Shown: positions 1 through 64,000 of the stretch, in pieces
Layout of the letters: every line of letters starts with the position of its first letter
Position numbering within the stretch: the first letter of the stretch is position 1
Source of the DNA: an uncultured Gammaproteobacteria bacterium
GTDB lineage: Bacteria > Patescibacteriota > Microgenomatia > Levybacterales > UBA12049
Length of the DNA stretch: 64,000 nt
Reading direction: 5' to 3'
Assembly: GCA_964553245.1 (NCBI GenBank)
Contig: CAZKJM010000001.1
Coordinates: forward strand, 81,806-145,805
Translations under genes and position numbers: made by a program
The notes under the pieces: generated by a model
What the model saw: only the letters and a program-made list of their open reading frames with translations
Databases searched by the model: none
What the model was told of the DNA's origin: nothing

Positions 1-136
1 ATGCTTTGTCTTATCCGTAATTTGCCCCAATAATTCTCCAGAAGTTGAAATATTATTAGAAATGACAGTTTTTATTATTAAAAGAAGAAAGATCATTGAG
101 ATTAATGACGTTAATATTAAAATCTGTTTTTTCATA
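1..136 (-). CDS. partial gene (N-terminal ~45 aa; continues past window start): small single-TM protein, FtsL-like by position downstream of rsmH
   Basis: Reverse complement of 1-136 opens with ATG at 136-134 and encodes MKKQILILTSLISMIFLLLIIKTVISNNISTSGELLGQITDKTKH, which has one hydrophobic helix. The start abuts the rsmH stop, matching the canonical mraZ-rsmH-ftsL order. Not in the supplied ORF track because it runs off the window. Confidence 0.4.
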
Positions 137-1030
137 TTAATTTTTTTCAAATATTCTTAATTTTGCACTTTTACTCCTGGGATTCTCTTTTTGCTCTTTT
201 TCACTTGGTAAAATCGGTTTTTTCGTAATAATTATTCCCATATTTTCATCTTCGAATTTTCTAAACATATCCTTTACTATTTTGTCTTCCAGGGAATGAA
301 AACTTATTACTGCAATTCTCCCGTTTCTTTTTAAAATATTCATTGCCTGAGGCAATGCTTGCTCTATATTTTCCAACTCGTTATTTACTGCTATTCTTAA
401 TCCCTGAAATACTCTTTTAAATAACTCATTTTTCTTAAAATCTGCAATTTCTTCATCTCTTATCCCGTAGGCTTCTTTTATAACATCCCCTAAGTCCTTT
501 GTTGTTTCGATTTGTTTTACTCTACGGGTCCTAATAATAGTGTCAGAAATGGACCTAGCACGATGCTCCTGACCCAATTTATTAAATAATTCATAAAGTT
601 CTCCTTTCGTTAAAATATTAACAAGATCTCTTGCTTTTACACCCAAGGACCTATCCATTCTCATATCCAAAGGTCCCTGTTTTAAAAAACTAAATCCTCT
701 ATTAGGAGTATCTATTTGATGAGAAGATACTCCCAGATCAAATACTACTCCTCTTACCTCGGTAAATTCTTTTAAATGTGCTATTTCTTCTATGTCTTTA
801 AAATTACCTTTGTATGCTACAAAATTATTATTCCTCCCAATTTTTTTCGTTGCATAAAAGATCGCATCTTGATCTGTATCTATTCCTAATACAATTCCCC
901 CTCTTTTTAAAAATTCTTCTGTATGTCCCCCACCACCTAATGTCGCATCTATATATTTTTCACCCTTTTTAATTCGTAAATATTCTGTTATTTCGCTTAA
1001 AAGTACTGGTGTGTGATAATCAGTTTTCAT
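137..1030 (-). CDS. rsmH: 16S rRNA (cytosine1402-N4)-methyltransferase RsmH (MraW)
   Basis: N-terminal HTPVLL and GGGGHT motifs, ~297 aa, and position immediately downstream of mraZ. Confidence 0.9.
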   Translation of the reverse strand: MKTDYHTPVLLSEITEYLRIKKGEKYIDATLGGGGHTEEFLKRGGIVLGIDTDQDAIFYATKKIGRNNNFVAYKGNFKDIEEIAHLKEFTEVRGVVFDLGVSSHQIDTPNRGFSFLKQGPLDMRMDRSLGVKARDLVNILTKGELYELFNKLGQEHRARSISDTIIRTRRVKQIETTKDLGDVIKEAYGIRDEEIADFKKNELFKRVFQGLRIAVNNELENIEQALPQAMNILKRNGRIAVISFHSLEDKIVKDMFRKFEDENMGIIITKKPILPSEKEQKENPRSKSAKLRIFEKN

Positions 1031-1460
1031 TCTTATCTTTCTCGACTAACTTTTGCGAAATTTTATCTATATTCTTTTCAAGGTTCCCTCTATATTCTTC
1101 CCATCGTTTTTTATCCCAAATTTCCACATATCGCGATAAACCTATAAATACGACTGTGTCTTCAATTTTTCCAAAGTCTCGTAAATATGAAGGCAATACA
1201 AACCTTCCCTTGCTATCGAGCTCAACACTGCTTGCTCCTCCGAGCAGGAAACGCTGTGTTTCCCTTGCTTCTGATTGGATAAAAGGTTTTCCTTCTGTAC
1301 CTTCAAGTAAAGCTTTCCAGTTTTTTTCCGAGACGACAATAAGTGAGTTTTCATATCCAAGTGTTACTATTAATTTATCTCCCAAAAATTCTCTAAATTT
1401 TTTAGGAAATGCAATTCTGTTTTTAATATCAATCTTTCCTTCATATTGACCTATTAGCAT
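1020..1460 (-). CDS. mraZ: transcriptional regulator MraZ
   Basis: 146 aa with duplicated MraZ-type halves (KGRFVLP..., DxKGRxxxP pattern). It is the first gene of the dcw cluster, and its 3' end overlaps the rsmH start by 11 nt. Confidence 0.85.
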   Translation of the reverse strand: MLIGQYEGKIDIKNRIAFPKKFREFLGDKLIVTLGYENSLIVVSEKNWKALLEGTEGKPFIQSEARETQRFLLGGASSVELDSKGRFVLPSYLRDFGKIEDTVVFIGLSRYVEIWDKKRWEEYRGNLEKNIDKISQKLVEKDKNEN

Positions 1461-1498
1461 ACTTTTTACCCAGTTATCCGGGTCCTGCCTTTCGTTAT

Positions 1499-1526
1499 CC
1501 CACTTTTTCCCACTTTAGACCACTTT
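1499..1526 (-). promoter_or_regulatory. MraZ operator: three direct repeats (plus strand CCCACTTT / CCCACTTT / ACCACTTT; minus strand AAAGTGGG-type) at 10-bp periodicity
   Basis: Repeats lie at 1499-1506, 1509-1516 and 1519-1526, about 40-65 nt upstream of the mraZ start codon. Three GTGGG-like direct repeats with 10-nt spacing are the known architecture of MraZ autoregulatory sites. Confidence 0.6.
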
Positions 1527-1531
1527 ATTAC

Positions 1532-1560
1532 ATTTTGAACCGTTTACTAAATATTGTCAA
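1532..1560 (-). promoter_or_regulatory. candidate sigma70-type promoter for mraZ (minus-strand TTGACA -35 at 1560-1555; weak -10 CAAAAT about 17 nt downstream at 1537-1532)
   Basis: A perfect TTGACA hexamer on the minus strand sits immediately upstream of the MraZ boxes. The -10 is a poor match. Confidence 0.35.
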
Positions 1561-1625
1561 GAGGAAAGTAAATAAAATATGGGATAAATTATCCAAAAAC
1601 ACTACTTGTAGAATTTAATAATGTT

Positions 1626-2123
1626 TTATTCTTCCAAACTGAGGGTTTTTTCCAATTGATATGTTTTTCCGTCTTTTTTAACTACTTTTAATACTAATTT
1701 AACCGATGTTACCCCTTCGTCGTAATGACAAACATCAGAACACGTTCCAAGAGTTATCTCTTTTTTTGCTGGATCAAGTTTAAGATCAAGTTGACCAAAT
1801 GCTCCTCTTTCTATACCATCTTTGTCCAAATAAGAAAGAGTATATTCAACTAATGTTAAGTCTTCTACTTTGGAGATTTCCAATATTACCGTTTTTCCCG
1901 CTTTTCCCGATGTGAATTCTAAACCAAGCTCCTCGGGCATTATTGTCGGAATTACCTCAATAATTTCTTCACTAGGTTTAATCTCTGCTTTCCTTGAATT
2001 ATTACCAATAAAAACATATAAAACAACTCCGATAATTATTAAAAATACCGCGACGATTGCAATTATTAGGTTTTTATTTTCTTTCATGTTTTTATGATAA
2101 ATAAAAAAATTGTTTTCTGTCAA
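1626..2123 (-). CDS. hypothetical membrane-anchored protein (N-terminal TM helix, soluble C-terminal domain)
   Basis: ORF of 165 aa with a hydrophobic stretch LIIAIVAVFLIIIGVVLYVFIG. No recognizable catalytic motif. Confidence 0.45.
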   Translation of the reverse strand: MTENNFFIYHKNMKENKNLIIAIVAVFLIIIGVVLYVFIGNNSRKAEIKPSEEIIEVIPTIMPEELGLEFTSGKAGKTVILEISKVEDLTLVEYTLSYLDKDGIERGAFGQLDLKLDPAKKEITLGTCSDVCHYDEGVTSVKLVLKVVKKDGKTYQLEKTLSLEE

Positions 2124-2132
2124 TAGCCTAAA

Positions 2133-3518
2133 TTAACCACAAATTTTTTTATTTATTTTTTCTACTAATTCTGTTATTTTTATGCGTTCTTGTTTTGCAG
2201 TATCCCTATCTCTTACAGTAACTGTATTATTTTCAAGTGTTTCAAAATCTATTGTTATACAATATGGAGTACCAATTTCGTCTTGAGAGAAATATCTTTT
2301 TCCAATATTCCCCCTATCATCAAATATGACTAAACCATTAATCTCTTTTTTAAGTTTTTCGTACACTTCTTTTGCTTTTGATACCAATTCCGGTTTATTC
2401 TTAAGAAGCGGGAAAACCGCTGTTTTTACAGGAGCTATTTTTGGATCAAGAGCTAAATAAATTCGTTTTTCACCCTTTAATTCTTCTTCTTTATAAGAAT
2501 CAAACAAAACTATTCCTGTTAATCTTGATAAACCAAATGTCGGCTCTATAACATGAGGTATGTATTTTTCTTTCGTCTCCAAATCCTGGTAGGATAAATC
2601 TTTTCCTGAGTTTTTTGAATGATTGTTTAAGTCAAAATCAGTTCTGTAGGCAAGCCCGAACATTTCCTTCCAACCAAAAGGATAATTATATTCAATATCC
2701 ATTGTCTTTTTCGAGTAATGGGATCTTTCAAACTCCTCATGTTCTCTCCATCGAAGTTTTTTCTCTTCTAAGCCGATTTTTAGAGCAAAGCTCCACATTT
2801 CTTTCTGCCAATATTTAAAAACTTTTTCCCATTCTTCAGGTTTTATAAAATATTCAAATTCCATTAAATCAAATTCCAATGTTCTATGAATAAATTGACC
2901 CATTGTAATTTCATTCCTAAACGCCTTACCGATTTGAGCAATTCCAAAAGGAATTTTTATTCTCATTGTATCCAGAACATTTTTAAAGTTAAGAAATATC
3001 CCTTGAGCAATTTCTCCTCTTAAATAAGCTTTTGATTTGCTTTCTTCTATTATTCCAATCTCTGTTTCAAAAAGAAGATTAAATCTTCTTGCTTCTGTAA
3101 AATTTACTTCCTTACATTTTGGACACTTTAATTTTTTCTCTTTAATAATTTTAGTAAGTTCATCAACAGGAAGTCCTTCTACCTTAATATCAGAAACATT
3201 ATCTTCAATTAAGTGATCTGCTCTTGTTCTGTATTTGCAATTTTTACAGTCAACTAATGCATCCGTGAAGTTTTTAACATGTCCTGATGCTTCCCAAACT
3301 TTAGCATTTAGAAATATTGAAGCATCTATGCCAACCATATCATCCCTATCTAAAACAAATTTTTTCCACCATAAATCTCTTAGATTGTTTTTTAGTAATG
3401 TTCCATAATACCCATAATCCCAGGCATTTGCCATTCCTCCGTATATTTCGGAAGACGGATAGACAAAGCCTCTTCGCTTACAAAGCGCTGTAACTTTTTC
3501 AATCAAGCTATTTTCCAT
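2133..3518 (-). CDS. glyQS: glycine--tRNA ligase (class II, alpha2 GlyQS type)
   Basis: 461 aa. N-terminal ...RRGFVYPSSEIYGGMANAWDYG... is the GlyRS signature, and a C-terminal anticodon-binding-domain-like region is present. Confidence 0.88.
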   Translation of the reverse strand: MENSLIEKVTALCKRRGFVYPSSEIYGGMANAWDYGYYGTLLKNNLRDLWWKKFVLDRDDMVGIDASIFLNAKVWEASGHVKNFTDALVDCKNCKYRTRADHLIEDNVSDIKVEGLPVDELTKIIKEKKLKCPKCKEVNFTEARRFNLLFETEIGIIEESKSKAYLRGEIAQGIFLNFKNVLDTMRIKIPFGIAQIGKAFRNEITMGQFIHRTLEFDLMEFEYFIKPEEWEKVFKYWQKEMWSFALKIGLEEKKLRWREHEEFERSHYSKKTMDIEYNYPFGWKEMFGLAYRTDFDLNNHSKNSGKDLSYQDLETKEKYIPHVIEPTFGLSRLTGIVLFDSYKEEELKGEKRIYLALDPKIAPVKTAVFPLLKNKPELVSKAKEVYEKLKKEINGLVIFDDRGNIGKRYFSQDEIGTPYCITIDFETLENNTVTVRDRDTAKQERIKITELVEKINKKICG

Positions 3519-3554
3519 AAGCTAATAATAGCAGAAAAACCGGTATTTAAAAAG

Positions 3555-4094
3555 TTAGCTAAAATGAGGCATAATTTGTCTTGCTTTAAGTTTCTTTTCT
3601 AAAAGATATTCAATAATTTGTGATGGATTATCAACTTTCCCATCCAAAAGGTTATAAAATCCTAATATTGACAATAGCTTGATCTCAAAATTTTTAATGA
3701 GGTCTTCTGTTTCTTCACTTACTGATACTTTCTCAAGAATGTTCCTAAGCAGTTCAAAAACTTGCTCATTTTCCTGATTTTCAGGACACAAAGAATCAAT
3801 TAATTCACAAATATGATATGCTACGCCTATCTTTTTTAATTCTTTTTTTATATCTTTAAAATTATTTACTGTTTCTACCTCTGTTAAAAGCGGCAGGCTT
3901 TTCCCTTTATAAATGGTCACTTGAGAATAATTCAAAAGCTCTATATGCGACGATCTCCTGCTTACAATTCTTCTTACACCAATTGCTTTTATTTGAATTT
4001 TCCCAAATTTTTTTGTAAATACCGTTAAAATTCTATCAGCTTCGCCAAAATTTTTTCTTTTAATAATTATTCCTTCTGTTTTGTATGATCGCAT
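3555..4094 (-). CDS. recO: DNA repair protein RecO (short form, N-terminal OB-fold domain plus helical region; no C-terminal zinc-finger region)
   Basis: N-terminus EGIIIKRKNFGEADRILTVFTKKFGKIQIKAIGVRR matches the RecO N-terminal pattern (EGIVL..R.YGE.D.IL.LLT...GK....AKG.R). It is only 179 aa. Confidence 0.6.
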   Translation of the reverse strand: MRSYKTEGIIIKRKNFGEADRILTVFTKKFGKIQIKAIGVRRIVSRRSSHIELLNYSQVTIYKGKSLPLLTEVETVNNFKDIKKELKKIGVAYHICELIDSLCPENQENEQVFELLRNILEKVSVSEETEDLIKNFEIKLLSILGFYNLLDGKVDNPSQIIEYLLEKKLKARQIMPHFS

Positions 4095-4106
4095 ATTCTT
4101 GAGGAG

Positions 4107-6056
4107 TTACGGCTTAAGTTCAAATTTTTTGTCTGTATTTAATATAAACTTTTCTATCTCTTTACCGTTAACATTAAGCTTGTATTCAAAATCCCCTGTT
4201 CCAGGTTGCTTCTGAATCATTACAGGCAAGGTTGATCCTTTCTCCAGTTTAAAAGGTAATTTATATGTGAGAGTAATTTTTGCAACGCCCTGAGGTCTTA
4301 CTGTCATAAAACCTTCAAAAACAGTTTTTCCAAGTTCTTCGTAGGTTTTCATTTTTACCTCTGAGCCTTTACTATCAACCAACTTACTACCCTTAGGAAC
4401 ATAAACCCTAAACCAATTTCTTAATATTGCATTTAAGCATAAGTTTCCTCTTTCTAAGTTACAATCAGACGGAGCGTATGGATTTTTATAGTCGATGGTT
4501 ACTGTTTTTGTTATTGATCCATCAGATTTTACTTGATATTCCTGATTTATGTTTTCCGAAACGTACATATTTGATTTTGCCCCGCCGAAATTCGCTTCGT
4601 TTAAATGAAAATAATCTCCGTCAAAAGCTAATATCCTACCAGAAGCATTTAAACTCTCTAGGCCTTTTTGTGCTTCCTTATCATACATGTAAAACAACAC
4701 GTGTTTTTCTGCTGTTTGAGCAAGAAAAGTCTGGAAAAGCGGTCCCCAATACAGCTTAGGAGAAGACGAAAAAGCCTTATTCATAATTGCATACATTAAG
4801 TCTCCAATAATTCCTTTCCTGTTAGTTTTTTCATAATTTACGGGTCGATCTGCATACTCTTCCAAGGCATATATTACCTGAGGACAATTACATCTTGGGT
4901 CAATTTTTGTTGTAAAAGTCATACCCCCTGCATTAATTTCTCCAAGTATTTCCATAGTAGCAACCAACATATTTGTATCAATGGTTATTATTCCATCAAC
5001 ATCCGGACCTGATGATTTTTCGTAAAGTTTATTAAATTCCTTCATTGACTCAATAAAGTCAGGGGATAAATTAGTATCTCTTAAATTAAAAAGGGGTACT
5101 TTTGGCATATAGGTGCGAAGCGGTTCAGGTGCGCTTTTTTTACCGGAAATTTTATCGTCCAATTCATAAATATCACTTGAGCCTTCTGCATAAATCATTC
5201 CTTGTTCTACTCTAAAAACTGCATAAGCAGTCATAAAACCACCAGTTGGTCTTAGCTCCTTATCGTTTTGGAAAATAACTAAATACCTTTTTTGTTTTGG
5301 CTCTCCCAATAAACTCGGCAATACTTTTATAAGTGGAGTGGCATCGCTTATAAAGGTCACTCCATTATCTGTTAGGTTTTTAAAACTATCTAAACTTTTT
5401 CTGATTTTATCCCCGCCTAAAAAAGACGGATAACGATTCACGTCAACTTTATCAACTTCCTTTTTAACCAACTCAAGCTTTTCCACAACTTCGTCTATTT
5501 TCGGAGTCACTTTTCCCATTGTTTTTACTGCTGTTTGGATACGTTGTTCCGCCGATCCCATTACAAAACTACCTTGTCCTTTTAAGCCTAATACGTCCGC
5601 GTAGGGCTTAACTGCGTCTACCAAAATAGTAGCAGCGTCTAAACCATAAGAAGCTGCATTTGCAAGATGCTTTGCGTCCGAATAATACCAATTTGCAATC
5701 GGAACAAATTGAAGATAACCCATTGATTCTAAGTCTTTTTGAGTCTTGCTAAGCTCAGCCTTCGTTTTAATTAATTCTTCTCCACCCAGTTGAACATTTT
5801 GTTTTTTTAAAGCATCAATCGCTATTTTTGCTTGAGTGTAGGTCTTCTTTGTAGAGTCTAAGGTTTTTTTTGCAGGCAAAACTATTGTGAATACAGATAT
5901 TACGAGTAAGAAAAGAAAAGTTCCCAGTAAAATAAACAAATTTTTTTTACTAATTCTTTTTCTTTTCATCTTCTGTCTTAAAACCGAGGTATTGTTATTT
6001 GTAACATTACGTTCTTTAATATTTGTAGCAAAATCTATTTTATTAAAACCATCCAT
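4107..6056 (-). CDS. exported/membrane-anchored protein of unknown function, DUF4012-like (KRYLVIFQNDKELRPTGGF motif)
   Basis: 649 aa, with a basic N-terminus followed by one TM helix and then a large soluble domain. The LRPTGGF-containing block resembles DUF4012 proteins that flank polysaccharide loci. Family assignment is from memory and has not been searched. Confidence 0.45.
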   Translation of the reverse strand: MDGFNKIDFATNIKERNVTNNNTSVLRQKMKRKRISKKNLFILLGTFLFLLVISVFTIVLPAKKTLDSTKKTYTQAKIAIDALKKQNVQLGGEELIKTKAELSKTQKDLESMGYLQFVPIANWYYSDAKHLANAASYGLDAATILVDAVKPYADVLGLKGQGSFVMGSAEQRIQTAVKTMGKVTPKIDEVVEKLELVKKEVDKVDVNRYPSFLGGDKIRKSLDSFKNLTDNGVTFISDATPLIKVLPSLLGEPKQKRYLVIFQNDKELRPTGGFMTAYAVFRVEQGMIYAEGSSDIYELDDKISGKKSAPEPLRTYMPKVPLFNLRDTNLSPDFIESMKEFNKLYEKSSGPDVDGIITIDTNMLVATMEILGEINAGGMTFTTKIDPRCNCPQVIYALEEYADRPVNYEKTNRKGIIGDLMYAIMNKAFSSSPKLYWGPLFQTFLAQTAEKHVLFYMYDKEAQKGLESLNASGRILAFDGDYFHLNEANFGGAKSNMYVSENINQEYQVKSDGSITKTVTIDYKNPYAPSDCNLERGNLCLNAILRNWFRVYVPKGSKLVDSKGSEVKMKTYEELGKTVFEGFMTVRPQGVAKITLTYKLPFKLEKGSTLPVMIQKQPGTGDFEYKLNVNGKEIEKFILNTDKKFELKP

Positions 6057-6098
6057 AGCTTAAATAATATCTTAAAATAAAAGGTATTGCAAATATTT

Positions 6099-6764
6099 CT
6101 ACAGGGCTCCTTTTCCGGAAATCATTGCCCAAGGAGTTTTAAAAACAATTAAAAAGTCGTAAAAAACTGATCTTTTCTTAACATAATCTGCATCCATTTC
6201 TATACGCTTATCAAAATTAATTTCACTTCTGCCTGAAACTTGCCAATATCCTGTTAACCCAGGTTTTATTGAAAGCACAATTTTTACTGCATCCTTAGTG
6301 TTTGGGTATTTTTTTTGCTGTTCTCTTAGTTCATCCGGATAATATGCTCTTGGACCAACTAAGCTCATATCTCCTTTTAAAATATTGATAAATTGCGGGA
6401 CTTCATCAAGAGAGTGTTTCCTTATAAAATGTCCTACCTTTGTTATTCTTGGATCATCTTTTAATTTGTAACTTCCTCTTCTGTATTGTTCATAATATTT
6501 TGCAAACTTCGGATTATTTCTTAAAATATCGTGCGCGTTAATAATCATCGATCGAAATTTATACATTTTAAATGTTTTTCCGTTTTTACCAACTCTTGGA
6601 GGCGTATCTGCCATAATTGGACCCTTGGAATCAATTAATATTGCTAAAGAAACAATTAATATGATTGGTGAAAAAAATATCAAAAGAGTTGAAGAAAATA
6701 ATACATCCATTAATCTTTTAATAATTTCGTAAAACGTACTTTTTTTTATTTCTTTATATGGCAT
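6099..6764 (-). CDS. polyprenyl-phosphate hexose-1-phosphate transferase (bacterial sugar transferase family, WbaP/WcaJ C-domain-like initiating enzyme)
   Basis: 221 aa with one N-terminal TM helix. Conserved KFRSM...DE(V/L)PQ...GDMSLVGPR motifs of the PGPT family are present. Confidence 0.85.
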   Translation of the reverse strand: MPYKEIKKSTFYEIIKRLMDVLFSSTLLIFFSPIILIVSLAILIDSKGPIMADTPPRVGKNGKTFKMYKFRSMIINAHDILRNNPKFAKYYEQYRRGSYKLKDDPRITKVGHFIRKHSLDEVPQFINILKGDMSLVGPRAYYPDELREQQKKYPNTKDAVKIVLSIKPGLTGYWQVSGRSEINFDKRIEMDADYVKKRSVFYDFLIVFKTPWAMISGKGAL

Positions 6765-6765
6765 A

Positions 6766-7848
6766 TTACGAAAGCTTCTCGTTTGTTGTTCCGTTTAAAC
6801 TCTCTACTAATTTTTTTACTTTAGGGACTGATTTTTTTGGACAAACTAAAATTACATCATCTGTGTTAACCACGAGCATTTGATCAAGATCAATGCCAAC
6901 CACCATTTGATTTGTGTAGTTAAAAATTAAGCTATCCTTACTATCCTCAACCATTACTTTACCTTTAGTAAGGTTATCTTCTTCTTTATCAACCAATGCT
7001 TCTTTTAAAGATTCCCACGCTCCAATATCACTCCATCCCAAATCGCAGCCAATTACATAACCGTCTTTAGGATCAATTTTTTCCAAAATCAAATTATCAA
7101 AAGAGTTTTTTTCAAAATTGGGATAAACCTTATTTAACTCCTGCTGAAAATTATCTTGACCCCAGTATTTTTGAATCTTTAATAATTCTTCGTACATTTC
7201 AGGAGCAAATTTTTTGTATAAAGAAAAAAGGAATTCTGCTGTAGTCCCAAAATATCCGGGATTCCAATAATGCAATTTGCTCTTATGAAAATCTTCTGCT
7301 GTTTTAATATCCGGTCTATAGTGAAAACTTTTAAATCCAAAAACCGAAAGACCATTGGCTTCTTTTACTTTATTACCTTGCTCAATCCAACCTAAATTCT
7401 GACTTGCAAATCTTGAGTCTTGAGCCATAAAAACTATTTTATTATTATCTTTTTTTAAAAGATCGTTTCCTGTAAGGATTACTTTTCTAAATACTTCCTC
7501 ATTTTTTACGAGATGATCGCTCCAGAGAATAAAAAACGGTTCGTTAGGGGAAATTTTTTGAAGCACTGCTGTTACAAGCCCAACAGCTGCACCAACATCA
7601 CGCATTTCAGGTTCGAAAATAAAATTCTGTTCAGGGATATCAGGTAATTGTGAAATTATTAACTCTTTGTATCTTATTCCAGATGAAATAAAGATATCTG
7701 ACGGTTTAAATATCGGATAAACCCTATCGTAGGCAAGTTGCAAAGTTGATTTATCTCCGACAATTTTTTCAAATTGTTTCGGTGTGTTTTTTCTTGATAA
7801 AGGCCAAAGTCTTGTACCAACTCCTCCTGCAAATATTACTACCTTCAT
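6766..7848 (-). CDS. mannose-1-phosphate guanylyltransferase-type sugar-1-phosphate nucleotidyltransferase
   Basis: N-terminal MKVVIFAGGVGTRLWPLSRKNTPKQF (GGxGTRLWPLSR) is typical of ManC/GMP family nucleotidyltransferases. 360 aa. Confidence 0.75.
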   Translation of the reverse strand: MKVVIFAGGVGTRLWPLSRKNTPKQFEKIVGDKSTLQLAYDRVYPIFKPSDIFISSGIRYKELIISQLPDIPEQNFIFEPEMRDVGAAVGLVTAVLQKISPNEPFFILWSDHLVKNEEVFRKVILTGNDLLKKDNNKIVFMAQDSRFASQNLGWIEQGNKVKEANGLSVFGFKSFHYRPDIKTAEDFHKSKLHYWNPGYFGTTAEFLFSLYKKFAPEMYEELLKIQKYWGQDNFQQELNKVYPNFEKNSFDNLILEKIDPKDGYVIGCDLGWSDIGAWESLKEALVDKEEDNLTKGKVMVEDSKDSLIFNYTNQMVVGIDLDQMLVVNTDDVILVCPKKSVPKVKKLVESLNGTTNEKLS

Positions 7849-8948
7849 AATTTTTTAAAATGTCTTATTAATTCCTTTTCTATTAACCTACCTAATTTCT
7901 TTTCAAAATTACCTTCAGAAAACTTTTTAGCGCTAAGCTGTAATAATTTAGTATTATATCTTTTATTATTTACATTTTCCAATACTTTTTTTAAAGAAAA
8001 AGCTGATTGTTCTTTAAAAAATTCTCCCGTTATTCCTTCTTTAATTATATCCAGTGCTCCACCGCCTTTGTATGCAATAACGGGTTTTCCAAAGCTCTGT
8101 GCTTCGGTCATCACTAATCCAAAATCTTCAATTCCGGGAAAAATCAATGCTTTACAATTTTTATAATAAAACGAAAGCTCATCGTCCGTCAATCTGCCCA
8201 AGAATTCAATGTTAGGACCTGCTATTTTTTTAAGATTATTTTCTTCCGAACCTATTCCAACAATTTTTAGAGGGAATTTTAAATAATTAAAAGCCTTGAT
8301 TGCAACATCAATTTTTTTATAACGAACAAGTCTTGAAACAATTAAATAAAAATCCTTGTCTTTTCTAAAAACAGCTTTATTTTTTGTTTTTTTCTTAATC
8401 AAAGTCATCGGAGGATGTATTAAAGATGAATCACGATCATAATATTTCTTAATTCTTTCTTTAACTTCTCTTGAAATTGAAACAAAAGTATCGGGTCTTT
8501 TTGAGGCTATTTTATCCCATCTTCTTAAATAAGAAACAACAGGCTTAGATAAATTTTTAAGCAATGAATTCTTAAAATAGTCTTCATAACCACTCCAAAG
8601 ATATCTAGTCGGTGTTAAGCAATAACAAATATGTAAAGTTTTATCTTTTGTAATAATCCCCTTAGCTGCTTCGCTTGTTACTGATATTACTAAGTCATAA
8701 TCATCAAATCCAAAATTTTCAAAAGCGATTGGCATTAGCGGAGCTAGAATCTCATGTGAGGTTTTTGCATTGGGTATTTTTTGTAAAAAAGACGTTTTTA
8801 CATCAAATTCTTCTGCCCATAAAGCAGTTTTCCTATTATAAACAGATGTGAAAATCGGTGCTTTTGGAAAAATCTTGTGAAGGGAGAGAAGTACTCTTTC
8901 TGCACCTCCCCATTTATTTATTCTGTCGTAAACTAAAGCAACTTTCAT
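7845..8948 (-). CDS. glycosyltransferase family 4 (GT-B, GT1-type C-domain)
   Basis: Motif EDFGLVMTEAQSFGKPVIA (E-x7-E region). 367 aa. Confidence 0.8.
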   Translation of the reverse strand: MKVALVYDRINKWGGAERVLLSLHKIFPKAPIFTSVYNRKTALWAEEFDVKTSFLQKIPNAKTSHEILAPLMPIAFENFGFDDYDLVISVTSEAAKGIITKDKTLHICYCLTPTRYLWSGYEDYFKNSLLKNLSKPVVSYLRRWDKIASKRPDTFVSISREVKERIKKYYDRDSSLIHPPMTLIKKKTKNKAVFRKDKDFYLIVSRLVRYKKIDVAIKAFNYLKFPLKIVGIGSEENNLKKIAGPNIEFLGRLTDDELSFYYKNCKALIFPGIEDFGLVMTEAQSFGKPVIAYKGGGALDIIKEGITGEFFKEQSAFSLKKVLENVNNKRYNTKLLQLSAKKFSEGNFEKKLGRLIEKELIRHFKKL

Positions 8949-10038
8949 AAATCTTAAAGGTTTCTATAGCAGTTTTTTTCCATGAAAATTTAGATGCTCT
9001 TTTATATGCATTTTCAATTTTATTTTTAAAATCCTGTTTTTTCTTTTTGTATACATAAATCATTTTTTCTTCCATATCAAAAATATCATAAGGGTCAAAG
9101 TAAATGGCATCATTTTTGCAGATTTCTTTGACTGATGGGATATTAGAAGCTAAAACTAAGCATTTATTTGAAATTGCTTCTATTACGGGTAAACCGAATC
9201 CTTCCATAAAAGAAGGCATTATTAATGCGATTGCTCCTCTGTATAATTCTTTAAGTTTTTCATCCGTAACTCGTCCTGTTAGAATAACTGATTTAGATAA
9301 TCCATCTTCATTTATTTTATTTTTTATTTTTTTATAAAAGTAATCCTCTTTTCCAACCATAAATAATTTTAGATCTTTAAATTGGTTATTAAGGTTTTTA
9401 AACGCATTTATTAAGCCCTCAAGATTTTTATGTGGGTATGCATTTCCAACATATAAAAAATATCTATCTCTGCTTTCCTTACTAAAAGTTTTACTACTAT
9501 TAACAATTTCAGACCCCTCATGAGTTATATAAATCATATCTTTATTAACTTTTAAGTGACTTATTACCTCCATTCTTGTAGCCTCAGATGGAACAATTAT
9601 TGCAATTGCTTTTTTAGCAATACTTTTAATAACAAATTTATATCCCAGTTTTTTAAATTTATAAATTGGCATAGGCAAAGTCGATGCTTTACCTGTTGAA
9701 TGATGATCTATTATTAAATCGTGAATCGTTACTATATATGGTTTACTGTAAAAAACCGGTACCGAAAAATAAGGAAAATGCATTAAATCTAGATTTTCTT
9801 TATAAATTATTTTAGGAAAAACAAATTGCTCTTTTAAAGAGTGCCAATTAATATCCGCTACTGTTAATTTGAAGTTTTTATTTTTAACATCTTTTTTTAT
9901 AGAAGTCTTGTCACTGCTTTTAATAAATAAAGTATATTCATTTTTTTTATCTATTTTCTGAAGTTCTTTTATTAAATTTCTAGTGTATCTGCCAATGCCA
10001 GTCTGGTTCCAAAATCTTGCATCAATACCAATTTTCAT
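8914..10038 (-). CDS. glycosyltransferase family 4 (GT-B)
   Basis: Motif EGFGLPVIEAISNKCLVLAS. 374 aa. N-terminal MKIGIDARF... GT4 N-domain. Confidence 0.8.
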   Translation of the reverse strand: MKIGIDARFWNQTGIGRYTRNLIKELQKIDKKNEYTLFIKSSDKTSIKKDVKNKNFKLTVADINWHSLKEQFVFPKIIYKENLDLMHFPYFSVPVFYSKPYIVTIHDLIIDHHSTGKASTLPMPIYKFKKLGYKFVIKSIAKKAIAIIVPSEATRMEVISHLKVNKDMIYITHEGSEIVNSSKTFSKESRDRYFLYVGNAYPHKNLEGLINAFKNLNNQFKDLKLFMVGKEDYFYKKIKNKINEDGLSKSVILTGRVTDEKLKELYRGAIALIMPSFMEGFGLPVIEAISNKCLVLASNIPSVKEICKNDAIYFDPYDIFDMEEKMIYVYKKKKQDFKNKIENAYKRASKFSWKKTAIETFKIYESCFSLRQNK

Positions 10039-10084
10039 AAACGAATTATAGCTAAATAAATCCGAGAAGACAATCTATTTTAAA

Positions 10085-10978
10085 TTAAGCACTTAATTTA
10101 GTAAGTTTTTCTTTCAAATTAATTGCAGAAAACATGATCCAATTAATAAAAAATGGGTATTTTTGTTTATAGTTTTTTTTATAAAAAATTCTCATTGCGT
10201 TAAATCTTGCCTTAGACACAATTTCTTTTGTTTTATTATCAGCTGTAGAAATTTCTGATGAAATCTTTTTTATTCCACCAGAAACTCCTTTATAGTGAAG
10301 AATTGCAACATCTGGAACATAATATATTTTCCATCCTTGTTTTTTTAATTGATAACAGAAATCAATATCTTCTCCATAAAAGAAATAGTCTTCGTCCCAC
10401 CAACCTGCTTCACTTCCAGCCTCTCTTTTAACAAGCATAAATGCTCCGGCAAGAGCATCGATTTCGTGAGTTTTATTTAAATCCATATAATTAAGGTTAT
10501 AACCATTGAGAATTTTTAATTTGGGGAATATTTTTGAAAGACCTGAGAAGTGACATAACGAATTCCATGGGGTTGGAAAACCTCTATGAGACGCATCATC
10601 AATTCTCCCATTAACTAAAAGCACTTTACAAGTAGCTGCTCCGGCATCTTCTGTTTTGTTCATAAAATTAATCATACGCTCAATCGTATTCTTATAAATA
10701 ACCGTGTCCGAGTTTAAAAATAGGATGTATTTGCCCTTTGCTTTTTTTAATCCCAAATTATTAGCTTTAGAAAAACCTAGATTCTTATTGCTTCTGATTA
10801 AATTTACTTTAGGAAATTTATCTTTTACCATTTCTACAGAATCATCAGTGGAATTATTGTCTACAACGATTACTTCATAATTTATTTTTCTTGAAATATT
10901 TTCAAAAACTGACTCCAAGCATTTTTTCAAAAAATTGCTTGTATTAAATGAAATAATTATTATAGATAAATCAACCAT
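10085..10978 (-). CDS. glycosyltransferase family 2 (GT-A)
   Basis: N-terminal LSIIIISFNTSNFLKKCLESV...VVDNNSTDDS (DxD-type GT2 signature). Confidence 0.8.
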   Translation of the reverse strand: MVDLSIIIISFNTSNFLKKCLESVFENISRKINYEVIVVDNNSTDDSVEMVKDKFPKVNLIRSNKNLGFSKANNLGLKKAKGKYILFLNSDTVIYKNTIERMINFMNKTEDAGAATCKVLLVNGRIDDASHRGFPTPWNSLCHFSGLSKIFPKLKILNGYNLNYMDLNKTHEIDALAGAFMLVKREAGSEAGWWDEDYFFYGEDIDFCYQLKKQGWKIYYVPDVAILHYKGVSGGIKKISSEISTADNKTKEIVSKARFNAMRIFYKKNYKQKYPFFINWIMFSAINLKEKLTKLSA

Positions 10979-10982
10979 AATT

Positions 10983-12152
10983 TTAAATCGATGCTTTATA
11001 TATATATTCTAATCTCTGCGCAATTTTTTTCCAGTCATATTTATCTTCGATTAATTCTCTTGCATTATTCGTTAGCTTTTCAAACAAATCTTTATTATTT
11101 AATAGGTCAATCAAGCATTTAGAAAATTCATAACTGTCTAATGCTGTTAATACGTGGGTTTTATTTTTTGCTCCAATTCCTTCTACGCCAAGCTCTGTGG
11201 TAACAACTCCAACTCCACTAGCCATTGCTTCAAGAATTTTAAAACTTGTTCCACCACCGATCCTTATTGGAGCAAGTAAAATATCTGTTTTCTTAAATAT
11301 TTCTTCTGTTTCTTCATTGTTGTTATAATCGAAAACTACGTTTTTAAAATCTCGACTTCTAAATGCTTCCGGAATATTTTTTCCAACAATCCATAATTGA
11401 GTATTATCTACTTTTTGTAATACTTTTGGCCAGATATCAAAAAGGATAAACTTTAACGCATCAATATTTTGCACCCATTTAAAATCTCCAATAAAAAGAA
11501 TTTTCTTGTTTTTATTTAAAAAATTTTTTTTATCAAATTTGAATTTTCCGATATCTACACCGTTTGGAATAACTTCTGCATTTTTAATCCCCATTAACGA
11601 CTTTTCTATGTCGGAAACCGCAATAAGTTTTTTTGCCTTTTTCCAAAACTGTTGCTCTTTTATTTTTAACTTATAAACATCCCAATATAAAAATGGCTTA
11701 AGAAAAAAAATCGCCCTGTCGGAAAATCTTTTATAAACTAGGTACTCAACATTATGCTCAACTAAAACTGTTGGCAAATTTGTTTTTGGAAGATTTTGAA
11801 ATACATACGAAGTTTCTATGTGAATAAGATCATATTTTTCATTTTTTAATTCATTTCTAATCTTTTTTCTTAGTAATTTATTCTTATGCCCTGTTATTAA
11901 AAACGGATTTAAAGAAAAAGCGGTTTTTATTATATTTTTAAAGCTCCATTGCTTAAATCTTGGGACAGTTAAAACTTTATCGCAAATTTCTTTGACTTTA
12001 CTTATTTCTTTTTCGTTTTGATTATCTCTTTTTTCACAAATTAAAGTAATTGAGTTTTTTTTTGATAGTTCTTTAATTAAGTTATAAAGCCTAATATGTC
12101 CTCCTGAATAAAGAGGATAAGGTAAAAAAGAAGAAATCATTAATATTCTCAT
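10983..12152 (-). CDS. glycosyltransferase family 4 (GT-B)
   Basis: 389 aa. C-domain with GGTSFKILEAMASGVGVVTT (GT1 motif). Confidence 0.75.
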   Translation of the reverse strand: MRILMISSFLPYPLYSGGHIRLYNLIKELSKKNSITLICEKRDNQNEKEISKVKEICDKVLTVPRFKQWSFKNIIKTAFSLNPFLITGHKNKLLRKKIRNELKNEKYDLIHIETSYVFQNLPKTNLPTVLVEHNVEYLVYKRFSDRAIFFLKPFLYWDVYKLKIKEQQFWKKAKKLIAVSDIEKSLMGIKNAEVIPNGVDIGKFKFDKKNFLNKNKKILFIGDFKWVQNIDALKFILFDIWPKVLQKVDNTQLWIVGKNIPEAFRSRDFKNVVFDYNNNEETEEIFKKTDILLAPIRIGGGTSFKILEAMASGVGVVTTELGVEGIGAKNKTHVLTALDSYEFSKCLIDLLNNKDLFEKLTNNARELIEDKYDWKKIAQRLEYIYKASI

Positions 12153-13618
12153 GGCTTTTCTTTTAAATTAAACAATGCGAAATCCGAGGTTGCTTTTATA
12201 ATTTTATATTCTTTTCCAATTTCTAAATCTTTTTCTGTTGGACTAATGATTGCCAAGTAATCTGCTCCCAGTAAAGACATTTGAGAAAGGGAATTTTGAA
12301 AACTTGCCCAACCTTTTCTTTTTGTCTGATAAAGAAAAGATGTATCTCCATTGTAATTTGCGATTATTTTTGCATCTTTTGGAATTAATTTATCAATTTC
12401 TTCTCCTGCAATAACTATTGAACGATTATTAATATTAAAAAAATCTCTTACAATATACCAACTAAAGAAAAATGTAAACAAAACTATAAGCGCAAATATT
12501 AAATAAGAAATAATTTTGTTTGTTAAATTTTTATTATTTAACAAGAACGAGCTACCTACTCCAAGATAAACAGCAATACTTGGAATTATTAAAATTTGGT
12601 AATAATCATGTTGAACATTTCCTCTTGCTATTACAAATAAATATAATAATGACGACAACGAAAACGAAAATAAAAATAATAAATCATTTTTCTTTTGCCT
12701 TGCGATAAACCCCAATATGAAAAGTCCAATTCCCCAAAATCCTAAAATTAATTTTCCAATTCTTTCTGCAAATATCCAGTAAAAAAAGGATCCTTTAAAT
12801 CGTATATTCCCTCCGTTAAAAAGCCAGTCGCTTGCAGGAATACCTTCTGGGTATTGACTAATCCAAAATCTCCATAAAATAAGCGGAATAATAGAAATAA
12901 CTGCGTAAAGCCATAAATTCCATTTTTTAAGAAAGCTTAAACCAAATTTTTCGTAAGAAAGATATATTAATGGCAGCGTAAAAAATAAGGCATATGGTTT
13001 AACCAAAAAAGCTAAAGTTGTAAATAATAAGCTTAAGATGAACTGATGATTAAAGATTGATAACCTAAGGTCTTTATTAAGCCATTTATCAAAAAAATAA
13101 ATTCCCCCAAGATTTAAGGTAACCATCAATGGATCAGGAAGGATTGTTCTTGAGTAATAAATATTGAATGGCAAAAATAAAAAGAAAAAATACGTCAATA
13201 ATCCAGTCAAGAATCCAAATCTTTTTCTAATAATAAGAAAAAGAAAAAGCCCTGAAAAAACTGAACCAAAAATATTGATCAGTCTTCCCCACTCTTCCAA
13301 GCTTAAAAAATTAAACAAAATAAATCCACCTGCTTGAAGCGCATTAAAAACCGGAAATTCCACAAATCTATATCCTTGAGGATTATTTATTCCTGATGGC
13401 ACATTCGACAAATCGTCAAACCGCGGATGTAAGAAATCAAAACCGTTATTGACAAAATTTCTTGAAACAGATGATGTATCCGCTTGTCTCCATGAATGCC
13501 AATCTGCAATTGGGTTATTAAATCCATAAAATCTTACTAAAAAACCAAGGATGAACAAAATAACCACGGAAATAATTTTATTTTTATTATTTTTGAGCAT
13601 TTTTCTTAACTTCCGCAT
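12149..13618 (-). CDS. polytopic membrane glycosyltransferase, GT-C fold, PMT/ArnT-like variant
   Basis: 489 aa with about 10-12 predicted TM helices. The first extracytoplasmic loop carries an acidic motif (ADWHSWRQADTSSVSRNF...EFPVFNAL) resembling the DE/HPPL region of the GT39/GT83 families. Confidence 0.55.
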   Translation of the reverse strand: MRKLRKMLKNNKNKIISVVILFILGFLVRFYGFNNPIADWHSWRQADTSSVSRNFVNNGFDFLHPRFDDLSNVPSGINNPQGYRFVEFPVFNALQAGGFILFNFLSLEEWGRLINIFGSVFSGLFLFLIIRKRFGFLTGLLTYFFFLFLPFNIYYSRTILPDPLMVTLNLGGIYFFDKWLNKDLRLSIFNHQFILSLLFTTLAFLVKPYALFFTLPLIYLSYEKFGLSFLKKWNLWLYAVISIIPLILWRFWISQYPEGIPASDWLFNGGNIRFKGSFFYWIFAERIGKLILGFWGIGLFILGFIARQKKNDLLFLFSFSLSSLLYLFVIARGNVQHDYYQILIIPSIAVYLGVGSSFLLNNKNLTNKIISYLIFALIVLFTFFFSWYIVRDFFNINNRSIVIAGEEIDKLIPKDAKIIANYNGDTSFLYQTKRKGWASFQNSLSQMSLLGADYLAIISPTEKDLEIGKEYKIIKATSDFALFNLKEKP

Positions 13619-16600
13619 CTAAGATTACTTGATAGTCTGTTACGCTTCCATCGCTATTAAATATTAAAATCTTTTTATCCAAAGACATCTCTGTACTTCT
13701 TAATGCTATATTTAAATCAAGATATTTATTGATTTTTATATTGTCGTTTTTAAAAGACAACCAAACTGCATCCTCTATTCCTACCGGAAAAACCCAAGCA
13801 TCACCGTATTTAATCGGAACATCAACAAAGTTCAACTCAACGGGACCTTTCGCCCACTCGTTTTTATATATTGAATCTATAGAAATAAAAAATTTCTTGC
13901 ACTTATCTCCCGCTCCTAACCAATCAAAGGATGTTTGCCGTAAGCTAATGATGTGGAAAAGAGAATATGTACTAATTAATATAAAAATTGAAAAAACTGC
14001 TATTTGTCTACCGTTAACTAATAAGAATTCAAAAAACTTCTTAACCAAAAGAACAAGAATAAAGATTATTCCAATTGATGCAAGATAACTGTATCTTGAA
14101 GTAATATTTCCAAGACCTATAAAGGGGAGAAGCGAAACCACAAAAAATATAAAACTGAATAAAATAATTCCTTTTTCGTTCCTTTCAAATGCTCGTAAAA
14201 TATTTTTATATACGATGTATAAAATAAATACCACAATTAATATTATTAATGTCGAAGCCAAAATATTTTCTCTTGCATTTATTCTTATTGACTCATAAAT
14301 AGGCAGAGCTATCGGACCCAATAATGTAATAAAAATATAACCGAAAATATTTCCAATAAAGTTAAGAGGTAGTTTTACAAGATTATAGTTATAATCCCCA
14401 TTTAACCAGTGACTGTTTGATAAATATCTTGCGATTAAATAGATAGCTACCGGAATAAAAAAACTTAAAAAGTCCTTTCTTCTAAGAAATGTTTTTATAT
14501 TTGTAATCGAATTATCCTTAAATTTATAAGCTAAGACAAGAAGCGGTAACGCAACTCCTAATTCGTGAAACAACAAGGACATTGCAAAAGAAATAAAAGA
14601 CAGAATAAAAAGATAAAATTTTCGTTTCTCGTCCCAATTAATAAATAATATTAAACCCAGTAATCCAAAAAATGCATTGAACAGGTGTCCTGTCGGAGCA
14701 ATCCAATAGACCATTTCTAGTGATCCGCTCATTGTTAAGAATAATACTGACGCAAAAAATGCTAATAATTTTCTATTAAATACTTTTCTTCCTAAAATAA
14801 AAACTAAGACCGAAATTGCAAAATGCAGAAAAATGGAAACCGAATGATAGACAACTTGATTCAGCCAAAAAATGTTATACATAAAATAAAAGTAAACTTT
14901 TGTTCCTGGTCTATAAAAAAAACCGTCAGACGAGGTAAAAAAACCTAATATTCCATTTTTTGCATCAGCCGCCCATCTAAGCCATGTAAAATCATCGCCT
15001 GTAAAAAAGCTCTCTATGCTTGAAGAAAACAAAAAGAAGGCAATAAAAAATAAATATATCGCAATTGCCCAAGTTGACGTGGCAATCTTTTTTAACTCAG
15101 GCAACAGACTTATTGATTTTTTTTGATAAAGAACAAGCGTTGCAAAAGCTAACCCCATTAAAATCCATAATACAAAAGCAATCTTTGAAGCTTCAAACAC
15201 ATCAATTAACGTTGCATTTAAAGCAAGACCTATCACTCCTGCAACAAAACCCAAAATAAAACTTTTTGCAATTTTCGAGTCAATATCCGGCCAAATTTTT
15301 TTTACATAAACTCCAAAAGATAAAAATATCGCTAAAAAGGAAATAAGACCCAAAAGCCCTACTTCCCCAAGTAATCTAAGATAATTATTGTCAACTGCAA
15401 GACTTACCGAACCATAACCGCTACCTAATAATATGTTTCTATTAAACGCATCAAGAGCCCTTGGCCATTCTCCCTGAAACCTCGTTGTAAAAGACATATC
15501 GTAAGCAGCTGCTCTTTTAACTATAAAATCGCCGTGTAAAACTAAATGATCTGCGCCAATTTTTTCTTTGGCATTTGGAGGAAACTCATAAAAAAAACTA
15601 TCTAATCTATTAACTACTGGTGATAATAATAGATTAATATAACCTGTTCCTTGGGGTAGATTTTCTCCGGTTGAGATGTTTGTTGCAACAACTAATGGTA
15701 CCTTTTCTGGAATATATTTATGGTCTAAAATCGCAGTTGGAGAAGCAAGGGGATCATTTTTATCTCCAGTTAATGCCCTATTTAATTCTTCTTTATCTTT
15801 AACATTTTTTTGTAGTACTATTTTATTTTTAAAGTATTCTTGGTTAACAAATTTAACGTGGCCAACCGACTCTCCTGTTTTTGCATCAACTAACACGTCT
15901 ACTTCTTTAACTGTGCTTTTAAAACGATCAAAAAGAGATGTTTGAAAACTAAGTATTAATATTGAAGAAACTAAAATTATCGGAATCGAGATCAATACAA
16001 GTTTTTTCTTTTGAAAGAAAAGGACTATAAATAACGAAACCAGTAAAACAAAAAAAGAAACTCTCGATACAGTCATAAATAAAAGAATAAATCCAAAAAT
16101 CGAAGTAACTAAAAGAACAAATTTTAAAAGTAGGTTTTTAATTCCGAAAAATAAACTAACAATAATTGGAATTATTAACACCAAATAAGCTGCCAAATCA
16201 TAATGCCCCGCAAAAGTTGACGGAACTCTTGATAATTGAGATAACTGGATTGGAGTACCTTTGGCAAACTCTTCATTCATTGTTAAATAAGCCGGAAAAC
16301 CAAGATATTTTTGACCAAAGCCATATCCAATTACTGCAATAAGTGAGATAACAAGAGCGGCAACTATAAAAGGAAGGTATTTTTTATTTTTCATTCCCTG
16401 AAAAGCAATAAAAAATAAGCTCATGTATTCTATATGTCTTAAGAGGCTCAAGAATGCCACGTTTGGAAAAACATTCGCAATTTTAGGAAAAATCAATAAT
16501 ATTCCATGAAGCGTTGCAACTATTCCAATAGACCAAAAAATAAAAATCGGCATTGTCAAGGGCGTTTTTAAATTGATTTTTTTTAAGAATAAAAGGGCAA

Positions 16601-16769
16601 CCCAAAACAAAAGAACAAATAAAACAATAAAATCTTCAAGTCTTACATATACCCATGTATTTCTAATATCAACCATTGGTATTTTAGGATAAAGCGGAAT
16701 AAATGCTAGTAAAAAAAGTGATATTAAAAATAAAATATTATTCTTAATAAAAGCAATTAATTTATTCAT
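13587..16769 (-). CDS. 1060-aa fusion membrane protein: N-terminal O-antigen-ligase/polymerase-like (Wzy_C-type) domain plus C-terminal GT-C-like polytopic domain
   Basis: The N-half has many TM helices, a large extracytoplasmic loop of about 190 aa, and a GSGYGSVSLAVDNNYLRLLGEVGLLGL block that matches the WaaL/Wzy_C signature (GxGxG...HNxYLxxLxExGxxG; here D replaces H). The C-half (from ...FFTGDDFTWLRWAAD...) resembles the first-loop region of the GT-C-like paralogs at 58275..60572 and 60569..62203. Confidence 0.6.
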   Translation of the reverse strand: MNKLIAFIKNNILFLISLFLLAFIPLYPKIPMVDIRNTWVYVRLEDFIVLFVLLFWVALLFLKKINLKTPLTMPIFIFWSIGIVATLHGILLIFPKIANVFPNVAFLSLLRHIEYMSLFFIAFQGMKNKKYLPFIVAALVISLIAVIGYGFGQKYLGFPAYLTMNEEFAKGTPIQLSQLSRVPSTFAGHYDLAAYLVLIIPIIVSLFFGIKNLLLKFVLLVTSIFGFILLFMTVSRVSFFVLLVSLFIVLFFQKKKLVLISIPIILVSSILILSFQTSLFDRFKSTVKEVDVLVDAKTGESVGHVKFVNQEYFKNKIVLQKNVKDKEELNRALTGDKNDPLASPTAILDHKYIPEKVPLVVATNISTGENLPQGTGYINLLLSPVVNRLDSFFYEFPPNAKEKIGADHLVLHGDFIVKRAAAYDMSFTTRFQGEWPRALDAFNRNILLGSGYGSVSLAVDNNYLRLLGEVGLLGLISFLAIFLSFGVYVKKIWPDIDSKIAKSFILGFVAGVIGLALNATLIDVFEASKIAFVLWILMGLAFATLVLYQKKSISLLPELKKIATSTWAIAIYLFFIAFFLFSSSIESFFTGDDFTWLRWAADAKNGILGFFTSSDGFFYRPGTKVYFYFMYNIFWLNQVVYHSVSIFLHFAISVLVFILGRKVFNRKLLAFFASVLFLTMSGSLEMVYWIAPTGHLFNAFFGLLGLILFINWDEKRKFYLFILSFISFAMSLLFHELGVALPLLVLAYKFKDNSITNIKTFLRRKDFLSFFIPVAIYLIARYLSNSHWLNGDYNYNLVKLPLNFIGNIFGYIFITLLGPIALPIYESIRINARENILASTLIILIVVFILYIVYKNILRAFERNEKGIILFSFIFFVVSLLPFIGLGNITSRYSYLASIGIIFILVLLVKKFFEFLLVNGRQIAVFSIFILISTYSLFHIISLRQTSFDWLGAGDKCKKFFISIDSIYKNEWAKGPVELNFVDVPIKYGDAWVFPVGIEDAVWLSFKNDNIKINKYLDLNIALRSTEMSLDKKILIFNSDGSVTDYQVILDAEVKKNAQK

Positions 16770-17632
16770 ATTTTAAAAGCCTCTAGGTAAGTATTTTCTA
16801 AATATTTATTATTGACTATTTTGCCTAAAACCACAAGAATCAATGCCTTTGTTTTAAGGAAAAATACTGCAATTAGATACTGCCATCTTGGTTTATATTT
16901 TTTATAGAAAAATTTTATGCCTTTATAAATATTTAGTATCGCAAATGTTTTATTACTGCTTCCTCTCTCTTTGTGAATTATTTCTATATCTTTATAAAAA
17001 TAAGTATCAAAACCTCTTAATTTTGCTCTAAAACAAAGTTCCTGATCTTCCATATACATAAAAATTTCTTTTTCAAACATTCCCAGTTTATTAAATAAAT
17101 CTTTTTTTATCATCAAGCTTGCTCCACTTACCCAATCAACTTTTTTGTTATTTTTGGGGCTAAATCTTAAAAATTCAAACCTTTCAAGCCCTAAAAGCAT
17201 TAAAAAAAGATTAAAGAGTGTATAAAATTTTCCTGCTGATTTTTGAATCGATCCGTTGGGAAATTTTAATTTTGCACCCAATATTCCGATTTTTTTATTT
17301 CCCTTCATAAACTCAATCATTTTTAAAAATCCTCTATCTTTAACTTCTGTATCCGAGTTTAGAAATAATAAATATTCTCCCTTAGCTTTATCAGCGCCAA
17401 GATTGCAACCCTTGGAGAATCCAAGGTTTTCTTTTAATTCAATTAATTTAATTTTTGAACTCAATTTTTTAAATGAGGAGATAGAATCATCAATTGAATT
17501 ATTGTCCACAAGAATGACTTCTAGCTCTTTTGAATCTAATTCTTTCTTATATTCTTTGTAAATTGATTCAACGCAAGATGTAGTTAAGTCTTTTGTATTG
17601 TAGTTTAAAATAACTATAGAAAGAGTAGTCAT
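16766..17632 (-). CDS. glycosyltransferase family 2 (GT-A)
   Basis: LSIVILNYNTKDLTTSCVESI...VDNNSIDDS signature. 288 aa. Confidence 0.8.
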   Translation of the reverse strand: MTTLSIVILNYNTKDLTTSCVESIYKEYKKELDSKELEVILVDNNSIDDSISSFKKLSSKIKLIELKENLGFSKGCNLGADKAKGEYLLFLNSDTEVKDRGFLKMIEFMKGNKKIGILGAKLKFPNGSIQKSAGKFYTLFNLFLMLLGLERFEFLRFSPKNNKKVDWVSGASLMIKKDLFNKLGMFEKEIFMYMEDQELCFRAKLRGFDTYFYKDIEIIHKERGSSNKTFAILNIYKGIKFFYKKYKPRWQYLIAVFFLKTKALILVVLGKIVNNKYLENTYLEAFKI

Positions 17633-17640
17633 TATATAAA

Positions 17641-18195
17641 TTATCTAAACCAGGCGGGTCTACCAAGTTTGTAATTTAGCTCTTTTACTTCTCGTTTCTT
17701 TATCGGCTTTGCGGGAACGCCTCCAACAACCATATTTTCCTCAACGTCTCGATTAACTACTGCTCCAGCTGCAATAATTGCACCTTTTTTAATCGTCACT
17801 CCAGGAAGGATTATTGATCTTGGTCCAACAAAAACATAATCTTCAATCACAACTGGTTCTGTTATTGCTTTAAACTTAGAATCATTAATATCATGCTCTG
17901 CGTTATAGACCATTACCTCTGAGGCGAAATCAACGTGATCTCCGATTATTAATTTATCTCTTCCATCCAAAACCACACCTTCTCCGATAACCGTATCCTG
18001 ACCGATTCTAATGCCACTTGGTTTATAAAACCTTGCGTTCGTATGAATTGCTGATCCTCTACCGATCCGCATTCCAGAAAGTCTATAAAAAAACTTCCTA
18101 AATTCGTGAGAGGGAACATGTCCAATCCAAATTAGAAGCATATTTAAAAATTCCAGTGAAATTGCTTTTATTCTTCTTGTTATTTTTTCTCCCAT
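17641..18195 (-). CDS. hexapeptide-repeat (left-handed beta-helix) sugar O-acetyltransferase (WcaF/maltose-acetyltransferase-like)
   Basis: Repeated [LIV]-G-x-x-x-x hexapeptide units (IGQDTVIGEGVVLDG...IGDHVDFASEV...). 184 aa. Confidence 0.75.
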   Translation of the reverse strand: MGEKITRRIKAISLEFLNMLLIWIGHVPSHEFRKFFYRLSGMRIGRGSAIHTNARFYKPSGIRIGQDTVIGEGVVLDGRDKLIIGDHVDFASEVMVYNAEHDINDSKFKAITEPVVIEDYVFVGPRSIILPGVTIKKGAIIAAGAVVNRDVEENMVVGGVPAKPIKKREVKELNYKLGRPAWFR

Positions 18196-18215
18196 ATATT
18201 TTAAGCTTAATACAT

Positions 18216-19313
18216 CTATTTTTTATTTACCAATTCTTCCAGTGCTTTTAAAGTCTCTCTTGCTGTTTTTTCCCATGAAAATTTTTTAACCTGCTCATAA
18301 CCTTTTTTAATCATTTGTGCTCTTAGTTTCTCATTTTTTAAAACCTGATTAATTTTTGTTGTAATGTCGGAAACATTTTCTGGATCAATATAAACGGCAG
18401 CATCTCCACCTGCTTCGGGAAGAGAGGAAATATTGCTGGTAATTACAGGGCAACCGTATTTCATTGCCTCAAGTACAGGAAGACCAAATCCTTCATACAA
18501 AGATGGTAAAACAAAACATTTTGCATTTTTATAAAGTGACGGTAAATCTTCATTAGTTACAAAATCTAGAAACTTAACCCTATCCCTAACCTTATATTTA
18601 TCAGGAGCCGCTAATATTTCTTCATATAGCCAGCCTTTCTTACCAACAATAACTAAATCAACTTTTTTATCTTCAATTTTTGAGAATGCCTCAATTAGTC
18701 TCGAAGTATTTTTTCTTGGCTGAAGAGTCCCAACGAATAATAAGTACTGTTTATCTATTCCAAATTTCTTTAAGTCTGTATTTTTCATATCTTTTAACTG
18801 CTTAATGCCTGGGTAGGTCACAACTATCTTTTTTGAATCCACTTTATATTCTCTAATTATATCACTCTTGCTGGACTTGCTAATTGTAAAGATTAACTTT
18901 GCATTTACTGCAGAATATCTAGTCCAATTTATTAATTGATATAAATCATTTTTTTTAAATAAATCTGGAAAATGAATATAGGAAAGATCCATTATGGAAA
19001 TTGCTGTTGATGTAGGTGAGTATCTTGGGGCATAATGAGACGGTGTAAAAAAAACATCAGTTTTCTCTTTTTCAAACATTAATCTAAAAGGGAGAGCAAT
19101 TTGAGTCCACATTTTTTTAGGTCCAATTACTTTGTATTTCCAATTGCTAGACTCATTTGGCATATCTGAAAGAGGATTATCTTTTAGGTAAATTCTAAAA
19201 TCTAAATTCTGAGTCTTGAATTCATTGAGTTGCTTAAGCAACTCATATGCGTACTCACCTATTCCAACTCTATTTTTTACATTGGCTTCATTACCATCAA
19301 TTCCTATTATCAT
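18216..19313 (-). CDS. glycosyltransferase family 4 (GT-B)
   Basis: EGFGLPVLEAMKYGCPVITSN motif. 365 aa. Complete N- and C-domains. Confidence 0.8.
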   Translation of the reverse strand: MIIGIDGNEANVKNRVGIGEYAYELLKQLNEFKTQNLDFRIYLKDNPLSDMPNESSNWKYKVIGPKKMWTQIALPFRLMFEKEKTDVFFTPSHYAPRYSPTSTAISIMDLSYIHFPDLFKKNDLYQLINWTRYSAVNAKLIFTISKSSKSDIIREYKVDSKKIVVTYPGIKQLKDMKNTDLKKFGIDKQYLLFVGTLQPRKNTSRLIEAFSKIEDKKVDLVIVGKKGWLYEEILAAPDKYKVRDRVKFLDFVTNEDLPSLYKNAKCFVLPSLYEGFGLPVLEAMKYGCPVITSNISSLPEAGGDAAVYIDPENVSDITTKINQVLKNEKLRAQMIKKGYEQVKKFSWEKTARETLKALEELVNKK

Positions 19314-19317
19314 AATC

Positions 19318-19851
19318 TTAAAATCCTGGATAGATCACCTTTAATTTTTGCTTATCTATACCTAAGATATCAATTGCATCCTGTTTCGTAGCCTCAGAAA
19401 TACAAAATACTATATTAGACTCTTTTTTTACCCAATTAAGTTTTCTTCTTTGCGTCTGAACAATTTTATTGTCTGTTTCTTCTGGTTTAGAATATACAAT
19501 AAGGTCATATAAAATTGTAGCCTTAATTGCCTTTCTTGCTGGCGGTTCCGTCCAATCTGAAGTAATAAATAAATCTATGTCTCCGATAAAATTTTCGATT
19601 GGAACAATGTGAAGCTTATTCCATAAAATATTAAGTAAAGTTGGAGGTAGATTAAACGATTTTATCTTTACGTTATTTGAATTACTAAAATTTAACAAAG
19701 ACGAATCAATTTTTTTTCTTAAAGATGAAAAAAATAAAACATATTCATTCTTTGTGTCAATTTCCAAGAGAGCATTAACTAAGTTTTTAAGATATTCTGA
19801 AACTCCAGTGTTTTTGTATGCTAACTGAGAAATATCTATTCCAATTCTCAT
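19318..19851 (-). CDS. GT4 N-terminal-domain-only ORF (177 aa; possible gene remnant or stand-alone half-domain)
   Basis: It aligns with the N-domains of neighbouring GT4s (MRIGIDISQLAYKNTGVSEYLKNL... versus MKIGIDARFWNQTGIGRYTRNL...). It stops after VIYPGF, and there is no C-terminal nucleotide-binding domain with an E-x7-E motif. A complete GT4 starts 4 nt downstream. Confidence 0.5.
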   Translation of the reverse strand: MRIGIDISQLAYKNTGVSEYLKNLVNALLEIDTKNEYVLFFSSLRKKIDSSLLNFSNSNNVKIKSFNLPPTLLNILWNKLHIVPIENFIGDIDLFITSDWTEPPARKAIKATILYDLIVYSKPEETDNKIVQTQRRKLNWVKKESNIVFCISEATKQDAIDILGIDKQKLKVIYPGF

Positions 19852-19917
19852 TCTTTAATTTTACTATTATTTAACCCTAATCTTCAAATATAAATTATTA
19901 TTTGTTAAAATGCTCCA

Positions 19918-20871
19918 ATGGGAATTGAAACAGAAAACAAAAGTATTATTAATTTAGGATCAAATCCTGAGCAAGAAACAAAAACATACAACATTAATGT
20001 AGATAATTTTATAAAAAAATACAAAGTAGAAGATCAAAAAACCATAGAAGTATTACGAGATTTTCCTACTCTTTGCTATCTTTTAGGAAATGTAACAGAG
20101 GAACCTCAAGGAACTGATTCAAGCCCAGATGGAATAAATCGTCATATTTTTTATTTAACAGAAGGTTCTGGAATGTTCGGATTAAAAAACCCAGAAGATG
20201 CTCAAAGATGGAAAGGTATTTTTAATCATATAATGGGATCTTCTAGGCATGTATATTTTTTATCCGAAAAAATTAATGCTTCAACAGCTAATCAAAAACA
20301 AGAATTATTCGATTTGGGATTTGATATTAATTCTCTTCGACAAATAAATCCTAAAATTCTTAGAGATTTTATGTTTGTTAACCATGCTGCAAGAAGACGA
20401 TTTGATGAAAGAAAATGGCATAATCTAAGAGATGATGCACACCCTGAAGGAGAAAGCGAAGATCTAACTACAAATTTACTTCTAGAAAATGATGCGCCTG
20501 AAGAGTTGATAAATTTAATGCGAGCAGAAAACCATACTTACTTAACCACACTTGGACGGAATAATTATCTTCCGAATCTTTCAATTAATATATTGACCTA
20601 TGGTGACTGGACATTTGGTCAAAAACCAGTCACCATAAAGGAAAGGTTTACTCAGCTAAGAAAATCCCGAAGACAACCCGAAGTAGTACTTAATAAACTT
20701 GAAAACTTCGCGCTTTACTTTGAGAAGTCTATAAAAAAAATATTCGGGGAAAGTATTTTTAGCGACATGATAAAATCTGGTCCTTATAGATGGGAAACAA
20801 AAATTCGAGACGCATATTGTTCTGCTTCTGGATTAACCATCGAAGATGTTTTTCCGAGTTATCGCAGGTAA
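19918..20871 (+). CDS. hypothetical cytoplasmic protein, no recognizable family
   Basis: 317 aa with no TM segments. It is rich in D/E/R/H/G, unlike the Lys/Ile/Phe-rich neighbours. It is the only plus-strand gene in the first 43 kb, lies divergent from 19318..19851, and has a TAAAAT hexamer about 10 nt upstream of the ATG. Confidence 0.5.
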   Translation: MGIETENKSIINLGSNPEQETKTYNINVDNFIKKYKVEDQKTIEVLRDFPTLCYLLGNVTEEPQGTDSSPDGINRHIFYLTEGSGMFGLKNPEDAQRWKGIFNHIMGSSRHVYFLSEKINASTANQKQELFDLGFDINSLRQINPKILRDFMFVNHAARRRFDERKWHNLRDDAHPEGESEDLTTNLLLENDAPEELINLMRAENHTYLTTLGRNNYLPNLSINILTYGDWTFGQKPVTIKERFTQLRKSRRQPEVVLNKLENFALYFEKSIKKIFGESIFSDMIKSGPYRWETKIRDAYCSASGLTIEDVFPSYRR

Positions 20872-20886
20872 TAATTTAATAAAATT

Positions 20887-21117
20887 TTATCCCTTGGATT
20901 CATTTTTAAGCTCCTCAATAAATATAAAGATTATTGCTAAGGCAATAAAGGAAGCTGCATAATAAATCAATCTTTGGGCGGTAAAAAATATCCAACTTGA
21001 AAACAAAGGAATCGCCAATATTAAACAAGCCAATCCTAGACTTAAAGTAAGCTTAAAACTTCGTTTGAAAATTAAAAAAACAAATATTATTAAAAAAATA
21101 GCATCTTGTGGTTTCAT
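20887..21117 (-). CDS. small membrane protein (76 aa, 2 predicted TM helices)
   Basis: Hydrophobic ORF located between the unknown plus-strand gene and the GtrB-like gene. Confidence 0.35.
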   Translation of the reverse strand: MKPQDAIFLIIFVFLIFKRSFKLTLSLGLACLILAIPLFSSWIFFTAQRLIYYAASFIALAIIFIFIEELKNESKG

Positions 21118-21164
21118 TTAAACTGTTAAATAAGATTTAAGCCCGTTTTTTAAAAACATTTTCC

Positions 21165-22118
21165 TTAATCCGTACTATATTTTAGTATATACGAAGAAGA
21201 ATCTACTTGATCGTTTTTCTGATTTAAGTGAAGTAAAAGATCTGCTAAAAATCCAGTAAAAAACACCTGAATACCAGCCAATACTAAAAGAATTCCAAAT
21301 AAAAGAAGTGGTCTGTTACCAATTGATTCACCTTGAAATCTAAGTATGCTTAAGTAGGCTAAGATTATTGAGCCTATTCCAAATAAAATTGATCCAAAAA
21401 TTCCAAAAAAATGCATTGGTTTTTTGCTGTATTTGTGAAGAAATATCATTGTAAACATATCTGGAAGGTCTTTAACAACCTTAGATATACCATATTTAGA
21501 CTTTCCATATCTTCTTTCTTCATGCTTAGTTGGTATTTCTGTTACTTTAAAACCTTGCGCAAAACTAAGCAAAGGAATAAAACGATGCATCCCGCCATAA
21601 AGATTTAAGCTTTTTGCTGCCTCTTTTTTATAAGCTTTTAATCCGCAGTTATAATCATGAAGTTTAACTCCCCAAATCGTAGAAGCAAGAAGATTAAAAA
21701 CTCTCGAGAAAAAAACCTTACCAAGCGAGTCTTTTCTATTTTTTCTCCAACCGGATACAACATCGTATCCTTCATCGAGCTTATTAAGAAGAGCTTTAAT
21801 CTCATCAGGTTTATCTTGTAGATCAGCATCAAGAGTGACCATAAAATCGCCTTTTGCTTTCTGAAAACCAATGGTTAAAACCTCAGCTTTACCCTGATTT
21901 TTCCTTAAAGAAAAAATCCTAACATTCTTATTCTTCTTTTCAAAATCCTTTAAAATCTCTAACGAGCCATCATTTGATCCGTCATCAACGAAAACTACCT
22001 CATAAGATTTGTTAATCTTGGAAAGATTTTTAATAAGCTCATCATAAAAATACTGAAGGCTTTCTTTTTCGTTAAAAACCGGCACAACTATACTCAACAT
22101 ATAGTTGTATTCTACCAT
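21165..22118 (-). CDS. polyprenyl-phosphate glycosyltransferase, GT2 (GtrB/DPM1/ArnC-like) with two C-terminal TM helices
   Basis: MLSIVVPVFNEKESLQYF...YEVVFVDDGSNDGS followed by the DAD region. 317 aa. The C-terminal hydrophobic hairpin is typical of GtrB-type Und-P-sugar synthases. Confidence 0.8.
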   Translation of the reverse strand: MVEYNYMLSIVVPVFNEKESLQYFYDELIKNLSKINKSYEVVFVDDGSNDGSLEILKDFEKKNKNVRIFSLRKNQGKAEVLTIGFQKAKGDFMVTLDADLQDKPDEIKALLNKLDEGYDVVSGWRKNRKDSLGKVFFSRVFNLLASTIWGVKLHDYNCGLKAYKKEAAKSLNLYGGMHRFIPLLSFAQGFKVTEIPTKHEERRYGKSKYGISKVVKDLPDMFTMIFLHKYSKKPMHFFGIFGSILFGIGSIILAYLSILRFQGESIGNRPLLLFGILLVLAGIQVFFTGFLADLLLHLNQKNDQVDSSSYILKYSTD

Positions 22119-24154
22119 TTTTTGGTTACATAACCAAACCCAAGGAAGAATAAAATTGAGGCTAAGGTTATTCCACTTAGAATTAAGCCTGTATCTACGT
22201 ATTTTTGCGGTTCATAATATACTGTTGCAGAGTAAGTCCCATCCTTATTGAGCTTAAAACTGTTAAATAACTTATACTTATCAGACATTATTTTTGAATC
22301 ACCAGCTATAAAACTCCAGTTCTTGTCAAAGCTTTCTGAAAAAATTAAATATGTATTTTTTTGAACATTTTCTAAGCTAACCTCATATTTAACTGGACTT
22401 ACATATTCATATTCAACATTACCCTGCCCAACTAGCCAAAAATGATCTTTTGGATCACTAACTTCAAAAACTTTTATTTTCCCAAAGCCTTCAGCGGGTC
22501 TTAACCAAGCTATCTTATTAATCTCATTTACTGTCTTTAAATATTCAACCTCGCTATATACCCTATCTTCTAAAAATATTTCTCCCTCAGAATCATATGG
22601 AACAATAACATACTTAACTGCTGATTCTCGTAAAAGGTTTTCTGTTTCTTTTTTGTCTAGACTCATAAATAAAGCAGAACTACTTGAGGTATTAAAAAGT
22701 TGAGAAGAGGAAATACTTGGATGTCTATTTGTTCCCATTGCAAATCGTTGTGTTGTTGGAACCCAAAAAGTTCTAAAAAATTGATCTTTTGACGAAATAA
22801 AATTATTTAATTTATCATATTCCAACGGAATACTACCCGGTTTAAAAGTTCCTGTCAGTTGACCAAGAATTGCAGGACAAATAAGAAACATTAAATAAAA
22901 GATAACAAGTAGTAAGAATAAATTTGGTAGGATTTTTTTATTTTTAAGTTGTAATTTTGAATTTTGAATTTTGAATTTTGAATTTATGAACACATATATT
23001 TTCGATACAGAGAATGGAATTAACATCGAATAAGATAAAACAATCAAGGCATAAAACTTCGTCGGGTCTCTAAACATCTGCATACCGGGAAGATGATTAA
23101 ATAGCCATAAATATATATTTCCAAACGGCTCATTTGATCCCTTTGCCAAAAATGCTCCAAATAGTCCCAATACTAAAAAATAGATAATATAAAGTTTTTC
23201 TTTTGAACTTTTTAATCCTTTAATAAAAAATAAGCTTAAATAAGCTAATATTGGTAAAATCAAGAATTCCGGCTTTAAAAAATATACTTTTCCAAAAATA
23301 TTTTCCGGCCAATTCGGATGAAGAAGAGAAAAAGAATTCTCAAATTTTGCAAAACTAAAAAACATTACGCCTTGAGAAGTGCTATACGCACTACCCATCT
23401 GCTCTATTGGATTTTGCCCAACAAGTAAAATTGGCAGAATCCAGTAAGAATTTAAAAGCAAAACAATAAATAAAGATAAAATAAACAATATTAAAGTATT
23501 GAAAAATACTTTCTTGTTTACATTTAATAAATTAAAAAGTAATAGAAGCAAAAATATAGAACATATTGCAACATATCCGATTCTTAAATCAAGCATTATC
23601 TGGATAGTTAAAATTAATCCTATTATTAATGTTTTTCTAAATAATTCATAAAAAGATATTTTTACAAAATTGTCTTTGGCAAAAATATTAATAAAAGAAT
23701 ATAAAGTTATTGGAATAAGTGCTATGGATAATGCAATAAATATTTGTCCGCCTCCAACAAGCATTAAAACATAGGAATTAAATAAAAATATTAAAGGGGT
23801 TAAAAAATAAAAATTATTATTTTTAAATAATCTCTTAAAAAGAAAACTTGAGGAAATTATTGAAAGTACAATAAAAGAATAAAAAAATGCAATTTTTTGA
23901 ATTAATTCTAAATTTATTTTTAAAAGATTACCTAAGAATAAAGGAAAACCAATAATAAAATTTAACCATCCATAAGCGTACATTGGTCCTCCCAATCCAC
24001 TTAAACCATTTCCCCAAGCGAATGCATTTAAAGTTGGGTTACTTACTGACAATGTAAAATCTCCCGAATTAACAGCGTTTCCTATAAACCAATTTCTAAA
24101 AACCGTTATTGTTAAAACAAAAAACAAGACTAGGGGAAAATTTTTTAATTTCAT
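22112..24154 (-). CDS. polytopic membrane protein, GT-C/YfhO-like architecture (about 14 TM helices, then a C-terminal soluble domain and a terminal TM anchor)
   Basis: 680 aa. The start overlaps the GtrB-like gene by 7 nt. The ORF contains a heptanucleotide tandem repeat. Confidence 0.5.
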   Translation of the reverse strand: MKLKNFPLVLFFVLTITVFRNWFIGNAVNSGDFTLSVSNPTLNAFAWGNGLSGLGGPMYAYGWLNFIIGFPLFLGNLLKINLELIQKIAFFYSFIVLSIISSSFLFKRLFKNNNFYFLTPLIFLFNSYVLMLVGGGQIFIALSIALIPITLYSFINIFAKDNFVKISFYELFRKTLIIGLILTIQIMLDLRIGYVAICSIFLLLLLFNLLNVNKKVFFNTLILFILSLFIVLLLNSYWILPILLVGQNPIEQMGSAYSTSQGVMFFSFAKFENSFSLLHPNWPENIFGKVYFLKPEFLILPILAYLSLFFIKGLKSSKEKLYIIYFLVLGLFGAFLAKGSNEPFGNIYLWLFNHLPGMQMFRDPTKFYALIVLSYSMLIPFSVSKIYVFINSKFKIQNSKLQLKNKKILPNLFLLLVIFYLMFLICPAILGQLTGTFKPGSIPLEYDKLNNFISSKDQFFRTFWVPTTQRFAMGTNRHPSISSSQLFNTSSSSALFMSLDKKETENLLRESAVKYVIVPYDSEGEIFLEDRVYSEVEYLKTVNEINKIAWLRPAEGFGKIKVFEVSDPKDHFWLVGQGNVEYEYVSPVKYEVSLENVQKNTYLIFSESFDKNWSFIAGDSKIMSDKYKLFNSFKLNKDGTYSATVYYEPQKYVDTGLILSGITLASILFFLGFGYVTKKW
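22953..22987. repeat. heptanucleotide tandem repeat: four perfect AATTTTG units (22953-22980) plus one imperfect unit (AATTTAT, 22981-22987) inside the coding sequence of 22112..24154
   Basis: Read directly: gtAATTTTGAATTTTGAATTTTGAATTTTGaatttatgaa. On the minus strand it encodes ...NSKFKIQNSKLQ.... The unit length is not a multiple of 3. Confidence 0.85.
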
Positions 24155-24474
24155 TTTTTATAAAATCTATCTTTAAATAAAAGATAAAAATATTTAGCTA
24201 ATGACAAAACGAGAAACCCATAAACAAAAGACATATAATGATTTGCTTCGACGGGAGAATTTAAAAGAAAGCTTACTATGCTTATACAAAAAAATATTAA
24301 AGCACAAATTTCAAAACTGAATCTTAATAAAACTAATATTATACAAAAAGTATAAATTACAAAATAATTTATATCGAATATCTGTCTTAATATAAAATAA
24401 TACAAAATAAAAAAAGGCCATTGCAAAAATCTATTGCTTTTTTTATCAAAATATTTTAACCACAACTTTTTCAT
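24151..24474 (-). CDS. small 3-4 TM membrane protein, possible GtrA-like flippase component
   Basis: 107 aa. It sits between two GT-C-like genes and downstream of the GtrB-like gene. The basic C-terminal tail ...AKYFYLLFKDRFYKK resembles GtrA-family C-termini only loosely. Confidence 0.3.
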   Translation of the reverse strand: MKKLWLKYFDKKSNRFLQWPFFILYYFILRQIFDINYFVIYTFCIILVLLRFSFEICALIFFCISIVSFLLNSPVEANHYMSFVYGFLVLSLAKYFYLLFKDRFYKK

Positions 24475-27400
24475 TTTTTATTAAGTCTTATATACAAAAT
24501 TAATGTTAAAATGAATACTGCTACTAAGATAAAAGCATTTCTTATCGTCTTTTTATACCCGATATATTCAATAATTATCGTGTCCGTTGGAGAATCTATG
24601 TACCATGCATTCGAGTATGAACTAGAAAAATGGTAATAATTTTTTTTATTATCATCTATTGGATAAGCAATCCAATCTTTATTATACGTTTGATTAAAAG
24701 CTAAAAATCCAGAAAAATTTTTTGACATTTTTAATTCATATTTCATTGGACTGTTTTTTCTTACATCTAAAATTCTTCCTGTTGTTTGTTTTTTGGAAGT
24801 TTCTAGCAAACAGTAAAGCCTTACATCGTCATTGCCTACTTCAGGAGAAATTATAAAATCATTATAAATACTAGGATTATTAGAATTCGTATCTAAATTA
24901 ATCACATAAAAATAATACACTGGGTGATCAAAATTATTCACATTAAATTCCTTCGAAAAAGCTTGTTGCTTATTGCTCTTTTTGAGTATCGTTCCAAAAA
25001 CAATAGAATTTTTATCGTGTACTCCATCTCTTATTTCATTTAAATCTAATTTTCCCTTGGACAATAACAAAACATATGTTCCTTCAGATTCTTCATTAAG
25101 AGTAAAACCAATATGATAGCTTCCATTTTTTAGCAAACCAGCTTTTATCTCATTTATACCTCCTACATTTTCCTGCAGACTATCTAACTCTAAGATATTT
25201 TTTACATTATATTTAATCTCTGCTTGAAAGCTTCCTTTTGAAAGAGTAATGTAACCCGGAAGAGATAACTCGTTATTGTTAATAGTAACTTTATTAATAT
25301 TTAAATTACTATTTCTTGCCTCAGCGAAACACCTATAATCTCCTGTATGTGATATATCAAGCCTCATTCTGTAAACTTTTTCAATATAATCTGTCTCCCA
25401 AATATTGTTTTTAATATCATTAATTGACTTTTCTATGTATGATAAAAGATAAAGTATTTGCGTATTCAGCTCATTATCTCTTAGGGGATTGATTTTTGTA
25501 GGATTAAAATTTCCACCGGTAACAAAGTTTATCAATTTTTCCTGCTGTGGGATTAGAAAATTAATTACTTCAATACTTTTGTTGTTTTTTGTAAAAAAAT
25601 CTGAATTTAACGAATTTAAATTATTTATCGTGTCTCTAAAAGATAAAATATATTTTGACGCCTGGTCCTTAACTTCGCCTGTTGTACCATTATCTATTTT
25701 TTTAAATAAATTCAAAAATTCATTCTGGGTATGAATTAACGAATAACTAATTTTATCTTCATCGGTTAATATTACTGGATTTGTCTTTCCGATAATTGTT
25801 TTTATTACCGTTTTAATTTTCTTTATGAAGCTATCGTCATCTACTTGAGGTAATTTTGCATTAATCTTAATGCAGCCTACGCAATTGGCAACAGAAGAAT
25901 AATCACTAATTTTTTCACTAAATTGCTTTAGTAAAGTATTTTCACTTACAATGATGTATCCCTCAACTGCGCCTATTTGTCTTGATAAAATCTCAAATTC
26001 CTCCCCTGAATTTAGTTGTAAATTAGTATATACCAGCCTTGAAGGCGTTGAAAAACCATAGTTAAAATCTTTAATTGTATTTAACTTAAATAACTTAAAA
26101 TATGTATTTTCATAAATCTTATTAAATTCTTCATCTTTTTCAAGCCCAAAAGCTATTTTTTCCGGATCAATATCATTTAAGTTTAAATAATTTGTGTAGT
26201 AAAAAGGCACATTATCTTTTTTTACTAAAACTAAACCTATTTGGTTTTGGACTAGAAAATTTTTAAAATCTTGCAAGTTATCTTTTTGAAGCATCAAATA
26301 TGGAGACATATTAAAAGAATCAGGTTTGTTTTGAATAAATTGTGTATTTAAAAAACTGCAATTTATCAACCTGTTTAAAATTTCCTGTCCAACATAGGAG
26401 TAACCCGTTTTTTCCCATACTGCGTTTGAGATAATTGATGTTTTCGGAATAACAAGAGTTGTCGTACGTTGACATTCCTTTTCTAAATTGAGTTTTAAAT
26501 CATAATATTCAACTGGAATTTGAGTTTTTGAACTAAAAACATAGTCTTTATTACCGTAAGTGAAATTAACTTTTTTAACATTGTCGTAAGAAAAAATAAA
26601 AAATGGTCCCGTTATTATCGCGGTAACACACAGCACAAGAAAAAATGTAGCAAATATTGTCTTTTTCATTTTGTAGCGAATAAGATAATCCAGTAGTAGC
26701 ATTAAACCAACACCTGTTAAAACAAAGTAACTGAAAAAGTAAAAAAGTCCTGCTTTTTGATACGCATCTCTAAACGCTCCAAAAAATGGAATATAATCAA
26801 ATGCAAATCTTAATATCCAAGACAATGGAGGATTCCCGGCTTTCATAATAAATATGAACATCAGAAGTAAAAATAAAAAATATATTAAAATATTTTTATT
26901 CTTTATATTTTTTAGCCTAAGCATCAAAAAAACAATCAAAAAGGGAAGAAGGAAAATCGGTAAAGTGAAAACAGAACCGCTGACATAAAATTCATTCCAG
27001 CTAAATGCATTATTTATCATCATCGGACTACCCAAGATCCTTAAAATATTTAACAAGGTGCTCCCTTGGGCATTAACGTCAAGATATATAGAGGTTCCCA
27101 AGCTAGCCTGGGATTCATACTGCTTAGCCAAAATTGAGATTATTGGAGAAAACCACCACGAGTTAATTAAAACGACTAATAAAAAGAATAAACAAATATT
27201 TAATGTTTTCCTACTGATTAATTTTGTATTAGAAGTAAAAAAATAAAAGAATAGGTATATAAAGATGATTATTAAATATTGAGCAAGATAGATATATGAA
27301 ATAAATCCTGGGATTAAAAATAATTCACTCAAAAAAAATGCGAATAACCAAAATGACCTTTTATGCTGATTATTTTTGTCTAATGGAAAAAGCTTAATAA

Positions 27401-27893
27401 GACATAAAAAATTAAATGGAAGCATGCTGTAAATATAAATTTGGGGATTAAACATAAAATAAGCATAATAAAAAGTGTAAAGATTTAAAGAATAAATAAT
27501 TGAAAATGAAATGATGCCGAGTGAAATATATTTATTCTTATTAATTTTTAGATAACTGGCAAGATAGCTCAAGAATAAATAATAGCTAATAATAGATAAC
27601 ATTATGAAAGAAATATATAGAAGAAATTGCGCAGTTGACAAGCTTGAAAATAACTCCGCAAATAAGGATGTTGGCAAAACATAAGGAATCCAAGCCCAGC
27701 CAAAACCAAAATCACCAGGAAAAATATTGCTATCCCATGTATCAAGAAAATGTAAAGAATGCGTTAAATCAAAAGAAAGAAGACTATCCCAATAATAAAT
27801 GATTGTACCTCCCTCAAACCATTTATGTACTGCCATTACCGCAATAAAAAAACTAAATATAATTAAAACAACTGCCTTCAGGATTTTGCTCAT
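24471..27893 (-). CDS. 1140-aa giant membrane glycosyltransferase-like protein (N-terminal GT-C-like polytopic domain, about 680-aa extracytoplasmic domain, C-terminal TM anchor; AftD-like architecture)
   Basis: About 12 N-terminal TM helices with an acidic first loop (YYWDSLLSFDLTHSLHFLDTWDSNIFPGDFGFGW). A long hydrophilic region rich in N/Y/T follows, and the final segment is a TM helix, ...AFILVAVFILTLILYIRLNKK. Confidence 0.5.
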   Translation of the reverse strand: MSKILKAVVLIIFSFFIAVMAVHKWFEGGTIIYYWDSLLSFDLTHSLHFLDTWDSNIFPGDFGFGWAWIPYVLPTSLFAELFSSLSTAQFLLYISFIMLSIISYYLFLSYLASYLKINKNKYISLGIISFSIIYSLNLYTFYYAYFMFNPQIYIYSMLPFNFLCLIKLFPLDKNNQHKRSFWLFAFFLSELFLIPGFISYIYLAQYLIIIFIYLFFYFFTSNTKLISRKTLNICLFFLLVVLINSWWFSPIISILAKQYESQASLGTSIYLDVNAQGSTLLNILRILGSPMMINNAFSWNEFYVSGSVFTLPIFLLPFLIVFLMLRLKNIKNKNILIYFLFLLLMFIFIMKAGNPPLSWILRFAFDYIPFFGAFRDAYQKAGLFYFFSYFVLTGVGLMLLLDYLIRYKMKKTIFATFFLVLCVTAIITGPFFIFSYDNVKKVNFTYGNKDYVFSSKTQIPVEYYDLKLNLEKECQRTTTLVIPKTSIISNAVWEKTGYSYVGQEILNRLINCSFLNTQFIQNKPDSFNMSPYLMLQKDNLQDFKNFLVQNQIGLVLVKKDNVPFYYTNYLNLNDIDPEKIAFGLEKDEEFNKIYENTYFKLFKLNTIKDFNYGFSTPSRLVYTNLQLNSGEEFEILSRQIGAVEGYIIVSENTLLKQFSEKISDYSSVANCVGCIKINAKLPQVDDDSFIKKIKTVIKTIIGKTNPVILTDEDKISYSLIHTQNEFLNLFKKIDNGTTGEVKDQASKYILSFRDTINNLNSLNSDFFTKNNKSIEVINFLIPQQEKLINFVTGGNFNPTKINPLRDNELNTQILYLLSYIEKSINDIKNNIWETDYIEKVYRMRLDISHTGDYRCFAEARNSNLNINKVTINNNELSLPGYITLSKGSFQAEIKYNVKNILELDSLQENVGGINEIKAGLLKNGSYHIGFTLNEESEGTYVLLLSKGKLDLNEIRDGVHDKNSIVFGTILKKSNKQQAFSKEFNVNNFDHPVYYFYVINLDTNSNNPSIYNDFIISPEVGNDDVRLYCLLETSKKQTTGRILDVRKNSPMKYELKMSKNFSGFLAFNQTYNKDWIAYPIDDNKKNYYHFSSSYSNAWYIDSPTDTIIIEYIGYKKTIRNAFILVAVFILTLILYIRLNKK

Positions 27894-28897
27894 ATTATGT
27901 TTTTACCAATTGAACCCTCGCGAACTATTTTATTTAACGAATATCTTTTCATAAACTTTAACATTAACTTTGGGATTAACAATGAAGAAACTAACCAAAA
28001 CCAGAAAGAAAAACTATATAAAAATTTTTTTCTTAATTGTATTACCCTTCTTGCTCCTTTTATTAGGTTAAAATTGGTATTAGAATACTTATTTGCCGGA
28101 AAATGTCTAATTAATTCTCTTATTATTTTGTCAATGAACTCATTTGCTTCTTCTTTATTAAGTGACTTTTGTAAAAATAATAAATACTTTTCAAATGAAA
28201 ATTTACCTTCTTTTATGTAAAAAAAGGGGTGATTAGGGTTTTTATCTTTATCTATCCACCGAGCAAAAAATAAATATTTGGAAATAAAAAATCCTCCGCT
28301 CTCTTTTATATTACCTATTAACATGTCTATCCATGGGATAAGCTCTGAATTAATTAATCTATTTTTTTTATTCTGCTTCAATATGATTCCCGTAAGAAAA
28401 AATGGATCCACTTTTTCAAGGAATTTGATAATTTCATAATTGCCCAAATTAGGATTCAGACTCTTATTTGTTAAAAATTTATTATCCTTATTAAAATTAA
28501 AAATTTTTCCTGTTTTATCATTAACGCTTAAGTAATTTGCTCTAATAAATCCATAATTATTCTTTGTTAAATGTTTATAAATATGCTTTAAAGCATTACT
28601 ATTCTTCATATAGTCGTCGTCTCCATGAAAAATAATGTATCTTCCCTTAGATAATGAAATTGCTTTCTGAAGGTTACCTATCCAAGTAATTTTTTTTGCA
28701 TTTTTTATATACTTTATTCTTGAATCCTTAAAGCTTAATACGATTTCTCTTGTTGAATCACTAGAGTTGTTATCAGAGATTACAATCTCAAAATTTTTAA
28801 AAGTTTGTTTAAGTATGGCAACTATTGCTTTATTAAGATATTGTTCTCTATTGTAAGTGGGTATCAAAATTGAAAAAAAGGGGTTATTTACTTTCAT
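27890..28897 (-). CDS. glycosyltransferase family 2 (GT-A)
   Basis: FFSILIPTYNREQYLNKAIVAIL...ISDNNSSDST. 335 aa. Confidence 0.75.
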   Translation of the reverse strand: MKVNNPFFSILIPTYNREQYLNKAIVAILKQTFKNFEIVISDNNSSDSTREIVLSFKDSRIKYIKNAKKITWIGNLQKAISLSKGRYIIFHGDDDYMKNSNALKHIYKHLTKNNYGFIRANYLSVNDKTGKIFNFNKDNKFLTNKSLNPNLGNYEIIKFLEKVDPFFLTGIILKQNKKNRLINSELIPWIDMLIGNIKESGGFFISKYLFFARWIDKDKNPNHPFFYIKEGKFSFEKYLLFLQKSLNKEEANEFIDKIIRELIRHFPANKYSNTNFNLIKGARRVIQLRKKFLYSFSFWFWLVSSLLIPKLMLKFMKRYSLNKIVREGSIGKNII

Positions 28898-29856
28898 TTA
28901 TATAACATTTGTTCCATTGTTTGATAATATTTGAGAAACTTCTTAACTTTTATTTCGTCTGGTAATACAATATAGAATTTTTTACATTCAATTAGTAATT
29001 CTTTTTCTTCATCTGTAAAAAGTTTCTCTGTAATTTTCTCTCCGTTCCTTTTTCCAACAATTTTTATTTTTATTTTTTTACTATTTGAGTTCTTTATAAT
29101 AGTTTTTTTTGCTAATTGATAAATATTTTCCTCGTCCATCTTTAACACAAATATCTCTTGACCTTTCATTAACGTAGCCGCAAGAAAAACTAAATTAACT
29201 GCATCGGGAATTGACATAAAAAACCTTTTCATTCTTTTATCGGTAACTGTTACTGGTCCTCCTTCATTAATTTGATTAATCCATACTGGTATAACAGATC
29301 CTCTTGAGTTCATAACATTCCCAAATCTAACAACTGAAAACTTAGTAAGAGCAGACCCAGAGTAATATTTGGAACAGATTACCATTTTTTCCATAAGAAG
29401 TTTTGTAATACCCATAACATTATTAGGATATACTGCTTTATCGGTAGATATGGCAATTAACCTATCAACATTATTTTTAATTGCCAAGTCAATTATATTT
29501 TGTGTCCCATAAACATTGGTCTTTATTGCTTCAAAAGAATTATTTTCACAATATGGAACGTGTTTTAATGCAGCTGCATGAAAAACAATATTAACCCCTT
29601 GAAAGGCTTTTTCAAGTCTATCTTTGTCTCTTATATCTCCAATAAAATATTTAATATCTACTGGACTAGAAAGTTTTTTCAGTTCTTGTTCAAGAAAAAA
29701 ATGCTTAGACTCATCCCTGGAGTATACTCTAACTTGCTTTGGCCTGTATGGCAAAATTTGTCTTACGATTTCACTTCCAATTGATCCAGTTCCACCAGTT
29801 ACCAAAATTATTTTTTTATTAAAAGTTCGAAATAATTTTTTATTTAATTTTGTCAT
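28894..29856 (-). CDS. nucleotide-sugar (UDP/GDP-GlcNAc) 4,6-dehydratase of the PseB/FlaA1/CapD/LegB family
   Basis: KKIILVTGGTGSIGSEIVRQIL...VRVYSRDESK...FIGDIRDKDRL...FHAAALKHVP...ISTDKAVYP is collinear with Campylobacter/Helicobacter PseB. 320 aa. Confidence 0.8.
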   Translation of the reverse strand: MTKLNKKLFRTFNKKIILVTGGTGSIGSEIVRQILPYRPKQVRVYSRDESKHFFLEQELKKLSSPVDIKYFIGDIRDKDRLEKAFQGVNIVFHAAALKHVPYCENNSFEAIKTNVYGTQNIIDLAIKNNVDRLIAISTDKAVYPNNVMGITKLLMEKMVICSKYYSGSALTKFSVVRFGNVMNSRGSVIPVWINQINEGGPVTVTDKRMKRFFMSIPDAVNLVFLAATLMKGQEIFVLKMDEENIYQLAKKTIIKNSNSKKIKIKIVGKRNGEKITEKLFTDEEKELLIECKKFYIVLPDEIKVKKFLKYYQTMEQMLYK

Positions 29857-30685
29857 TAAAGCTTTTTCTTATAAAACCAGGCAGATTATTTTTAAATTCT
29901 ATTTTAATTTCTTTGGATAGTTTATCGTTTGATATATTTTCTATATTCTCGTAAGGCTCACGTTTAGCGTATTTTACCTTAAATTTACTTTTTGTTAAAG
30001 TGGAAACAAGTTTTATAAACTCTCTTACTGTATATTCCTCTTCTCCACTTAAATTATAAGTACCATAAATGTCTTGCAACATGGACTCAACAATTAAATT
30101 TGCACAATCGTCAACGTGCATAAAAAACCTTTTTAATGAACCGTTATTATTAAAATATAATTTTCTATCTGATATAAAAGATTTATAAACATATCCACTT
30201 ATTCCTTTTGAACCAATTCCATATAGATTAGATATTCTATATATAGTTTTTTTTCGGTCAGGAATAAATTCATTAATCAAAAACTCCGAATATGCCTTGC
30301 ATGTTGAATAAGGAGTCTCTGGGTTTAAAGGATTTTCTTCCAAAGCGTAATCCGTAGTTCCATAAACTGCAACGGTTGATAATTGAATTAGCTTCTTGTC
30401 ATATTTATTACAAATTTTGATTAGATTTAAAATTGCTTTTGAATTAAGCAAAAAACATTGATTTATTGGAAAGCTTATTTGTCCAGTACAGTTAACAACT
30501 GTATCGAAAGCCCTAGACTCCTCTTCAAGCTGATTATAGTTAAGAATATCAATTCTCTTATTTCTAGAATTTTTATTATGCATAGATGCAAATCCTGTAT
30601 TTCTAATCCCTCTTTCGGATAGTTTTTTTACTATGCTTTTACCAAGGAATCCACTACCACCTAATACCATTACCGACTTATTCAT
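29840..30685 (-). CDS. NAD(P)-dependent epimerase/dehydratase (short-chain dehydrogenase/reductase superfamily, extended class)
   Basis: VMVLGGSGFLGKSIVKKL Rossmann motif. 281 aa. Confidence 0.6.
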   Translation of the reverse strand: MNKSVMVLGGSGFLGKSIVKKLSERGIRNTGFASMHNKNSRNKRIDILNYNQLEEESRAFDTVVNCTGQISFPINQCFLLNSKAILNLIKICNKYDKKLIQLSTVAVYGTTDYALEENPLNPETPYSTCKAYSEFLINEFIPDRKKTIYRISNLYGIGSKGISGYVYKSFISDRKLYFNNNGSLKRFFMHVDDCANLIVESMLQDIYGTYNLSGEEEYTVREFIKLVSTLTKSKFKVKYAKREPYENIENISNDKLSKEIKIEFKNNLPGFIRKSFNDKIK

Positions 30686-31832
30686 AAAATTTTTTTTGAA
30701 TGATGTTACTGAGAGGAATTGTCTTTAATACTTTAACAATTTTTTCTGCAGAATTACCTATGCCATAAGGATTTCTAATTTTTTTAATTGAGTTTAGAAA
30801 TTTTTTATCATATAGAGCTTTTTTTATAGCTTCCATAATTTCTTTTTTGCTATATCCTACATCTATAACGTTGCTAGACCTTTCTCTGCCTTGTTGTCGG
30901 GTACCAATGTTAACCACTGGAGTTTTAAAGGTAGCTGCCTCATGAATACCAGAGCTTGAATTCCCTATTAAAACAGATACATATCTTAATAAATTGGAAT
31001 ATTTTGTAGAAGATAGTGTTGGATAGTATTTTACATTAAGTTTTTTCAATTGCTTGATAATTCCAGAATATCCAGCATCGTTATTAGGAAATAATATTAT
31101 ACTTTGTATTTTTAAAGTTTTTAAAGCTTCAATCGTTTCAATAATCTGAGAATCTGATTTGTTATTTTCAGTTGTAACAGGATGCTGAATCATTAATGCT
31201 ACTGGTTTTGAAAAATCCACATTGAATTCTTTTTCCAGCTCCTTCTTCGAAATCTTCTTCGAATTTAAAAGGGTATCTATTGATGAACAACCTACTGTAA
31301 AGATAAATTTTGGGTCTTCTCCAATTCTTATTAGTCTTTTTTTAGATAGCATCGTTGCTGGAAAATGTATATGAGCAAATTTACTCATTGCATGTCTTAT
31401 GCTCTCATCGATGCTTCCTGTAAGTTCTCCTCCCTGAATATGAGCAACGGGAATATTCATATGCGCAGCTGCTATAGTTACTGCAAAATTTGCTCCAATA
31501 TCAAATCCCGATAAAACTATATCTGGCTTAACCTTTTCTAGCTCATCGACAATCTTCAACATAAATCTACTCATACCCCTTACCATCTCTGCACCAGAAT
31601 CTTCCCCATTGTCTTTAAACATTTTTATTTCGGAAGAAATTTTAAAACCATCATTTTTTATGTTTTGAATATCATGCCCATGACTTTTTAATAAACAAAT
31701 TCCTGTAACCACAATATATAGTTCAAAAAAAGGATCTTCTTTTATCTTTTCTAAAACAGGCTTGAATCTACTATAATCAGCCCTTCTTTCTATGACTACA
31801 AAAATTTTTCTCATTTCCCTATATCCCTCCAT
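30678..31832 (-). CDS. neuC: UDP-N-acetylglucosamine 2-epimerase (hydrolysing), NeuC/LegG family
   Basis: ADYSRFKPVL...LYIVVTG...GFDIGANFAVTIAAAHMNIPVAHIQGGE...DESIRHAMSKFAHIHFPAT is collinear with NeuC. Confidence 0.8.
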   Translation of the reverse strand: MEGYREMRKIFVVIERRADYSRFKPVLEKIKEDPFFELYIVVTGICLLKSHGHDIQNIKNDGFKISSEIKMFKDNGEDSGAEMVRGMSRFMLKIVDELEKVKPDIVLSGFDIGANFAVTIAAAHMNIPVAHIQGGELTGSIDESIRHAMSKFAHIHFPATMLSKKRLIRIGEDPKFIFTVGCSSIDTLLNSKKISKKELEKEFNVDFSKPVALMIQHPVTTENNKSDSQIIETIEALKTLKIQSIILFPNNDAGYSGIIKQLKKLNVKYYPTLSSTKYSNLLRYVSVLIGNSSSGIHEAATFKTPVVNIGTRQQGRERSSNVIDVGYSKKEIMEAIKKALYDKKFLNSIKKIRNPYGIGNSAEKIVKVLKTIPLSNIIQKKFYE

Positions 31833-32887
31833 TTTAACTGAGTGTTAATAGGCAAGCTTCTAATTATTTTTTTACCTAAAATTTTTCTATAGTCCTTTGC
31901 TTTAATCTCACCTGTTCCAGGTCTCTTTACCCAAATATTTTCTTCTGTGAGTAGATCGCCTTTTTTTATTTCTTTTGTCGTCACGACGCAAGCGTAAGCA
32001 AAATTAATAGTAGGTTGTTCTTCTTTTAAAATATTTTTTGAACCACCAAGTGCCTTATGAATAAAATCCGTACCTTTAATTAATTCACTAAGCTCAGTAG
32101 GATCGATTGAGATAGGAATATCTGGCCCAGGCCACTTCTTGCTCGATGTAAAATGTTTTTCAATTATTGATGCGCCACAACTTATAGCAGCAAAACTAGT
32201 ATAATTTCCTATTGAATGATCGCTTAATCCTACTACGGTATTAGGAAATGTTTTTGACAGATCAACTAGTGCCCCCAATCTTACTTTTTCGTAAGGCGTT
32301 GGATAAATTGAAGTACAATGTAATATTGCAAATTCAGTTTTATAGCTTCTAAGTATCTTAACTGCCTTTTTTATAGAAGGGATATCATTCATTCCCGTAC
32401 TTAGAATAATTGGTTTTTTAAATCTAGCAATATGCTCAATCAATGGATAATTATTGCACTCTCCGGACCCAATTTTGTAAGCATCAACATTCATTCTTTT
32501 CAATCTTTCTGCTGCTGCGCGCGAGAATGGAGTAGATAGATAAATCATACCCTTAGATTCAACATATCTTTTTATCTTAAAATCCTCTTCCTCTGATAAT
32601 TTGCATCTTTCCATAATTTTCCAGATGGTTTCCTTGGTATTTCCAGGCACGACCTTATTTGGAATCATCTCATCCTCTATTACATGTGCCTGAAACTTAA
32701 CGCACTCACAACCTGCATTATGGGCATCATCTATCATCCTAATTGCTTTCTTAATATTTCCTTCGTGATTAATCCCCACTTCTGCAATAATAAATGGCTT
32801 AAAAGAAGGACCAATCTTTCTATCCTTTATTTTTATATACTGCTTTGAATTCATATTAAATCTAAAAAACCCTAAACTGCATAGCAA
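31811..32887 (-). CDS. neuB: nonulosonic acid (N-acetylneuraminate/legionaminate/pseudaminate-type) synthase, NeuB family with C-terminal SAF domain
   Basis: FIIAEVGINHEGNIKKAIRMIDDAHNAGCECVKFQ is the NeuB TIM-barrel N-terminal signature. 358 aa. A C-terminal antifreeze-like (SAF) domain region is present. Confidence 0.85.
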   Translation of the reverse strand: MLCSLGFFRFNMNSKQYIKIKDRKIGPSFKPFIIAEVGINHEGNIKKAIRMIDDAHNAGCECVKFQAHVIEDEMIPNKVVPGNTKETIWKIMERCKLSEEEDFKIKRYVESKGMIYLSTPFSRAAAERLKRMNVDAYKIGSGECNNYPLIEHIARFKKPIILSTGMNDIPSIKKAVKILRSYKTEFAILHCTSIYPTPYEKVRLGALVDLSKTFPNTVVGLSDHSIGNYTSFAAISCGASIIEKHFTSSKKWPGPDIPISIDPTELSELIKGTDFIHKALGGSKNILKEEQPTINFAYACVVTTKEIKKGDLLTEENIWVKRPGTGEIKAKDYRKILGKKIIRSLPINTQLKWRDIGK

Positions 32888-34017
32888 ATTGTATCAGCAA
32901 TTTCCTCAGTCAAGTGTCTAAGATAGAATTTATAATTTTTGTTAATTTTGTAAATCTTTAAAATTATTTTCCAAATGTGATCTGGATGATGATATACAGA
33001 AATTGCTAATTTAGGCTTATGTTTTCTAATTATATCTTTCGCTCCATCAAGCGCCCTATATTCAGAACCTTCTATGTCCATTTTAATTAATGTTGGTTTT
33101 TCTTTACGGTTATGGAAAAAATCATCAATCGTAGTAACATGTATATAATCTTTACCTGCTTTATTCTTTTTAACTACTTCTTTTAAGGAGATACTCGAAT
33201 CAAAACTGTTGTTACAGATAAATTTAACCCATGAATTGGAATTATATACTCCTTCTTTTAATAGGTGTATGTTTTTTAAATTATTTCTTTTTATCAAATC
33301 TCTAATTTTACGAAGATTTTTAGGATCAGGCTCAAATGCATAAATACTATTATAGTTTTTTTTTGCACTTAAGAATGCCTTTATTGTATCTCCATCATAT
33401 GCTCCGCAATCAACATACACTTCATCTTCTTTTAAATGTAAGATATCACTTTCTAAAAATATTGGAAATTTTGATTTAGATTTATCTATGTATTTATAAT
33501 CTCCAGTAATCCTGAATTTTTGTAGATTAGACAGAACCTTTTTTGACTCATCATCGCTTAAAAGCGTCTTCACCTTAAGTATATTAAAGTTATAATTATT
33601 ATTAAAAATTTTTTTATGCATTTTATCAATCTGAGGCAAAGGAAATATTTTTGGAGAAAAAATATTTAATATATAAGGAATAAAAATCGACTTAAACCCA
33701 TTCTTTTTTAGTTGTTTATATATCTGATTTGTATATAAAAGACTACCAATAATTATTAATTGATTTTTTATAACTTTCGCTTCTTTTAAAGAAATAATTT
33801 TTGTATTTTTATATTTTTTTCCTTGAACCTTCAAATCATTGTCAATAAATGCTTCTGTCCTAATACCTTTTTTTTCTAAATTATCGTGATATAACCTACC
33901 AAGACCTCCTGCTCCAAAAATTAAAACTTTTTTTTTACTATCGAAGATTTGCTTATATTGCGAGTATTTATTTTTTTTAAAAAATATTTTTTTTTCAAAG
34001 ATAAACTTATTTAACAT
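32872..34017 (-). CDS. fusion protein: N-terminal NeuD/PglD-like Rossmann-type domain plus C-terminal FkbM-family methyltransferase
   Basis: N-terminal VLIFGAGGLGRLYHDNL resembles the NeuD N-domain IIGAGGHGKV motif. The C-terminal VYVDCGAYDGDTIKAF...IKMDIEGSEYRALDGA...LAISVYH matches FkbM methyltransferase. Confidence 0.65.
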   Translation of the reverse strand: MLNKFIFEKKIFFKKNKYSQYKQIFDSKKKVLIFGAGGLGRLYHDNLEKKGIRTEAFIDNDLKVQGKKYKNTKIISLKEAKVIKNQLIIIGSLLYTNQIYKQLKKNGFKSIFIPYILNIFSPKIFPLPQIDKMHKKIFNNNYNFNILKVKTLLSDDESKKVLSNLQKFRITGDYKYIDKSKSKFPIFLESDILHLKEDEVYVDCGAYDGDTIKAFLSAKKNYNSIYAFEPDPKNLRKIRDLIKRNNLKNIHLLKEGVYNSNSWVKFICNNSFDSSISLKEVVKKNKAGKDYIHVTTIDDFFHNRKEKPTLIKMDIEGSEYRALDGAKDIIRKHKPKLAISVYHHPDHIWKIILKIYKINKNYKFYLRHLTEEIADTICYAV

Positions 34018-34021
34018 TTTA

Positions 34022-34801
34022 CTAAATTATTGTCCAGCCTCCATCAACTATTAAATTATGACCTGTTATGTATGATGAGGCATTCGAAGAAAGAAACAAT
34101 ACGGGCATAATAAAATCTTTTGGAGTTGCCATTCGACCAAGCGGAGTAAATTTTGAATAATTTTTTACGAATCTAGGATTTTGATTATCGAATACTCCAC
34201 CTGGGCTAATACAATTTACCCTTACATTATATTTACCAAAATATGACGCAAAATATCTTGTCATTGTATTAATCCCACCTTTAATTAAAGGATAAGCCGC
34301 AGCGGTAGTCATATTAGTTCCTTCATAAATATTGAAATTTGGTCCTACTAAGCCATATATTGAGCTGAAATTTATAATACTGCCTTTTTTTCTTCTGCTC
34401 ATATCTATTGCAACTTGCTGAGAAACATAATAATAACCACCCAAATGATCCAATAAATTTTTTCGAACAGACTGCAAAGGAGTTTTTTTTATATCAACTT
34501 GCCAATCTAAAGTTCTTGGAAAACTGCAATTAATTAAAACGTCAATATTTTTATACTTATTTTTAAAGTTTTTTAGCAAAAAATCTATGCTATTTTTACT
34601 TGAAATATCAAACTTAACGGTTGTAATTTTTTTCTCTTCCTGGTTTAAGTATTTAACTAACTCTTTATCAATAACCTTATCTGCAATAAGTAATTTACTC
34701 TGTAATTTTACAAAAGCCTTTACAAGCTCTTTTCCTATTAAACCAAAACCCCCAATTAGCAAAATATTTTTATCTTTTAAATCTGAAAAATCGTATCTCA
34801 T
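34022..34801 (-). CDS. SDR-family oxidoreductase (classical short-chain dehydrogenase)
   Basis: NILLIGGFGLIGKELVKAF glycine-rich motif. 259 aa. Confidence 0.6.
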   Translation of the reverse strand: MRYDFSDLKDKNILLIGGFGLIGKELVKAFVKLQSKLLIADKVIDKELVKYLNQEEKKITTVKFDISSKNSIDFLLKNFKNKYKNIDVLINCSFPRTLDWQVDIKKTPLQSVRKNLLDHLGGYYYVSQQVAIDMSRRKKGSIINFSSIYGLVGPNFNIYEGTNMTTAAAYPLIKGGINTMTRYFASYFGKYNVRVNCISPGGVFDNQNPRFVKNYSKFTPLGRMATPKDFIMPVLFLSSNASSYITGHNLIVDGGWTII

Positions 34802-34831
34802 TTTATTTTACCGTATTATATAACGAAATTA

Positions 34832-35821
34832 TTAGTTTATTTCAATCATTTTTTCAAGCCTAACTGACTTATGAATGGCAAGTAATATTTTTAAATTTCT
34901 TATTCCATCCTCTAGTGATATTTCTGCTTCTTTTTTATTCTTAACGCTGTCTATAAAACTTTTTATTTCTGAAGCAAACATATCATTTCTTTCAAATTTT
35001 TTAAATTTAAAGGTCTCAATATTAATATTTCCTTTACGGTTGAACCTATAAACCGTTATTTTTTTTAAAAAATAATCAAATTCAATTCTTCCATTTTCTC
35101 CAATAAAATACCATTGCCTTTTTGGTGGATTTTGCAAAAAATCAAGATGAATATTTGCAATTACGCCATCTTTATATCTGAATAATATCTCTGCCACATC
35201 TTCTGTATTAATTACCATATTAGACAAATGACCAGAGAATGCAAAAACACTTTCTGGACATCCAAGAAAATATGTCAATAAGTCAACTTCGTGACAAAGT
35301 GTAAATATTACCCCTCCACCTAATTCTCTTCTAGCGGAATATCCTTTCGCGTAATCCTCTTTTGGATGCCATAATGGAAGAAATTCACCACATGTAAGAT
35401 TGCAATACAATATCTTTCCAATATAATTCTTATTTAAAAGCTCTTTAATTTTTATTACTGCTGGATGATATCTCATCATAAAACCAACAAATACCAATCT
35501 TTTGCTTGCTCTTATTGTTTCCAATAATTTTTTTGCCTGATTTAAATTAGTACCCAATGGCTTCTCGATAAATATATTGCTTTTATTTTTAGCTGCTAGC
35601 AATGCAAACTTTAAATGCAGTGATGATGGATTTGTAATAAAAACAATATCTGGTTTTTCGGAAAATGCTTTTTTTAAACTATAAAATTGCTTTACGCCTA
35701 AATTATCTTTCTGATAATTTTTTTTAGATCTAAAAGCTATTATATTTTTTTCGCCACATTCTATTAAATTTTTTAAATGTCGCTGGCCAATAGAACCAAG
35801 TCCGCAAAAAAGATACTTCAC
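34832..35821 (-). CDS. Gfo/Idh/MocA-family NAD(P)-dependent oxidoreductase
   Basis: MKYLFCGLGSIGQRHLKNL N-terminal Rossmann fold. 329 aa. A EKP motif region is present (IFIEKPLG). Confidence 0.7.
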   Translation of the reverse strand: MKYLFCGLGSIGQRHLKNLIECGEKNIIAFRSKKNYQKDNLGVKQFYSLKKAFSEKPDIVFITNPSSLHLKFALLAAKNKSNIFIEKPLGTNLNQAKKLLETIRASKRLVFVGFMMRYHPAVIKIKELLNKNYIGKILYCNLTCGEFLPLWHPKEDYAKGYSARRELGGGVIFTLCHEVDLLTYFLGCPESVFAFSGHLSNMVINTEDVAEILFRYKDGVIANIHLDFLQNPPKRQWYFIGENGRIEFDYFLKKITVYRFNRKGNINIETFKFKKFERNDMFASEIKSFIDSVKNKKEAEISLEDGIRNLKILLAIHKSVRLEKMIEIN

Positions 35822-36711
35822 TTTTCGACCTTCCTAATCCTGCTAATAGCAAAATAATCATCTTTTATAAGAAACTGTTTACTTATTATTGATTTATTAT
35901 TTTTTAAATGTTGGTATAATTTTAAGATTCCCTCTTCATATGAATAAAACTTCAATAGCGGCATTTCATTTCTTAATCTAGAATTATCTCCCGTGTATTG
36001 ATAGTTCAATCCTTTATTGACGACTGTTATTTCTGAATTCTTTCTTGAAATTTTATTTATTATTTTTACTATCTCTACCAAGCTTATGGATGTATCAGGT
36101 GTAACATTATAATCAGAGTACGTCACATTTGCCTTAAGAAAGAAATCTAAAACCTTTATCAAATCATCTATAAATAAATAGTCGAAAACCACATCTTGCT
36201 TTATAGATATCGGTAGATTAAAAATATTCTTCGCAACTGAATTTGATATAAATTTTTTTAAATAGTCTTCTCCCGGTCCATATATCCCAAAAAGCCTTAA
36301 GTTGGTAATATTTTTTACCTTACTCCCTTTTTCTTGTATTAAAAACTTCGCAAACCCATATGAATCCTGTGGCACATATTTTCCCCAATCTGTTTCTTTT
36401 ACTTTAACTAAGTTCCTGTTTTTCGCATATTCTGCTCCTGAACCAAAGTGAATTATCTTCTTAACAACATCTGAATTTCTAAAGATACTTTCAAACATTC
36501 TTAAATTATCTTCAAAACCCTCTGACCCATTAACTATTGCAGAATGTATAATCGCATCTATCTTTTTTAATTTTAAATATTTTCTTAACAATAGTTCATC
36601 TTTAATATCCAATTCATTATGAGAGGGTGAAAAAAGAATGTGTTTTTTCTTCAACTTCGATATAATATTCTTGCCTATAAAACCTCTTCCTCCTGTTATT
36701 AAAATTTTCAT
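35818..36711 (-). CDS. NAD-dependent epimerase/dehydratase or reductase
   Basis: MKILITGGRGFIGKNII. 297 aa. Confidence 0.6.
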   Translation of the reverse strand: MKILITGGRGFIGKNIISKLKKKHILFSPSHNELDIKDELLLRKYLKLKKIDAIIHSAIVNGSEGFEDNLRMFESIFRNSDVVKKIIHFGSGAEYAKNRNLVKVKETDWGKYVPQDSYGFAKFLIQEKGSKVKNITNLRLFGIYGPGEDYLKKFISNSVAKNIFNLPISIKQDVVFDYLFIDDLIKVLDFFLKANVTYSDYNVTPDTSISLVEIVKIINKISRKNSEITVVNKGLNYQYTGDNSRLRNEMPLLKFYSYEEGILKLYQHLKNNKSIISKQFLIKDDYFAISRIRKVEK

Positions 36712-36715
36712 ATTA

Positions 36716-38497
36716 TTATTTTTTAAATAAGTTCATATTTTTATTAAACTCTTTCCTGTCTAAAAAGGGATATAGATCTTCCAATGGTCTTGATTCTAAT
36801 ATCCCGTCTTTCCTTTGATAAGTTGATGTTCTTGGAATTCTTTCCTGATTATATTCAATATTAACTTCGCATAACGCCGGTGAATTATTTTTCAAGACAT
36901 CTCTTATCTTTTTTTCTACTTCGTCATTATTTGAAATGCAATAATATTTAAGCTTATATGCGCTTGCAATATCTTTAAAATCTGGATTTATAACACCTGT
37001 ATTCTTATCTGCTCCAACTAATCTCCCTTTAAACAAATTATTTTGCGTATCTCTAATTGATTTATATCCTTCATTGTTAAAAACAAAAATTTTCAGTGGT
37101 AATTTATTAAAAGAGATCGTGCTAAGCTCTTGGATATTAAATTGAAAACTACCATCACCGGTGACTACAATTGTTTTTTTTCTGTTATTCGCTAAACAAG
37201 CCCCAATTCCAGCTGGTAAACACCAACCCATTTGTCCGAAATTTTTATTAACATAAAGTCTCTGATTTTTCTTGATCTTAAAAGACTGAATAATACTAAC
37301 TATGTCTTGACCCATTCCTGTAACTACGGTATTCTCAGACATAAGTAATTCTGAAAGTTTATACACAAAATAATAACTGTTAACATAATTTGTTTTTTTT
37401 AAATGGAGAGGATCTAAAATCCCATATCTATTTTTCCAATCACTACAAGCTCTAGCCCACTTTTTATCAAATTTAACATTTAACTTACGCGATATCTCAT
37501 ATATTTTTTTAAGAAAAAATGCTGCATCTGTATTTATCTTCAAATCAATTTCCATATCGTCTTTTTCCAGCTCTGATTTGTCTATATTAACCATAATAAT
37601 TTTTGCATTACGTCCAAAATCTTTTCTGTTAAATCCTGTCGATGCCACATTTAAACTCGCACCGATTGAAATAATTAAATCTGAATTCTGAAGCACAAAA
37701 TTTGCTCTTCGCTGTCCTTTTGGACCATATCTTCCCATATATGACGGGAGATCCTCAGAAAACATATCCAAACCGTTTTCATCCGTAACAACAGGAACTT
37801 TAAAATTATTAATAAATTTATGAAGTATTTGAATCCCGCCTGCTAATCTAATTCCGTTTCCCGCAATAATTAATGGTCTACTAGATTCTTTTAATAACTT
37901 AGTTAGTTTACCAAATTGTTTTTTATCAAAAATATTTTTTTTTCTAGGAGGAATAAATTGTGTAAAACTGCTCTTTTCTATTTCAGCATTCTGTACATCA
38001 AGTGGAATACTGATCCAAACTGGCCCTGGTCTGCCTGATGTAGCCTCATAAAAGGCCTTTTGCAAGTTAAACTGGACATCAGAAGGATTTAAAAGTTGAA
38101 CTGCATATTTTGTAATCGGTTTTACCATGTCTATTATATTTATTTCTTGCGGTCCTTTTTGCCTTGATTTTGTGTAATCTGCAATTATTTCTTTTTTTAC
38201 CTGTCCTGAAATTACAATCATTGGAATAGAGTCAACCCAAGCAGCGGCCACACCTGTTATCGCATTAGTTCCACCTGGGCCAGATGTAACAACACATGCC
38301 GACACGCCATTTTTCATCCTAGCATAACTTTCTGCGCAAGTAGCTGAAGCTTGCTCATGGAAATTAGCACAATATCTAATGTTCTTATTCCTATAGATGG
38401 CATCAAGAAGATACATTATTCCCCCACCAGATACCAAGAAGATGTCTTTTATCCCTTTCTTTTCTAGAAAACTTATTACAAATTCTGAAACGGTCAT
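36716..38497 (-). CDS. thiamine-pyrophosphate-dependent enzyme, acetolactate-synthase-large-subunit-like (YerE-like candidate)
   Basis: 593 aa. N-terminal TPP Pyr domain (FLVSGGGIMYLLDAIY), a central domain, and a C-terminal TPP-binding domain with GDGSFQFNIQEL (GDG-x24-30-N motif). Confidence 0.75.
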   Translation of the reverse strand: MTVSEFVISFLEKKGIKDIFLVSGGGIMYLLDAIYRNKNIRYCANFHEQASATCAESYARMKNGVSACVVTSGPGGTNAITGVAAAWVDSIPMIVISGQVKKEIIADYTKSRQKGPQEINIIDMVKPITKYAVQLLNPSDVQFNLQKAFYEATSGRPGPVWISIPLDVQNAEIEKSSFTQFIPPRKKNIFDKKQFGKLTKLLKESSRPLIIAGNGIRLAGGIQILHKFINNFKVPVVTDENGLDMFSEDLPSYMGRYGPKGQRRANFVLQNSDLIISIGASLNVASTGFNRKDFGRNAKIIMVNIDKSELEKDDMEIDLKINTDAAFFLKKIYEISRKLNVKFDKKWARACSDWKNRYGILDPLHLKKTNYVNSYYFVYKLSELLMSENTVVTGMGQDIVSIIQSFKIKKNQRLYVNKNFGQMGWCLPAGIGACLANNRKKTIVVTGDGSFQFNIQELSTISFNKLPLKIFVFNNEGYKSIRDTQNNLFKGRLVGADKNTGVINPDFKDIASAYKLKYYCISNNDEVEKKIRDVLKNNSPALCEVNIEYNQERIPRTSTYQRKDGILESRPLEDLYPFLDRKEFNKNMNLFKK

Positions 38498-39414
38498 TGT
38501 TTAATACTTTTTAAAATGGAACTCTCAATTTGATCAATTGATAATTCATTAACTTTTCTCATATACTCTTGTGAACCGATGCTTCTAGTAAAATGGTCTC
38601 TTACTCCTAGTCTTCGAAAGGGAATCTTTATTAAGTTTTCTGCAAGTACTTCAGCAACTAGACTTCCTAATCCTCCTGTTAAAAAATGTTCTTCAAGTGT
38701 AAAAATTCCTCCAGTCTTTTTTGCTGATTCCACAATAATATCAATATCTAAAGGTTTAATCGTATGCATACTAATAAGCCTTGAGGCAATATTTTTTTTA
38801 TCTAATTTCTCGCATACTTCAAGACCAGTACTTAACATACTACCAGTGGTTATCAGAGTAACATCTTTTCCTTCTCGTATAAGGCGACCTTTTCCCATCT
38901 TAAGGGAAAAATTTTTATTCCAGGTAATTTTTTTATCCAATCTTCCTAATCTAATATATACAGGTCCCTTTATCTTTATTGCTTCTTTTGTAACAAATCC
39001 AACCTCCATAGAATCTGCTGGGGAAAAAATTGTCATATTGGGGAGCGTTCTTAAAATGCCAATATCTTCGAGGGCATGATGAGTATGTCCATATGGACCA
39101 TATGTGAATCCTGCTCCCATTCCAACAATTTTTACGTTTAGATTTTGGTAGCAAATATCATTTCTTATTTGTTCAAAATTCCTCATTGTACAAAATGGAA
39201 TTATTGAATAAATGATAGGAATTTTATCTTCAATTGCCATACCCGCTGCAACTCCTGTCATATTCTGCTCTGCAATTCCTGCATTTAAATATTGTTTAGG
39301 AAATTGATTAATAAAACTTTCAAAAACTGAAAATCCTAAATCACCTGTTAATAAATGAATTTTACAATTTTTCTTTGCTAACTCTTCTAATGTTTTTATA
39401 AAAGTTGTTCTCAT
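38494..39414 (-). CDS. split transketolase, C-terminal (pyrimidine-binding plus C-terminal domain) subunit
   Basis: 306 aa resembling TktB-type subunits (LTGDLGFSVFESF...AEQNMTGVAAGMA...). It is adjacent to the N-terminal subunit gene. Confidence 0.75.
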   Translation of the reverse strand: MRTTFIKTLEELAKKNCKIHLLTGDLGFSVFESFINQFPKQYLNAGIAEQNMTGVAAGMAIEDKIPIIYSIIPFCTMRNFEQIRNDICYQNLNVKIVGMGAGFTYGPYGHTHHALEDIGILRTLPNMTIFSPADSMEVGFVTKEAIKIKGPVYIRLGRLDKKITWNKNFSLKMGKGRLIREGKDVTLITTGSMLSTGLEVCEKLDKKNIASRLISMHTIKPLDIDIIVESAKKTGGIFTLEEHFLTGGLGSLVAEVLAENLIKIPFRRLGVRDHFTRSIGSQEYMRKVNELSIDQIESSILKSIKQ

Positions 39415-40223
39415 TCTATTATTTTAAGTTTTCTTAAATTATCCTCTGTAATTGACTTATAATGCGATTCAACAGTTGCCTCATTCTCAATAACTCCACC
39501 TTTTCCTTTAATCGTATGTGCTATTAAAACAGAAGGCTTATCTTTTTCAAACGGTAAATTTTCAAGAGATGAGATAATTTCCTCAATATTATGACCATTA
39601 GCTTCCTTTGTTGCCCATCCAAAACATTCCCATTTTTTTGCAAAAGGTTCAAGATTTAAAACCTCATTCGTTGCCCCAAAGCCCTGAAAACCATTGTAGT
39701 CAATTATTGCAATTAAATTATCAAGCTTATGATGTCCCGAGAAAAGGATTGCTTCCCAAACAGATCCCTCATCGCATTCGCCATCGGAAAGAAGAACGAA
39801 TACTTTATGCTTTTTTTTGTCAAGTTTGCCTACGTATGCCATTCCTGCAGCCATAGACAATCCATGTCCCAGTGATCCGGCTGAAACCTCTACGCCAGGA
39901 ACGCAATTTCTGGTTGAGTGACCAGGTAATTTTCCTCCATCTTTTTCATAACTTTTAAGGATCTCTTTATTAAAAAAACCTCTCTCTGCTAAAACAGCAT
40001 AAAGTGCCTTTACATCATGTGCCTTGCTTAGAATTAGCCTATCTCTGTTTACGTTGTTTGGGTCATTTGGGAAAATGTTTAATATTTTAAAGTATAAAGA
40101 AACTAAAATTTCTACGCTTGATAAAGAACCTCCAACATGTGCGCTTTTAGCACGATAGCTCATGAGCAGAATTTCCTTTCTTACATTTTCGCAGATTTTT
40201 AAAAGCTTTCTGTCTTCAGGCAT
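39411..40223 (-). CDS. split transketolase, N-terminal (TPP-binding) subunit
   Basis: 270 aa with SAHVGGSLSSVEILVSLYF...GSLGHGLSMAAGMA...LLSDGECDEG. Confidence 0.75.
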   Translation of the reverse strand: MPEDRKLLKICENVRKEILLMSYRAKSAHVGGSLSSVEILVSLYFKILNIFPNDPNNVNRDRLILSKAHDVKALYAVLAERGFFNKEILKSYEKDGGKLPGHSTRNCVPGVEVSAGSLGHGLSMAAGMAYVGKLDKKKHKVFVLLSDGECDEGSVWEAILFSGHHKLDNLIAIIDYNGFQGFGATNEVLNLEPFAKKWECFGWATKEANGHNIEEIISSLENLPFEKDKPSVLIAHTIKGKGGVIENEATVESHYKSITEDNLRKLKIIE

Positions 40224-40239
40224 AAAGCTTATTTTAGTA

Positions 40240-42324
40240 TTATTTTACTGATTCGTAAAGAGATATTGTATTAAATGAATTTTTATTAATTTGCTTGTAT
40301 TTCTCTTCTATTATCTTTTCGATTTCCGGAGTTAAAAACTCATATTCCCCAACATGATATATTTTTGTTACAAAAACTTTATATTTTTTATTATCTCTTA
40401 AAAATTTAATTAGCCTATCTACATCCTCTTTTAAGAAAAGCTCCATTAATCCTGGTGAATCAAAAGCAGAAACTGTATCAGATTCTGCATAATATACACT
40501 TGGAAAACTAGAAATTATAATAATTTTTTCCTTTTTGTTTGTATGTTTTTTAATAAAATTTATCTCTGATATTATCTCTCTTGAATTATCTGGATCGTTA
40601 GTTAATTTTTTAAAAATATATTTAACATTGTTTACATTTCCCACTGAAAAATTGGTAAAATTTTCAACCCAATAAGGTAGATACGATAACATAAATAAAA
40701 ATAAAATAATAAAAAAGATAAAGTTGTGATAAAGTTTTAACCCATACTTTTTATAAAAATAAAATAGGTCATCGGTATATATAATTAATAAAAGCACAAA
40801 GCTATACATCGGCCCCCACAAATTTGAATCAACACTCCTTCCTTGGTAAAAAGAAAACGTTCCCAAACCAAGAATTGATAATAAAAATATAATGACTGGT
40901 CGGTCTTTGTTATCGCATTTTTCTATAAACGCTTGTATTGAATATATCAAACCTATTATATATGTAATAAAAACGATATTCCACGGATGAATAAGCTTCA
41001 TTTTTATCATATTAAATCCCATTAGATAATAATGGGTCTGGGATTTAAGGAATAAATTTAAATCTGGAAATATTCCTCTTGTTATGAAAATATACAAGGA
41101 ATAAATAATCAATAATGCTAAAAAGATAAATATAATTTTTACAAAATGTTTAAATATTTCTTTTATCGCCGACCTAAAGCCGGATCGAAAAATTTCGTAA
41201 TATGAAATTGAAGCTAACCATGTAATAAAAATGATTATTCCGGTATCTGCATTCCATAAAACGGAAGCTGAGGCAACTATTGAGTTAATATAATAAGTTA
41301 AGCTACTTTTATTTTTAAAATATAAATATGAAATAAATATAAACAATGAAGGGAAAAAAATCCTAATAGGCACAAACTGAAAATAAGGATCATTTTGAAA
41401 ACCTGGCAGTATATATCCACCAGCCATAAAATAAAAAATAAAATAAAAAGATATACCAATAAAACTTATAAATCTATTTTTAATAAAATATTTAATAAAC
41501 AAAGAAATTATCGTTATGGATACTCCTGAAAGGAATGCCATAATAACCGTAAATTTAAAAACACTAATTCCACCTGTCAACTTAAATAATGGCTCAAGAA
41601 AATGAGGATATAACCCGTATAGATTTATAAAATTATTAGTGAGTAAAGCTTTACCCGCATAAGACTGAGACACGGAATAAAAAACAGTTTCTAAATTATG
41701 CGCTCTTTCGTAATTTGATATTCCTGTTACAATTAAATCTTCTACATCGAAAATTTTTTGTGAAAAGATAGAAAAAAATATTATAAATATTAATCCTTTA
41801 AATAAATAATTTGTAATTTTTGTTGACAATCGGATTTTTTTTATTATTTTAATTTTTAAAAAAACAAAAGCTGTTAGTAATGTAATGGAAAAGTATAAAA
41901 GGGGATATTTGTAAGCATAGCTGTTTTTAATGTAGTCATTAAATTCTTTAAAATCATAATAAATTAAAAGTAACGTTACCACTAAGCTTAATAAAAAAGA
42001 AAGTAAATATAAATAACTTATTCTTTTTTTTATTTTATTTAAAACTTTTTTAAAAATATAAAAAGATAAATATGAAAAAATAGGTAATAGAAATATTGAT
42101 GATATATATTGAATCCTCTCTATAGGTTCAGGGGAAAAATAAATTCTATCTCTAACTGACAGCCTAATTGAAGAATTAATTATTTCTTGCACATTTGGAT
42201 CGTAGTATTTTCGAATTATAAATATTGTTATTAACAATAATATAATTGTAAGTAAAGTACTAAAAAAGAAAACTATAAAACGTTTGTACTCAGAAGTTAA
42301 TAAAATATCTTTTTTGCTAGACAC
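40240..42324 (-). CDS. polytopic membrane protein of unknown function (694 aa; many TM helices, C-terminal soluble domain)
   Basis: Hydrophobicity pattern only. It could be a polymerase or GT-C-like protein, but no motif was recognized. Confidence 0.4.
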   Translation of the reverse strand: MSSKKDILLTSEYKRFIVFFFSTLLTIILLLITIFIIRKYYDPNVQEIINSSIRLSVRDRIYFSPEPIERIQYISSIFLLPIFSYLSFYIFKKVLNKIKKRISYLYLLSFLLSLVVTLLLIYYDFKEFNDYIKNSYAYKYPLLYFSITLLTAFVFLKIKIIKKIRLSTKITNYLFKGLIFIIFFSIFSQKIFDVEDLIVTGISNYERAHNLETVFYSVSQSYAGKALLTNNFINLYGLYPHFLEPLFKLTGGISVFKFTVIMAFLSGVSITIISLFIKYFIKNRFISFIGISFYFIFYFMAGGYILPGFQNDPYFQFVPIRIFFPSLFIFISYLYFKNKSSLTYYINSIVASASVLWNADTGIIIFITWLASISYYEIFRSGFRSAIKEIFKHFVKIIFIFLALLIIYSLYIFITRGIFPDLNLFLKSQTHYYLMGFNMIKMKLIHPWNIVFITYIIGLIYSIQAFIEKCDNKDRPVIIFLLSILGLGTFSFYQGRSVDSNLWGPMYSFVLLLIIYTDDLFYFYKKYGLKLYHNFIFFIILFLFMLSYLPYWVENFTNFSVGNVNNVKYIFKKLTNDPDNSREIISEINFIKKHTNKKEKIIIISSFPSVYYAESDTVSAFDSPGLMELFLKEDVDRLIKFLRDNKKYKVFVTKIYHVGEYEFLTPEIEKIIEEKYKQINKNSFNTISLYESVK

Positions 42325-42376
42325 AGGATTATCTTACAATAAATGCTTATTTTCAACAATTAATGATAAAACTTTA

Positions 42377-43447
42377 TTATCTAATAGTTTCTATGCTTTT
42401 AGGGTTAGCTTTTTTAAACCAATCAACTGTTAATTGAATGCCCTTGTCTAAATCATACTTAGGACTCCAGCCAATTATTTTTTTTGCTAAACCATTATCT
42501 AAAGCTCTAGTTGGCACACCTTCTGGCTTTGTTTTATCAAATATTATTTTCTTTGGATAAAAATTTGTAGCATTAAATATCATTTCTACAACATCTTTTA
42601 TCTTATATCTTTTCGAAGTTCCTAAATTAACCACAGTTGCATCCTTTATTTTTTCGCATGCTAATAATGTACCGGAAACTATATCATCTAAATACGTAAA
42701 ATCTCTATCTTGCTCTCCTGTTCCCCATACAATATAAGGATCTTTTTTCTCTATAGCTCTTTTAATTAAAGCAATAATAGCATGAGTATCATTTTCGCCT
42801 GGACCATATGCAGTTACATATCTAGTAATCGATGATTTTAAACCATACTGTTTATAGTAAGCTTTTAATGTAAGCTCGCCCATTAATTTTGCCCATCCAT
42901 ATTCTTGATCTGCATTTGCCCAATTATTGTTAAATGCATCTTTTTCTTTTAATAAATACTTAGAGTTGTAACCTTTTTGTAAATCAAGAGGATAAACACA
43001 TGCAGAGCTTGCAAAAGCTACTCTCTCTACCTTTGCAAGATAAGAAGCATGAAAAACGTTTGTATTTATGGCAAAATTAGTTGAACAATCTGCGGGGTGA
43101 GTATCTATATAACCCCTTCCTCCAAAATTACAAGCCAAATGAAAAACAATGTTTTGTCCTTTAATTATGGAGATTATATCGCATAAATTTAGACAATCTG
43201 CAAAAATAAACTTATGACCTTTGTTGGTAGATATCTTTTTATTCTTATAGCTACTAAACTCAATATTTTTATCCTTAAAAATTCTTTTAATATTTGTCAA
43301 TAACCCAGTAGAAAGATTATCTACTATTGTAACTTTAGCTCCTAGATCTATTAAATTCCTAACAATGTTACTACCAATAAATCCAGCACCGCCTGTTACG
43401 CAAACTTTTTTATTTTTATAAAAACTATTTTTCGTATTACTATTCAT
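42377..43447 (-). CDS. NAD-dependent nucleotide-sugar epimerase/dehydratase
   Basis: KKVCVTGGAGFIGSNIVRNL...ASSACVYP...YGWAKL (catalytic Y-x3-K). Confidence 0.65.
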   Translation of the reverse strand: MNSNTKNSFYKNKKVCVTGGAGFIGSNIVRNLIDLGAKVTIVDNLSTGLLTNIKRIFKDKNIEFSSYKNKKISTNKGHKFIFADCLNLCDIISIIKGQNIVFHLACNFGGRGYIDTHPADCSTNFAINTNVFHASYLAKVERVAFASSACVYPLDLQKGYNSKYLLKEKDAFNNNWANADQEYGWAKLMGELTLKAYYKQYGLKSSITRYVTAYGPGENDTHAIIALIKRAIEKKDPYIVWGTGEQDRDFTYLDDIVSGTLLACEKIKDATVVNLGTSKRYKIKDVVEMIFNATNFYPKKIIFDKTKPEGVPTRALDNGLAKKIIGWSPKYDLDKGIQLTVDWFKKANPKSIETIR

Positions 43448-43477
43448 TTAAGTTTAATGATAAAATAATTATAATTT

Positions 43478-45220
43478 ATGATAAGACTATTTATTAATTT
43501 TTTCAATAACAAAAATGTGTTACGGGTATTCATTACAACTATTATTGGTTTAATACTATCTATTATTGTTAAAGAATATGGAACACTTCATTTTACAGGA
43601 ATGGATTATGGGGTACTTACGAGCGCTGCTTATCAATATTTCTTGGGATATAAACCTTATTCAGACATAATAACTGGTACACCACCTGTATATTTAATAT
43701 TAGGAAAAATATCCTTCGACCTGTTTGGAGTAAAATTTGCTTCCTTTGTATACATTACTGCAATTGTAACATTTTTCACATTCTTGTATTTGGTCTGGGT
43801 TTGGTACAAAATCTCTAATTCGTTAATCAAATCATTGATCTATTCTTTAACAGCTGAAATTGTAATAATTTTTACTTTTTCAACAATTAATTATAATCGA
43901 TTTTCGCTTATTTCAGCAACGATGTATATTTTAACCCTCATTTACTTTATAAAACAAAAAAGGCAATTATTTTCATCATTTTTATTAATAATTCAAGGAG
44001 CAATATTGCTTTTAGTGAAAGCTAATATTGCAGTTTCATTAATTCTTTTCTCTTTTATAATTTTAATTAGACTCAATAACAAAATAAAAACTTTAATAAT
44101 TTATACAACATCTTTCTTAGTATTCTTATTATTACTATCTTTTTCTAATATAAATATTTTTAATTTAATTAAAAATTATTTATGGCATGGGGGAAGAGCT
44201 TTTGATCCAAGCGTCTGGAAGATATTTATCTTAAATGGATGGGAAGTAAAACAAACATTTATTTTTTTTACTCCAATTACGGTAATTTTATTAATCTCAC
44301 TAATCGCAGTTGTAATAAATAAGTCAATCTTTAAAAAATGTAATTTACAGTTTGTATATTTTCAAATAATTTTATTGTCAGTTTTAATAGGAATAATCGG
44401 TCTTATAACAAATAACGATCTTAATTTTGTCGATGGTTTTCTAATACTTAATGGCATAATTTTAATACCCATAATTTACAAAAATATTCTCCAGAATACT
44501 AACATCTATAAAATTTATAATATCGTAATCTATGCTACATGCAGTTTTCTAATTATATACGGATTAATTATAGGAATTAATAGAGTTAATATTTCTGAGG
44601 GAGGACCAAGCTTCTTCTATGAATATGCTTATTATCCAAGCGAAAAATGCTTATTTTTATCTGATACTAAATGTCGACAACTCATCATAGGATCTACTGC
44701 AAAATTATTAAATTTAAATGTTCAAGACACAGGAAATTTTAGATACTTAGTTAAATCTAAATACTCTTTTTTTAATTCTATGCTTATTGAGCAAAATTTA
44801 GAAGAAACAGAAGATGAAATAAATAAGGTAATATTATTTTTTAAAAAAAATGGTGTAAATAAAGATAAAATAGGCTTTGGTCCAAGGATTGATTTTAATT
44901 ATGCAACTTTTAAAATTAAACCTCCTAAAGGTCCGCTATGGTGGGAAGCATTTAGTTATGTAAAACCAGATGAAAAGTTAATATCTATGGTTCAAAAATA
45001 CAGAAATAATAATAAATTGATTTTTATTCATCTAAAACAAATTTATCAATTTTATCCTCCTTTATTATATGGTGGATATATAATTAGCGAACATGATCTA
45101 GTTCAAACAAGCATGTTAGATATCTGGTTTAACAAGCAAGATAAGCAAACACAAAAAATAAAAGAAGCTTATAAAAAAATGCTAAAAGATGAAGGTATTG
45201 AATATATCGAATCCGAATAG
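43478..45220 (+). CDS. polytopic membrane protein, GT-C-like (first loop HFTGMDYGVL...TPPVYLIL), C-terminal soluble domain
   Basis: 580 aa with about 12 TM helices, on the plus strand. Confidence 0.45.
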   Translation: MIRLFINFFNNKNVLRVFITTIIGLILSIIVKEYGTLHFTGMDYGVLTSAAYQYFLGYKPYSDIITGTPPVYLILGKISFDLFGVKFASFVYITAIVTFFTFLYLVWVWYKISNSLIKSLIYSLTAEIVIIFTFSTINYNRFSLISATMYILTLIYFIKQKRQLFSSFLLIIQGAILLLVKANIAVSLILFSFIILIRLNNKIKTLIIYTTSFLVFLLLLSFSNINIFNLIKNYLWHGGRAFDPSVWKIFILNGWEVKQTFIFFTPITVILLISLIAVVINKSIFKKCNLQFVYFQIILLSVLIGIIGLITNNDLNFVDGFLILNGIILIPIIYKNILQNTNIYKIYNIVIYATCSFLIIYGLIIGINRVNISEGGPSFFYEYAYYPSEKCLFLSDTKCRQLIIGSTAKLLNLNVQDTGNFRYLVKSKYSFFNSMLIEQNLEETEDEINKVILFFKKNGVNKDKIGFGPRIDFNYATFKIKPPKGPLWWEAFSYVKPDEKLISMVQKYRNNNKLIFIHLKQIYQFYPPLLYGGYIISEHDLVQTSMLDIWFNKQDKQTQKIKEAYKKMLKDEGIEYIESE

Positions 45221-45221
45221 A

Positions 45222-45926
45222 CTAATCTGCAAATTTTATTTTTAGCAATCCTACTCCATTGCTTAACGCGATAGATGGTATTTTTTTAAAATGATAAACC
45301 TGCGTTTGTCCATCAATTCTATTTCTGTGATTTATCTGTATTTCATTTAATTCAATATTTCTTTTAATGCAAGTAGCAACGAATCCCCACCAAAAACCTT
45401 CCCTCATTCTATTTAGTAATTTTAAATGAGGAAGAATTTTTGTTTTTTTAAATAAAACAAAAGGTGCACTCGGATCATGAATTGTGCATTTGAATAAAAG
45501 CTTTAACAACAAAAAGAAAGATTTTGAATATAAAATTCGACTTCTTGAATCAGATCTATTAACTCTCCAACCAATTAAAACTTTATTTTTATCTCTTTTT
45601 TTCCAAAACTTTATTACATCCTTTGCGTCGCATTGACCGTCTGAATCAATACAGAGTACGTATTCAGAATTTGATAATTTAATTCCATCTATTACTGCTG
45701 GTCCGTATCCTCTTCTATATGGTTTTTGACTTAAAATTATCGGGTATTGATTTTTTATTTTTGACAATAGTTCCTTAGTCCCATCAGTTGATCCATCCTC
45801 GCAAATAATAAAATTATGAGATATTTTTGTTTTTTTTAAAACTTTTTCCCATTCATTTAGCACCTTTTTTATAGATTTTTTTTCATTATAAACAGGTAAG
45901 ATAATATCTATATTTTTTCTTTTCAT
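45222..45926 (-). CDS. glycosyltransferase family 2, DPM1/GtrB-like polyprenyl-phosphate sugar synthase-like (no C-terminal TM helices)
   Basis: IDIILPVYNEKKSIKKVL...FIICEDGSTDGT...IDSDGQCD. 234 aa. Confidence 0.65.
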   Translation of the reverse strand: MKRKNIDIILPVYNEKKSIKKVLNEWEKVLKKTKISHNFIICEDGSTDGTKELLSKIKNQYPIILSQKPYRRGYGPAVIDGIKLSNSEYVLCIDSDGQCDAKDVIKFWKKRDKNKVLIGWRVNRSDSRSRILYSKSFFLLLKLLFKCTIHDPSAPFVLFKKTKILPHLKLLNRMREGFWWGFVATCIKRNIELNEIQINHRNRIDGQTQVYHFKKIPSIALSNGVGLLKIKFAD

Positions 45927-46879
45927 TTAATAAAATTATACCAATTATTTACAAACTTTATAGTATTGGAAAATGTAAAATTATTTTTCCAGCCTAGTTT
46001 TTTTATTTTATTATCGTTAAGGTGTTGATACGGAATTTCATTTTTTGCGTTATTTATAATTTTATACTTAATTTTTGTTTTCAATACTTTCTCTGTTTTT
46101 TTTATTAATTCTAAAACAGATAATGTATCTTTTGATGAAAAATTAAATGCTTCTCCTCTTGTTTTTTCAAAATTTTTTAATAAAAAAATATACCCATCGA
46201 CCACATCCTTAACATACAAATAATCTCTTACGTATGAACCATCGCTTCTTATTTCTAGGATTTTATCTTCCGCTATTGCCTTGCAAATTCCAGGAATTAT
46301 TCTATTGAAGTATAAATCACCCTCTCCATAAACATTTCCAAAACGAGTAATAACAATTGGAAGATTATATGTTTTTATGTAAGTTTGGCAGATTAAGTCC
46401 ATGCATGATTTAGATACATCATAAGGATGATCTCCTTTTAGAGGAAACTCTTCTGTGTATTTTTTAATTGTTTTTCCATAAGCTTTATCGGACGAAGCAA
46501 CAATCATTCCTTTTATTTTTTTATTTTTTCTTAATTCTTCCAAGAGGTTTATTGTCCCATTAATATTTGTCTCAAATGCATCAACTGGATTTTCATATGC
46601 TTTTTCTACAATTGGCTCTGCTGCTAAATGAAAAATATATTCCGGAGTGTATTTTTTAAAAAAATTACCTAGCTTTTTTTTATCTCTTATGTCGATAATT
46701 TTCAAATCTACTTTATTTTTAAGTTTATTTAAAACAAACGTTGACTTTGGATTAACTTTTATATCTATAATAGTTACTTTTACTCCCAATTTTAGCAGCT
46801 CTTCTACTAAATGTCCTCCAATAAATCCCGTACCTCCTGTAACTAAAATTTTCTTTTTTGTTATTTCCATACTTTCCAT
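45923..46879 (-). CDS. CDP-glucose 4,6-dehydratase-like (RfbG/DdhB-type extended SDR)
   Basis: ILVTGGTGFIGGHL...ASSDKAYG...HPYDVSKSCMDL fits the CDP-glucose 4,6-dehydratase pattern (SDKxY, PYxxSKxC). It is translationally coupled to the downstream rfbF. Confidence 0.6.
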   Translation of the reverse strand: MESMEITKKKILVTGGTGFIGGHLVEELLKLGVKVTIIDIKVNPKSTFVLNKLKNKVDLKIIDIRDKKKLGNFFKKYTPEYIFHLAAEPIVEKAYENPVDAFETNINGTINLLEELRKNKKIKGMIVASSDKAYGKTIKKYTEEFPLKGDHPYDVSKSCMDLICQTYIKTYNLPIVITRFGNVYGEGDLYFNRIIPGICKAIAEDKILEIRSDGSYVRDYLYVKDVVDGYIFLLKNFEKTRGEAFNFSSKDTLSVLELIKKTEKVLKTKIKYKIINNAKNEIPYQHLNDNKIKKLGWKNNFTFSNTIKFVNNWYNFIK

Positions 46880-47637
46880 TTTAGACTATCACTCCAAATC
46901 TTATTTAAACTCTCCACATCCGGATAGGTATCCATAGAATGCCAAAACCCATCATGCAAAAAGACTGACAATTGATTTTCCTTAACCAATCTCTTTAATC
47001 CCTCGTGCTCCATTTCTCCCGGTTTAATGTAATCAAAAAAATTGCGTTTAAAAATCATAAATCCACCATTCGTTCTATCTTGTAGCACGGGTTTCTCAAT
47101 AAAACTTTCTGCCTTAAAGTTTTTGTTAATTTTTAAAAGTCCATACTTACTTCTTGGATGTACCCCCGTAACTGTTCCTATTGTTTTTTGTTTTTTATGA
47201 AACGAGATCAATTCCTTTATATTTATGTCTGAAACACCATCTCCATAGGTAACCATAAAATCCGTATCCTCTTTTGGAATATAATTTTTAACTTTTAAAA
47301 TTCTTTCTCCTGGTAAAGTTTCTTCCCCCGTATCAACAAACGTAATCTTAAAATCATCTGCTTTAATACTGCCCTTTTTATGAATTTTTGTAAAACCTGA
47401 TTTTGTATGGAGGGTAAAATTATGTTGAAGCTCTCTCTGGTTTAAGAAATATCGTTTTATATAGTCACCTTTATAACCCAAGGCTATAATAAAATCATTA
47501 AAGCCATAATGGGCATAAATTTTCATTATGTGCCATAAAATTGGTTTTCCACCAATATTTACCATTGGTTTTGGCTTAAATTCGGTTTCTTCTTTTAACC
47601 TATAACCTAATCCACCACAAAGAATTACAGTTTTCAT
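46861..47637 (-). CDS. rfbF: glucose-1-phosphate cytidylyltransferase
   Basis: MKTVILCGGLGYRLKEETEFKPKPMVNIGGKPILWHIMKIYAHYGFNDFIIALGYKG is near-collinear with RfbF/DdhA. 258 aa. Confidence 0.88.
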   Translation of the reverse strand: MKTVILCGGLGYRLKEETEFKPKPMVNIGGKPILWHIMKIYAHYGFNDFIIALGYKGDYIKRYFLNQRELQHNFTLHTKSGFTKIHKKGSIKADDFKITFVDTGEETLPGERILKVKNYIPKEDTDFMVTYGDGVSDINIKELISFHKKQKTIGTVTGVHPRSKYGLLKINKNFKAESFIEKPVLQDRTNGGFMIFKRNFFDYIKPGEMEHEGLKRLVKENQLSVFLHDGFWHSMDTYPDVESLNKIWSDSLKWKVWK

Positions 47638-48668
47638 ATTTTTCCTTTTAATTTAAGCTTTATTAAATAAATAGCTGTAAACCTAGTATAATATATCAGA
47701 AACAACCAACAAGCAAGTGGATGAATAAACCAGGAAACGTCTTTAATTCTTAAAAATCCTTTTATGCTTCTATACAATGGCTCAACGATTGTTACGGTAA
47801 ATAAAATATATTTTACAAGATTCTTCTTGTCAACTGATGAACTTAAATCAAGCACAGAATATCTCCGTACCAACGCATATTCAGATAATGAAAATCTTTT
47901 TAGATAGAGCACTCTTCTTTTTACCAAATCGATCAGACTATTGCCTATTACGTGATTTATTTGAGTCGATTTAACAACGCCAAATCTTTTATATCCAATT
48001 TTAAGAAGATCTACATAAACGTCAATATGTAAGTAATTTTTGGGCGATGTTTTTGCTTTAAGTAAAATTTCTCTTTTTGTTAAAAAACCATTATCACCAA
48101 CTGTTGGAAGATTTTTAGTATTAAATTCTACAACATCATATTCTTTTCCTATTTTTATTATTTTTCCTTTTTTATATTGTTTATTTACCCACCATTCTCT
48201 ATCTGCTTTTCCTAAATAAAATACCAAAGGATCACTTACGCCAAAAAGAGCACAATACCTATCAATTACACTCATTTTTTTGTTATAGCCATAATGATGA
48301 GTATATGTAGCGATTATTTGATTATCTTCCATAAAAGGCTTAATCAAGTTAAAAAGAGTATTCTTGCTCGGTAAAATATTATCGGATTCTAAACAAAAAA
48401 CTATTTGATTTTTCGCTTTTTTTAAAGCATATGATCTCCTTGCTTCGCTTTGATCTCTAAGATTTTTCATTACTAAGACTTTACATTTATATTTTTTCAT
48501 TAATTCTAGAGCCTGCTTAGAAGATCCTCCGTCAACAACAATATGTTCAATTTTATTCTTGGGATAATCTTGTTTTTTTATTGATCTTAGAACATTTTCA
48601 AAAATAGAAAGATTAGGATTATAAGTAATAGTTAAAATGGAAATTGAAGGGTATTTTATTTTTTTCAT
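47634..48668 (-). CDS. glycosyltransferase family 2 (GT-A)
   Basis: SILTITYNPNLSIFENVLRSIKKQDYPKNKIEHIVVDGGSS. 344 aa. Confidence 0.7.
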   Translation of the reverse strand: MKKIKYPSISILTITYNPNLSIFENVLRSIKKQDYPKNKIEHIVVDGGSSKQALELMKKYKCKVLVMKNLRDQSEARRSYALKKAKNQIVFCLESDNILPSKNTLFNLIKPFMEDNQIIATYTHHYGYNKKMSVIDRYCALFGVSDPLVFYLGKADREWWVNKQYKKGKIIKIGKEYDVVEFNTKNLPTVGDNGFLTKREILLKAKTSPKNYLHIDVYVDLLKIGYKRFGVVKSTQINHVIGNSLIDLVKRRVLYLKRFSLSEYALVRRYSVLDLSSSVDKKNLVKYILFTVTIVEPLYRSIKGFLRIKDVSWFIHPLACWLFLIYYTRFTAIYLIKLKLKGKI

Positions 48669-48699
48669 TTTTTTATTTTAACATATTTATTGTTATATC

Positions 48700-49950
48700 T
48701 TGATAAACAGAAAACTAAAACCTATAATAAGATGTATGACAAAAATTAAGAAACCGCTCAGAATTACCTACGGACTTTCCGTATATGACAACAAGGAAAT
48801 ATTAAGGGTAACTAATGTTTTAAAAGAACACCGCTCCAACATGGGAATAGAAACAAAGCAATTTGAAAAAAGTGTGGCAAAATATTTTGGTAAAAGATAC
48901 GGAATTATGGTTAATTCAGGATCATCCGCAAACCTCTTAGCGCTAGAGCTTTTAAACTTGCCTGAAGGATCCGAGGTAATTACTCCTTTATTAACTTTTT
49001 CAACAACAGTAGCTCCAATCATTCAAAAAAAACTTACTCCTGTTTTTATAGACGTTGAAGAAGGAAAATATATTATCGATGTTAACAAAATCGAAAAAGC
49101 AATTACAAAAAAAACAAAATTGTTAATGATTCCCAATCTTTTCGGAAATATTCCAAATTTAGAAAAATTGGAAAAAATAGCTAAGAAACATAATTTATAT
49201 TATATTGAAGATTCTTGCGATACCTTAGGTGCAAGATTTAACAAAAAACCCAGCGGAAGTTATTCCGATATTTCAACTACAAGTTTTTTTGGCTCGCATA
49301 TTATAACAGCCGGTGGAAATGGCGGAATGATAATGGTAAACAAAGAAGAATGGAGGGATAAATTAAAGGTTCTAAGAGGATGGGGAAGAAGTTCTTCTTT
49401 ATTTAGTGAATCAGAAGACATTAAAGAAAGATTTAAGAAGAAGATAGACGGGATACCATACGATGCAAAATTTATTTTTGAAGAGATTGGATACAATTTT
49501 TTACCAGTAGAAATGTGTTCTGCTTTTGGCAATGAGCAAATTAAAAAACTTCCAATATTCAGAAAAACAAGAGAAAAAAATTTTAAAGTATTAAGAAAAT
49601 TTTTCGAAAAATATGAAAAGTATTTTATACTTCCAATTCAGGAAAAAAATGTTCAAACCCAATGGCTTGCTTTCCCACTTACTATAAAAGGGAATGCGCC
49701 ATTTACAAGACTTGAAATAACAACATTTTTAGAAAAAAACAATGTGCAAACAAGACCTATTTTTACAGGAAACATTCTAAAACAACCAGGATTTAAAAAC
49801 ATTAACAGAAAAGTATTGGATAAAAAATATTCTGTTGTTGATGAAATTATGGAAAGAGGATTTGTTGTTGGTTGTCATCATGGACTAGAAAGTAGACATA
49901 TAAAAACATTAACCTCATTGTTTGAAACTTTTTTAAACAAATTCAACTAA
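48700..49950 (+). CDS. PMP-dependent nucleotide-sugar 3-dehydrase of the DegT/DnrJ/EryC1 fold (E1/RfbH/DdhC- or ColD-like)
   Basis: GIMVNSGSSANLLALELL fold-type-I motif. At the position of the Schiff-base lysine the sequence reads SFFGSHIITAGGNGGMI, where His replaces Lys. This is the hallmark of E1 and ColD 3-dehydrases, not of aminotransferases. 416 aa. Confidence 0.65.
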   Translation: MINRKLKPIIRCMTKIKKPLRITYGLSVYDNKEILRVTNVLKEHRSNMGIETKQFEKSVAKYFGKRYGIMVNSGSSANLLALELLNLPEGSEVITPLLTFSTTVAPIIQKKLTPVFIDVEEGKYIIDVNKIEKAITKKTKLLMIPNLFGNIPNLEKLEKIAKKHNLYYIEDSCDTLGARFNKKPSGSYSDISTTSFFGSHIITAGGNGGMIMVNKEEWRDKLKVLRGWGRSSSLFSESEDIKERFKKKIDGIPYDAKFIFEEIGYNFLPVEMCSAFGNEQIKKLPIFRKTREKNFKVLRKFFEKYEKYFILPIQEKNVQTQWLAFPLTIKGNAPFTRLEITTFLEKNNVQTRPIFTGNILKQPGFKNINRKVLDKKYSVVDEIMERGFVVGCHHGLESRHIKTLTSLFETFLNKFN

Positions 49951-49957
49951 ACTTTAC

Positions 49958-51289
49958 CTATTGCTCATTATAATTTAAAATCGTCCAATTGGTTAAAAAC
50001 AAAATTAAAATAAGCATCGAAAAAGCAATTATATTAGATGTTTTTTTTGCTCTTGGAAAAAAAATAGGCAGCAAAGTTAGGCTCGTTGTAAAAATAAATA
50101 TCCTTAAGATTGAATATGAAAAACCAAACGATTGCGCAAATGATAATTGAAACATCGATAAACTAGTGACTATTAGATAAATAAAAGTTAATAAATAATC
50201 CTTTACAAAATAATCTTTTAAGAATAAAGCAATTGAAATAATTAAAAATGGATAAAATGGATATCTATACCAACCATGCCCAGGTTCATTTGGAATAGCA
50301 AAAACGAACATTAAAAAATATGCCAAGAACGGAAAAACTACAAAATAATTTTTTTTAAGATCTTTTGTAAATAAAATAAACATTGCTACCCACCCAAAAT
50401 ATATCCATCCGTCTATCAAAAATCTATCCACTAGATATGGAGATGTAAATAATGCAAACACACTATTAAAGGCCATGTCATATCTATTAAGTTGAAATTG
50501 CCAGAGGTTTATAAAAAGATCCCAATTATAATAAGCTCCATAAACTAAATATAATAACGAAATCGATATCACTATCATTAAAAATTTATATATATCTTTA
50601 TATTTCTTTAAAAAAAGAAGTATAAAAAAAGCAGCAAAGGAAGCAGCAACCCATGGAACTTTTGCCAAAATCAGTAATCCGCAAATTACCGCAGCGATGT
50701 TTCTAAAAATAGTTTTTTTAGTTTTTACAAATTTAGATATTAAAAATAACGACAAAAGAAAAAATGGAATAAAAAAATTTTCGTTTTGAACAATCCTTGA
50801 ACCAACCGCAATTGTTGGGACAATTGAATAAATAAAAGCTGAGAGTAATCCAATTTTGTATCCATAAATTTCCGAAGCAAAAAGATAGATTATAAATATC
50901 GAGAGAATACCTAAAATTAATGAAAGTCCCCTGACATGATTCACTGTCAAGTCGCTCATGTTATGTACTCCATTAAAAATTGCATATGATCCAGCAACTA
51001 ACCCAAACAATGGCGGGTGTTCAAGATATGGCGTTACTAACCTAAAGTGAACCTTGTTATAAAAAACATCCTTTGCATTTTTATATTGAGGATGAGGTGA
51101 CCATGATATTGGCGCTCCAGATTGAATAAGATTCATTCCCTGCCATGTCCATGCATATTCATCAAAAGTTGCACCGGTTCTCGGCCAAGTATATAGATCA
51201 TGACTTCTAAGTAGGTACCCAAGAACAATTACTAGGATTAGTAATAAATATTTAAACTTATATAAGTTTTTAACGTTTATAAAGTTCAT
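49958..51289 (-). CDS. PMT/ArnT-like GT-C glycosyltransferase (GT39/GT83-type)
   Basis: After TM1 the loop carries TFDEYAWTWQGMNL...YLEHPPLFGLVAG, i.e. the DE motif and the HPPLG motif diagnostic of Dol-P/Und-P-sugar-dependent PMT/ArnT enzymes. 443 aa with about 11 TM helices. Confidence 0.7.
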   Translation of the reverse strand: MNFINVKNLYKFKYLLLILVIVLGYLLRSHDLYTWPRTGATFDEYAWTWQGMNLIQSGAPISWSPHPQYKNAKDVFYNKVHFRLVTPYLEHPPLFGLVAGSYAIFNGVHNMSDLTVNHVRGLSLILGILSIFIIYLFASEIYGYKIGLLSAFIYSIVPTIAVGSRIVQNENFFIPFFLLSLFLISKFVKTKKTIFRNIAAVICGLLILAKVPWVAASFAAFFILLFLKKYKDIYKFLMIVISISLLYLVYGAYYNWDLFINLWQFQLNRYDMAFNSVFALFTSPYLVDRFLIDGWIYFGWVAMFILFTKDLKKNYFVVFPFLAYFLMFVFAIPNEPGHGWYRYPFYPFLIISIALFLKDYFVKDYLLTFIYLIVTSLSMFQLSFAQSFGFSYSILRIFIFTTSLTLLPIFFPRAKKTSNIIAFSMLILILFLTNWTILNYNEQ

Positions 51290-52398
51290 AAAGTTTTAGT
51301 TTTGTAAATTCGCGAAAGCAAAGTAAAGCTTTGATTTGTAACGTTTTCCCATTTTAAACTTTTTGACCAACTCAAAGATTCTTTTTGAAAATTTAGGTAT
51401 CTCGTTTTACTCTTTAAAAGCTTTATGGCTTCATTTGCCATTTCTCTTGGTGTATTATTTTTTAATACAATTCCTGTTTTTCCATTAATAACAGAATCCC
51501 TAAGTCCACTTACATCATAAACAATAGAAGGAGTAGATTGACTAGCAGCTTCAATCACTACCAATCCCCATCCTTCTTTAACCGATGCGTGTAGCAATAA
51601 ATGTGACTTTCTCATAAGCTCTAATTTTTTTTCTTCGGAAACTTGTCCCCAAAATTTAACTTTTGCAGGGATAGAATATCTATTCATCGTTATCTTTAAG
51701 TATTTAATATAATTTTTATCGCCATCGCCAACTATCCAAAGCTGAGCGTTTTTTACTTCTTTTATAATATAAAAAAAGGCTTTTATAACTTCTTCTATGC
51801 CTTTCATTTTTACAACTCTTGAAACAAATATGAATGTTGGCACTTTCTCTTTTGTCGACAAATTCTCTAATGTCTTATTTCTAACAGGACACGGAATTGC
51901 TGTGCATTTTTTTTCTTTTATTCCATGCTTTACTAACTCGTCTATTGTGGATTCTGCGTCTGTCCAAAAAAAATCATTTTTATATATTTTAAAGTATAAA
52001 CGTTCTAATAATTTTCCGAGCAAGTTAATTGGAAATGAATACATTGAATCCCAAATTTTACCAGCTATTTCATGAATAAACGCAACCCTTGGCTTTTTTG
52101 AATAAAGTGGAGTAAAAAAAGGCAACCCATGAATTTCGTCAATAATAAAATCAATTTTTTTTCTATTTAACAAATAAAAAAAAGGGGCTATTAAATAAAC
52201 AGAAAATGAATTACCTTTTCTTATAAATTTAATTCCATCAACGATTTCTGTTTTTTTAGATCCTTTAAATCTGGAACAAAACCATATGATATTATTCCCT
52301 TTTTTTATCCAAGATTTGGCATGCTCATTAGTAACGTATTCCGCCCCACCGCTTTTGGGATTTTTTGGATCTCTCCAATTTAAAATCAAAATATTCAT
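51286..52398 (-). CDS. glycosyltransferase family 4 (GT-B)
   Basis: EGWGLVVIEAASQSTPSIVYD. 370 aa. Confidence 0.75.
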   Translation of the reverse strand: MNILILNWRDPKNPKSGGAEYVTNEHAKSWIKKGNNIIWFCSRFKGSKKTEIVDGIKFIRKGNSFSVYLIAPFFYLLNRKKIDFIIDEIHGLPFFTPLYSKKPRVAFIHEIAGKIWDSMYSFPINLLGKLLERLYFKIYKNDFFWTDAESTIDELVKHGIKEKKCTAIPCPVRNKTLENLSTKEKVPTFIFVSRVVKMKGIEEVIKAFFYIIKEVKNAQLWIVGDGDKNYIKYLKITMNRYSIPAKVKFWGQVSEEKKLELMRKSHLLLHASVKEGWGLVVIEAASQSTPSIVYDVSGLRDSVINGKTGIVLKNNTPREMANEAIKLLKSKTRYLNFQKESLSWSKSLKWENVTNQSFTLLSRIYKTKTL

Positions 52399-53135
52399 TT
52401 CTTGTCGTAATAATGTAAAAATCGTAATCTATAAAAAACAGCAGCCGTATCCCAAAGCATCCAAAAAATTATTCTCCAAAAGTTTGAAGATGTAATACTA
52501 CTTGCTTTATTAAAATTAAGCTTTACTGGTGCTTCGTATATTTTTTTATATCCAAGTTTATTTGCAACAGTTAAGACTTCTATATCAAACGCAAAACGCT
52601 TAATAATGATTTTTGAAAAGATTTCCTTTGCTGCCTTTTTTTTAAATATTTTTAAACCTACTTGTGTATCCCTAACTTTAAACCCGAATAAGATATGAGT
52701 AAGTGTTCTGTACCCCCATGAGAGAACCTTTCTCCAAAAAGGATAATTAACCTTTGATTCAGGATGAAGCTTACTTCCAATAACGATATCTGCCTTGTTC
52801 CATTCCATAATATCAAGCATTATAGAAATCTCCGTCGGGTCTAAATCCATTCCTGCATCTATAAATCCTACAATTTCTTTACTTGCTTTTTTAATTCCAT
52901 ATTTAATCGCAAAACCTTTTCCCATGTTTTTTTGGTATCCTAGTACTTTTAAATTATCCAATTTTACCGTTCTTGCCTTTTCATAAGTATTGTCATTAAA
53001 TCCATCAACAACAAGAATAATTTCATAATTTGGGGTTAATTTTAATAATGCGCTATTTAATATTTTTATTTGTTTTACGATTGTTTTTTCTTCTTTATAG
53101 GCAGGAACTATTAAGGAGATTGATTTTTGAATCAT
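52395..53135 (-). CDS. glycosyltransferase family 2, DPM1/GtrB-like polyprenyl-phosphate sugar synthase-like
   Basis: ISLIVPAYKEEKTIVKQI...YEIILVVDGFNDNT...IDAGMDLD. 246 aa. Confidence 0.65.
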   Translation of the reverse strand: MIQKSISLIVPAYKEEKTIVKQIKILNSALLKLTPNYEIILVVDGFNDNTYEKARTVKLDNLKVLGYQKNMGKGFAIKYGIKKASKEIVGFIDAGMDLDPTEISIMLDIMEWNKADIVIGSKLHPESKVNYPFWRKVLSWGYRTLTHILFGFKVRDTQVGLKIFKKKAAKEIFSKIIIKRFAFDIEVLTVANKLGYKKIYEAPVKLNFNKASSITSSNFWRIIFWMLWDTAAVFYRLRFLHYYDKK

Positions 53136-53689
53136 AACTCATTTTTTAATGATAGGGCTTTTCTAACTAAATCCCATGAAAATGGAGTACCATCTTCTAT
53201 TCTTACATCAGCTTTTTCAAACGGCATTCTTCCTTCTTCCTCCGGGTTATATAAAGCTGTTGGAAAATTAATTAAAATAGCAGGCTCTTTTGAACTTACA
53301 AAAAATGCATGAAAAGTATTTTTGGGAATTAATAATAAATATGGATCCTCTAATGCATTAACTCTAAATAGATTAATGACATCTTTTGTTTCTGAATTTT
53401 CTCTTTTATCTGCTATTGCAATAATTACCTCACCTTGAATTACTCCCATTCTATCCTCTTGAACTGTTGGGTGAAAATGCCACACATCCTCATCTCTTGC
53501 AAGTCCTGGAGGAGTAATCGAATAATACTGCATTGAAAATTCCCTACCGGAACCATAAATATCTTCCCAATTAGTTTTTAATGTCTCAACTAACACGCCA
53601 GATTCATCTTTATTAACCTTAAGTGGATGCATTACCACGTCTTTTATTATTTTAAAATCATTTTTGTTTTTTAAATTAATAAATTCCAT
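53132..53689 (-). CDS. RmlC-like cupin: nucleotide-4-keto-6-deoxy-sugar 3,5-(or 5-)epimerase or ketoisomerase
   Basis: 185 aa. ...DESGVLVETL...WHFHPTVQEDRMGVIQGEVIIAIADKR...LLLIPKNTFHAFF matches the RmlC/AscE-like fold pattern. Confidence 0.5.
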   Translation of the reverse strand: MEFINLKNKNDFKIIKDVVMHPLKVNKDESGVLVETLKTNWEDIYGSGREFSMQYYSITPPGLARDEDVWHFHPTVQEDRMGVIQGEVIIAIADKRENSETKDVINLFRVNALEDPYLLLIPKNTFHAFFVSSKEPAILINFPTALYNPEEEGRMPFEKADVRIEDGTPFSWDLVRKALSLKNEL

Positions 53690-53725
53690 AATTAAGATAA
53701 TATCAAATTTGAATGATTATTGCTA

Positions 53726-55045
53726 TTAAATAGTTTGATTACTAGAAACGGAAAGTGATTTTTTAATAGCACTAATATCAAAATAGTTTTTTGCAAAATA
53801 AATTAATAAATATAATAAAAGCAGAGAAGAACTCATTAAAGATACGCCAATTACTTGAAAAAAACTATTATGAAATAAACAAATTCCTAATACTTGAATT
53901 AATGTCGTAATAAAAACCGGAATAAAAACCATCGTTTTACCAACAGATAAAAAGAAATTTACAAACACATTCAGGATACTAAAAACTGTTACAAATACAG
54001 CAAATATTCCTATATACGGAGCTATAGCAATATAGCTCTTTCCAAGTATAAGATTTACACTAAATTCTGAAAATATAAAATAGAATGATGTAATCGCAAC
54101 AGATGGTAATACTACTAAAAAAATTGCAAGGTAAAATAAATTCGTAATGCTTTGCCCCTTTGAGTTTCTTTTTACGATCAACGGAAACATTACATTGGGA
54201 ATCATTCCCGTAAAATAATAAATTATTCTTCCAATTAAAGATAATCCTCCATAATAACCTGCTTCTACGGGCTTAAAAAAGTGCTTTACCAAGATTACAT
54301 CCATAGATATTAAAGAGGTTAATGATAAAACAGAAATACAAGCTGGTAAGGCATAAATTATTATCTCTTTTAATTTTAGGTCTATCTTTTTGCTTCCATT
54401 TTTTCGAAAGGCAATTTTTTTAACAGGAATAAATCCCATTATAAACGACGTAACTAAAGCAAGTACAACAGCTATTAATGCTCCAAAGATTCTGTAGCCT
54501 ATTAAGACTAATATAATTCCTGAAATAAGTCTTACGAAAGCACTTATTGTAAGAACTAAGGAAGAAAAAGAAAATTTTAGCAAACTCTGAATATATGCTC
54601 CATTTACTATGGAAAGATAATTTATACAAATTGCAACTCCTATAATCGCTGTATATAATGGGTTTTCTATCCTTAAAAAACTGCTAATCGATAATGACAA
54701 TGTAAGAAATGTTACAAATATTAAAATTGATACGATAAAAAAAACTTTAAATGTTTTCTTATAGAACTCGGATGCAAAATCAAATTTTTCCCTAGAAAGG
54801 TAATCCGTTGCAAATTTAACTATTACCGTTGATATTGATTGCGCAGGAATAATGGTTAAAGTAAATAGAGATATCAAGCTTGCATATATTCCGTAATCAG
54901 ACGCTGTAAGATTTCTTGCAAAAAATAAGTTTAAGATAAAAGCAATAAATGACGAAAGTAATGACCCAATAAAAATGAATAGGCTTCCTGTAATTAATTC
55001 ATGTCTTAATATTTTTTTACCTAAATGTAATGCTTTATCTTTCAT
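53726..55045 (-). CDS. Wzx-type oligosaccharide flippase (MOP superfamily, polysaccharide biosynthesis protein)
   Basis: 439 aa with 12-14 TM helices. The N-terminus ...FIAFILNLFFARNLTASDYGIYASLISLF...IVKFATDYLSRE is typical of RfbX/Wzx. Confidence 0.7.
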   Translation of the reverse strand: MKDKALHLGKKILRHELITGSLFIFIGSLLSSFIAFILNLFFARNLTASDYGIYASLISLFTLTIIPAQSISTVIVKFATDYLSREKFDFASEFYKKTFKVFFIVSILIFVTFLTLSLSISSFLRIENPLYTAIIGVAICINYLSIVNGAYIQSLLKFSFSSLVLTISAFVRLISGIILVLIGYRIFGALIAVVLALVTSFIMGFIPVKKIAFRKNGSKKIDLKLKEIIIYALPACISVLSLTSLISMDVILVKHFFKPVEAGYYGGLSLIGRIIYYFTGMIPNVMFPLIVKRNSKGQSITNLFYLAIFLVVLPSVAITSFYFIFSEFSVNLILGKSYIAIAPYIGIFAVFVTVFSILNVFVNFFLSVGKTMVFIPVFITTLIQVLGICLFHNSFFQVIGVSLMSSSLLLLYLLIYFAKNYFDISAIKKSLSVSSNQTI

Positions 55046-56090
55046 AAACTACTTTTTTGTAAACATCTATTGTCTTGTCTGCTGTGTCTTTCCAGGAAAA
55101 ATTTTTAGAATTCTCTTTTCCTTTTCTGGAAAGCTCTTCTTGAATTTTTATATCATTAAATACTTTAATAATACCTTCTGCAATTTCGTCTTCGTCATAT
55201 GCATTTACATAATACGCAGCATTATTTGAGACTTCATCTAAAGATCCCTCTTTAGAACAAATTACAGGAAGACCAGATGCCATTGCCTCCAAGACCGGTA
55301 GACCAAAGCCTTCATAAAGAGATGGCATTGTAAAAACAGTTGCAATCTTATAAAGCTGAGTCAATTCCTCAGATGAAACAAATCCAAGACTTATTATATT
55401 TTTGTTTTCGCTTGCTAATTTCTGAACCGCAACTAAATCCTTATTCCAAGGATTTTTTTTATCATAATTTTTTGATGTTAAAGCTTGTCCAATCATAACC
55501 AATGGAACATTTGCTTTCTTAACTGCACTTAGAAGCCTAGGTAAATTTTTATTCCATGTAACATCTCCAACATATAAAACAAATTTTTCTGGTAATTTGT
55601 GTTTCTCTCTGATTTTTGTAATTAATTTTTCATTCCTTTTAGAATTAACAAACTCTTCTGCTGCTGCTAGATAGACCGTATTAACTTTTTTCTGATCAAT
55701 ATTTACATATTTTAGAATATCTTTTTTGGAAGAATTAGAATCGGTAATAATTGCATCTGTTTTTGCAAGAGATTGCTTTTGCATCTGCCACCTAAACCAT
55801 CCCTTAATTCCCTTAGGAAATTCCTTCGGAAAAACAATTGGAGTTAAATCATGAACTGTAACAATTGATTTAAATTTACTATATATGGGTTTTGCTAAAA
55901 AAAATGGCTCAAAATAAGGAAAATGTATCAAATCCACATCGTTGGGTATTTTTTCTCCTCGAGTAAAAAATGTATATGAAAATTCTGGATGATAATTTAA
56001 CAAAGACTTTTTTAAATTCTCTAAATAAAAACCTACTCCCCTTACCCTGTGTCCTGTATGAAGTGGGGATATATCTATTGCTATCTTCAT
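55035..56090 (-). CDS. glycosyltransferase family 4 (GT-B)
   Basis: EGFGLPVLEAMASGLPVICSK. 351 aa. Confidence 0.8.
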   Translation of the reverse strand: MKIAIDISPLHTGHRVRGVGFYLENLKKSLLNYHPEFSYTFFTRGEKIPNDVDLIHFPYFEPFFLAKPIYSKFKSIVTVHDLTPIVFPKEFPKGIKGWFRWQMQKQSLAKTDAIITDSNSSKKDILKYVNIDQKKVNTVYLAAAEEFVNSKRNEKLITKIREKHKLPEKFVLYVGDVTWNKNLPRLLSAVKKANVPLVMIGQALTSKNYDKKNPWNKDLVAVQKLASENKNIISLGFVSSEELTQLYKIATVFTMPSLYEGFGLPVLEAMASGLPVICSKEGSLDEVSNNAAYYVNAYDEDEIAEGIIKVFNDIKIQEELSRKGKENSKNFSWKDTADKTIDVYKKVVYER

Positions 56091-57277
56091 CTACTTTTTC
56101 CTTTATTCTTAAAATAAAAAATGTATGCTTTTTGAAAAAAGGATATTGCTAGTATATAAAAGAAAGGAATGATTGTTAAGAAATAATTAGTTGAAGAATA
56201 ACCAGTTGATAAAGTCAAAGTATAAACAATAAGCCAAATAAACAAAAACTTTTCTGGATTATTAAGCTTTAATTTTTTCATTAAAAAGTAGACGCCATAA
56301 ATAATGGTAAAAATAACTGAAACTGGCCAAGTAATCATCCATTGAGGATCCTTAATTATTGCATTATTTCCCCACCAAGTGTGCCATCTATTAAAAAGCA
56401 ATAAATCCCAAAAAGAAAACGGAAGAATGAATTTAGACTTGTGATAAGCGAGAATATATTTTTGTATTCCAAAGATTTGAATAATTGAATACCCATCCAT
56501 AATTGTTCTTGTATATGATGCAATTAAGACAAATAATGACAAAGGTAAAGTTATCATAAAAATTCCAAGCTTTTTGCTTAATCCTCTTTTTTCAATAAGT
56601 AAGTATAAAACCATGCAAAAAGTAATTACCGTTCCAGTAACAAAAAATCTTATACTAATAACGCAGCCTAAGAAAAATGAAGTTAGGATAAACCACTTTA
56701 AATATTTTTTATCATCTGCTGCTTTTATAAAAAAATAGAAGGAAAAAAGAATAAACGGGAACTGGATCGGCTCGACCAATGGGATATATTTTAATTTATT
56801 CAAAAATATTGGCTCATTAATAAATATTCCAACTGGTATTAATGAAATTAAAGAATTATTTGTTGCTTGTTTTGTTATAAGAAATATTCCAAGTGTTGAA
56901 AATGCTAAAAGTAAAACTACTATTGTACGTGGATTATCAAATAGAAAAATTGAAAGAGAAATTATGTAATTTCCAAGCGGTGGATGGTCATGAGTTATCA
57001 TTATTGGATTAAGTCCTTTTAAAAAAGCCCCACCTGCAAACGATCTAAATGTCTCATCAGTAATTATTACTGGATTTTTCTTTTGAACAAACTGTGAAGT
57101 GTAATACAGCTTTTTATAATTCTCGTATTGACTATCAAACCCTGGAGAAAAAAGATAATCAGAACTATTTGCTATAATCTCAATTGGTTTTACTAAAATT
57201 ATTAAAAGTAAAAATATAAAAATTAATTTATATCTTTTTTTTATAAATGATTCAAATACAGAAAATGCCTTTTTCAT
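56087..57277 (-). CDS. PMT/ArnT-like GT-C glycosyltransferase (GT39/GT83-type)
   Basis: Loop motif IITDETFRSFAGGAFLKGLNPIMITHDHPPLGNYI (DE and HPPLG motifs). 396 aa with about 10 TM helices. Confidence 0.65.
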   Translation of the reverse strand: MKKAFSVFESFIKKRYKLIFIFLLLIILVKPIEIIANSSDYLFSPGFDSQYENYKKLYYTSQFVQKKNPVIITDETFRSFAGGAFLKGLNPIMITHDHPPLGNYIISLSIFLFDNPRTIVVLLLAFSTLGIFLITKQATNNSLISLIPVGIFINEPIFLNKLKYIPLVEPIQFPFILFSFYFFIKAADDKKYLKWFILTSFFLGCVISIRFFVTGTVITFCMVLYLLIEKRGLSKKLGIFMITLPLSLFVLIASYTRTIMDGYSIIQIFGIQKYILAYHKSKFILPFSFWDLLLFNRWHTWWGNNAIIKDPQWMITWPVSVIFTIIYGVYFLMKKLKLNNPEKFLFIWLIVYTLTLSTGYSSTNYFLTIIPFFYILAISFFQKAYIFYFKNKGKSR

Positions 57278-57292
57278 TATTTAAGGACAGGA

Positions 57293-58270
57293 TTATAAAT
57301 CCTGTTGTTTTTTGTGCCATTGCCATGCGGTTTTAATAATTGTTTCAAGATCTGAATATTTCGGTAAAAAACCAAGTTCTTTATTAATTCTTGACGGATC
57401 AGCAACTAAAATATCTGCATCTCCTGGTCTCCTTGCTGTAATTTCAACTTTAAAATCTGTCCCTGTTACCTTTTTAACCATCTCCACAATTTCCTTGTTT
57501 GAGTATCCTTTTCCCGTTCCAACATTATAAAAATATGAACCAGGGTTTTTTATTAGTTTCTCTATTGCTAAAACATGCGCCTCTACTAGATCTAATACAT
57601 GAATGTAGTCCCTGACACATGTTCCATCCTCGGTTTTATAATCATCACCAAATAACTTAAACGGTTTGTTCTCTAAAACTGCTCTTATTATGTTTGGAAT
57701 AATATGCGTCTCTGGTTCATGCTGCTCTCCCATGGAACCGTCAATCGCTGCTCCGGCAGCATTAAAGTACCTTAAGGCAGCAAAGCTTAATCCTTTTGTT
57801 TTTGCATACCAAGAAAGTATTTTTTCAACCATTAATTTACTTTCTCCATACGGATTTTCAGGAATTTTTTGATGATCTTCTGGAATTGGGGTTTTTACTG
57901 GGTTCCCATAAACCCCAGCTGTGGATGAAAACACAATATTTTTAACCCCATGAATAACTGCTTCATCTATTAAATTTAAAGAACCAAAGGTGTTATTTTG
58001 AAAATACATGTTGGGATTTTCCATTGACTCTCCCATGGAAATGTACCCTGCAAAGTGAATAATTGCATCATACTTCTTGCTAGAAAAAACTTCTTCTAAA
58101 AACTTTTTGTCCAAGACATTGCCTCGTATAAATTCTGCTTTACTGTCTATTACCTCCTTATGTCCTCTTTCAAGACTATCTAGGACGCTAACGCTATCGC
58201 CTTTTTCGACAAGACGTTTAACCATGAAGCTTCCTATGTATCCTGCTCCCCCAGTTACTAAAATATTCAT
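57293..58270 (-). CDS. galE: UDP-glucose 4-epimerase
   Basis: MNILVTGGAGYIGSFMVKRL...FSSTAGVYG...YGESKLMVEKIL is collinear with GalE. 325 aa. Confidence 0.85.
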   Translation of the reverse strand: MNILVTGGAGYIGSFMVKRLVEKGDSVSVLDSLERGHKEVIDSKAEFIRGNVLDKKFLEEVFSSKKYDAIIHFAGYISMGESMENPNMYFQNNTFGSLNLIDEAVIHGVKNIVFSSTAGVYGNPVKTPIPEDHQKIPENPYGESKLMVEKILSWYAKTKGLSFAALRYFNAAGAAIDGSMGEQHEPETHIIPNIIRAVLENKPFKLFGDDYKTEDGTCVRDYIHVLDLVEAHVLAIEKLIKNPGSYFYNVGTGKGYSNKEIVEMVKKVTGTDFKVEITARRPGDADILVADPSRINKELGFLPKYSDLETIIKTAWQWHKKQQDL

Positions 58271-58274
58271 AAAA

Positions 58275-60572
58275 CTATTTACCTATCTTTTCCATTATAT
58301 AATTTTTTAAGGAAAAATTGGACCTTAATTCATGTTTTTTTGACCAACCTATTAACTCATCATACACATCTGCCTTATTAACTCCAATCCAAAGCTTTTC
58401 ATTTTTATCAATTTTTATTCCTCTTAAGTCATATATTGGAACATCATATATTGATGTAACCACTGGATAATCAAATCTTGAACAGCCAGTCCACCAGCAA
58501 CCTATCCCAAGAGGAATACCATCTTCATCAGTTAAGTTTCTATTATCCATTAAGATACTAATTGCCATACTTGAGCCATAAACAAGGTATTTGTAATCAT
58601 AAAGCTTAAATTTTGAATCAGGGAACTTTTTTACAATCTGATCAATTTTACTGTTTATAATTTCAACTGGACTTTTATTAACAATTGAGTTTTTAATAGT
58701 AATAAAGTTGCATCCAATAATTATTATTAATAGTATTATTGCTGTGTATTTAAACAAAACCTGTTTTATCTTCTTAAAACTAAAATCATAGATTGAATCA
58801 ATAGACCAAGCAGTAAAAATTAATATAAAAGGTAAAAAATACAGGAGGTATCCTTCTGATCTTTCCCCTTTATAAAACCTTCCAACAATAAAGAATATAA
58901 ATAAAATAATTCCCAAAGTAAATAACGGTTTTGAGATTTTATTTATTATACTTTTATAAATAAATATTAATCCTGCAAGAATAATAACCACTGAAGACAA
59001 AAACTTATATCTCCCAACTACAAAAGACCAATAATCCGGGAAGTAATGCGTTAAGTATAGCGTCCAGCTATTTGGAACATAAAGTCTATATTGTCCTATT
59101 AAAAAATAATCCATTAAATTATTTAAATTAGCGAAGTTTTGAAAATAATCCCAATAAAAAAGTGGAAATGACGGAATTAAAAAGCCTAAAACCATTAAAA
59201 AGAAGCTTAAGATTCTTTTTTTAAAATTAAGACTAGGCACAATAAGTATTGCAGGGAAAAATATTAGCAAGTTTAATGCTTGGTAATGCATGCTTAATGC
59301 AATACCTAAAGCAATTCCCATTAAGAACGCGAAAAAAGGTCTTTTTCTTTTCCAAAGTAAAATAAAAAATAATATTAACAATGCTGAAAAAGTAGAAATA
59401 TAAGTATGAGGCGTAAGCATTATCGACCTAATAACTAATTGAGGGGATGTAGCGGCCAATACCCCAAGAATTATAGCTAGTTTTTTGCCGCTAATTAGTT
59501 GCCCCAAATAGATGAAAACTCCTATTGTTAATACTCCGACTATCCCCGTAAAAAAGAAGGGAGCGCTAATTAAGAAAGGAAATAGTACATAAGAAAGCAT
59601 TATAAAGTAATAAAATACAGGACCAAATACAAAAGGACCCGCAGAACTAAATGGACCAACTAAGGGCAATTCCATTCTTCTTAACGCTTCAAGACCAATT
59701 ATCGCATCTCTTGCATTATCTCCTCCTAGTCCCCACCGATTTGGATAATTATAAAATCTTAAGACTATAGAAATTAGTAATATTGTAAATACTAAAACTT
59801 TATACCAGCCTAAATATTTAAGATATGATGCCGGAAATCTAAGAGCAGAAAACAAAGAGAAAACAAACCCTGCCCAAAGATCCATAAATCCCTTGTGGCG
59901 AATAAAGGTAAGCAAAAACCAATAGAAAGGCTTAATTAAAAGGTAGTCAAACCCAGAAATTATTTTTGAAAAGATATTTTTTTTAGATTCTTTTTGTTCT
60001 ATTTCTTTGGCAAATAACTTGTTATAAGTATTCCATTTACTCAAATAATGCTTAAAGTTTTTATATGGGTAATGCAAAAGTGCTCCTTTAAAATACCCAA
60101 CTTTTCCGCTAACTTCTGCTTGCTCATGAACATCTTTTTGAGGAAGTTTTCCTCTGCCACGTTTATAAAATCTTAAGGTGTAATCCGGATATTGTCCGCC
60201 TTTCATTAAAAATCTATGAATAAACCAATTTTTTCTCGGCATCCAATAGCCGGTAAATTCTTTTTTATCGCTTGTTAAAACGTCCACTATTTCCTCTTTT
60301 AGCTCTTTTGATAAATGCTCATCTGCATCCATTTGAAGTATCCAATCCTTAGTTGCCATATCAATTGCCATTTGTTTATTAATGTGAAAATTTGGTTTAT
60401 TGGTGGTTATCTTTATTTTCGCTTTATATTTTTTTGCTATTTCAACAGTCTTATCAGTCGATGAACCATCAACAATAATTATTTCATCAGCAATATCTTT
60501 TAAACTATTAAGACAAGCTGATAAATTTTTTTCTTCGTTATAAGTTGCTAATACAACAGATAATGTCTTCAT
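58275..60572 (-). CDS. fusion protein: N-terminal GT2 (polyprenyl-phosphate sugar synthase-like) domain plus C-terminal GT-C-like polytopic membrane domain
   Basis: Residues 1 to about 230 carry LSVVLATYNEEKNLSACLNSL...IIIVDGSSTDKT...QMDADE (GT2). The remaining roughly 530 aa have about 12 TM helices, with first loop GGDNARDAIIGLEALRRMELPLVGPFSSAGPFVFGPVFYY, which is similar to the loops of 60569..62203, 62270..63787 and the C-half of 13587..16769. Confidence 0.65.
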   Translation of the reverse strand: MKTLSVVLATYNEEKNLSACLNSLKDIADEIIIVDGSSTDKTVEIAKKYKAKIKITTNKPNFHINKQMAIDMATKDWILQMDADEHLSKELKEEIVDVLTSDKKEFTGYWMPRKNWFIHRFLMKGGQYPDYTLRFYKRGRGKLPQKDVHEQAEVSGKVGYFKGALLHYPYKNFKHYLSKWNTYNKLFAKEIEQKESKKNIFSKIISGFDYLLIKPFYWFLLTFIRHKGFMDLWAGFVFSLFSALRFPASYLKYLGWYKVLVFTILLISIVLRFYNYPNRWGLGGDNARDAIIGLEALRRMELPLVGPFSSAGPFVFGPVFYYFIMLSYVLFPFLISAPFFFTGIVGVLTIGVFIYLGQLISGKKLAIILGVLAATSPQLVIRSIMLTPHTYISTFSALLILFFILLWKRKRPFFAFLMGIALGIALSMHYQALNLLIFFPAILIVPSLNFKKRILSFFLMVLGFLIPSFPLFYWDYFQNFANLNNLMDYFLIGQYRLYVPNSWTLYLTHYFPDYWSFVVGRYKFLSSVVIILAGLIFIYKSIINKISKPLFTLGIILFIFFIVGRFYKGERSEGYLLYFLPFILIFTAWSIDSIYDFSFKKIKQVLFKYTAIILLIIIIGCNFITIKNSIVNKSPVEIINSKIDQIVKKFPDSKFKLYDYKYLVYGSSMAISILMDNRNLTDEDGIPLGIGCWWTGCSRFDYPVVTSIYDVPIYDLRGIKIDKNEKLWIGVNKADVYDELIGWSKKHELRSNFSLKNYIMEKIGK

Positions 60573-62203
60573 CTTTTTATAATTTTATAACTAATAAGAG
60601 AAACAATAAATAATAAACTTATTAAAGAGATTATATCTGAATATGTTCTAACTTTTGTATTTTCAAACACAGCTTCAATTTTATGATTTCTTCCAGTTAC
60701 ATAAAAAGTCATTAGGCCTCTATATTTTGGATCCTGAAACTGAGTTGGTTCTTTTTTGCCGTCAACATAGATTGTCCAATTTGGAAAATATAAAGTATTT
60801 ACTAAAAGTCTTGCGCTATTTATCCCCTCAAATTCATATACTCTATAATTTGTTTTATGAATAACTTCTTTTACTTCTCCCCTTCCTTCAATAACTTGTA
60901 TCGGGGTTGCTGGTTTTTTTTCCATAAACCTAACAGACCAAATTGGTGAACTTTCCCCAGTATCAGTAGTGCTTTCAAAAACTCCAGTATAAAAAGATTC
61001 AGGTTTTATTAAATAACCCTTAGGCTTCATATAGCTTATGCTTAAAAGAAATAATACCGCTATAAGACCAAAAATTACTTTTTTTCTTACTCTTTCTTTT
61101 AAGATAGATACTGTTAATGCTCCAAGAAGTGACATTGAAAAAACAGGAATCGCTAAAAGCCTCCAAGGAAATTGAAAATTTTGCAAAATCATTATTTTTT
61201 CCCATATAAAATTAGACTCAATAAGCATTAAAAATATTCCGACAATGGTGTATATTATTCCAGCTAAAACGAGCCAAAAATTGTTTTTTTTCTTTAGCTT
61301 AAAGTAAAAAAGAGCAATAAATGAAACCAAAAATGATATCCAATGGATTGGACCAAGCTGTACTGTAAATTCACCTGATTGACCATAATTCCAAGGTCCA
61401 TAAATTAATGAATTAAAATCAACAAATCTTCTAATGTATGTCCCTGAAGTTAAAATATTTCTTAATGTATATTTACCTTCAAGCAATGCTGGCAACCAGA
61501 AAAATGCTGATAATAAAAATCCAAGCATAATTGAAGTAAGCGAATAAATTAAATATGATTTTTTAAATTTTAATCTAGACCATAAAAATACTGTATAAAA
61601 AAATAAAAAAGGTAAGAAAATAAGACTTAATGCGTTATGAGCTAAAATTAAAAAAGCCAAAGAAATCGACAGAAGCGAAAAATTAAAAACATTTTGTTTT
61701 TTATACAATTTATATAAAAACAAAAGAATTAATGGTAAAAAGATAAATGCAAAATTTTCTCCAATTGCACCTCTTACGTAAAGGTCAACAAATCTATAGG
61801 GTGCATACACATAAAGAACTCCTCCAAAAATTGCTTCTTCCCTTCTTAGAAACTGAGATAACCATAGATACATAAAATACCCAGATAAAGCGAAACCTAA
61901 AGCAAATACGAGTTTCGTTGAATCTATAAAATTAAATCCTATTAAATGAAAAAGCGAAGCGGTGTACGAAGGTAATGGATATAAAAACATTGGAATTGGA
62001 TGACCATATCCCCAATTAAGATTTCCCGCCCAACGAGGAATAATAATCCCCTCGGATAAACTCTGGTAAAAATTAGCAATTCTTGCAACATGATCTCTAC
62101 CATCATGAGTAAAAGGAAGTCCTTGATTTAATAGTGATATAAGCGGGACTATTAAAACTAAAATAAATACTAAATTTAATATCCAATTTTTAAATCTCTT
62201 CAC
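60569..62203 (-). CDS. GT-C-like polytopic membrane protein with C-terminal soluble domain
   Basis: 544 aa. First loop LPFTHDGRDHVARIANFYQSLSEGIIIPRWAGNLNWGYGHPIPMFLYPL is a paralog pattern shared with the neighbouring genes. The start overlaps the stop of the fusion gene by 4 nt. Confidence 0.5.
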   Translation of the reverse strand: MKRFKNWILNLVFILVLIVPLISLLNQGLPFTHDGRDHVARIANFYQSLSEGIIIPRWAGNLNWGYGHPIPMFLYPLPSYTASLFHLIGFNFIDSTKLVFALGFALSGYFMYLWLSQFLRREEAIFGGVLYVYAPYRFVDLYVRGAIGENFAFIFLPLILLFLYKLYKKQNVFNFSLLSISLAFLILAHNALSLIFLPFLFFYTVFLWSRLKFKKSYLIYSLTSIMLGFLLSAFFWLPALLEGKYTLRNILTSGTYIRRFVDFNSLIYGPWNYGQSGEFTVQLGPIHWISFLVSFIALFYFKLKKKNNFWLVLAGIIYTIVGIFLMLIESNFIWEKIMILQNFQFPWRLLAIPVFSMSLLGALTVSILKERVRKKVIFGLIAVLFLLSISYMKPKGYLIKPESFYTGVFESTTDTGESSPIWSVRFMEKKPATPIQVIEGRGEVKEVIHKTNYRVYEFEGINSARLLVNTLYFPNWTIYVDGKKEPTQFQDPKYRGLMTFYVTGRNHKIEAVFENTKVRTYSDIISLISLLFIVSLISYKIIKR

Positions 62204-62253
62204 TTGAATAAATCCTTAAGCTAATCTTAACATATTTAAAGCTGGTTTTTAAA

Positions 62254-62262
62254 TGATATAAT
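62254..62262 (+). promoter_or_regulatory. perfect extended -10 element TGATATAAT upstream of 62270..63787
   Basis: Read directly. It ends 7 nt before the GTG start at 62270, so the transcript would be leaderless or nearly so. The divergent 66-bp intergenic region is shared with 60569..62203. Confidence 0.45.
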
Positions 62263-62269
62263 CAAAAAG

Positions 62270-63787
62270 GTGTTTAAAAAAATTACTAAAAAGCTTTGGT
62301 TACTTGCAATTATTATCCCTTCTGTCTTTTATTTCTGGTATGTTTTTAATGGAGAAGCAATTCTTTCTTCAGATATAGCCAGAGACTTCTTGCTTTATTC
62401 AGAGATTACGCAGAAAAAAATTATCTTAATTGGACCAAAATCTAGCGTTATGGGAATCTTTCATGGTCCTTTATGGTTATATCTAAATTATCCAGCGTAC
62501 GCATTGGGTGGAGGAAATCCAGTTGTTATTGAAGCATTCTGGATATTCCTTACTTTTCTTTTTATATATTCATGTTATTTTGTTGGAAAAAATCTTTTTG
62601 ATAAAAATACAGGTTATTTATTCTCGGCAATGGTAGCGCTATATATGTTTTTTCATATAAATCAATTTTACAATCCTATGGGGGCAATGTTTTTAATACC
62701 AATAAATTTTTATTTTTTTATAAAATACCTACAGACTTATAAGAAAAAATTTATCATTGCATACTTTTTGCTTTTAGGACTTATTATCCAATTTGAACTT
62801 GCGATTGGAATTCCGTTTCTAATCCTTTCTATTCTTTATTTATTCATAAAGCTAATAAGATCAAAATATAGAAAACACCTTTTAGCAATTTTTCTAGTAA
62901 TGATTCCTCTATTAAACTATGTTGTTTTTGATATAAGGCACGAGTTTCTTTTAACAAACTCTATTCTTCGTTATCTTTCCCCTGAGAGCGGAGATTCAAT
63001 TAAATACAACTATCTATATATGCTTTATGACCGCCTTAAGTTAATGATTACAAATGTAGAAATACTAAGATCTGACCCAGGAAATAGAAATTTATTAACG
63101 GGACTTATTTTTATTTTCTTTTTAGTTTTGCAATTTAGAAATAAAAAATATAAACAAATTTACTTTCTGTTTTTGTACTTTTATGTCGGTTTTTATGCTT
63201 TAACATTTATAAATAAAGGGCCAGTTTTATATTTTTATATGTTCCCGCTTTTTCCTTTTGTGTTCTTAATTTTTTCATCTTTTATCACATCTAAATATAA
63301 AAGGGTGTTTTTAGCTATTTTTATTATCGTTTACTGCATAAATCTAACTACCTTATTTAAGGATATTAAGATTTTTACAAATACATACTTAGGCAAATCT
63401 GAAACTTCGTGGAAATTTTTATCCACAATGGCAAATAGTCTCTATCAGGGGCCTGAGGAAGGATTTGGGTATTTTGTCTATACTCCTGACATCATTGCGT
63501 ATGGACCAAAATATGCATTATTTTACGAAGAAAAAAGGCATAAAAACAAAAAACCAGTATACTTTGAAAAGAAAAAAATAACCTATATCGTAGTTGCGCC
63601 TCCCGCCAAGGATAATCCGTATCTTTCTTATGAATGGTGGAAAGAACAAAGATTAAATATAAAAAAAGACCCCATAAAAACAATAACTTTTTCAAATGGA
63701 TACAGGATTGAAAAATATGAATTGAATAACCGAGAAGTAAGTGAATCTTTTGATAAAGGAATAGATCCTGGACTTTCTTTTAGATAA
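62270..63787 (+). CDS. GT-C-like polytopic membrane protein (paralog of the domain in 58275..60572)
   Basis: 505 aa, GTG start, about 12 TM helices. First loop SSDIARDFLLYSEI...GIFHGPLWLYL. Confidence 0.5.
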   Translation: MFKKITKKLWLLAIIIPSVFYFWYVFNGEAILSSDIARDFLLYSEITQKKIILIGPKSSVMGIFHGPLWLYLNYPAYALGGGNPVVIEAFWIFLTFLFIYSCYFVGKNLFDKNTGYLFSAMVALYMFFHINQFYNPMGAMFLIPINFYFFIKYLQTYKKKFIIAYFLLLGLIIQFELAIGIPFLILSILYLFIKLIRSKYRKHLLAIFLVMIPLLNYVVFDIRHEFLLTNSILRYLSPESGDSIKYNYLYMLYDRLKLMITNVEILRSDPGNRNLLTGLIFIFFLVLQFRNKKYKQIYFLFLYFYVGFYALTFINKGPVLYFYMFPLFPFVFLIFSSFITSKYKRVFLAIFIIVYCINLTTLFKDIKIFTNTYLGKSETSWKFLSTMANSLYQGPEEGFGYFVYTPDIIAYGPKYALFYEEKRHKNKKPVYFEKKKITYIVVAPPAKDNPYLSYEWWKEQRLNIKKDPIKTITFSNGYRIEKYELNNREVSESFDKGIDPGLSFR

Positions 63788-63830
63788 AATAATAAAATTA
63801 TAGATTTTTTTGCGATACTTTTAAAATTAT

Positions 63831-64000
63831 TTATTTCTTTAAAAATGCCAAGAGTAAAAGACCAATAAAGCCAAGACAACTTATAAAAACGGCTAAGTAA
63901 AAATATGAGGGAAGATAATTAAATTCAATTGTTGATTCACCTTTTGGAACAATGATTGCCCTAAAATTATAATTAGCTTTATAAATTTTAACATCTTTTC
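63831..64000 (-). CDS. partial gene (C-terminal 56 aa; continues past window end): C-terminal soluble domain plus terminal TM anchor, like the C-termini of 22112..24154 and 24471..27893
   Basis: Reverse-complement frame gives ...KDVKIYKANYNFRAIIVPKGESTIEFNYLPSYFYLAVFISCLGFIGLLLLAFLKK* with a TAA stop at 63833-63831. It is not the 63628..63879 ORF in the supplied track. Confidence 0.4.
   Translation of the reverse strand, partial: KDVKIYKANYNFRAIIVPKGESTIEFNYLPSYFYLAVFISCLGFIGLLLLAFLKK

Follow-up and report, generated by a model that had tools for sequence, protein, structure and literature searches.

The DNA analysed here, a window of 64 kb, houses a glycan island of about 55 kb, whose host is probably an uncultured candidate-phyla-radiation (CPR) bacterium and which carries the genes of a ThDP enzyme and of a split transketolase (TK). 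The features considered in the following are:

21165-28897, minus strand: downstream backbone of the TK module, GT2, membrane proteins and GT2 (orthologues in loci L007/L008)
28894-35821, minus strand: nonulosonic-acid (NulO) cassette (Pfam/NCBIfam, gene order)
35818-36711, minus strand: extended-SDR reductase, 297 aa, here SDR297 (Pfam Epimerase/RmlD_sub_bind)
36716-38497, minus strand: probable YerE/JanthE-like ThDP carboligase, 593 aa (Pfam, PDB match, synteny)
38494-39414, minus strand: TktC, C-terminal subunit of the split transketolase (Pyr and C domain), 306 aa (Pfam, PDB match)
39411-40223, minus strand: TktN, N-terminal subunit of the split transketolase (PP domain), 270 aa (Pfam Transketolase_N, PDB match)
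40240-43447, minus strand: 694-aa polytopic membrane protein and GDP-mannose-3,5-epimerase-like SDR of 356 aa (TK-module neighbours)
45923-46879, minus strand: CDP-glucose 4,6-dehydratase-like SDR (TIGR02622)
46861-47637, minus strand: glucose-1-phosphate cytidylyltransferase-like gene (TIGR02623)
48700-49950, plus strand: E1/ColD-type PMP-dependent 3-dehydrase (RfbH NF011936, PDB match)

An ORF check recovered, at the same positions, the three ORFs that an earlier note on this DNA had reported, namely the 593-aa ThDP enzyme and the two-gene split transketolase. The 4-nt coupling claimed there held for TktN/TktC and for TktC/ThDP enzyme, each pair overlapping by 4 nt. The SDR gene (35818-36711) is set off from the ThDP gene by a 4-nt gap with no overlap.

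The 593-aa enzyme is composed of the Pfam domains TPP_enzyme_N/M/C, TktC of Transket_pyr and Transketolase_C, and TktN of Transketolase_N, with E-values from 1e-28 to 1e-41. A catalytic Glu together with a GDG-X(24-27)-NN motif, within TPP_N/TPP_M/TPP_C, served to define the YerE-like ThDP carboligases of the DC superfamily; the Glu lies in FHEQ at about residues 46-49, and the ThDP motif noticed previously is present in the sequence as GDGSFQFN...FNNEGY. In the PDB the best match was JanthE (8rph, 368 bits), compared with 237 bits for E. coli AHAS I and 236 for 5ahk, which we take to be PpYerE. The identity with JanthE is 33% over 595 aa and the two proteins have in common a C-terminal tail that is missing from AHAS. 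Among the NCBIfam models the top score was obtained with TIGR00118, 386 bits for a cut-off of 538, the other IlvB equivalogs being further below theirs, and no ilvN, ilvC or ilvD was found when the ORFs with 100 aa or more were scanned from about 2 to 64 kb of the window. On its sequence, the ThDP enzyme is most likely a glycan-branching carboligase and not a housekeeping acetolactate synthase.

The order cytidylyltransferase, dehydratase, ThDP enzyme, SDR297 was found in the related loci L001, L004, L092-L094 and L096, and in an interrupted version in L106; the contigs of L089/L090 begin at the dehydratase gene, which directly adjoins the ThDP gene upstream there and in other loci and is followed by the rest of the order. 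An E1-type 3-dehydrase lies near this conserved order in the related loci with enough flank, and an E1-ThDP arrangement characterizes L099-L104, a ThDP clade of about 40% identity. By analogy, the gene order around the ThDP enzyme reads as yersiniose logic. The proposal that the enzyme is YerE-like and not IlvB-like was thus borne out by the JanthE match, by the missed IlvB cut-offs and by the conserved synteny with CDP-sugar and reductase genes. Wherever a related locus continues beyond the ThDP gene, SDR297 follows, mostly directly and with 45-59% identity, as it does in the window; it resembles characterised reductases weakly, and we propose it as a YerF-like partner reducing the branch carbonyl.

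The CDP-dideoxyhexose module that had been suspected about 8 kb away is indeed represented by cytidylyltransferase-like, 4,6-dehydratase-like and RfbH/E1-like genes. The first, which would supply CDP-glucose, matches TIGR02623 over its full length with 273 bits (cut-off 300), and its orthologues, 60-70% identical, lie directly 5′ of ThDP or TK modules in related loci. The dehydratase-like gene reaches 216 bits with TIGR02622 (cut-off 278). The E1-like protein scores 346 bits with RfbH NF011936, has Yersinia E1 (3bcx, 235 bits) as its best PDB match and carries the catalytic His of dehydrases instead of the aminotransferase Lys. No Fe-S cysteine motif was found in this protein, so that 3-deoxygenation would need a ColD-like route, and no E3 reductase was found beside the CDP-sugar genes of the window.

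The genes following SDR297 comprise Gfo/Idh/MocA, a PtmA-like SDR, an FkbM methyltransferase, NeuB (TIGR03569, 364 bits, just short of the cut-off of 400), NeuC, a hydrolysing 2-epimerase (TIGR03568, 394 bits for a cut-off of 236), a further SDR and a PseB-like dehydratase. The epimerase-type SDR, Gfo/Idh/MocA and PtmA-like SDR described as flanking genes were all confirmed by Pfam/NCBIfam; the last two, however, are members of this NulO cassette and not genes of the branching step. In L089/L090 the NulO genes come after the ThDP-SDR pair in the order of the window, and a NeuB cassette, in Neu-, Leg-, Pse- or 9-deoxy-like variants, is located 3′ of every YerE-like/reductase pair. A CMP-NulO synthetase (PF02348) was not found in the 64-kb window or in L001, L004, L008 and L089-L097, where 10-20 kb of flank per related locus was searched when available. 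Furthermore, the position of the cassette is filled in the locus of JanthE by an aldolase that has been proposed as the source of the keto-acid donor. Taken together, the cassette's position, the negative search for a CMP-activating enzyme and this aldolase suggest, by analogy, that the donor of the ThDP enzyme could be a sialic-acid-like keto acid, and we propose the NulO cassette as the source of a gamma-hydroxy alpha-keto acid.

The best PDB matches of the transketolase subunits are from the Carboxydothermus split TK (6yaj for TktC, 6yak for TktN). The PP, Pyr and C domains are kept, as are the catalytic Glu and the equivalents of His30, His69 and His103, while TktC carries GMGAGFTYGPYGHTHH where the canonical motif is xTHAGxxVGEDGxSHQ; this replaces the phosphate-binding His by Gly and Asp477 (yeast) by Tyr. 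Within GMGAGFTYGPYG of the window enzyme, Gly stands at His469 (yeast; human 416) and Tyr at Asp477 (human 424). By established transketolase enzymology, an enzyme that has lost these two residues would be severely impaired in the normal reaction with phosphorylated aldoses. Both were missing from 120/120 top homologues, with Tyr at the Asp position in 119 of them; 136 of the 150 best representatives at 50% identity were non-canonical, and a neighbour-joining tree gave this clade a support of 79/92. The split transketolase belongs, then, to a large non-canonical clade. TktN reads SDGE and LGHG instead of GDGE and LGQG, and in the nearest TK relatives Gln stands at the position of His263. The Arg pair which binds the substrate phosphate is retained, leaving room for a sugar-phosphate substrate.

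All the closest TK homologues examined (55-68% identity, CPR) lie in glycan loci. This agrees with the active-site substitutions and with the earlier view that the protein is not the canonical pentose-phosphate enzyme. In L006, L010 and L013 the cytidylyltransferase and dehydratase genes precede, with intervening genes, TktN, TktC and E1, the TK occupying the place of YerE, so that here and in the window the TK pair lies among genes forming an NDP-keto-sugar. In an unbiased genome sample, 6/21 non-canonical TKs but 0/53 canonical ones had two or more glycan gene families no farther than 7 kb away (p = 3e-4), an enrichment in which clear glycan neighbours accompanied only those 6 of the 21. Orthologues of the 694-aa membrane protein (13 TM-like segments; 44% identity) and of the 356-aa SDR (GME-like by PDB search; 62%) flank the TK pair in L007. 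In both L007 and L008, the backbone of GT2, polytopic membrane proteins of 1140, 107 and 680 aa, and GT2 comes immediately 3′ of TktC, at an identity of 40-59%.

The ThDP enzyme and the split transketolase are independent modules, interleaved in the window. The ThDP enzyme occurs without the TK in L001, L004 and L089-L096, and the TK without the ThDP enzyme in L006, L007, L010 and L013. Since the dehydratase gene abuts the ThDP gene in L089/L090 and TktC abuts GT2 in L007, the window looks like a mosaic of two interleaved modules. We consider it rather probable that these are two separate ThDP enzymes of glycan biosynthesis, which form carbon-carbon bonds and most likely make branched or very long sugars; for their substrates, products and order of steps we infer the following scheme. 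A common pool of CDP-4-keto-3,6-dideoxyhexose, made by the cytidylyltransferase, the 4,6-dehydratase and the E1/ColD-type 3-dehydrase, probably feeds both. The ThDP enzyme would decarboxylate an alpha-keto acid on its cofactor and attach the acyl-anion equivalent so formed at the C-4 keto group of the CDP-sugar, after which SDR297 would reduce the new side-chain ketone in the fashion of YerF. Pyruvate as donor would give a yersiniose-type C2 branch, and the free nonulosonic acid of the NeuB/NeuC cassette a C8 branch; we regard the two donors as about equally likely. The split transketolase most likely moves a two-carbon ketol (hydroxyacetyl) unit onto an NDP-keto-sugar, as modelled on the proposal for the miharamycin/amipurimycin split TKs, and its product may then be handed to GT2 and GT-C-like membrane proteins.

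Several other readings compete with this scheme. That both proteins are core metabolism, IlvB and Tkt merely located in the island, agrees with generic annotations such as acetolactate synthase and transketolase, but we find it scarcely credible and largely refuted, given the scores far short of the IlvB cut-offs, the absence of ilv genes from the window ORFs, the non-canonical TK active site and the glycan-gene synteny kept across many loci. The earlier suggestion of a functional pair, in which the ThDP enzyme and the transketolase would be dedicated to each other and act sequentially on one sugar, draws on the translational coupling through 4-nt overlaps in the window and on the presence of both enzymes in L008, L097 and L040; we judge it quite improbable, as most relatives of each enzyme stand without the other and the gene order differs in each of the loci which hold both. 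It is also improbable, although slightly less so, that the transketolase acts on sugar phosphates, either making an NDP-sugar precursor (e.g. heptulose or octulose phosphate) or working as a plain pentose-phosphate enzyme. Such a role would suit the retained catalytic Glu, three active-site His and Arg pair, the approximately 50% identity to the split TK of Carboxydothermus, an enzyme of ordinary biochemistry, and the occurrence of split TKs in many CPR bacteria (L046). Nevertheless, the His469 and Asp477 equivalents are lost, the canonical CPR split TKs of the L046 type keep both residues and are only about 42% identical, no sugar-phosphate isomerase or kinase adjoins the CPR TKs, and the synteny with GT2, E1 and CDP-hexose genes is tight.

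Concerning the donor, we give a little less than an even chance to the reading in which pyruvate yields a C2 branch of yersiniose type, while the NulO, made independently by the NeuB/NeuC cassette, receives its CMP from an enzyme whose gene lies elsewhere and becomes an ordinary residue of the same glycan. Pyruvate is the donor of YerE itself (PMC9306805), mixes of several sugars are routine in glycan islands, many GTs are present in the window, and no NeuB lies near the ThDP genes of the 40% clade (L099-L104). The points against it are that each of the four NulO cassette types follows a ThDP-SDR pair, with no CMP-NulO synthetase found in these loci, and that a donor-forming aldolase is located at the corresponding position next to JanthE. 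The scheme of two separate enzymes has a further, more daring form, which we put forward only tentatively as a doubtful but possible one: in these CPR loci the NeuB-made acid would not be CMP-activated but decarboxylated by the YerE-like enzyme and grafted as a C8 chain onto C-4 of a CDP-3,6-dideoxy-4-ketohexose, giving a branched amino sugar of about C14, and the split-TK clade would add another, widely distributed class to the enzymes that branch sugars at carbon.

To our knowledge, ThDP-dependent C-branching of sugars is biochemically known for only a handful of YerE-like enzymes. The gene context of the YerE-like family points to nonulosonic acids as a new donor class; if this is true, the unifying scheme for acyl-branched sugars would stretch to much larger skeletons, and a branched sugar of about C14 would exceed caryophyllose (C12) and gastriose (C13). 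If the branching role is true for the split-TK clade, it would be found outside Streptomyces antibiotic clusters. The clade itself, large, non-canonical and defined by sequence, is linked with NDP-keto-sugar genes in several phyla and offers soluble candidates for TK-mediated branching. Genome-reduced CPR bacteria would be spending on elaborate surface sugars, which bears on host attachment, and enzymes forming tertiary alcohols are wanted as biocatalysts.

Compared with known systems, the window enzyme shares with IlvB/IlvG/IlvI the superfamily, the domain order and the HEQ and GDG...NN motifs, but it scores below their cut-offs, no regulatory-subunit or ilv neighbours were found in the window, and it has the extra JanthE-like C-terminal tail. 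The putative PpYerE (5ahk) matches it no better than AHAS does. YerE/YerF of Yersinia pseudotuberculosis (yersiniose A) resemble the window by gene content: a three-domain ThDP enzyme adjoins a reductase using NAD(P)H, the accompanying genes cover CDP-glucose formation, 4,6-dehydration and E1-type 3-deoxygenation, and the C-4 keto group of a CDP-3,6-dideoxyhexose is the proposed point of attack. The window differs in that no E3 was found beside its CDP-sugar genes, its E1-like protein shows no Fe-S motif and a NulO cassette is attached.

JanthE of Janthinobacterium sp. HH01, the protein of 8rph, is a YerE-like enzyme accepting ketones (PMC12188165; PMC12247030). Like the window enzyme, which it matches over its full length, it has the C-terminal tail and a basic residue at the K567 position, and its locus runs NTP-transferase, dehydratase, E1, JanthE, SDR, acetaldehyde dehydrogenase and aldolase, the first five in an order shared with the window. 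In contrast, JanthE carries a CDG motif in place of the canonical GDG, its hot-spot V121/Y268/P293/Y297 is P/K/A/F in the window enzyme, and its acetaldehyde-dehydrogenase/aldolase pair is replaced by NeuB/NeuC-type genes. The unifying scheme for acyl-branched sugars brings together a ThDP enzyme and a reductase with a deoxy-keto sugar and with cluster-encoded synthesis of a gamma-hydroxy alpha-keto acid as donor (PMC9306805). Its logic, as for ErwE, MMAR_2332 and MyGE (erwiniose, caryophyllose, gastriose), matches the window by gene context, except that the donor here would be a C9 acid from a PEP-dependent synthase of the NeuB type, where the known scheme has C4-C8 acids produced by a pyruvate aldolase. 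No case of a NeuB-type C9-acid donor for acyl-branched sugars was found in the literature examined.

For the transketolase, the Carboxydothermus hydrogenoformans enzyme (6yaj/6yak) is likewise built from two subunits, is about 50% identical and has in common with the window enzyme the residues for ThDP binding and the catalytic Glu/His. In the window enzyme, Gly replaces the His that binds phosphate and Tyr the Asp by which the C2-OH of the acceptor is read, while SDG stands in place of GDG and LGHG in place of LGQG. A role of split-gene TKs in keto-sugar branching has so far been a proposal, none having been characterised in vitro (PMC12247030), and the bioinformatic candidates of Krug et al., as summarized in that review, number 13, all from Streptomycetes. 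The miharamycin/amipurimycin split TKs are like the window by gene context, being two-gene TKs among keto-sugar genes for which hydroxyacetyl transfer to a ketone has been proposed; in contrast to these Streptomyces candidates, the window-type TKs are located in cell-surface glycan loci of CPR bacteria and of other phyla.

The earlier note had named three open reading frames, a thiamine-diphosphate-dependent (TPP, ThDP) enzyme and the two halves of a split transketolase (TK), and their coordinates proved exact: all three are encoded on the minus strand, with 4-nt overlaps at both the TktN/TktC and the TktC/TPP junction.

The split transketolase, the TPP enzyme and the genes that follow (window positions)
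39411-40223, minus strand: TktN, 270 aa, N-terminal half of the split TK (Pfam Transketolase_N)
38494-39414, minus strand: TktC, 306 aa, C-terminal half of the split TK (Pfam Transket_pyr and Transketolase_C)
36716-38497, minus strand: TPP enzyme, 593 aa (Pfam TPP_enzyme_N/M/C)
35818-36711, minus strand: 297-aa SDR
28894-35821, minus strand: nonulosonic acid (NulO) cassette

The window is AT-rich (~29% G+C) and carries most of its genes on the minus strand. The TPP and TK genes belong to a run of ~18 close-packed co-directional genes, from 43447 down to 21165, which is enclosed by a glycan island (~6 kb to ~62 kb) rich in GT2, GT4, PMT_2-like, flippase and sugar-nucleotide genes. Named homologues of the TPP and TK proteins come from Roizmanbacteria, Levybacteria, Gottesmanbacteria, Saccharimonadales and other Patescibacteria, and judged by these names the source probably belongs to the candidate phyla radiation (CPR). 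Around the TK genes, G+C rises to 34.6% in the 2-kb bin 38001-40000, compared with ~25-30% in the neighbouring bins, which could come from coding constraint or from recent acquisition.

The best NCBIfam model for the TPP enzyme was that of biosynthetic acetolactate synthase, at 386 bits against a cut-off of 538, and the other IlvB models missed by more. Among solved structures the top match was 8rph (368 bits, E = 5e-109), while E. coli AHAS I and 5ahk reached ~237 bits each. The 8rph entry is the structure of JanthE, which comes from Janthinobacterium sp. HH01, is YerE-like and joins keto-acid donors to ketones (PMC12188165; PMC12247030). JanthE and the window enzyme align over their full length with 33% identity over 595 residues, share a C-terminal tail that is absent from AHAS, and have a basic residue conserved at the position of JanthE K567. 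Judged by these alignments, the window enzyme is YerE-like and not an IlvB. Phosphonopyruvate decarboxylase was also considered and was rejected on account of the full three-domain architecture and the lack of a PEP mutase nearby.

The split TK matched the Carboxydothermus split TK best among solved structures, with 245 and 228 bits for its two chains. In an alignment with this enzyme, human TK and ~200 homologues, it keeps the catalytic Glu and the equivalents of His30, His69 and His103, and two further motifs are altered (GDGE to SDGE, LGQG to LGHG). Where canonical TKs have the phosphate-binding His (yeast 469, human 416) the window enzyme has Gly, and Tyr occupies the site of the Asp that reads the acceptor C2-hydroxyl (yeast 477, human 424), so that GMGAGFTYGPYGHTHH stands in place of xTHAGxxVGEDGxSHQ. 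Both canonical residues are missing in all 120 closest homologues; a search of 1.84 billion proteins showed the same pattern in 136 of the 150 top-scoring representatives of 50%-identity clusters. In a neighbour-joining tree the TKs without both residues formed one clade (39/40) with a bootstrap of 79/100, and its CPR core had a support of 92/100. In L046, a canonical CPR split TK from Nomurabacteria, both residues are present and the identity is just ~42%. On this sequence evidence the window TK is classed as non-canonical. It may nevertheless use a sugar-phosphate substrate, because the phosphate-binding arginines are kept: the first is retained, and the second is Arg in the window and Arg or Lys in relatives. 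A separate non-canonical subgroup, with the motif GISGGVSYGALGMSHHSLQD, occurs in Paenibacillus, Bacillus and relatives (L032, L043, L049, L064, L077, L084); no glycan-type neighbours of this subgroup were detected using the window proteins.

The three closest TK relatives that were looked up, and L010 from a genome scan, are 55-67% identical, and each of them sits in a glycan locus. The window and two of the homologous loci, L007 and L008, share a backbone of TktN, TktC, GT2, a ~1150-aa protein, a 107-aa protein and a ~680-aa protein, the large ones being polytopic membrane proteins; upstream, L007 also has a 356-aa SDR and a large membrane protein, as in the window. In L006, L010 and L013 (Margulisiibacteriota) a cytidylyltransferase and a CDP-dehydratase are followed, after intervening genes, by TktN, TktC and an E1-type dehydrase, and the TK therefore stands at the place that YerE has elsewhere. 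A further arrangement was seen in Binatota, Planctomycetota, Burkholderiales and Actinomycetota, with Bac_transf (the initiating phosphoglycosyl transferase), an optional TylF-like methyltransferase, TktN, TktC and a Lys-type DegT (e.g. L009, L012, L016, L029, ~7000-12200). As an unbiased control we used a broad split-TK sample from a genome-contig search with TktC: at least two glycan gene families were present within 7 kb of 6/21 non-canonical versus 0/53 canonical TKs (Fisher p = 3e-4). In our literature search, no work on transketolases in O-antigen clusters came up. The specialised-sugar reading of the earlier note was right in spirit: both enzymes would form C-C bonds on sugars and would not belong to core metabolism.

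Two other TK roles were weighed. An AHBA-type role (Rif15-like, with Gfo/Idh/MocA and DegT) was rejected in the absence of any observed aminoDAHP, aminoDHQ or AHBA-synthase gene; formation of an N-glycolyl donor is given low weight because no lipoyl or carrier protein lies nearby.

Several very large proteins of the window have no Pfam match. Those of 680, 1140, 694, 1060 and 580 aa (22112-27893, 40240-42324, 13587-16769, 43478-45220) have 10-21 predicted membrane spans and may be unclassified GT-C-like glycosyltransferases; in further CPR loci the 680-, 1140- and 694-aa proteins are likewise found beside TktN and TktC. The 107-aa protein (24151-24474, minus strand) has three membrane-like segments, and in L007 and L008 it lies between two giant membrane proteins and is 56-59% conserved.

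The earlier note had put both enzymes and all their neighbours into a single pathway, and this did not hold. In L089 and L090, whose TPP enzyme is 65% identical to that of the window, the dehydratase directly adjoins the TPP gene, and in L007 the GT2 directly adjoins TktC. The window has its TK block (GT2, a plus-strand membrane protein, the 356-aa SDR, a membrane protein, TktN, TktC) between dehydratase and TPP gene, and its TPP/NulO cassette between TktC and the usual GT2 partner of TktC; two modules are therefore interleaved. Co-occurrence of the TPP enzyme and the TK in one locus was confined to the window, L008, L097 and L040, each time with a different order, and the two are no obligate pair. 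L040, a SAR11-type single-cell genome (Pelagibacteraceae) of a very different lineage, carries consecutive genes for TktN, TktC, an SDR, a TPP enzyme with 33% identity and a PfkB-kinase/cytidylyltransferase fusion (6358-12151). The window holds a single set of cytidylyltransferase, dehydratase and 3-dehydrase genes, and the simplest reading is that one CDP-keto-sugar pool feeds two branching enzymes.

CDP-sugar genes (score against model cut-off)
46861-47637: G1P cytidylyltransferase-like (TIGR02623, 273 bits, cut-off 300)
45923-46879: CDP-glucose 4,6-dehydratase-like (TIGR02622, 216 bits, cut-off 278)
48700-49950, plus strand: RfbH-like, E1-type 3-dehydrase (RfbH, 346 bits, cut-off 423)

The context of the TPP enzyme was sampled by two homologue look-ups and one metagenome scan. 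Relatives with at least 53% identity and enough flank had, in every locus, a G1P-cytidylyltransferase, a CDP-glucose 4,6-dehydratase, the TPP enzyme and the 297-aa SDR in this order, and each had an RfbH-like gene in the same locus; in a distant clade (~40% identity; L099, L104) cytidylyltransferase, dehydratase, RfbH-like gene and TPP enzyme are directly consecutive. The nearest solved relative of the window RfbH-like protein is the Yersinia E1 dehydrase, and the protein has His at the site of the aminotransferase Lys, a replacement that is the hallmark of a 3-dehydrase. It is without the Fe-S cysteine motif (WGRSSSLFSESED in place of WGRDCYCAPGCDNT) and would consequently need a ColD-like route, without an E3 reductase; no E3 reductase was found in the window. 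This Cys-less subtype also occurs in L097 and L099-L104, and the motif is kept in other loci.

TPP-enzyme paralogues, two or three per locus and 40-44% identical to the window enzyme, were seen in L004/L093 (18246-21776) and L001/L092 (4271-8049), and an SDR and an FkbM-like methyltransferase accompany one of these paralogues; L110, a JanthE-type locus of Pseudomonas extremaustralis, has two TPP enzymes and FkbM. In the ~40% identity clade the TPP gene is followed by a D-2-hydroxyacid dehydrogenase (L106, 11787-12794) or a GNAT-DegT fusion (L099, 8065-9798; L104, 11798-13525), which hints either at other donors (e.g. hydroxypyruvate) or at a branch that becomes aminated and N-acetylated.

Within the CPR clade a NulO cassette always follows the TPP-SDR pair, and its type differs.

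Genes following the TPP-SDR pair
Neu-like (L094): NeuB, NeuC only
Leg-like (L001, L092): Gfo, PtmA-SDR, NeuB, NeuC, PglD-like acetyltransferase, DegT, PseB-like
Pse-like (L004, L093, L096): PseB-like, DegT, PseG/H-like fusion, NeuB-family
Window-type (window, L089, L090): Gfo, PtmA-like SDR, FkbM, NeuB, NeuC, SDR, PseB-like

The FkbM-family methyltransferase of the window (32872-34017, minus strand), encoded between the PtmA-like SDR and NeuB as in L089/L090, carries a PglD_N/NeuD-like Rossmann segment at its N-terminus, indicated by weak matches in Pfam and NCBIfam.

NulOs are gamma-hydroxy alpha-keto acids, and a NulO could itself serve as donor of the TPP enzyme, which would give a C8 branch. 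ErwE has been shown to use donors of this chemical class, and MMAR_2332 and MyGE are proposed to do so (PMC9306805); the JanthE locus has a donor-forming aldolase at the place held here by NeuB. Pfam scans and precomputed Pfam lists gave no CMP-NulO synthetase (PF02348) in the 64-kb window or the NulO-cassette loci; CMP-sugar synthetases were also sought by phmmer with E. coli KdsB as query, again without a match, but this search has limited sensitivity and the absence rests mainly on the Pfam scans. The equivalent of the JanthE hot-spot Y268 varies among the NulO-type subgroups (K, S, G/V or M), a variation that shared ancestry could cause. Alternatively, the TPP enzyme would take pyruvate as its donor, and the NulO would be a normal constituent of the glycan, with a gene located farther off providing its activation; we consider the two readings about equally likely. 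No literature link between ThDP enzymes and nonulosonic acids was found, and a NulO donor would be new within the literature searched.

The locus offers two directly testable ideas: that a NulO serves as donor in a ThDP reaction, and that a TK clade defined by its sequence branches sugars. For miharamycin and amipurimycin, split-gene TKs have been proposed to move hydroxyacetyl onto a keto sugar (Bjarnesen et al. review, PMC12247030); the review counts 13 further split-gene candidates from bioinformatics (Krug et al.), all from Streptomycetes and none characterised. The TK clade described here would carry the TK-branching idea to the surface glycans of many phyla. In yersiniose biosynthesis, YerE puts an activated C2 unit on CDP-3,6-dideoxy-4-keto-glucose and YerF reduces the product (PMC9306805), a gene logic that the TPP-enzyme loci match. 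The JanthE locus, with NTP-transferase, dehydratase, E1 (His and Cys motif), JanthE, SDR, acetaldehyde dehydrogenase and HMGL/DmpG-type aldolase in this order, has the layout that Steitz et al. describe for the erwiniose type.

Follow-up and report, generated by a model that had tools for sequence, protein, structure and literature searches.

A predicted CDP-sugar 3-dehydratase of the E1 lineage without the E1 iron–sulfur site, encoded by a probable Patescibacteria bacterium

Introduction

The E1 enzyme of Yersinia pseudotuberculosis (CDP-6-deoxy-L-threo-D-glycero-4-hexulose-3-dehydrase; AscC/DdhC/RfbH; PDB 3BCX) carries His in place of the PLP-binding Lys, has four Cys for a [2Fe-2S] cluster and is partnered by the reductase E3. 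ColD (GDP-4-keto-6-deoxy-D-mannose-3-dehydratase, Escherichia coli O55, 2GMS) and the Campylobacter jejuni GDP-heptose C3-dehydratases have no iron–sulfur motif, a Ser-His pair and no reductase partner and, to our knowledge, all characterised ColD-type enzymes use GDP-sugars. The ColD mechanism, a cycle of hydrolysis and transamination with glutamate, is established (PMC8987622, PMC10440746). SpnQ, the dTDP-4-keto-2,6-dideoxyglucose 3-dehydrase of the spinosyn pathway, is an E1-family 3-dehydrase without a dedicated E3 gene, but it retains the [2Fe-2S] motif and depends on ferredoxin or flavodoxin reductase pairs (PMC8987622). Clusters for acyl-branched sugars (yersiniose, erwiniose, caryophyllose), known from Proteobacteria, Mycobacterium and a spirochaete, combine ddhA–D with a YerE-like ThDP enzyme, a YerF-like reductase and an aldolase, and YerE-like enzymes accept CDP-4-keto-3,6-dideoxy-D-glucose (PMC9306805, PMC12247030).

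Here we analyse 64 kb (the window) from an approximately 562-kb contig. The host has a GC content of about 29% and, unlike the hosts of the acyl-branched sugar clusters, is probably a Patescibacteria (CPR) bacterium with a small genome. We consider it moderately likely that the window encodes a three-enzyme CDP-sugar module, set in a very large surface-glycan locus, in which a CDP-4-keto-6-deoxyglucose 3-dehydratase works by ColD-style hydrolysis and glutamate transamination without a reductase. If so, CDP-sugar deoxygenation would proceed by a simpler route so far known only from a GDP-sugar enzyme.

Results and discussion

Organization of the module

The module consists of a minus-strand block of four overlapping genes, encoding a GT2 glycosyltransferase, an RfbF-type cytidylyltransferase, a CDP-glucose 4,6-dehydratase-type SDR and a second GT2, together with a DegT-fold gene on the opposite strand (Table 1). 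All elements described in the initial annotation were found where it had placed them. The DegT-fold gene was said to be divergent from the rfbF–SDR pair; it is divergent, but its immediate neighbour is the 344-aa GT2 gene. The end of rfbF and the start of the SDR gene overlap by 19 nt (...ATGGAAAGTATGGAAATAA); the initial annotation described this pair as translationally coupled. The second, short GT2 gave weak NCBIfam matches to PgfS, ArnC-type, AglJ, PpgS and dolichyl-phosphate hexose transferase models, which suggest a polyprenyl-phosphate sugar synthase-like role.

The DegT-fold protein was originally read as a 416-aa ORF (48700–49950, plus strand) with a TTG start. The fold stands, but a 404-aa protein starting at ATG 48736 is most likely, because the database gene call P0001, to which the 404-aa protein is identical, and the homologue starts coincide there. 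TTG 48700 is itself the start of the first hexamer of a promoter-like site, TTGATA-17-TATAAT, which is weak evidence given that such sites show no excess across the 5-kb region (30 versus 28.4 expected). The transcript is possibly near-leaderless.

Table 1. Positions in the window of the module genes, sites within them and candidate downstream genes.
Feature	Coordinates	Strand	Evidence
GT2 glycosyltransferase, 344 aa, first gene of block	47634..48668	-	PF00535, 49.6 bits; stop overlaps rfbF start
rfbF-type glucose-1-phosphate cytidylyltransferase, 258 aa	46861..47637	-	TIGR02623, 1TZF
CDP-glucose 4,6-dehydratase-type extended SDR, 318 aa	45923..46879	-	TIGR02622, 1RKX
Short GT2, 234 aa, putatively polyprenyl-phosphate sugar synthase-like	45222..45926	-	Weak NCBIfam matches; start overlaps SDR stop
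Predicted E1-lineage, Fe-S-less, PMP-dependent sugar 3-dehydratase, 404 aa	48736..49950	+	NF011936, 3BCX, AF2/Foldseek
His188 codon, replacing PLP-binding Lys; Ser187 precedes	49297..49299	+	SFFGSHIITAG; alignment
Cys-free loop WGRSSSLFSESEDIKERF in place of E1 cluster loop WGRDCYCAPGCDNTCKKRF	49381..49434	+	Alignment to E1
Promoter-like TTGATA-17-TATAAT, ending 8 nt before ATG 48736	48700..48728	+	11/12 consensus matches
YerE-like ThDP-dependent carboligase, 593 aa, candidate user of 4-keto-3,6-dideoxy product	36716..38497	-	PDB 8RPH
SDR, 297 aa, adjoining ThDP gene, candidate YerF-like side-chain reductase	35818..36711	-	PF01370/PF04321
Split transketolase (N part 39411–40223, C part 38494–39414), directly upstream of ThDP gene	38494..40223	-	Pfam Transketolase_N, Transket_pyr/Transketolase_C
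SDR, 356 aa, GDP-mannose 3,5-epimerase/GDP-fucose synthase type	42377..43447	-	PDB 2C5E, NCBIfam
RmlC-like cupin, 185 aa, candidate sugar epimerase	53132..53689	-	PF00908

The cytidylyltransferase and 4,6-dehydratase resemble CDP-glucose enzymes

The rfbF product matched TIGR02623 best (272.9 bits; second family, 82 bits), and its residues 2–258 align with residues 4–259 of Salmonella RfbF (PDB 1TZF, E = 3.4e-59), in agreement with the near-collinearity with DdhA/RfbF noted earlier. Both motifs attributed to the SDR, SSDKAYG and PYDVSKSC, are present in the 318-aa ORF. Its best PDB match is the Yersinia CDP-glucose 4,6-dehydratase 1RKX, in which TSDKCY aligns with SSDKAY, and the Tyr-x3-Lys is kept (PYDVSK versus PYSNSK in 1RKX). 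The type of dehydratase had been set as a test beforehand; the CDP-glucose 4,6-dehydratase family TIGR02622 scored best, with 215.9 bits versus 171 for the dTDP type.

It is also conceivable, if improbable, that the RfbF-like protein and the SDR are divergent paralogues and that the module serves another nucleotide sugar, in a deoxysugar route other than that from CDP-glucose. All three core enzymes score below their own NCBIfam equivalog cut-offs (272.9 against 300.25 for TIGR02623, 215.9 against 278.45 for TIGR02622 and 346 against 423 for the RfbH model NF011936), so that substrate identity is not guaranteed, and among PDB entries the SDR also bears a fair resemblance to a dTDP-glucose dehydratase (123.7 bits) and to CDP-tyvelose 2-epimerase (116.2 bits). 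However, the RfbF match is collinear over the full length with other nucleotidyltransferase families far behind, the SDR shares an Asp-Lys with 1RKX in place of the Asp-Glu of the aligned dTDP enzyme, and the trio is kept as neighbours in all loci examined. In the window and in all seven related loci (L004 and L084–L089), the 3-dehydratase gene has within 10 kb an rfbF-like gene (257–259 aa in the seven) and an SDR gene of 315–365 aa; in L004, L084, L085, L086, L088 and L089, a similar GT2 of 330–345 aa adjoins either it or the rfbF gene that partners it.

The predicted 3-dehydratase keeps only the first E1 cluster cysteine

In overall sequence and fold the 3-dehydratase is nearer to E1 than to ColD. 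PDB searches gave 3BCX as the best match at 1e-68 (235 bits, 32–33% identity), against 1.5e-53 (185 bits) for ColD, and the AF2 model (pLDDT 85, with low confidence at residues 217–224 and 246–254) gave Foldseek TM scores of 0.86 and 0.81, respectively. A His had been read at the PLP-Lys position, and alignment bears this out: the His of SFFGSHIITAG, His188, aligns with His220 of Yersinia E1 and His188 of ColD, and the H220K mutant entry 3BB8 carries Lys in the same column. This His is present in all 120 close homologues and all 150 representatives (270 sequences). It is preceded by Ser, as in ColD, whereas E1 has Ala, and it is a single His where E1 has His-His.

The E1 motif C-x57-C-x1-C-x7-C is represented by its first Cys only. 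The E1 loop WGRDCYCAPGCDNTCKKRF aligns with WGRSSSLFSESE-DIKERF, leaving Cys251, Cys253 and Cys261 without counterparts; these three are gone in all 120 close homologues as well, and not one of the 120 has a Cys in the cluster loop. The 404-aa protein has three Cys rather than the approximately four counted previously. Only two are conserved, and each is replaceable in the wider family: the equivalent of C193, retained here, is present in 33 of the 43 sequences of the query clade (Ala in the other 10) and in 40/40 of the E1 clade, while Cys380 is Val in 2/120 close homologues and its column holds Ala, Leu, Ile or Val elsewhere among Fe-S-less representatives. Cys161, Cys380, His381 and His382 are candidate residues for an alternative metal site.

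A neighbour-joining tree of 129 sequences (123 representatives and 6 close homologues, with E1 and ColD added as references) resolved three main groups and scattered small clusters of both kinds. The query falls in a pure Fe-S-less clade (n = 43), large, uncharacterised and apart from the E1 clade, which has the Cys motif (n = 40), and the ColD clade (n = 17); our literature search found no assayed member of it. Ser stands before the His in 37 of 43 query-clade sequences and in all 17 ColD-clade sequences; in 36 of 40 E1-clade sequences that residue is Ala. Some members are fused to 4,6-dehydratase-like SDR, RmlC or RmlD domains. Close homologues, 65–84% identical (mean column identity 75%), occur across many MAGs; because Patescibacteria metagenomes commonly contain this gene family, it is not genomically unusual there. 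The initial annotation had called 3,6-dideoxyhexoses unusual for this kind of organism.

No E3 gene was found near the module

The reported absence of an E3 gene from the window held up. FAD_binding_6, NAD_binding_1 and Fer2 were not found by Pfam in the called genes from 1 to 60.5 kb, the last two ORFs of the window gave no NCBIfam match, and a six-frame scan of the whole window detected no plant-type 2Fe-2S, 4Fe-4S, E3-type, ferredoxin or FNR motif. The related loci gave the same result: no E3-like gene was seen among the called genes in six of them or, in the seventh (L004), among the ORFs scanned, which were part of the listed ORFs of at least 150 aa. An E3-less neighbourhood is not diagnostic alone, because an E1 homologue with the Fe-S motif, from a Kineothrix MAG (L019), likewise has no E3 in the ORFs scanned across about 15 kb, and SpnQ has no dedicated E3 either (PMC8987622).

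Two alternatives had been left standing, a ColD-like, E3-independent mechanism on a CDP-sugar and an E3 encoded elsewhere, and the Cys motif decides between them. The window is only 64 kb of the contig, leaving room for an E3 gene elsewhere in the genome, but without Cys251, Cys253 and Cys261 such a reductase would find no E1-type cluster to reduce, and E3 was seen in 0/7 related loci; we regard a canonical E1/E3 system as very improbable and favour the ColD-like reading.

Somewhat less remote, but still unlikely, is a reductive E1/SpnQ-type route through an unconventional cluster or redox centre, or by direct electron uptake, served by general ferredoxin or flavodoxin reductases encoded outside the window. 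SpnQ uses such general reductases (PMC8987622), the Kineothrix homologue also has no adjoining E3, and the query protein resembles E1 more than ColD, keeps the C193 equivalent and has a clade-specific GCHHG motif (Cys380, His381, His382) that is highly conserved in a 41-sequence alignment. Against this route are the loss of three cluster Cys in every close homologue, the replaceability of both conserved Cys and the lack of ferredoxin or FNR motifs in the window; the eight scanned fusion proteins of the query clade likewise carry no FNR or ferredoxin domain.

Proposed pathway and fate of the product

From the observed sequence features, clade placement and gene neighbourhoods we infer the following substrate, chemistry, cofactor cycle and product fate. 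RfbF would convert glucose-1-phosphate to CDP-D-glucose, and the overlapping SDR, with its Asp-Lys and Tyr-x3-Lys catalytic set, would yield CDP-4-keto-6-deoxy-D-glucose, the same presumed substrate as that of E1. The 404-aa PMP enzyme would form a ketimine at C4, His188 would take the proton from C4', and the hydroxyl at C3 would be expelled. Because only one of the four cluster Cys remains and the module has no accompanying reductase gene, the delta-3,4-glucoseen adduct would most likely be freed by hydrolysis, as in ColD, to give the 3-deoxy-4-keto sugar and ammonia; PLP would return to PMP by transamination with glutamate, so that E3, NADH and an iron–sulfur cluster would be unneeded. The missing Fe-S motif, the Ser-His pair and the lack of a reductase partner fit this cycle (PMC8987622, PMC10440746). 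The protein differs from ColD and the C. jejuni enzymes in its clade and in its RfbF/CDP-glucose context, with an adjoining 4,6-dehydratase of the CDP type rather than Gmd and no GDP-mannose or GDP-heptose setting.

Other PMP chemistry in vivo, such as C4 transamination to a CDP-4-amino-4,6-dideoxyhexose instead of net 3-dehydration, has been weighed as well and appears improbable. ColD reportedly became an aminotransferase only with both S187N and H188K, a double mutant deposited as PDB entry 3GR9, and the query has the Ser-His pair present throughout the ColD clade. SpnQ without reductase does transaminate with PLP and glutamate, but no such activity is reported for ColD or E1 under similar conditions (PMC8987622). 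An N-acetyltransferase gene adjoins the pathway genes in several related loci; those same loci, however, encode a separate canonical DegT aminotransferase of 369–372 aa, and the YerE-like enzymes encoded in the window and in L087 need a 3-deoxy-4-keto acceptor (PMC9306805).

Following 3-dehydration, the product would have one of two fates: reduction and epimerisation to a 3,6-dideoxyhexose, the end product first proposed, or C-branching at C4 by a YerE-like ThDP enzyme and its reductase. A YerE-like carboligase/reductase pair lies 10 kb from the module. The carboligase matches JanthE best (8RPH, 368 bits; AHAS, 237; PpYerE, 236), a ketone-accepting YerE-like enzyme (PMC12188165). In L087, a YerE-like ThDP enzyme (44% identical to that of the window), an SDR following it (42% identical to the 297-aa SDR), an HpcH/HpaI aldolase and a methyltransferase are encoded on the rfbF–dehydratase strand block, beside the 3-dehydratase gene. 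This block matches the published cluster logic, in which the acceptor of YerE-like enzymes, CDP-4-keto-3,6-dideoxy-D-glucose, requires a working 3-dehydratase (PMC9306805, PMC12247030). Given the pair in the window and its counterpart in L087, the product may feed a C-branched 3,6-dideoxy sugar. Unlike the known acyl-branched sugar clusters, the window combines its YerE-like/SDR pair with an Fe-S-less 3-dehydratase, no E3 and a split transketolase beside the ThDP gene (matching the split-chain transketolase 6YAK at 1.3e-66), 67% identical to a split transketolase beside the L086 3-dehydratase gene.

The 356-aa SDR matched 2C5E (3.2e-36), GDP-fucose synthase (about 8e-24) and the NCBIfam GDP-L-fucose synthase model (137 bits), and is a candidate 5-epimerase/4-reductase that might act on the 4-keto product. 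The RmlC-like cupin gave a weak rmlC match (32 bits; PDB RmlC, about 2e-5), and homologues of it are present in L084, L087 and L088.

Organization and assignment of the sugar-nucleotide genes

The minus strand carries nearly all genes of the window, which has a GC content of ~29%. Four genes on this strand occupy 45222-48668 (two GT2 genes flanking rfbF and an extended SDR gene; see table), each overlapping the next, by 19 nt where the rfbF stop meets the SDR start and by 4 nt at the remaining junctions. The gene for the DegT-fold protein, a candidate sugar 3-dehydratase, ends at 49950 and diverges from the first GT2 gene, with an intergenic gap of only 67 bp. Divergent transcription had been claimed in the initial annotation and is upheld; the start codon proposed there, TTG at 48700, is replaced by ATG at 48736, which agrees with the database gene call P0001 (404 aa; 100% identity) and with the point where homologous proteins begin. 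The region 48700-48736 contains a TTGATA-17-TATAAT site (11/12 match), whose first hexamer coincides with the discarded TTG and which ends 8 nt upstream of the ATG. Promoter and terminator scans found no overall enrichment in the region, and since promoter-like matches are not in excess there, the site is no more than suggestive of a leaderless or nearly leaderless 3-dehydratase mRNA.

Window coordinates of the module and of other genes discussed in the text
Feature	Coordinates	Strand	Remarks
PMT_2-type GT-C	12149-13618
Large ORF without family	13587-16769
Large ORF without family	22112-24154
Large ORF without family	24471-27893
SDR	35818-36711	-	directly after ThDP gene
Candidate YerE-like ThDP carboligase	36716-38497	-	best PDB match JanthE 8RPH
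Large ORF without family	40240-42324
GDP-mannose-3,5-epimerase/GDP-fucose-synthase-like SDR	42377-43447		candidate for plain 3,6-dideoxyhexose conversion
Large ORF without family	43478-45220
Short GT2	45222-45926	-	234 aa
Extended SDR	45923-46879	-	318 aa
rfbF	46861-47637	-	258 aa
GT2	47634-48668	-	344 aa
DegT-fold protein	48736-49950	+	404 aa
PMT_2-type GT-C	49958-51289
Weak RmlC-like cupin	53132-53689		candidate for plain 3,6-dideoxyhexose conversion
PMT_2-type GT-C	56087-57277
PMT_2-type GT-C	58275-60572
Large ORF without family	60569-63787

RfbF scored 272.9 bits against TIGR02623 (glucose-1-phosphate cytidylyltransferase; 1-257 of 255 profile positions; equivalog cut-off 300.25) versus 82 bits for the runner-up family, and it was collinear with Salmonella RfbF (1TZF, E 3.4e-59), in agreement with its initial description as near-collinear with DdhA/RfbF. 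The SDR had been described as CDP-glucose 4,6-dehydratase-like, and its best family was indeed TIGR02622 for that enzyme, with 215.9 bits (cut-off 278.45, missed) versus 171 bits for the dTDP type. When the SDR was aligned with the Yersinia CDP-glucose 4,6-dehydratase (1RKX), which is ~40 aa longer, SSDKAY lay over TSDKCY and PYDVSK over PYSNSK. The Asp-Lys and Tyr-x3-Lys set, catalytic in the Yersinia enzyme, was thus present; the first of these sites is Asp-Lys in the window SDR and Asp-Glu (DE) in the aligned dTDP enzyme. The RfbF, SDR and DegT-fold proteins all scored below the curated equivalog cut-offs and are therefore divergent members of their families.

The candidate 3-dehydratase has the catalytic histidine and lacks three of the four iron-sulfur cysteines

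The DegT-fold protein matched PF01041 (DegT/fold-type I aminotransferase) at 260.8 bits and the RfbH model NF011936 at 346.3 bits, under the equivalog cut-off of 423. Its first match in the PDB was the Yersinia 3-dehydrase E1 (RfbH/DdhC, 3BCX; 1e-68), followed by the GDP-sugar 3-dehydratase ColD (1.5e-53); 9WVY, a 'putative NDP-4-keto-6-deoxyglucose-3-dehydratase', matched at 138 bits. An AF2 model (pLDDT 85) gave TM scores of 0.86 to E1 and 0.81 to ColD, with low confidence at the position of the former cluster loop.

FFGSHIITAG of the window protein aligned over FYPAHHITMG of E1, placing a histidine in the column of the Schiff-base lysine (His220 in E1), a position fixed by the H220K mutant entry 3BB8, which shows Lys in that column; the Lys-to-His replacement reported initially is thereby confirmed. 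The catalytic pair is Ser187-His188. The same histidine, with no loop cysteine, was found in all of the 120 best database clusters (66-84% identical to the window protein; the few named ones are Patescibacteria or Levybacteria MAGs). The assignment to Patescibacteria draws on two such source names, GC content and contig size. E1 residues were numbered from the alignment (C193, H220, C251, C253 and C261 confirmed). The E1 [2Fe-2S] motif, C193-x57-C251-x1-C253-x7-C261, had been singled out for checking, and only the C193 equivalent was found in the window protein; the other columns hold Ser, Leu and Ile, and the E1 segment WGRDCYCAPGCDNTCKKRF has WGRSSSLFSESE-DIKERF as its aligned counterpart. 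Cysteines are few, as noted initially, although the 404-aa protein has three rather than about four. An alternative metal site formed by Cys161 and a GCHHG motif was considered but judged improbable, since neither of the two Cys positions is invariant across the family.

Distribution of iron-sulfur-bearing and iron-sulfur-less homologues

The histidine was present in each of the 150 top-ranking representatives of 50%-identity clusters; 50 of them had at least three loop cysteines and 89 had none. A neighbour-joining tree was built from 129 sequences (123 of these representatives and 6 close homologues), with E1 and ColD as references. The tree, which is distance-based only and carries no support values, gave three main groups besides scattered small clusters of both kinds: a purely Fe-S-less clade that holds the window protein (n=43), an E1 clade with the motif (n=40) and a ColD clade (n=17), outside which the window protein falls. 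The residue before the histidine was Ser in 37 of 43 members of the window protein's clade and in 17/17 of the ColD clade, while 36 of the 40 E1-clade members carried Ala there. The C193 column was invariant in the E1 clade and read Ala in 10/43 of the window protein's clade.

Eight predicted fusion proteins of the latter clade joined the dehydratase to a 4,6-dehydratase-like SDR, to RmlC or RmlD domains, or carried an intein; a redox domain was absent from all eight scanned, which are metagenomic gene calls and may include artefacts. Fe-S-bearing homologues of 700-770 aa were considered as E3-E1 fusions (E3 being the reductase of E1) and rejected, the extra domain being an RmlD-like SDR by Pfam. 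Several homologues of 658-698 aa (P0128, P0145, P0182, P0196 and P0251) matched the window protein in two pieces, with the break near residues 157-159 adjoining a conserved EDSCD motif. The ~250-aa insert of P0128 matched the Hint_2 and Intein_splicing models and is probably an intein, to judge from these matches, beside the presumed cofactor-binding Asp. Such two-piece homologues occur among both Fe-S-bearing and Fe-S-less members.

Search for a reductase partner

The absence of an E3 gene from the window, stated in the initial annotation, was borne out: Pfam found no FNR-type or ferredoxin domain in the called genes of window 1-60.5 kb, the last two window ORFs matched no NCBIfam family, and a six-frame motif scan of the 64-kb window detected no plant-type 2Fe-2S, 4Fe-4S or FNR signature. 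A scan of genome contigs with the window protein returned mostly distant DegT aminotransferases; the useful matches were L004 (67% identity) and L019, a Kineothrix MAG locus (35%, Fe-S-bearing). Each of the seven other loci with a close homologue (L004 and L084-L089) had an rfbF-like gene (257-259 aa) and an SDR gene (315-365 aa) within 10 kb, and no E3-like gene was seen in these loci, the scan covering only some of the ORFs in L004. In L019 (2820-4953, 9385-10788), an Fe-S-bearing E1 homologue (WGRDCVCASGQDNLCGHRF) comes immediately after an rfbF-like gene, and the cluster includes a radical SAM/SPASM gene; the ORFs scanned there (~15 kb) included no E3. SpnQ is a published case of a 3-dehydrase without a dedicated E3 (PMC8987622). 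In view of these two Fe-S-type examples, absence of E3 alone is not decisive, and the argument for E3-independence rests instead on the missing cluster ligands.

Proposed mechanism

After His-assisted elimination of the C3 hydroxyl yields a PMP-glucoseen adduct, two completions are known (PMC8987622; PMC10440746). With E1/E3 and SpnQ, the adduct undergoes two one-electron reductions via an enzyme-bound [2Fe-2S] cluster; with ColD, it is hydrolysed to PLP and an enamine, which tautomerises and sheds ammonia, and glutamate regenerates PMP (PMC8987622; PMC10440746). The window protein shares with E1 the DegT fold, the Lys-to-His change at the Schiff-base position and the closest sequence and fold, but it lacks the Fe-S motif, and no dedicated E3 (the FNR-type [2Fe-2S] flavoprotein DdhD/AscD) was seen in the window or the seven related loci. 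With ColD it shares the Ser before the catalytic His and the absence of the Fe-S motif; ColD, however, belongs to a GDP-mannose context (ManC, Gmd, ColC), whereas the window protein neighbours RfbF and a CDP-type dehydratase, the sole ManC-like gene being ~40 kb away. Because it departs from both E1 and ColD in defining features, we place it in an uncharacterised Fe-S-less clade of E1 lineage in CDP-sugar neighbourhoods.

The ColD-type route is the better supported because there is no cluster site, no partner and a Ser-His pair as in the ColD clade. The window enzyme would eliminate the C3 hydroxyl with the aid of His and form the PMP-glucoseen adduct; this would then be hydrolysed as in ColD, with loss of ammonia, and PMP would be remade from PLP by L-glutamate. 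CDP-4-keto-6-deoxy-D-glucose is the putative substrate, suggested only by the conservation of RfbF and CDP-type dehydratase genes nearby. The protein looks most like E1 and is predicted to work most like ColD; judged from sequence, the statement as a whole, 3-dehydration of a CDP substrate with ColD-type turnover, is on balance probable.

Likely fate of the predicted product

The window ThDP enzyme matched JanthE at 368 bits versus 237 for acetolactate synthase (AHAS) and only 236 for PpYerE, and has a canonical GDG motif where JanthE has CDG. JanthE is a YerE-like, ketone-accepting carboligase (PMC12188165). The acceptor to which YerE-like enzymes attach acyl branches, CDP-4-keto-3,6-dideoxy-D-glucose (PMC12247030; PMC9306805), is exactly the predicted product of the window module. 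In L087, whose 3-dehydratase is 77% identical to that of the window, an orthologous ThDP/SDR pair (4033-6727; 44% and 42% identity) lies in the same strand block as the rfbF-dehydratase genes, together with an HpcH/HpaI aldolase and a methyltransferase, a layout that reproduces the published YerE-type cluster logic. Since the pair lies ~10 kb from the module in the window, its link to the module there is drawn from L087. Together these genes suggest that CPR bacteria have a pathway to an acyl-branched 3,6-dideoxy sugar.

A split transketolase (38494-40223, minus strand) overlaps the ThDP gene within the glycan locus. A split transketolase 67% identical to it stands beside the 3-dehydratase gene in L086 (11202-12916), and in L089 (6542-8931) the N part forms a fusion with an acetyltransferase and lies in the same strand block as rfbF, dehydratase and DegT aminotransferase genes. 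A sugar-branching role has been proposed for split transketolases, so far in Streptomyces only (PMC12247030).

Implications

In textbook accounts, deoxygenation at sugar C-3 follows either the radical iron-sulfur chemistry of E1/E3 on CDP-sugars or the hydrolytic, transaminating chemistry of ColD on GDP-sugars; the reason for the difference, and which arose first, is still debated. A conserved clade of E1 lineage with CDP-glucose neighbourhoods and the ColD cofactor signature offers a direct test of reductase-free deoxygenation of the E1 substrate. We tentatively entertain, as a possibility short of probable, that this Patescibacteria clade is a natural E1/ColD intermediate, in which an E1-lineage enzyme would deoxygenate CDP-4-keto-6-deoxy-D-glucose by a glutamate-driven, redox-neutral ColD cycle and pass the product to C-branching by a YerE-like ThDP enzyme and possibly a split transketolase; ultra-small CPR bacteria would thus build acyl-branched surface 3,6-dideoxyhexoses without an iron-sulfur or flavin electron chain. 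The literature covered, which was incomplete, yielded no paper on such an enzyme or on CDP-dideoxy sugars in Patescibacteria. If true, the enzyme would be a simple, oxygen-tolerant source of CDP-4-keto-3,6-dideoxyglucose, an acceptor wanted for YerE-type carboligases; in vitro reconstitution of the E1/E3 pair has proved hard (PMC7851689). It would also make 3,6-dideoxy or C-branched sugars candidate components of uncharacterised CPR surface glycans. The finding is not a rare one, because the family is abundant in metagenomes, and its value lies in mechanism, its evolution and practical enzyme use rather than in surprise.

The surrounding glycan locus

All of the window belongs to a single glycan locus, in which GT2, GT4 and GT-C (PMT_2) genes are numerous and are accompanied by genes for a flippase, GalE and nonulosonic acid. 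Four genes encode PMT_2-type GT-C glycosyltransferases, one as a fusion with a GT2 domain. Together with the short GT2, which resembles polyprenyl-phosphate-sugar synthases, they suggest by their family matches that lipid-linked donors may supply sugars for transfer outside the membrane. Seven large ORFs (505-1140 aa) in the six stretches listed in the table, some clearly membrane proteins, had no Pfam or NCBIfam match; ORFs without Pfam matches, likened to these by size only, occur in L086 (694 and 1131 aa) and L089 (808, 1193 and 677 aa). The minus-strand stretch 28894-35821 encodes a NeuB-like synthase, a NeuC-like 2-epimerase, a PseB/Polysacc_synt_2-type SDR, a further SDR, an FkbM-type methyltransferase, a PtmA-like SDR (PRK09186, 232.6 bits) and a GFO/IDH/MocA oxidoreductase, and looks like a second sugar pathway, a putative route to a modified nonulosonic acid.

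Follow-up and report, generated by a model that had tools for sequence, protein, structure and literature searches.

The fused gene and its neighbourhood

The fused gene lies on the reverse strand of the window (the whole 64,000-nt stretch of DNA analysed) and is listed as one unbroken ORF encoding 765 aa, with a GT2 domain at the N-terminus and a GT-C domain at the C-terminus. In Pfam searches, PF00535 (GT2) matches aa 5-123 at 82.4 bits (cut-off 23.3) and PF13231 (PMT_2) matches aa 318-474 at 27.6 bits, a marginal score against a cut-off of 26.1; the latter score is 28.6 bits when the C-terminal part is searched alone. The AF2 model of the whole protein has a pLDDT of 92.9 and a pTM of 0.87. 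The linker between the two halves is essentially zero residues in length, with …YLKYLG running directly into WYKVLVF…. The earlier note had described the C-terminal domain as having roughly 12 TM helices, which is close to what is found here: ~11 TM helices, after which comes a soluble domain of ~130 aa. Public names for this protein and its relatives are only generic 'glycosyltransferase' labels.

Table 1. Parts of the fused gene and genes of the surrounding cluster, in window coordinates
Feature	Position	Strand	Basis or remarks
Whole fused gene (SunS/GmaR-type GT2 + GT-C)	58275..60572	-	ORF, Pfam, AF2, homologues
GT2 (GT-A fold) catalytic domain, aa 1-195	59988..60572	-	
Two long hydrophobic/amphipathic helices, aa 200-225 and 228-254	59811..59975	-	DSSP of AF2 model, hydropathy
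GT-C membrane domain, aa 255-632, ~11 TM helices, N-terminus inside	58677..59810	-	
First extracytoplasmic loop, aa 272-338	59559..59759	-	Conservation in 119 sequences
C-terminal soluble alpha/beta domain, aa 633-765, and stop codon	58275..58676	-	Secondary structure, pLDDT, no TM segment
PTPS_related (PF10131) polytopic membrane protein, 544 aa	60569..62203	-	Upstream, same operon; its stop and the fused-gene start overlap by 4 nt
Distant GT-C paralogue, 505-aa membrane protein, no Pfam match	62270..63787	+	Divergently transcribed; hhalign, BLASTP
GalE-like NAD-dependent sugar epimerase	57293..58270	-	PF01370, 8e-58
Second GT-C (PMT_2), 396 aa	56087..57277	-	PF13231, 2.3e-9
GT4 Leloir glycosyltransferase	55035..56090	-	PF00534
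MOP-family (Wzx-like) polysaccharide flippase	53726..55045	-	PF13440 and PF01943; kept in related clusters
DPM1-type GT2	52395..53135	-	Top PDB match DPMS 5mlz, 1.3e-15, aa 5-208; then GtrB, ArnC
Further GT-C (PMT_2), 443 aa	49958..51289	-	PF13231, 2.9e-12
Second polyprenyl-phosphate-type GT2 (ArnC-like)	45222..45926	-	ArnC 9bhc, 1.9e-9, aa 4-208; then DPMS, GtrB

Several neighbours of the fused gene recur in related loci. A PF10131 gene precedes the GT2 or fused gene in L004, L005, L006, L008, L009, L012, L017, L021, L028, L038, and L051. The GalE-like gene lies directly 3' of the fused or split GT-C gene, or of a paralogue substituted for it, in most related loci (L004, L005, L006, L008, L009, L012, L017, L021, L038, L048, and L050), and follows after one gene or a short gap in L007, L026, L028, and L031. 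The DPM1-type gene corresponding to 52395 is kept downstream in L004, L005, L007, L008, L009, L017, L026, L028, L034, and L038. All ten related loci whose core operon includes the SunS-type GT2, whether fused or split, and whose sequence reaches far enough downstream have a DPM1-type gene.

Four membrane proteins within 45-64 kb are supported as GT-C by Pfam or fold: the fused protein and the products of 56087, 49958, and 62270. The cluster encodes these, and the PF10131 protein at 60569, together with polyprenyl-phosphate sugar synthases, one DPMS-like (52395, which is likely the cluster's polyprenyl-phosphate hexose synthase, judging from its sequence matches) and one ArnC-like (45222). When the GT-C profile was compared with two ORFs that have no Pfam match (43478..45220 and 40240..42324), the hhalign results were not significant. 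Between 39.4 and 64 kb, genes of 185 aa or more follow one another so closely that no room is left for a small GtrA-type flippase; none of them has a GtrA match, and the MOP-type gene is the only flippase-like one. A scan of the full window found no tRNA genes.

The earlier note had matched the first loop of the membrane domain to stand-alone paralogues at both 60569 and 62270, and of these only the second match stands. With the 62270 ORF, hhalign gives a probability of 93.8% (E 1.7e-7, 217 columns) over the loop and the helices that follow it, and BLASTP finds the loop motif common to both proteins (E 0.005). With the 60569 ORF the hhalign probability is 14.5% and the aligned region excludes the loop, so that loop paralogy is not supported for this ORF, which is PF10131 PTPS_related.

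Recurrence and origin of the fusion

That GT2 and GT-C form a single polypeptide, as the earlier note proposed, proved true. An identical 765-aa protein occurs on three contigs and is present in four sources (NCBI, JGI, ENA, and an SRA run assembled by Logan), and the same fused architecture is present in 53 distinct homologues that are 42-75% identical, as well as in six species-representative genomes. Among related loci, GT2 and GT-C are fused in L004-L009, encoded by overlapping genes in L012, L013, L017, L021, and L026, and one gene apart in L001, L010, and L028.

The existence of split pairs in related genomes would also be expected if a frameshift or a lost stop codon had merged two separate genes during sequencing or assembly, and the fused gene is A/T-rich with homopolymer runs. 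We nevertheless regard the probability of such an artefact as negligible. In addition to the repeated records and the homologues, the junction itself (aa 250-257) contains no homopolymer: the gene's single A8 run falls within the GT2 domain, at aa 197. Split GT-C genes carry a leader of 15-25 residues that the fused forms do not have, which represents a real deletion rather than a 1-nt slip, and the AF2 model passes continuously from helix to TM1 at the junction with a pLDDT of ~95. Taken together, the homologues, the repeated records, the junction sequence, and the loss of the leader effectively refute an artefact.

In the split orthologous pairs the two genes share 4-17 nt, and the GT2 stops exactly at the equivalent of fused residue ~253. 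The fusion therefore probably arose when two translationally coupled genes lost the stop codon and the short cytoplasmic leader that had separated their products. Such a fusion would fix a 1:1 co-localisation of the cytoplasmic and extracytoplasmic steps of one pathway.

The two catalytic halves

The GT2 domain has a GT-A fold and an intact DxDE form of the DxD metal/nucleotide-sugar motif; its invariant residues are D35, D82-x-D84-E85, R113, N115, P129, R134, H149-E150, and H167. A profile of 17 orthologues matches GmaR at 4.9e-29 (positions 4-195) and SunS at 1.5e-19 (positions 3-152), whereas DPMS (2e-8) and GtrB (1.3e-5) are matched only at positions 3-88 and 3-95, respectively. Foldseek ranks the domain in the same way, with SunS at 1e-8 and ThuS at 2.7e-7 against ~1e-4 for DPMS and GtrB. 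The likeness to SunS and GmaR is significant across both halves of the catalytic domain and includes the HE motif (H149-E150 aligns with 'IHEQ' of GmaR), while that to DPMS and GtrB is confined to the nucleotide-binding half; in the acceptor half, no similarity to DPMS, GtrB, or ArnC is detectable. DPM1/GtrB/ArnC-type GT2 enzymes have the acceptor-loop motif D-x-(E/Q)-x-G-(Y/F/L)-K. This loop is present in the 52395 ORF (RDTQVGLK), in L016, L041, and L044 (D[VM]ETGYK / DMETCYK), and in P0169 (DMETGYK), and is absent from the fused GT2, where the corresponding region reads …KDVHEQ….

Profile and fold therefore rule out a DPM1/GtrB-type assignment and place the domain in a SunS/GmaR-like subfamily. 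The earlier note had called it a classic polyprenyl-phosphate sugar synthase-type GT2, partly on the strength of its DADE sequence, but DADE is no DPM1/GtrB signature; Pfam bears out the GT2 and GT-C domains that it named and the subclass that it gave to the first of them fails. SunS and GmaR glycosylate hydroxyl or thiol acceptors rather than polyprenyl phosphate; they are soluble, act on peptide or flagellin, and continue into helical/TPR substrate-binding regions. Judged by sequence, the fused GT2 resembles their catalytic core, yet is not an orthologue of either: R113, N115, and P129 are invariant in it and in its orthologues and absent in GmaR, and Pfam finds no TPR in the fused protein, in which two hydrophobic helices and the GT-C domain come after the catalytic domain. 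We know of no member of this subfamily that acts on polyprenyl phosphate.

The two helices (aa 200-225 and 228-254) are joined by a conserved turn, RHKGF-D-W-G, with R225, G228, G235, and Y250 conserved, and fall below the TM hydropathy threshold. Stand-alone GT2 orthologues stop exactly at the end of this pair (fused residue ~253), which is presumed from the model to be a membrane-interface anchor on the cytoplasmic face.

Of the 53 members of the GT-C alignment, 52 match PMT_2 (best E 5e-13), and a fold search likewise identifies the C-terminal domain as GT-C. With the PDB as the sequence database, the GT-C part gave one chance match as a single sequence and, as a 53-sequence profile, none at E<=10, so its placement rests on the fold search and Pfam. 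These bear out the GT-C homology claimed previously. TM1 is followed by the motif GGD285-NA-R288-D289 … GPFSSAGPFVFGP; in 119 sequences D285 is invariant, and R288, D289, and positions 306-317 are at least 90% conserved. The loop that contains this motif is a candidate for the catalytic loop. GT-C enzymes have a conserved acidic residue in the first extracytoplasmic loop, and the predicted topology here has the N-terminus inside. Hydropathy, the positive-inside pattern, and the AF2 helices agree with the orientation that had been suggested: the GT2 domain is predicted to be cytoplasmic, with the conserved loop and the C-terminal domain, in which W728, Y737, and W743 are conserved, facing outward.

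Function and relation to known systems

Both halves have other partners in related genomes. A DPM1-type GT2 gene lies immediately upstream of the GT-C gene (overlapping it or separated by no more than 2 nt) in L015, L016, L041, and L044. In P0169 and P0263, a DPM1-type GT2 is fused, in the same GT2-then-GT-C order, to a GT-C domain of the window protein's family (30% identical over 490 aa); this GT2 is DPMS/GtrB-like, matching 5mlz at 1e-14 over aa 11-250. The GT-C domain of the window protein may thus use a polyprenyl-phosphate-linked donor, for which these adjoining and fused DPM1-type genes are indirect support. The SunS-type GT2 adjoins or is fused to a variety of GT-C proteins: the main one, an orthologue of the 62270 ORF (fused to it in P0106), a third (P0096), and a divergent one (P0054). 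It is also fused behind a DPM1-type domain in P0161, and in P0214 (45% identical) to a GT4 orthologous to 55035..56090 (34% over 305 aa, 3e-51), a fusion that by homology links it to Leloir assembly.

We consider it moderately probable that, in the fused protein, a Leloir GT2 works in the cytoplasm on an acceptor carried by a lipid, and that the GT-C faces outward and relies on separately encoded synthases for its supply. The bacterium is Levybacteria-like (CPR/Patescibacteria), and the protein would serve a pathway for its cell-surface glycans as a bifunctional, two-sided membrane glycosyltransferase. The GT2 would be held at the inner face of the membrane and use a nucleotide sugar; this is probably a UDP-hexose, interconverted by the GalE-like epimerase that is nearly always adjacent. 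Its acceptor would be anchored in the membrane and is most likely an oligosaccharide on polyprenyl diphosphate, assembled jointly with the GT4 enzymes of the cluster. The MOP flippase of the cluster could then flip the lipid-linked intermediate. On the outside, the GT-C would add a sugar whose polyprenyl-phosphate-linked donor comes from the two DPM1/ArnC-type synthases (52395..53135 and 45222..45926) or, alternatively, would transfer the flipped glycan itself. The GT2 subtype, the separate synthases in the cluster, the DPM1-type partner elsewhere, and the GT2::GT4 fusion all support this model. It also has evidence against it: a scan of 20 proteins encoded between 39.4 and 64 kb turned up no initiating phosphoglycosyltransferase, and the repeated pairing of the GT2 with different GT-C paralogues is typical of pairs of a donor synthase and a GT-C and less obviously expected of a glycan-building GT2.

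That pairing is also an argument for a self-contained module, in which the fused GT2, though not of DPM1 type, makes a polyprenyl-phosphate sugar that the fused GT-C consumes after flipping. The genomic coupling of GT2 and GT-C is strong, whether they are fused, overlapping, or one gene apart, and the same GT2 has been independently fused to at least three other GT-C paralogues, with the number of separate fusion events estimated at three to four or more. It holds the position that a DPM1-type GT2 has in L015, L016, L041, and L044, which could reflect non-orthologous displacement, and it ends in membrane-associated helices, as do GtrB and DPMS. Five loci with this GT2 (L010, L011, L019, L023, and L027) have no DPM1-type GT2 within ~8 kb, a point that also counts against the model we prefer. 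We nonetheless judge the self-contained module to be unlikely. The acceptor half of the GT2 matches GmaR and SunS; the DPM1-type acceptor loop is missing and the HE motif of hydroxyl/thiol-acceptor enzymes is kept, in a subfamily with no member known to act on polyprenyl phosphate. Two bona fide polyprenyl-phosphate-type GT2 genes are present in the same cluster, and the partner of the GT-C family in more distant genomes is of DPM1 type. The fusion in P0161 indicates that the DPM1-type and SunS-type GT2 domains coexist in one protein rather than replacing each other, and that in P0214 ties the latter to a GT4. The proposal that one protein both makes and consumes the lipid-linked donor, with its GT2 half as the donor synthase, is accordingly unsupported, and since this GT2 is not of the lipid-sugar donor synthase type we describe the protein as a domain fusion rather than a self-contained two-step module. 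More improbable still is that the SunS/LgtF-like GT2 represents an unrecognised, non-DPM1 class of polyprenyl-phosphate glycosyltransferase that forms a self-contained unit with the GT-C. If this were true, the repeated independent fusions would mark a unit that makes a donor inside and uses it outside, and a single protein might pass the lipid intermediate across the membrane with no need of a dedicated flippase.

By analogy with SunS, ThuS, and GmaR, its closest relatives of solved structure, the GT2 might instead act on a protein at the inner face, perhaps one destined for the membrane or for secretion and not yet exported, while the PMT-like GT-C O-glycosylates proteins outside. We give this two-sided protein glycosylation very little credence. 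In place of the TPR-type substrate-binding regions of SunS and GmaR, the fused GT2 and its stand-alone orthologues have membrane-associated helices, suggesting a lipid-anchored acceptor; the three invariant residues not found in GmaR and the fusion to a GT4 also argue against it. The neighbourhood is of polysaccharide type (MOP flippase, GT4s, and sugar-nucleotide enzymes), with no candidate substrate peptide gene noted among the cluster proteins scanned.

Gene fusion is strong evidence for functional coupling, and here it ties a cytoplasmic SunS/GmaR-like Leloir GT2 to an extracytoplasmic GT-C. The GT2::GT-C, GT2::GT4, DPM1-type::GT-C, and DPM1-type::GT2 fusions link SunS-type GT2, GT4, DPM1-type synthase, and GT-C. 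To our knowledge, the envelope biochemistry of the Levybacteria (CPR) is essentially uncharted, and in a full-text search of limited literature coverage neither a comparable GT2::GT-C fusion nor GT-C clusters of CPR bacteria were described. A GT2 beside a GT-C does not by itself imply a donor synthase, and the GT2 subtype needs to be checked. The zero-length-linker fusions are convenient single-chain structural targets for studying how glycosylation at the inner and outer faces is coupled.

The known pairs of three-component periplasmic glycosylation, GtrB+GtrC, ArnC+ArnT, and CsbB+YfhO, resemble the window protein in that the genome pairs a GT2 facing the cytoplasm with a GT-C facing outward. 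As in the GtrB and ArnC pairs, a DPM1/ArnC-type GT2 is present in the cluster, and GT-C orthologues occur directly behind a DPM1-type GT2; in contrast to those pairs, the fused GT2 is of another type, both enzymes are one polypeptide, and the flippase is MOP-type, with no GtrA between 39.4 and 64 kb. P0169 and P0263, which probably combine donor synthase and GT-C, have the architecture that the earlier note envisaged, while the window protein carries the other GT2 type. SunS, ThuS, and GmaR are the best matches to the N-terminal domain, in both GT-A halves and including the DxD(E) and HE motifs, and differ in being soluble, without the membrane-associated helices and GT-C. A further lead is possible membership of an LgtF/WaaE-like group whose mode of action is that proposed here. 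The LgtF/WaaE-type (cd02511) enzymes, LPS-core beta-1,4-glucosyltransferases whose substrate at the inner face of the membrane is a glycan anchored in lipid, presumably share DADE … R-x-N … PD … R … VHE … H-Y and the amphipathic pair of helices, G-x-x-G … Y … K-Y, at the C-terminus. LPS synthesis is not known from Patescibacteria, so the acceptor would differ. On the GT-C side, ArnT, PMT1/2/4, ALG9/ALG12, and AglB/STT3/PglB are not matched at the sequence level even by the 53-sequence profile, and the loop GGD-x-x-RD…GPFSSAGPF is specific to the fused protein's family when compared with solved GT-C enzymes. The division of labour in our preferred model may be compared with that in Campylobacter, where PglI (a GT2) finishes a lipid-linked oligosaccharide and PglB (a GT-C) transfers it, the two being separate proteins there.

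The fused gene and its origin

The fused gene is a single unbroken open reading frame (ORF) with an ATG start, and both halves of its 765-aa product are matched by Pfam: Glycos_transf_2 (PF00535) at aa 5-123 (82.4 bits) and PMT_2 (PF13231) at aa 318-474 (27.6 bits, against a cut-off of 26.1). A hydropathy scan shows no transmembrane (TM) segment in the N-terminal 252 residues, which contain 42 Lys/Arg, followed by approximately 11 hydrophobic segments and a 141-residue C-terminal tail. The start of the gene overlaps the stop of the PF10131 membrane protein gene by 4 nt and the downstream gene begins 5 nt after its own stop, placing it within an operon. The G+C content of the window is approximately 29%.

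The identical protein is recorded on three contigs (sources: NCBI, JGI, ENA, and a Logan assembly of an SRA run). Among 5.8 billion proteins searched, approximately 55 matches were longer than 700 aa, 53 of which share the GT2 plus GT-C architecture (42-75% identity). When one genome per GTDB species was scanned, single-ORF fusions turned up in six (loci L004-L009, 54-57% identity) that, where named, carry the labels Candidatus Levybacteria or Levyibacteriota. When 1.84 billion representatives were searched exhaustively (719 matches at E ≤1e-30), the window-type fusion collapsed to one 50% cluster. The earlier note had considered a sequencing error in a homopolymer at the domain boundary: no homopolymer was found at the junction, and the only long one near the middle of the gene, an A8, falls within the GT2 domain (aa 197).

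Relatives also carry the two parts as separate, translationally coupled genes, which overlap by 4-17 nt in loci L012, L017, L021, and L026. The C-terminus of stand-alone GT2 orthologues falls precisely at fused residue ~253, and split GT-C genes begin by encoding a cytoplasmic leader of 15-25 residues, which is missing from the fused form; there is essentially no linker (…RFPASYLKYLG/WYKVLVFTILL…). An artefact is ruled out by the three contigs, the 53 homologues, the homopolymer-free junction, and the leader loss. Because the architecture is recurrent, the junction clean, the split orthologues coupled, and the leader missing, we conclude that the fusion is a genuine evolutionary event, involving loss of a stop codon and the leader.

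Public annotations of the protein and its relatives are generic, and a literature search found no publication describing a GT2::GT-C fusion of this type or CPR GT-C clusters. The protein is best classed as an uncharacterised domain architecture from two well-known families. Many metagenome-assembled genomes (MAGs) with Levybacteria/Patescibacteria-type loci (L006, L008, L009, L014-L016, L019, and others) have record titles that read 'uncultured Gammaproteobacteria', 'Pseudomonadales', or 'Bacteriovorax'; in these bulk MAG submissions, such titles are probably placeholders for, or errors in, the taxonomy.

Domain identity and predicted topology

By membership tests, the fused protein belongs to both the GT2 family and the GT-C superfamily. 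PMT_2 is matched by 52 of the 53 family members in the GT-C part, for which no sequence-level match to solved structures was found even with a 53-sequence profile.

The best solved relatives of the GT2 domain in a single-sequence search are GmaR (2.3e-14, aa 5-192) and SunS (4.8e-13), with DPMS at 3.5e-4 and GtrB at 0.011. A profile of 17 orthologues gives 4.9e-29 for GmaR (positions 4-195) and 1.5e-19 for SunS (3-152); the alignments to DPMS (2e-8) and GtrB (1.3e-5) are confined to positions 3-88 and 3-95, in the nucleotide-binding half common to all GT2 enzymes. The invariant residues are D35, D82-x-D84-E85, R113, N115, P129, R134, H149-E150, and H167, of which the H149-E150 pair aligns with 'IHEQ' of GmaR. 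The acceptor loop D-x-(E/Q)-x-G-(Y/F/L)-K, found in every DPM1-type protein of the data set, is absent. Two defining features of the DPM1/GtrB/ArnC family were tested and neither was found, so the domain was rejected as a member. The earlier note was thus right about the single-chain fusion and its GT-C half, but its assignment of the GT2 half as a polyprenyl-phosphate donor synthase is not supported. The catalytic core is common to the SunS/GmaR subfamily, although the substrate-recognition architecture is not; the residue pattern and C-terminal amphipathic helix pair presumably resemble those of the LgtF/WaaE LPS-core glucosyltransferases (CDD cd02511).

An AlphaFold2 model built on a 119-sequence alignment (pLDDT 92.9, pTM 0.87) gives the domains listed in the table. 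From the model helices combined with the charge pattern, the GT2 domain is predicted to lie on the cytoplasmic side, with TM1 (256-273) leading out. In the first loop (aa 272-338), D285 is invariant and R288, D289, and GPFSSAGPFVFGP are at least 90% conserved across the alignment. The basic clusters KRKR 408-411, KKR 451-453, and KK-K 600-603 would be inside, and the conserved patches H429-Y430, W474-D475…N482…R496-x-Y-V-P-N-S-W503, and G569-E570-R571 outside. Given 11 TM helices, the C-terminal domain would also be outside, like that of ArnT, PglB, and AglB.

The glycan cluster and related fusions

A single large glycan cluster fills the window from approximately 40 to 64 kb. Its approximately 24 kb of glycan synthesis (39411..64000) include four GT2s of three subtypes, four membrane proteins that Pfam or fold evidence supports as GT-C, and the PF10131 membrane protein; for a small CPR genome, this is a large investment. 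An initiating phosphoglycosyltransferase was not detected in this region. Also encoded are two GT4s, a MOP flippase, a cupin, and the sugar-nucleotide enzymes, which comprise a DegT aminotransferase, a nucleotidyltransferase, and three epimerase/dehydratases. The distant GT-C paralogue has no Pfam or NCBIfam match, and its first-loop motif (D-x-A-R-D … GP-x-S-x-x-G-x-F-x-GP) is common to the fused GT-C. It represents a GT-C-like family that lacks annotation and is frequent in these clusters.

Features of the window, of the fused protein, and of related loci (L, numbered loci; P, numbered related proteins)
Feature	Position	Strand	Remarks
Fused GT2::GT-C gene	58275..60572	-	765 aa
Alpha/beta domain	aa 1-170		AlphaFold2 model
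Helices	aa 173-195, 200-225, 228-254		AlphaFold2 model
Helical membrane bundle	aa 256-631		AlphaFold2 model
C-terminal alpha/beta domain	aa 650-765		AlphaFold2 model
DPM1-type GT2	52395..53135		DPMS 5mlz 1.3e-15 over aa 5-208, then GtrB and ArnC
ArnC-like GT2	45222..45926		9bhc 1.9e-9 over aa 4-208
GT-C protein	56087..57277		PMT_2
GT-C protein	49958..51289		PMT_2
PF10131 membrane protein	60569..62203
Distant paralogue of fused GT-C	62270..63787	+	505-aa polytopic membrane protein; hhalign probability 93.8%, E 1.7e-7
GT4	55035..56090		Orthologue fused to SunS-type GT2 in P0214
ORF, 580 aa	43478..45220	+	No Pfam match or significant GT-C-profile similarity
ORF, 694 aa	40240..42324	-	No Pfam match or significant GT-C-profile similarity
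ORF, 1060 aa	13587..16769	-	Very large, in long same-strand gene run
ORF, 1140 aa	24471..27893	-	Very large, in long same-strand gene run
P0106	L048:3033-5348		SunS-type GT2 fused to 62270-like GT-C paralogue (35% identical over 501 aa)
P0096	L050:31-2400		SunS-type GT2 fused to third GT-C paralogue type
P0054	L051:2180-4465		SunS-type GT2 fused to divergent main-type GT-C (only 29% identical in GT-C)
P0169	L052:3665-5860		Preceded by two more PMT_2 genes and a 116-aa ORF
P0214	L053:505-2310, L054:787-2592		SunS-type GT2 (45% identical to window N-terminal domain) fused to GT4 (34% over 305 aa to window GT4)
Tandem GT-C paralogues	L026:6512-11901		Three (6512-7999, 8759-10336, 10333-11901) around split GT2 gene

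Related Levybacteria loci have a conserved order: 62270-like gene, PF10131, GT2, GT-C, epimerase, PMT_2, GT4, flippase, cupin, and DPM1-type GT2, the last being present in 10/10 of those reaching far enough downstream. In more distant genomes (L015/L003, L016, L041, L044), a DPM1-type GT2 of 234-250 aa lies directly upstream of the GT-C orthologue, overlapping it or ≤2 nt away. The search of 1.84 billion representatives also brought up two metagenome proteins, P0169 and P0263, that join a DPMS/GtrB-like GT2 (5mlz, 1e-14 over aa 11-250) to a GT-C part of the same family as that of the window (30% identical over 490 aa). These are true fusions with exactly the architecture envisaged in the earlier note, a donor synthase fused to its consumer, but with the other GT2 type and in other organisms.

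The SunS-type GT2 domains of P0106, P0096, and P0054 are 67-72% identical to that of the window, and each gene has the same conserved neighbourhood. The presence of the same GT2 on different GT-C paralogues implies no fewer than three to four independent events, either fusions or domain swaps. The GT2::GT4 fusion P0214 is a Rosetta-stone link that places the SunS-type GT2 with cytoplasmic Leloir glycan assembly; P0176 groups with it as a SunS/LgtF-type GT2::GT4 fusion. Tandem pairs of the SunS/LgtF-type domain occur in many representatives (P0167, P0168, P0194, P0207, P0210, P0235, P0243), and the 796-aa P0161 has one DPM1-type domain ('DADLSHPPE') followed by two such domains. The tandem paralogues in L026 indicate local expansion of the GT-C family.

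Proposed role of the fused protein

The SunS-type GT2, GT4, DPM1-type GT2, and GT-C are all in one pathway. Adjacency and fusion point to the DPM1-type enzyme as the natural polyprenyl-P-sugar supplier for the GT-C family; it has not been displaced by the SunS-type GT2, which occurs alongside it and has a further link to a Leloir GT4. On the simplest interpretation, which we favour slightly on balance, the fused GT2 acts at the inner membrane face as a Leloir enzyme with a lipid-anchored acceptor, for which a polyprenyl-PP-oligosaccharide assembled together with the GT4s is the likeliest candidate. The sugar donor would most likely be UDP-hexose, because the adjacent epimerase is GalE-like. 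The intermediate would be exported by the MOP flippase, and the GT-C domain would act outside, either with polyprenyl-P-sugar from separate synthases or by transferring the flipped glycan; the fusion would thereby fix the co-localisation of one inner and one outer step.

The SunS-type GT2 is repeatedly fused or adjacent to several GT-C paralogues, as a donor synthase would be expected to be, and in some loci no DPM1-type gene lies within 8 kb. That the fused GT2 makes the GT-C domain's own polyprenyl-P-monosaccharide donor, as originally suggested, is nevertheless unlikely for a domain closest to GmaR and SunS. A SunS/GmaR-like role in protein glycosylation appears very improbable: the membrane-associated C-terminal helices of the GT2, the polysaccharide-type neighbourhood, and the GT4 fusion all argue against it.

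The fusion does not demonstrate a surprising mechanism; its value lies in the clue that it gives to functional coupling and in its use as a single-chain structural target. Of the three-component system, the synthase and GT-C elements are present in the window locus, but a GtrA-type flippase is absent. With the GT2 as an inner-face Leloir enzyme, the fused protein would work like a membrane-associated Leloir GT2 and an ArnT/PMT/ALG-like GT-C combined.
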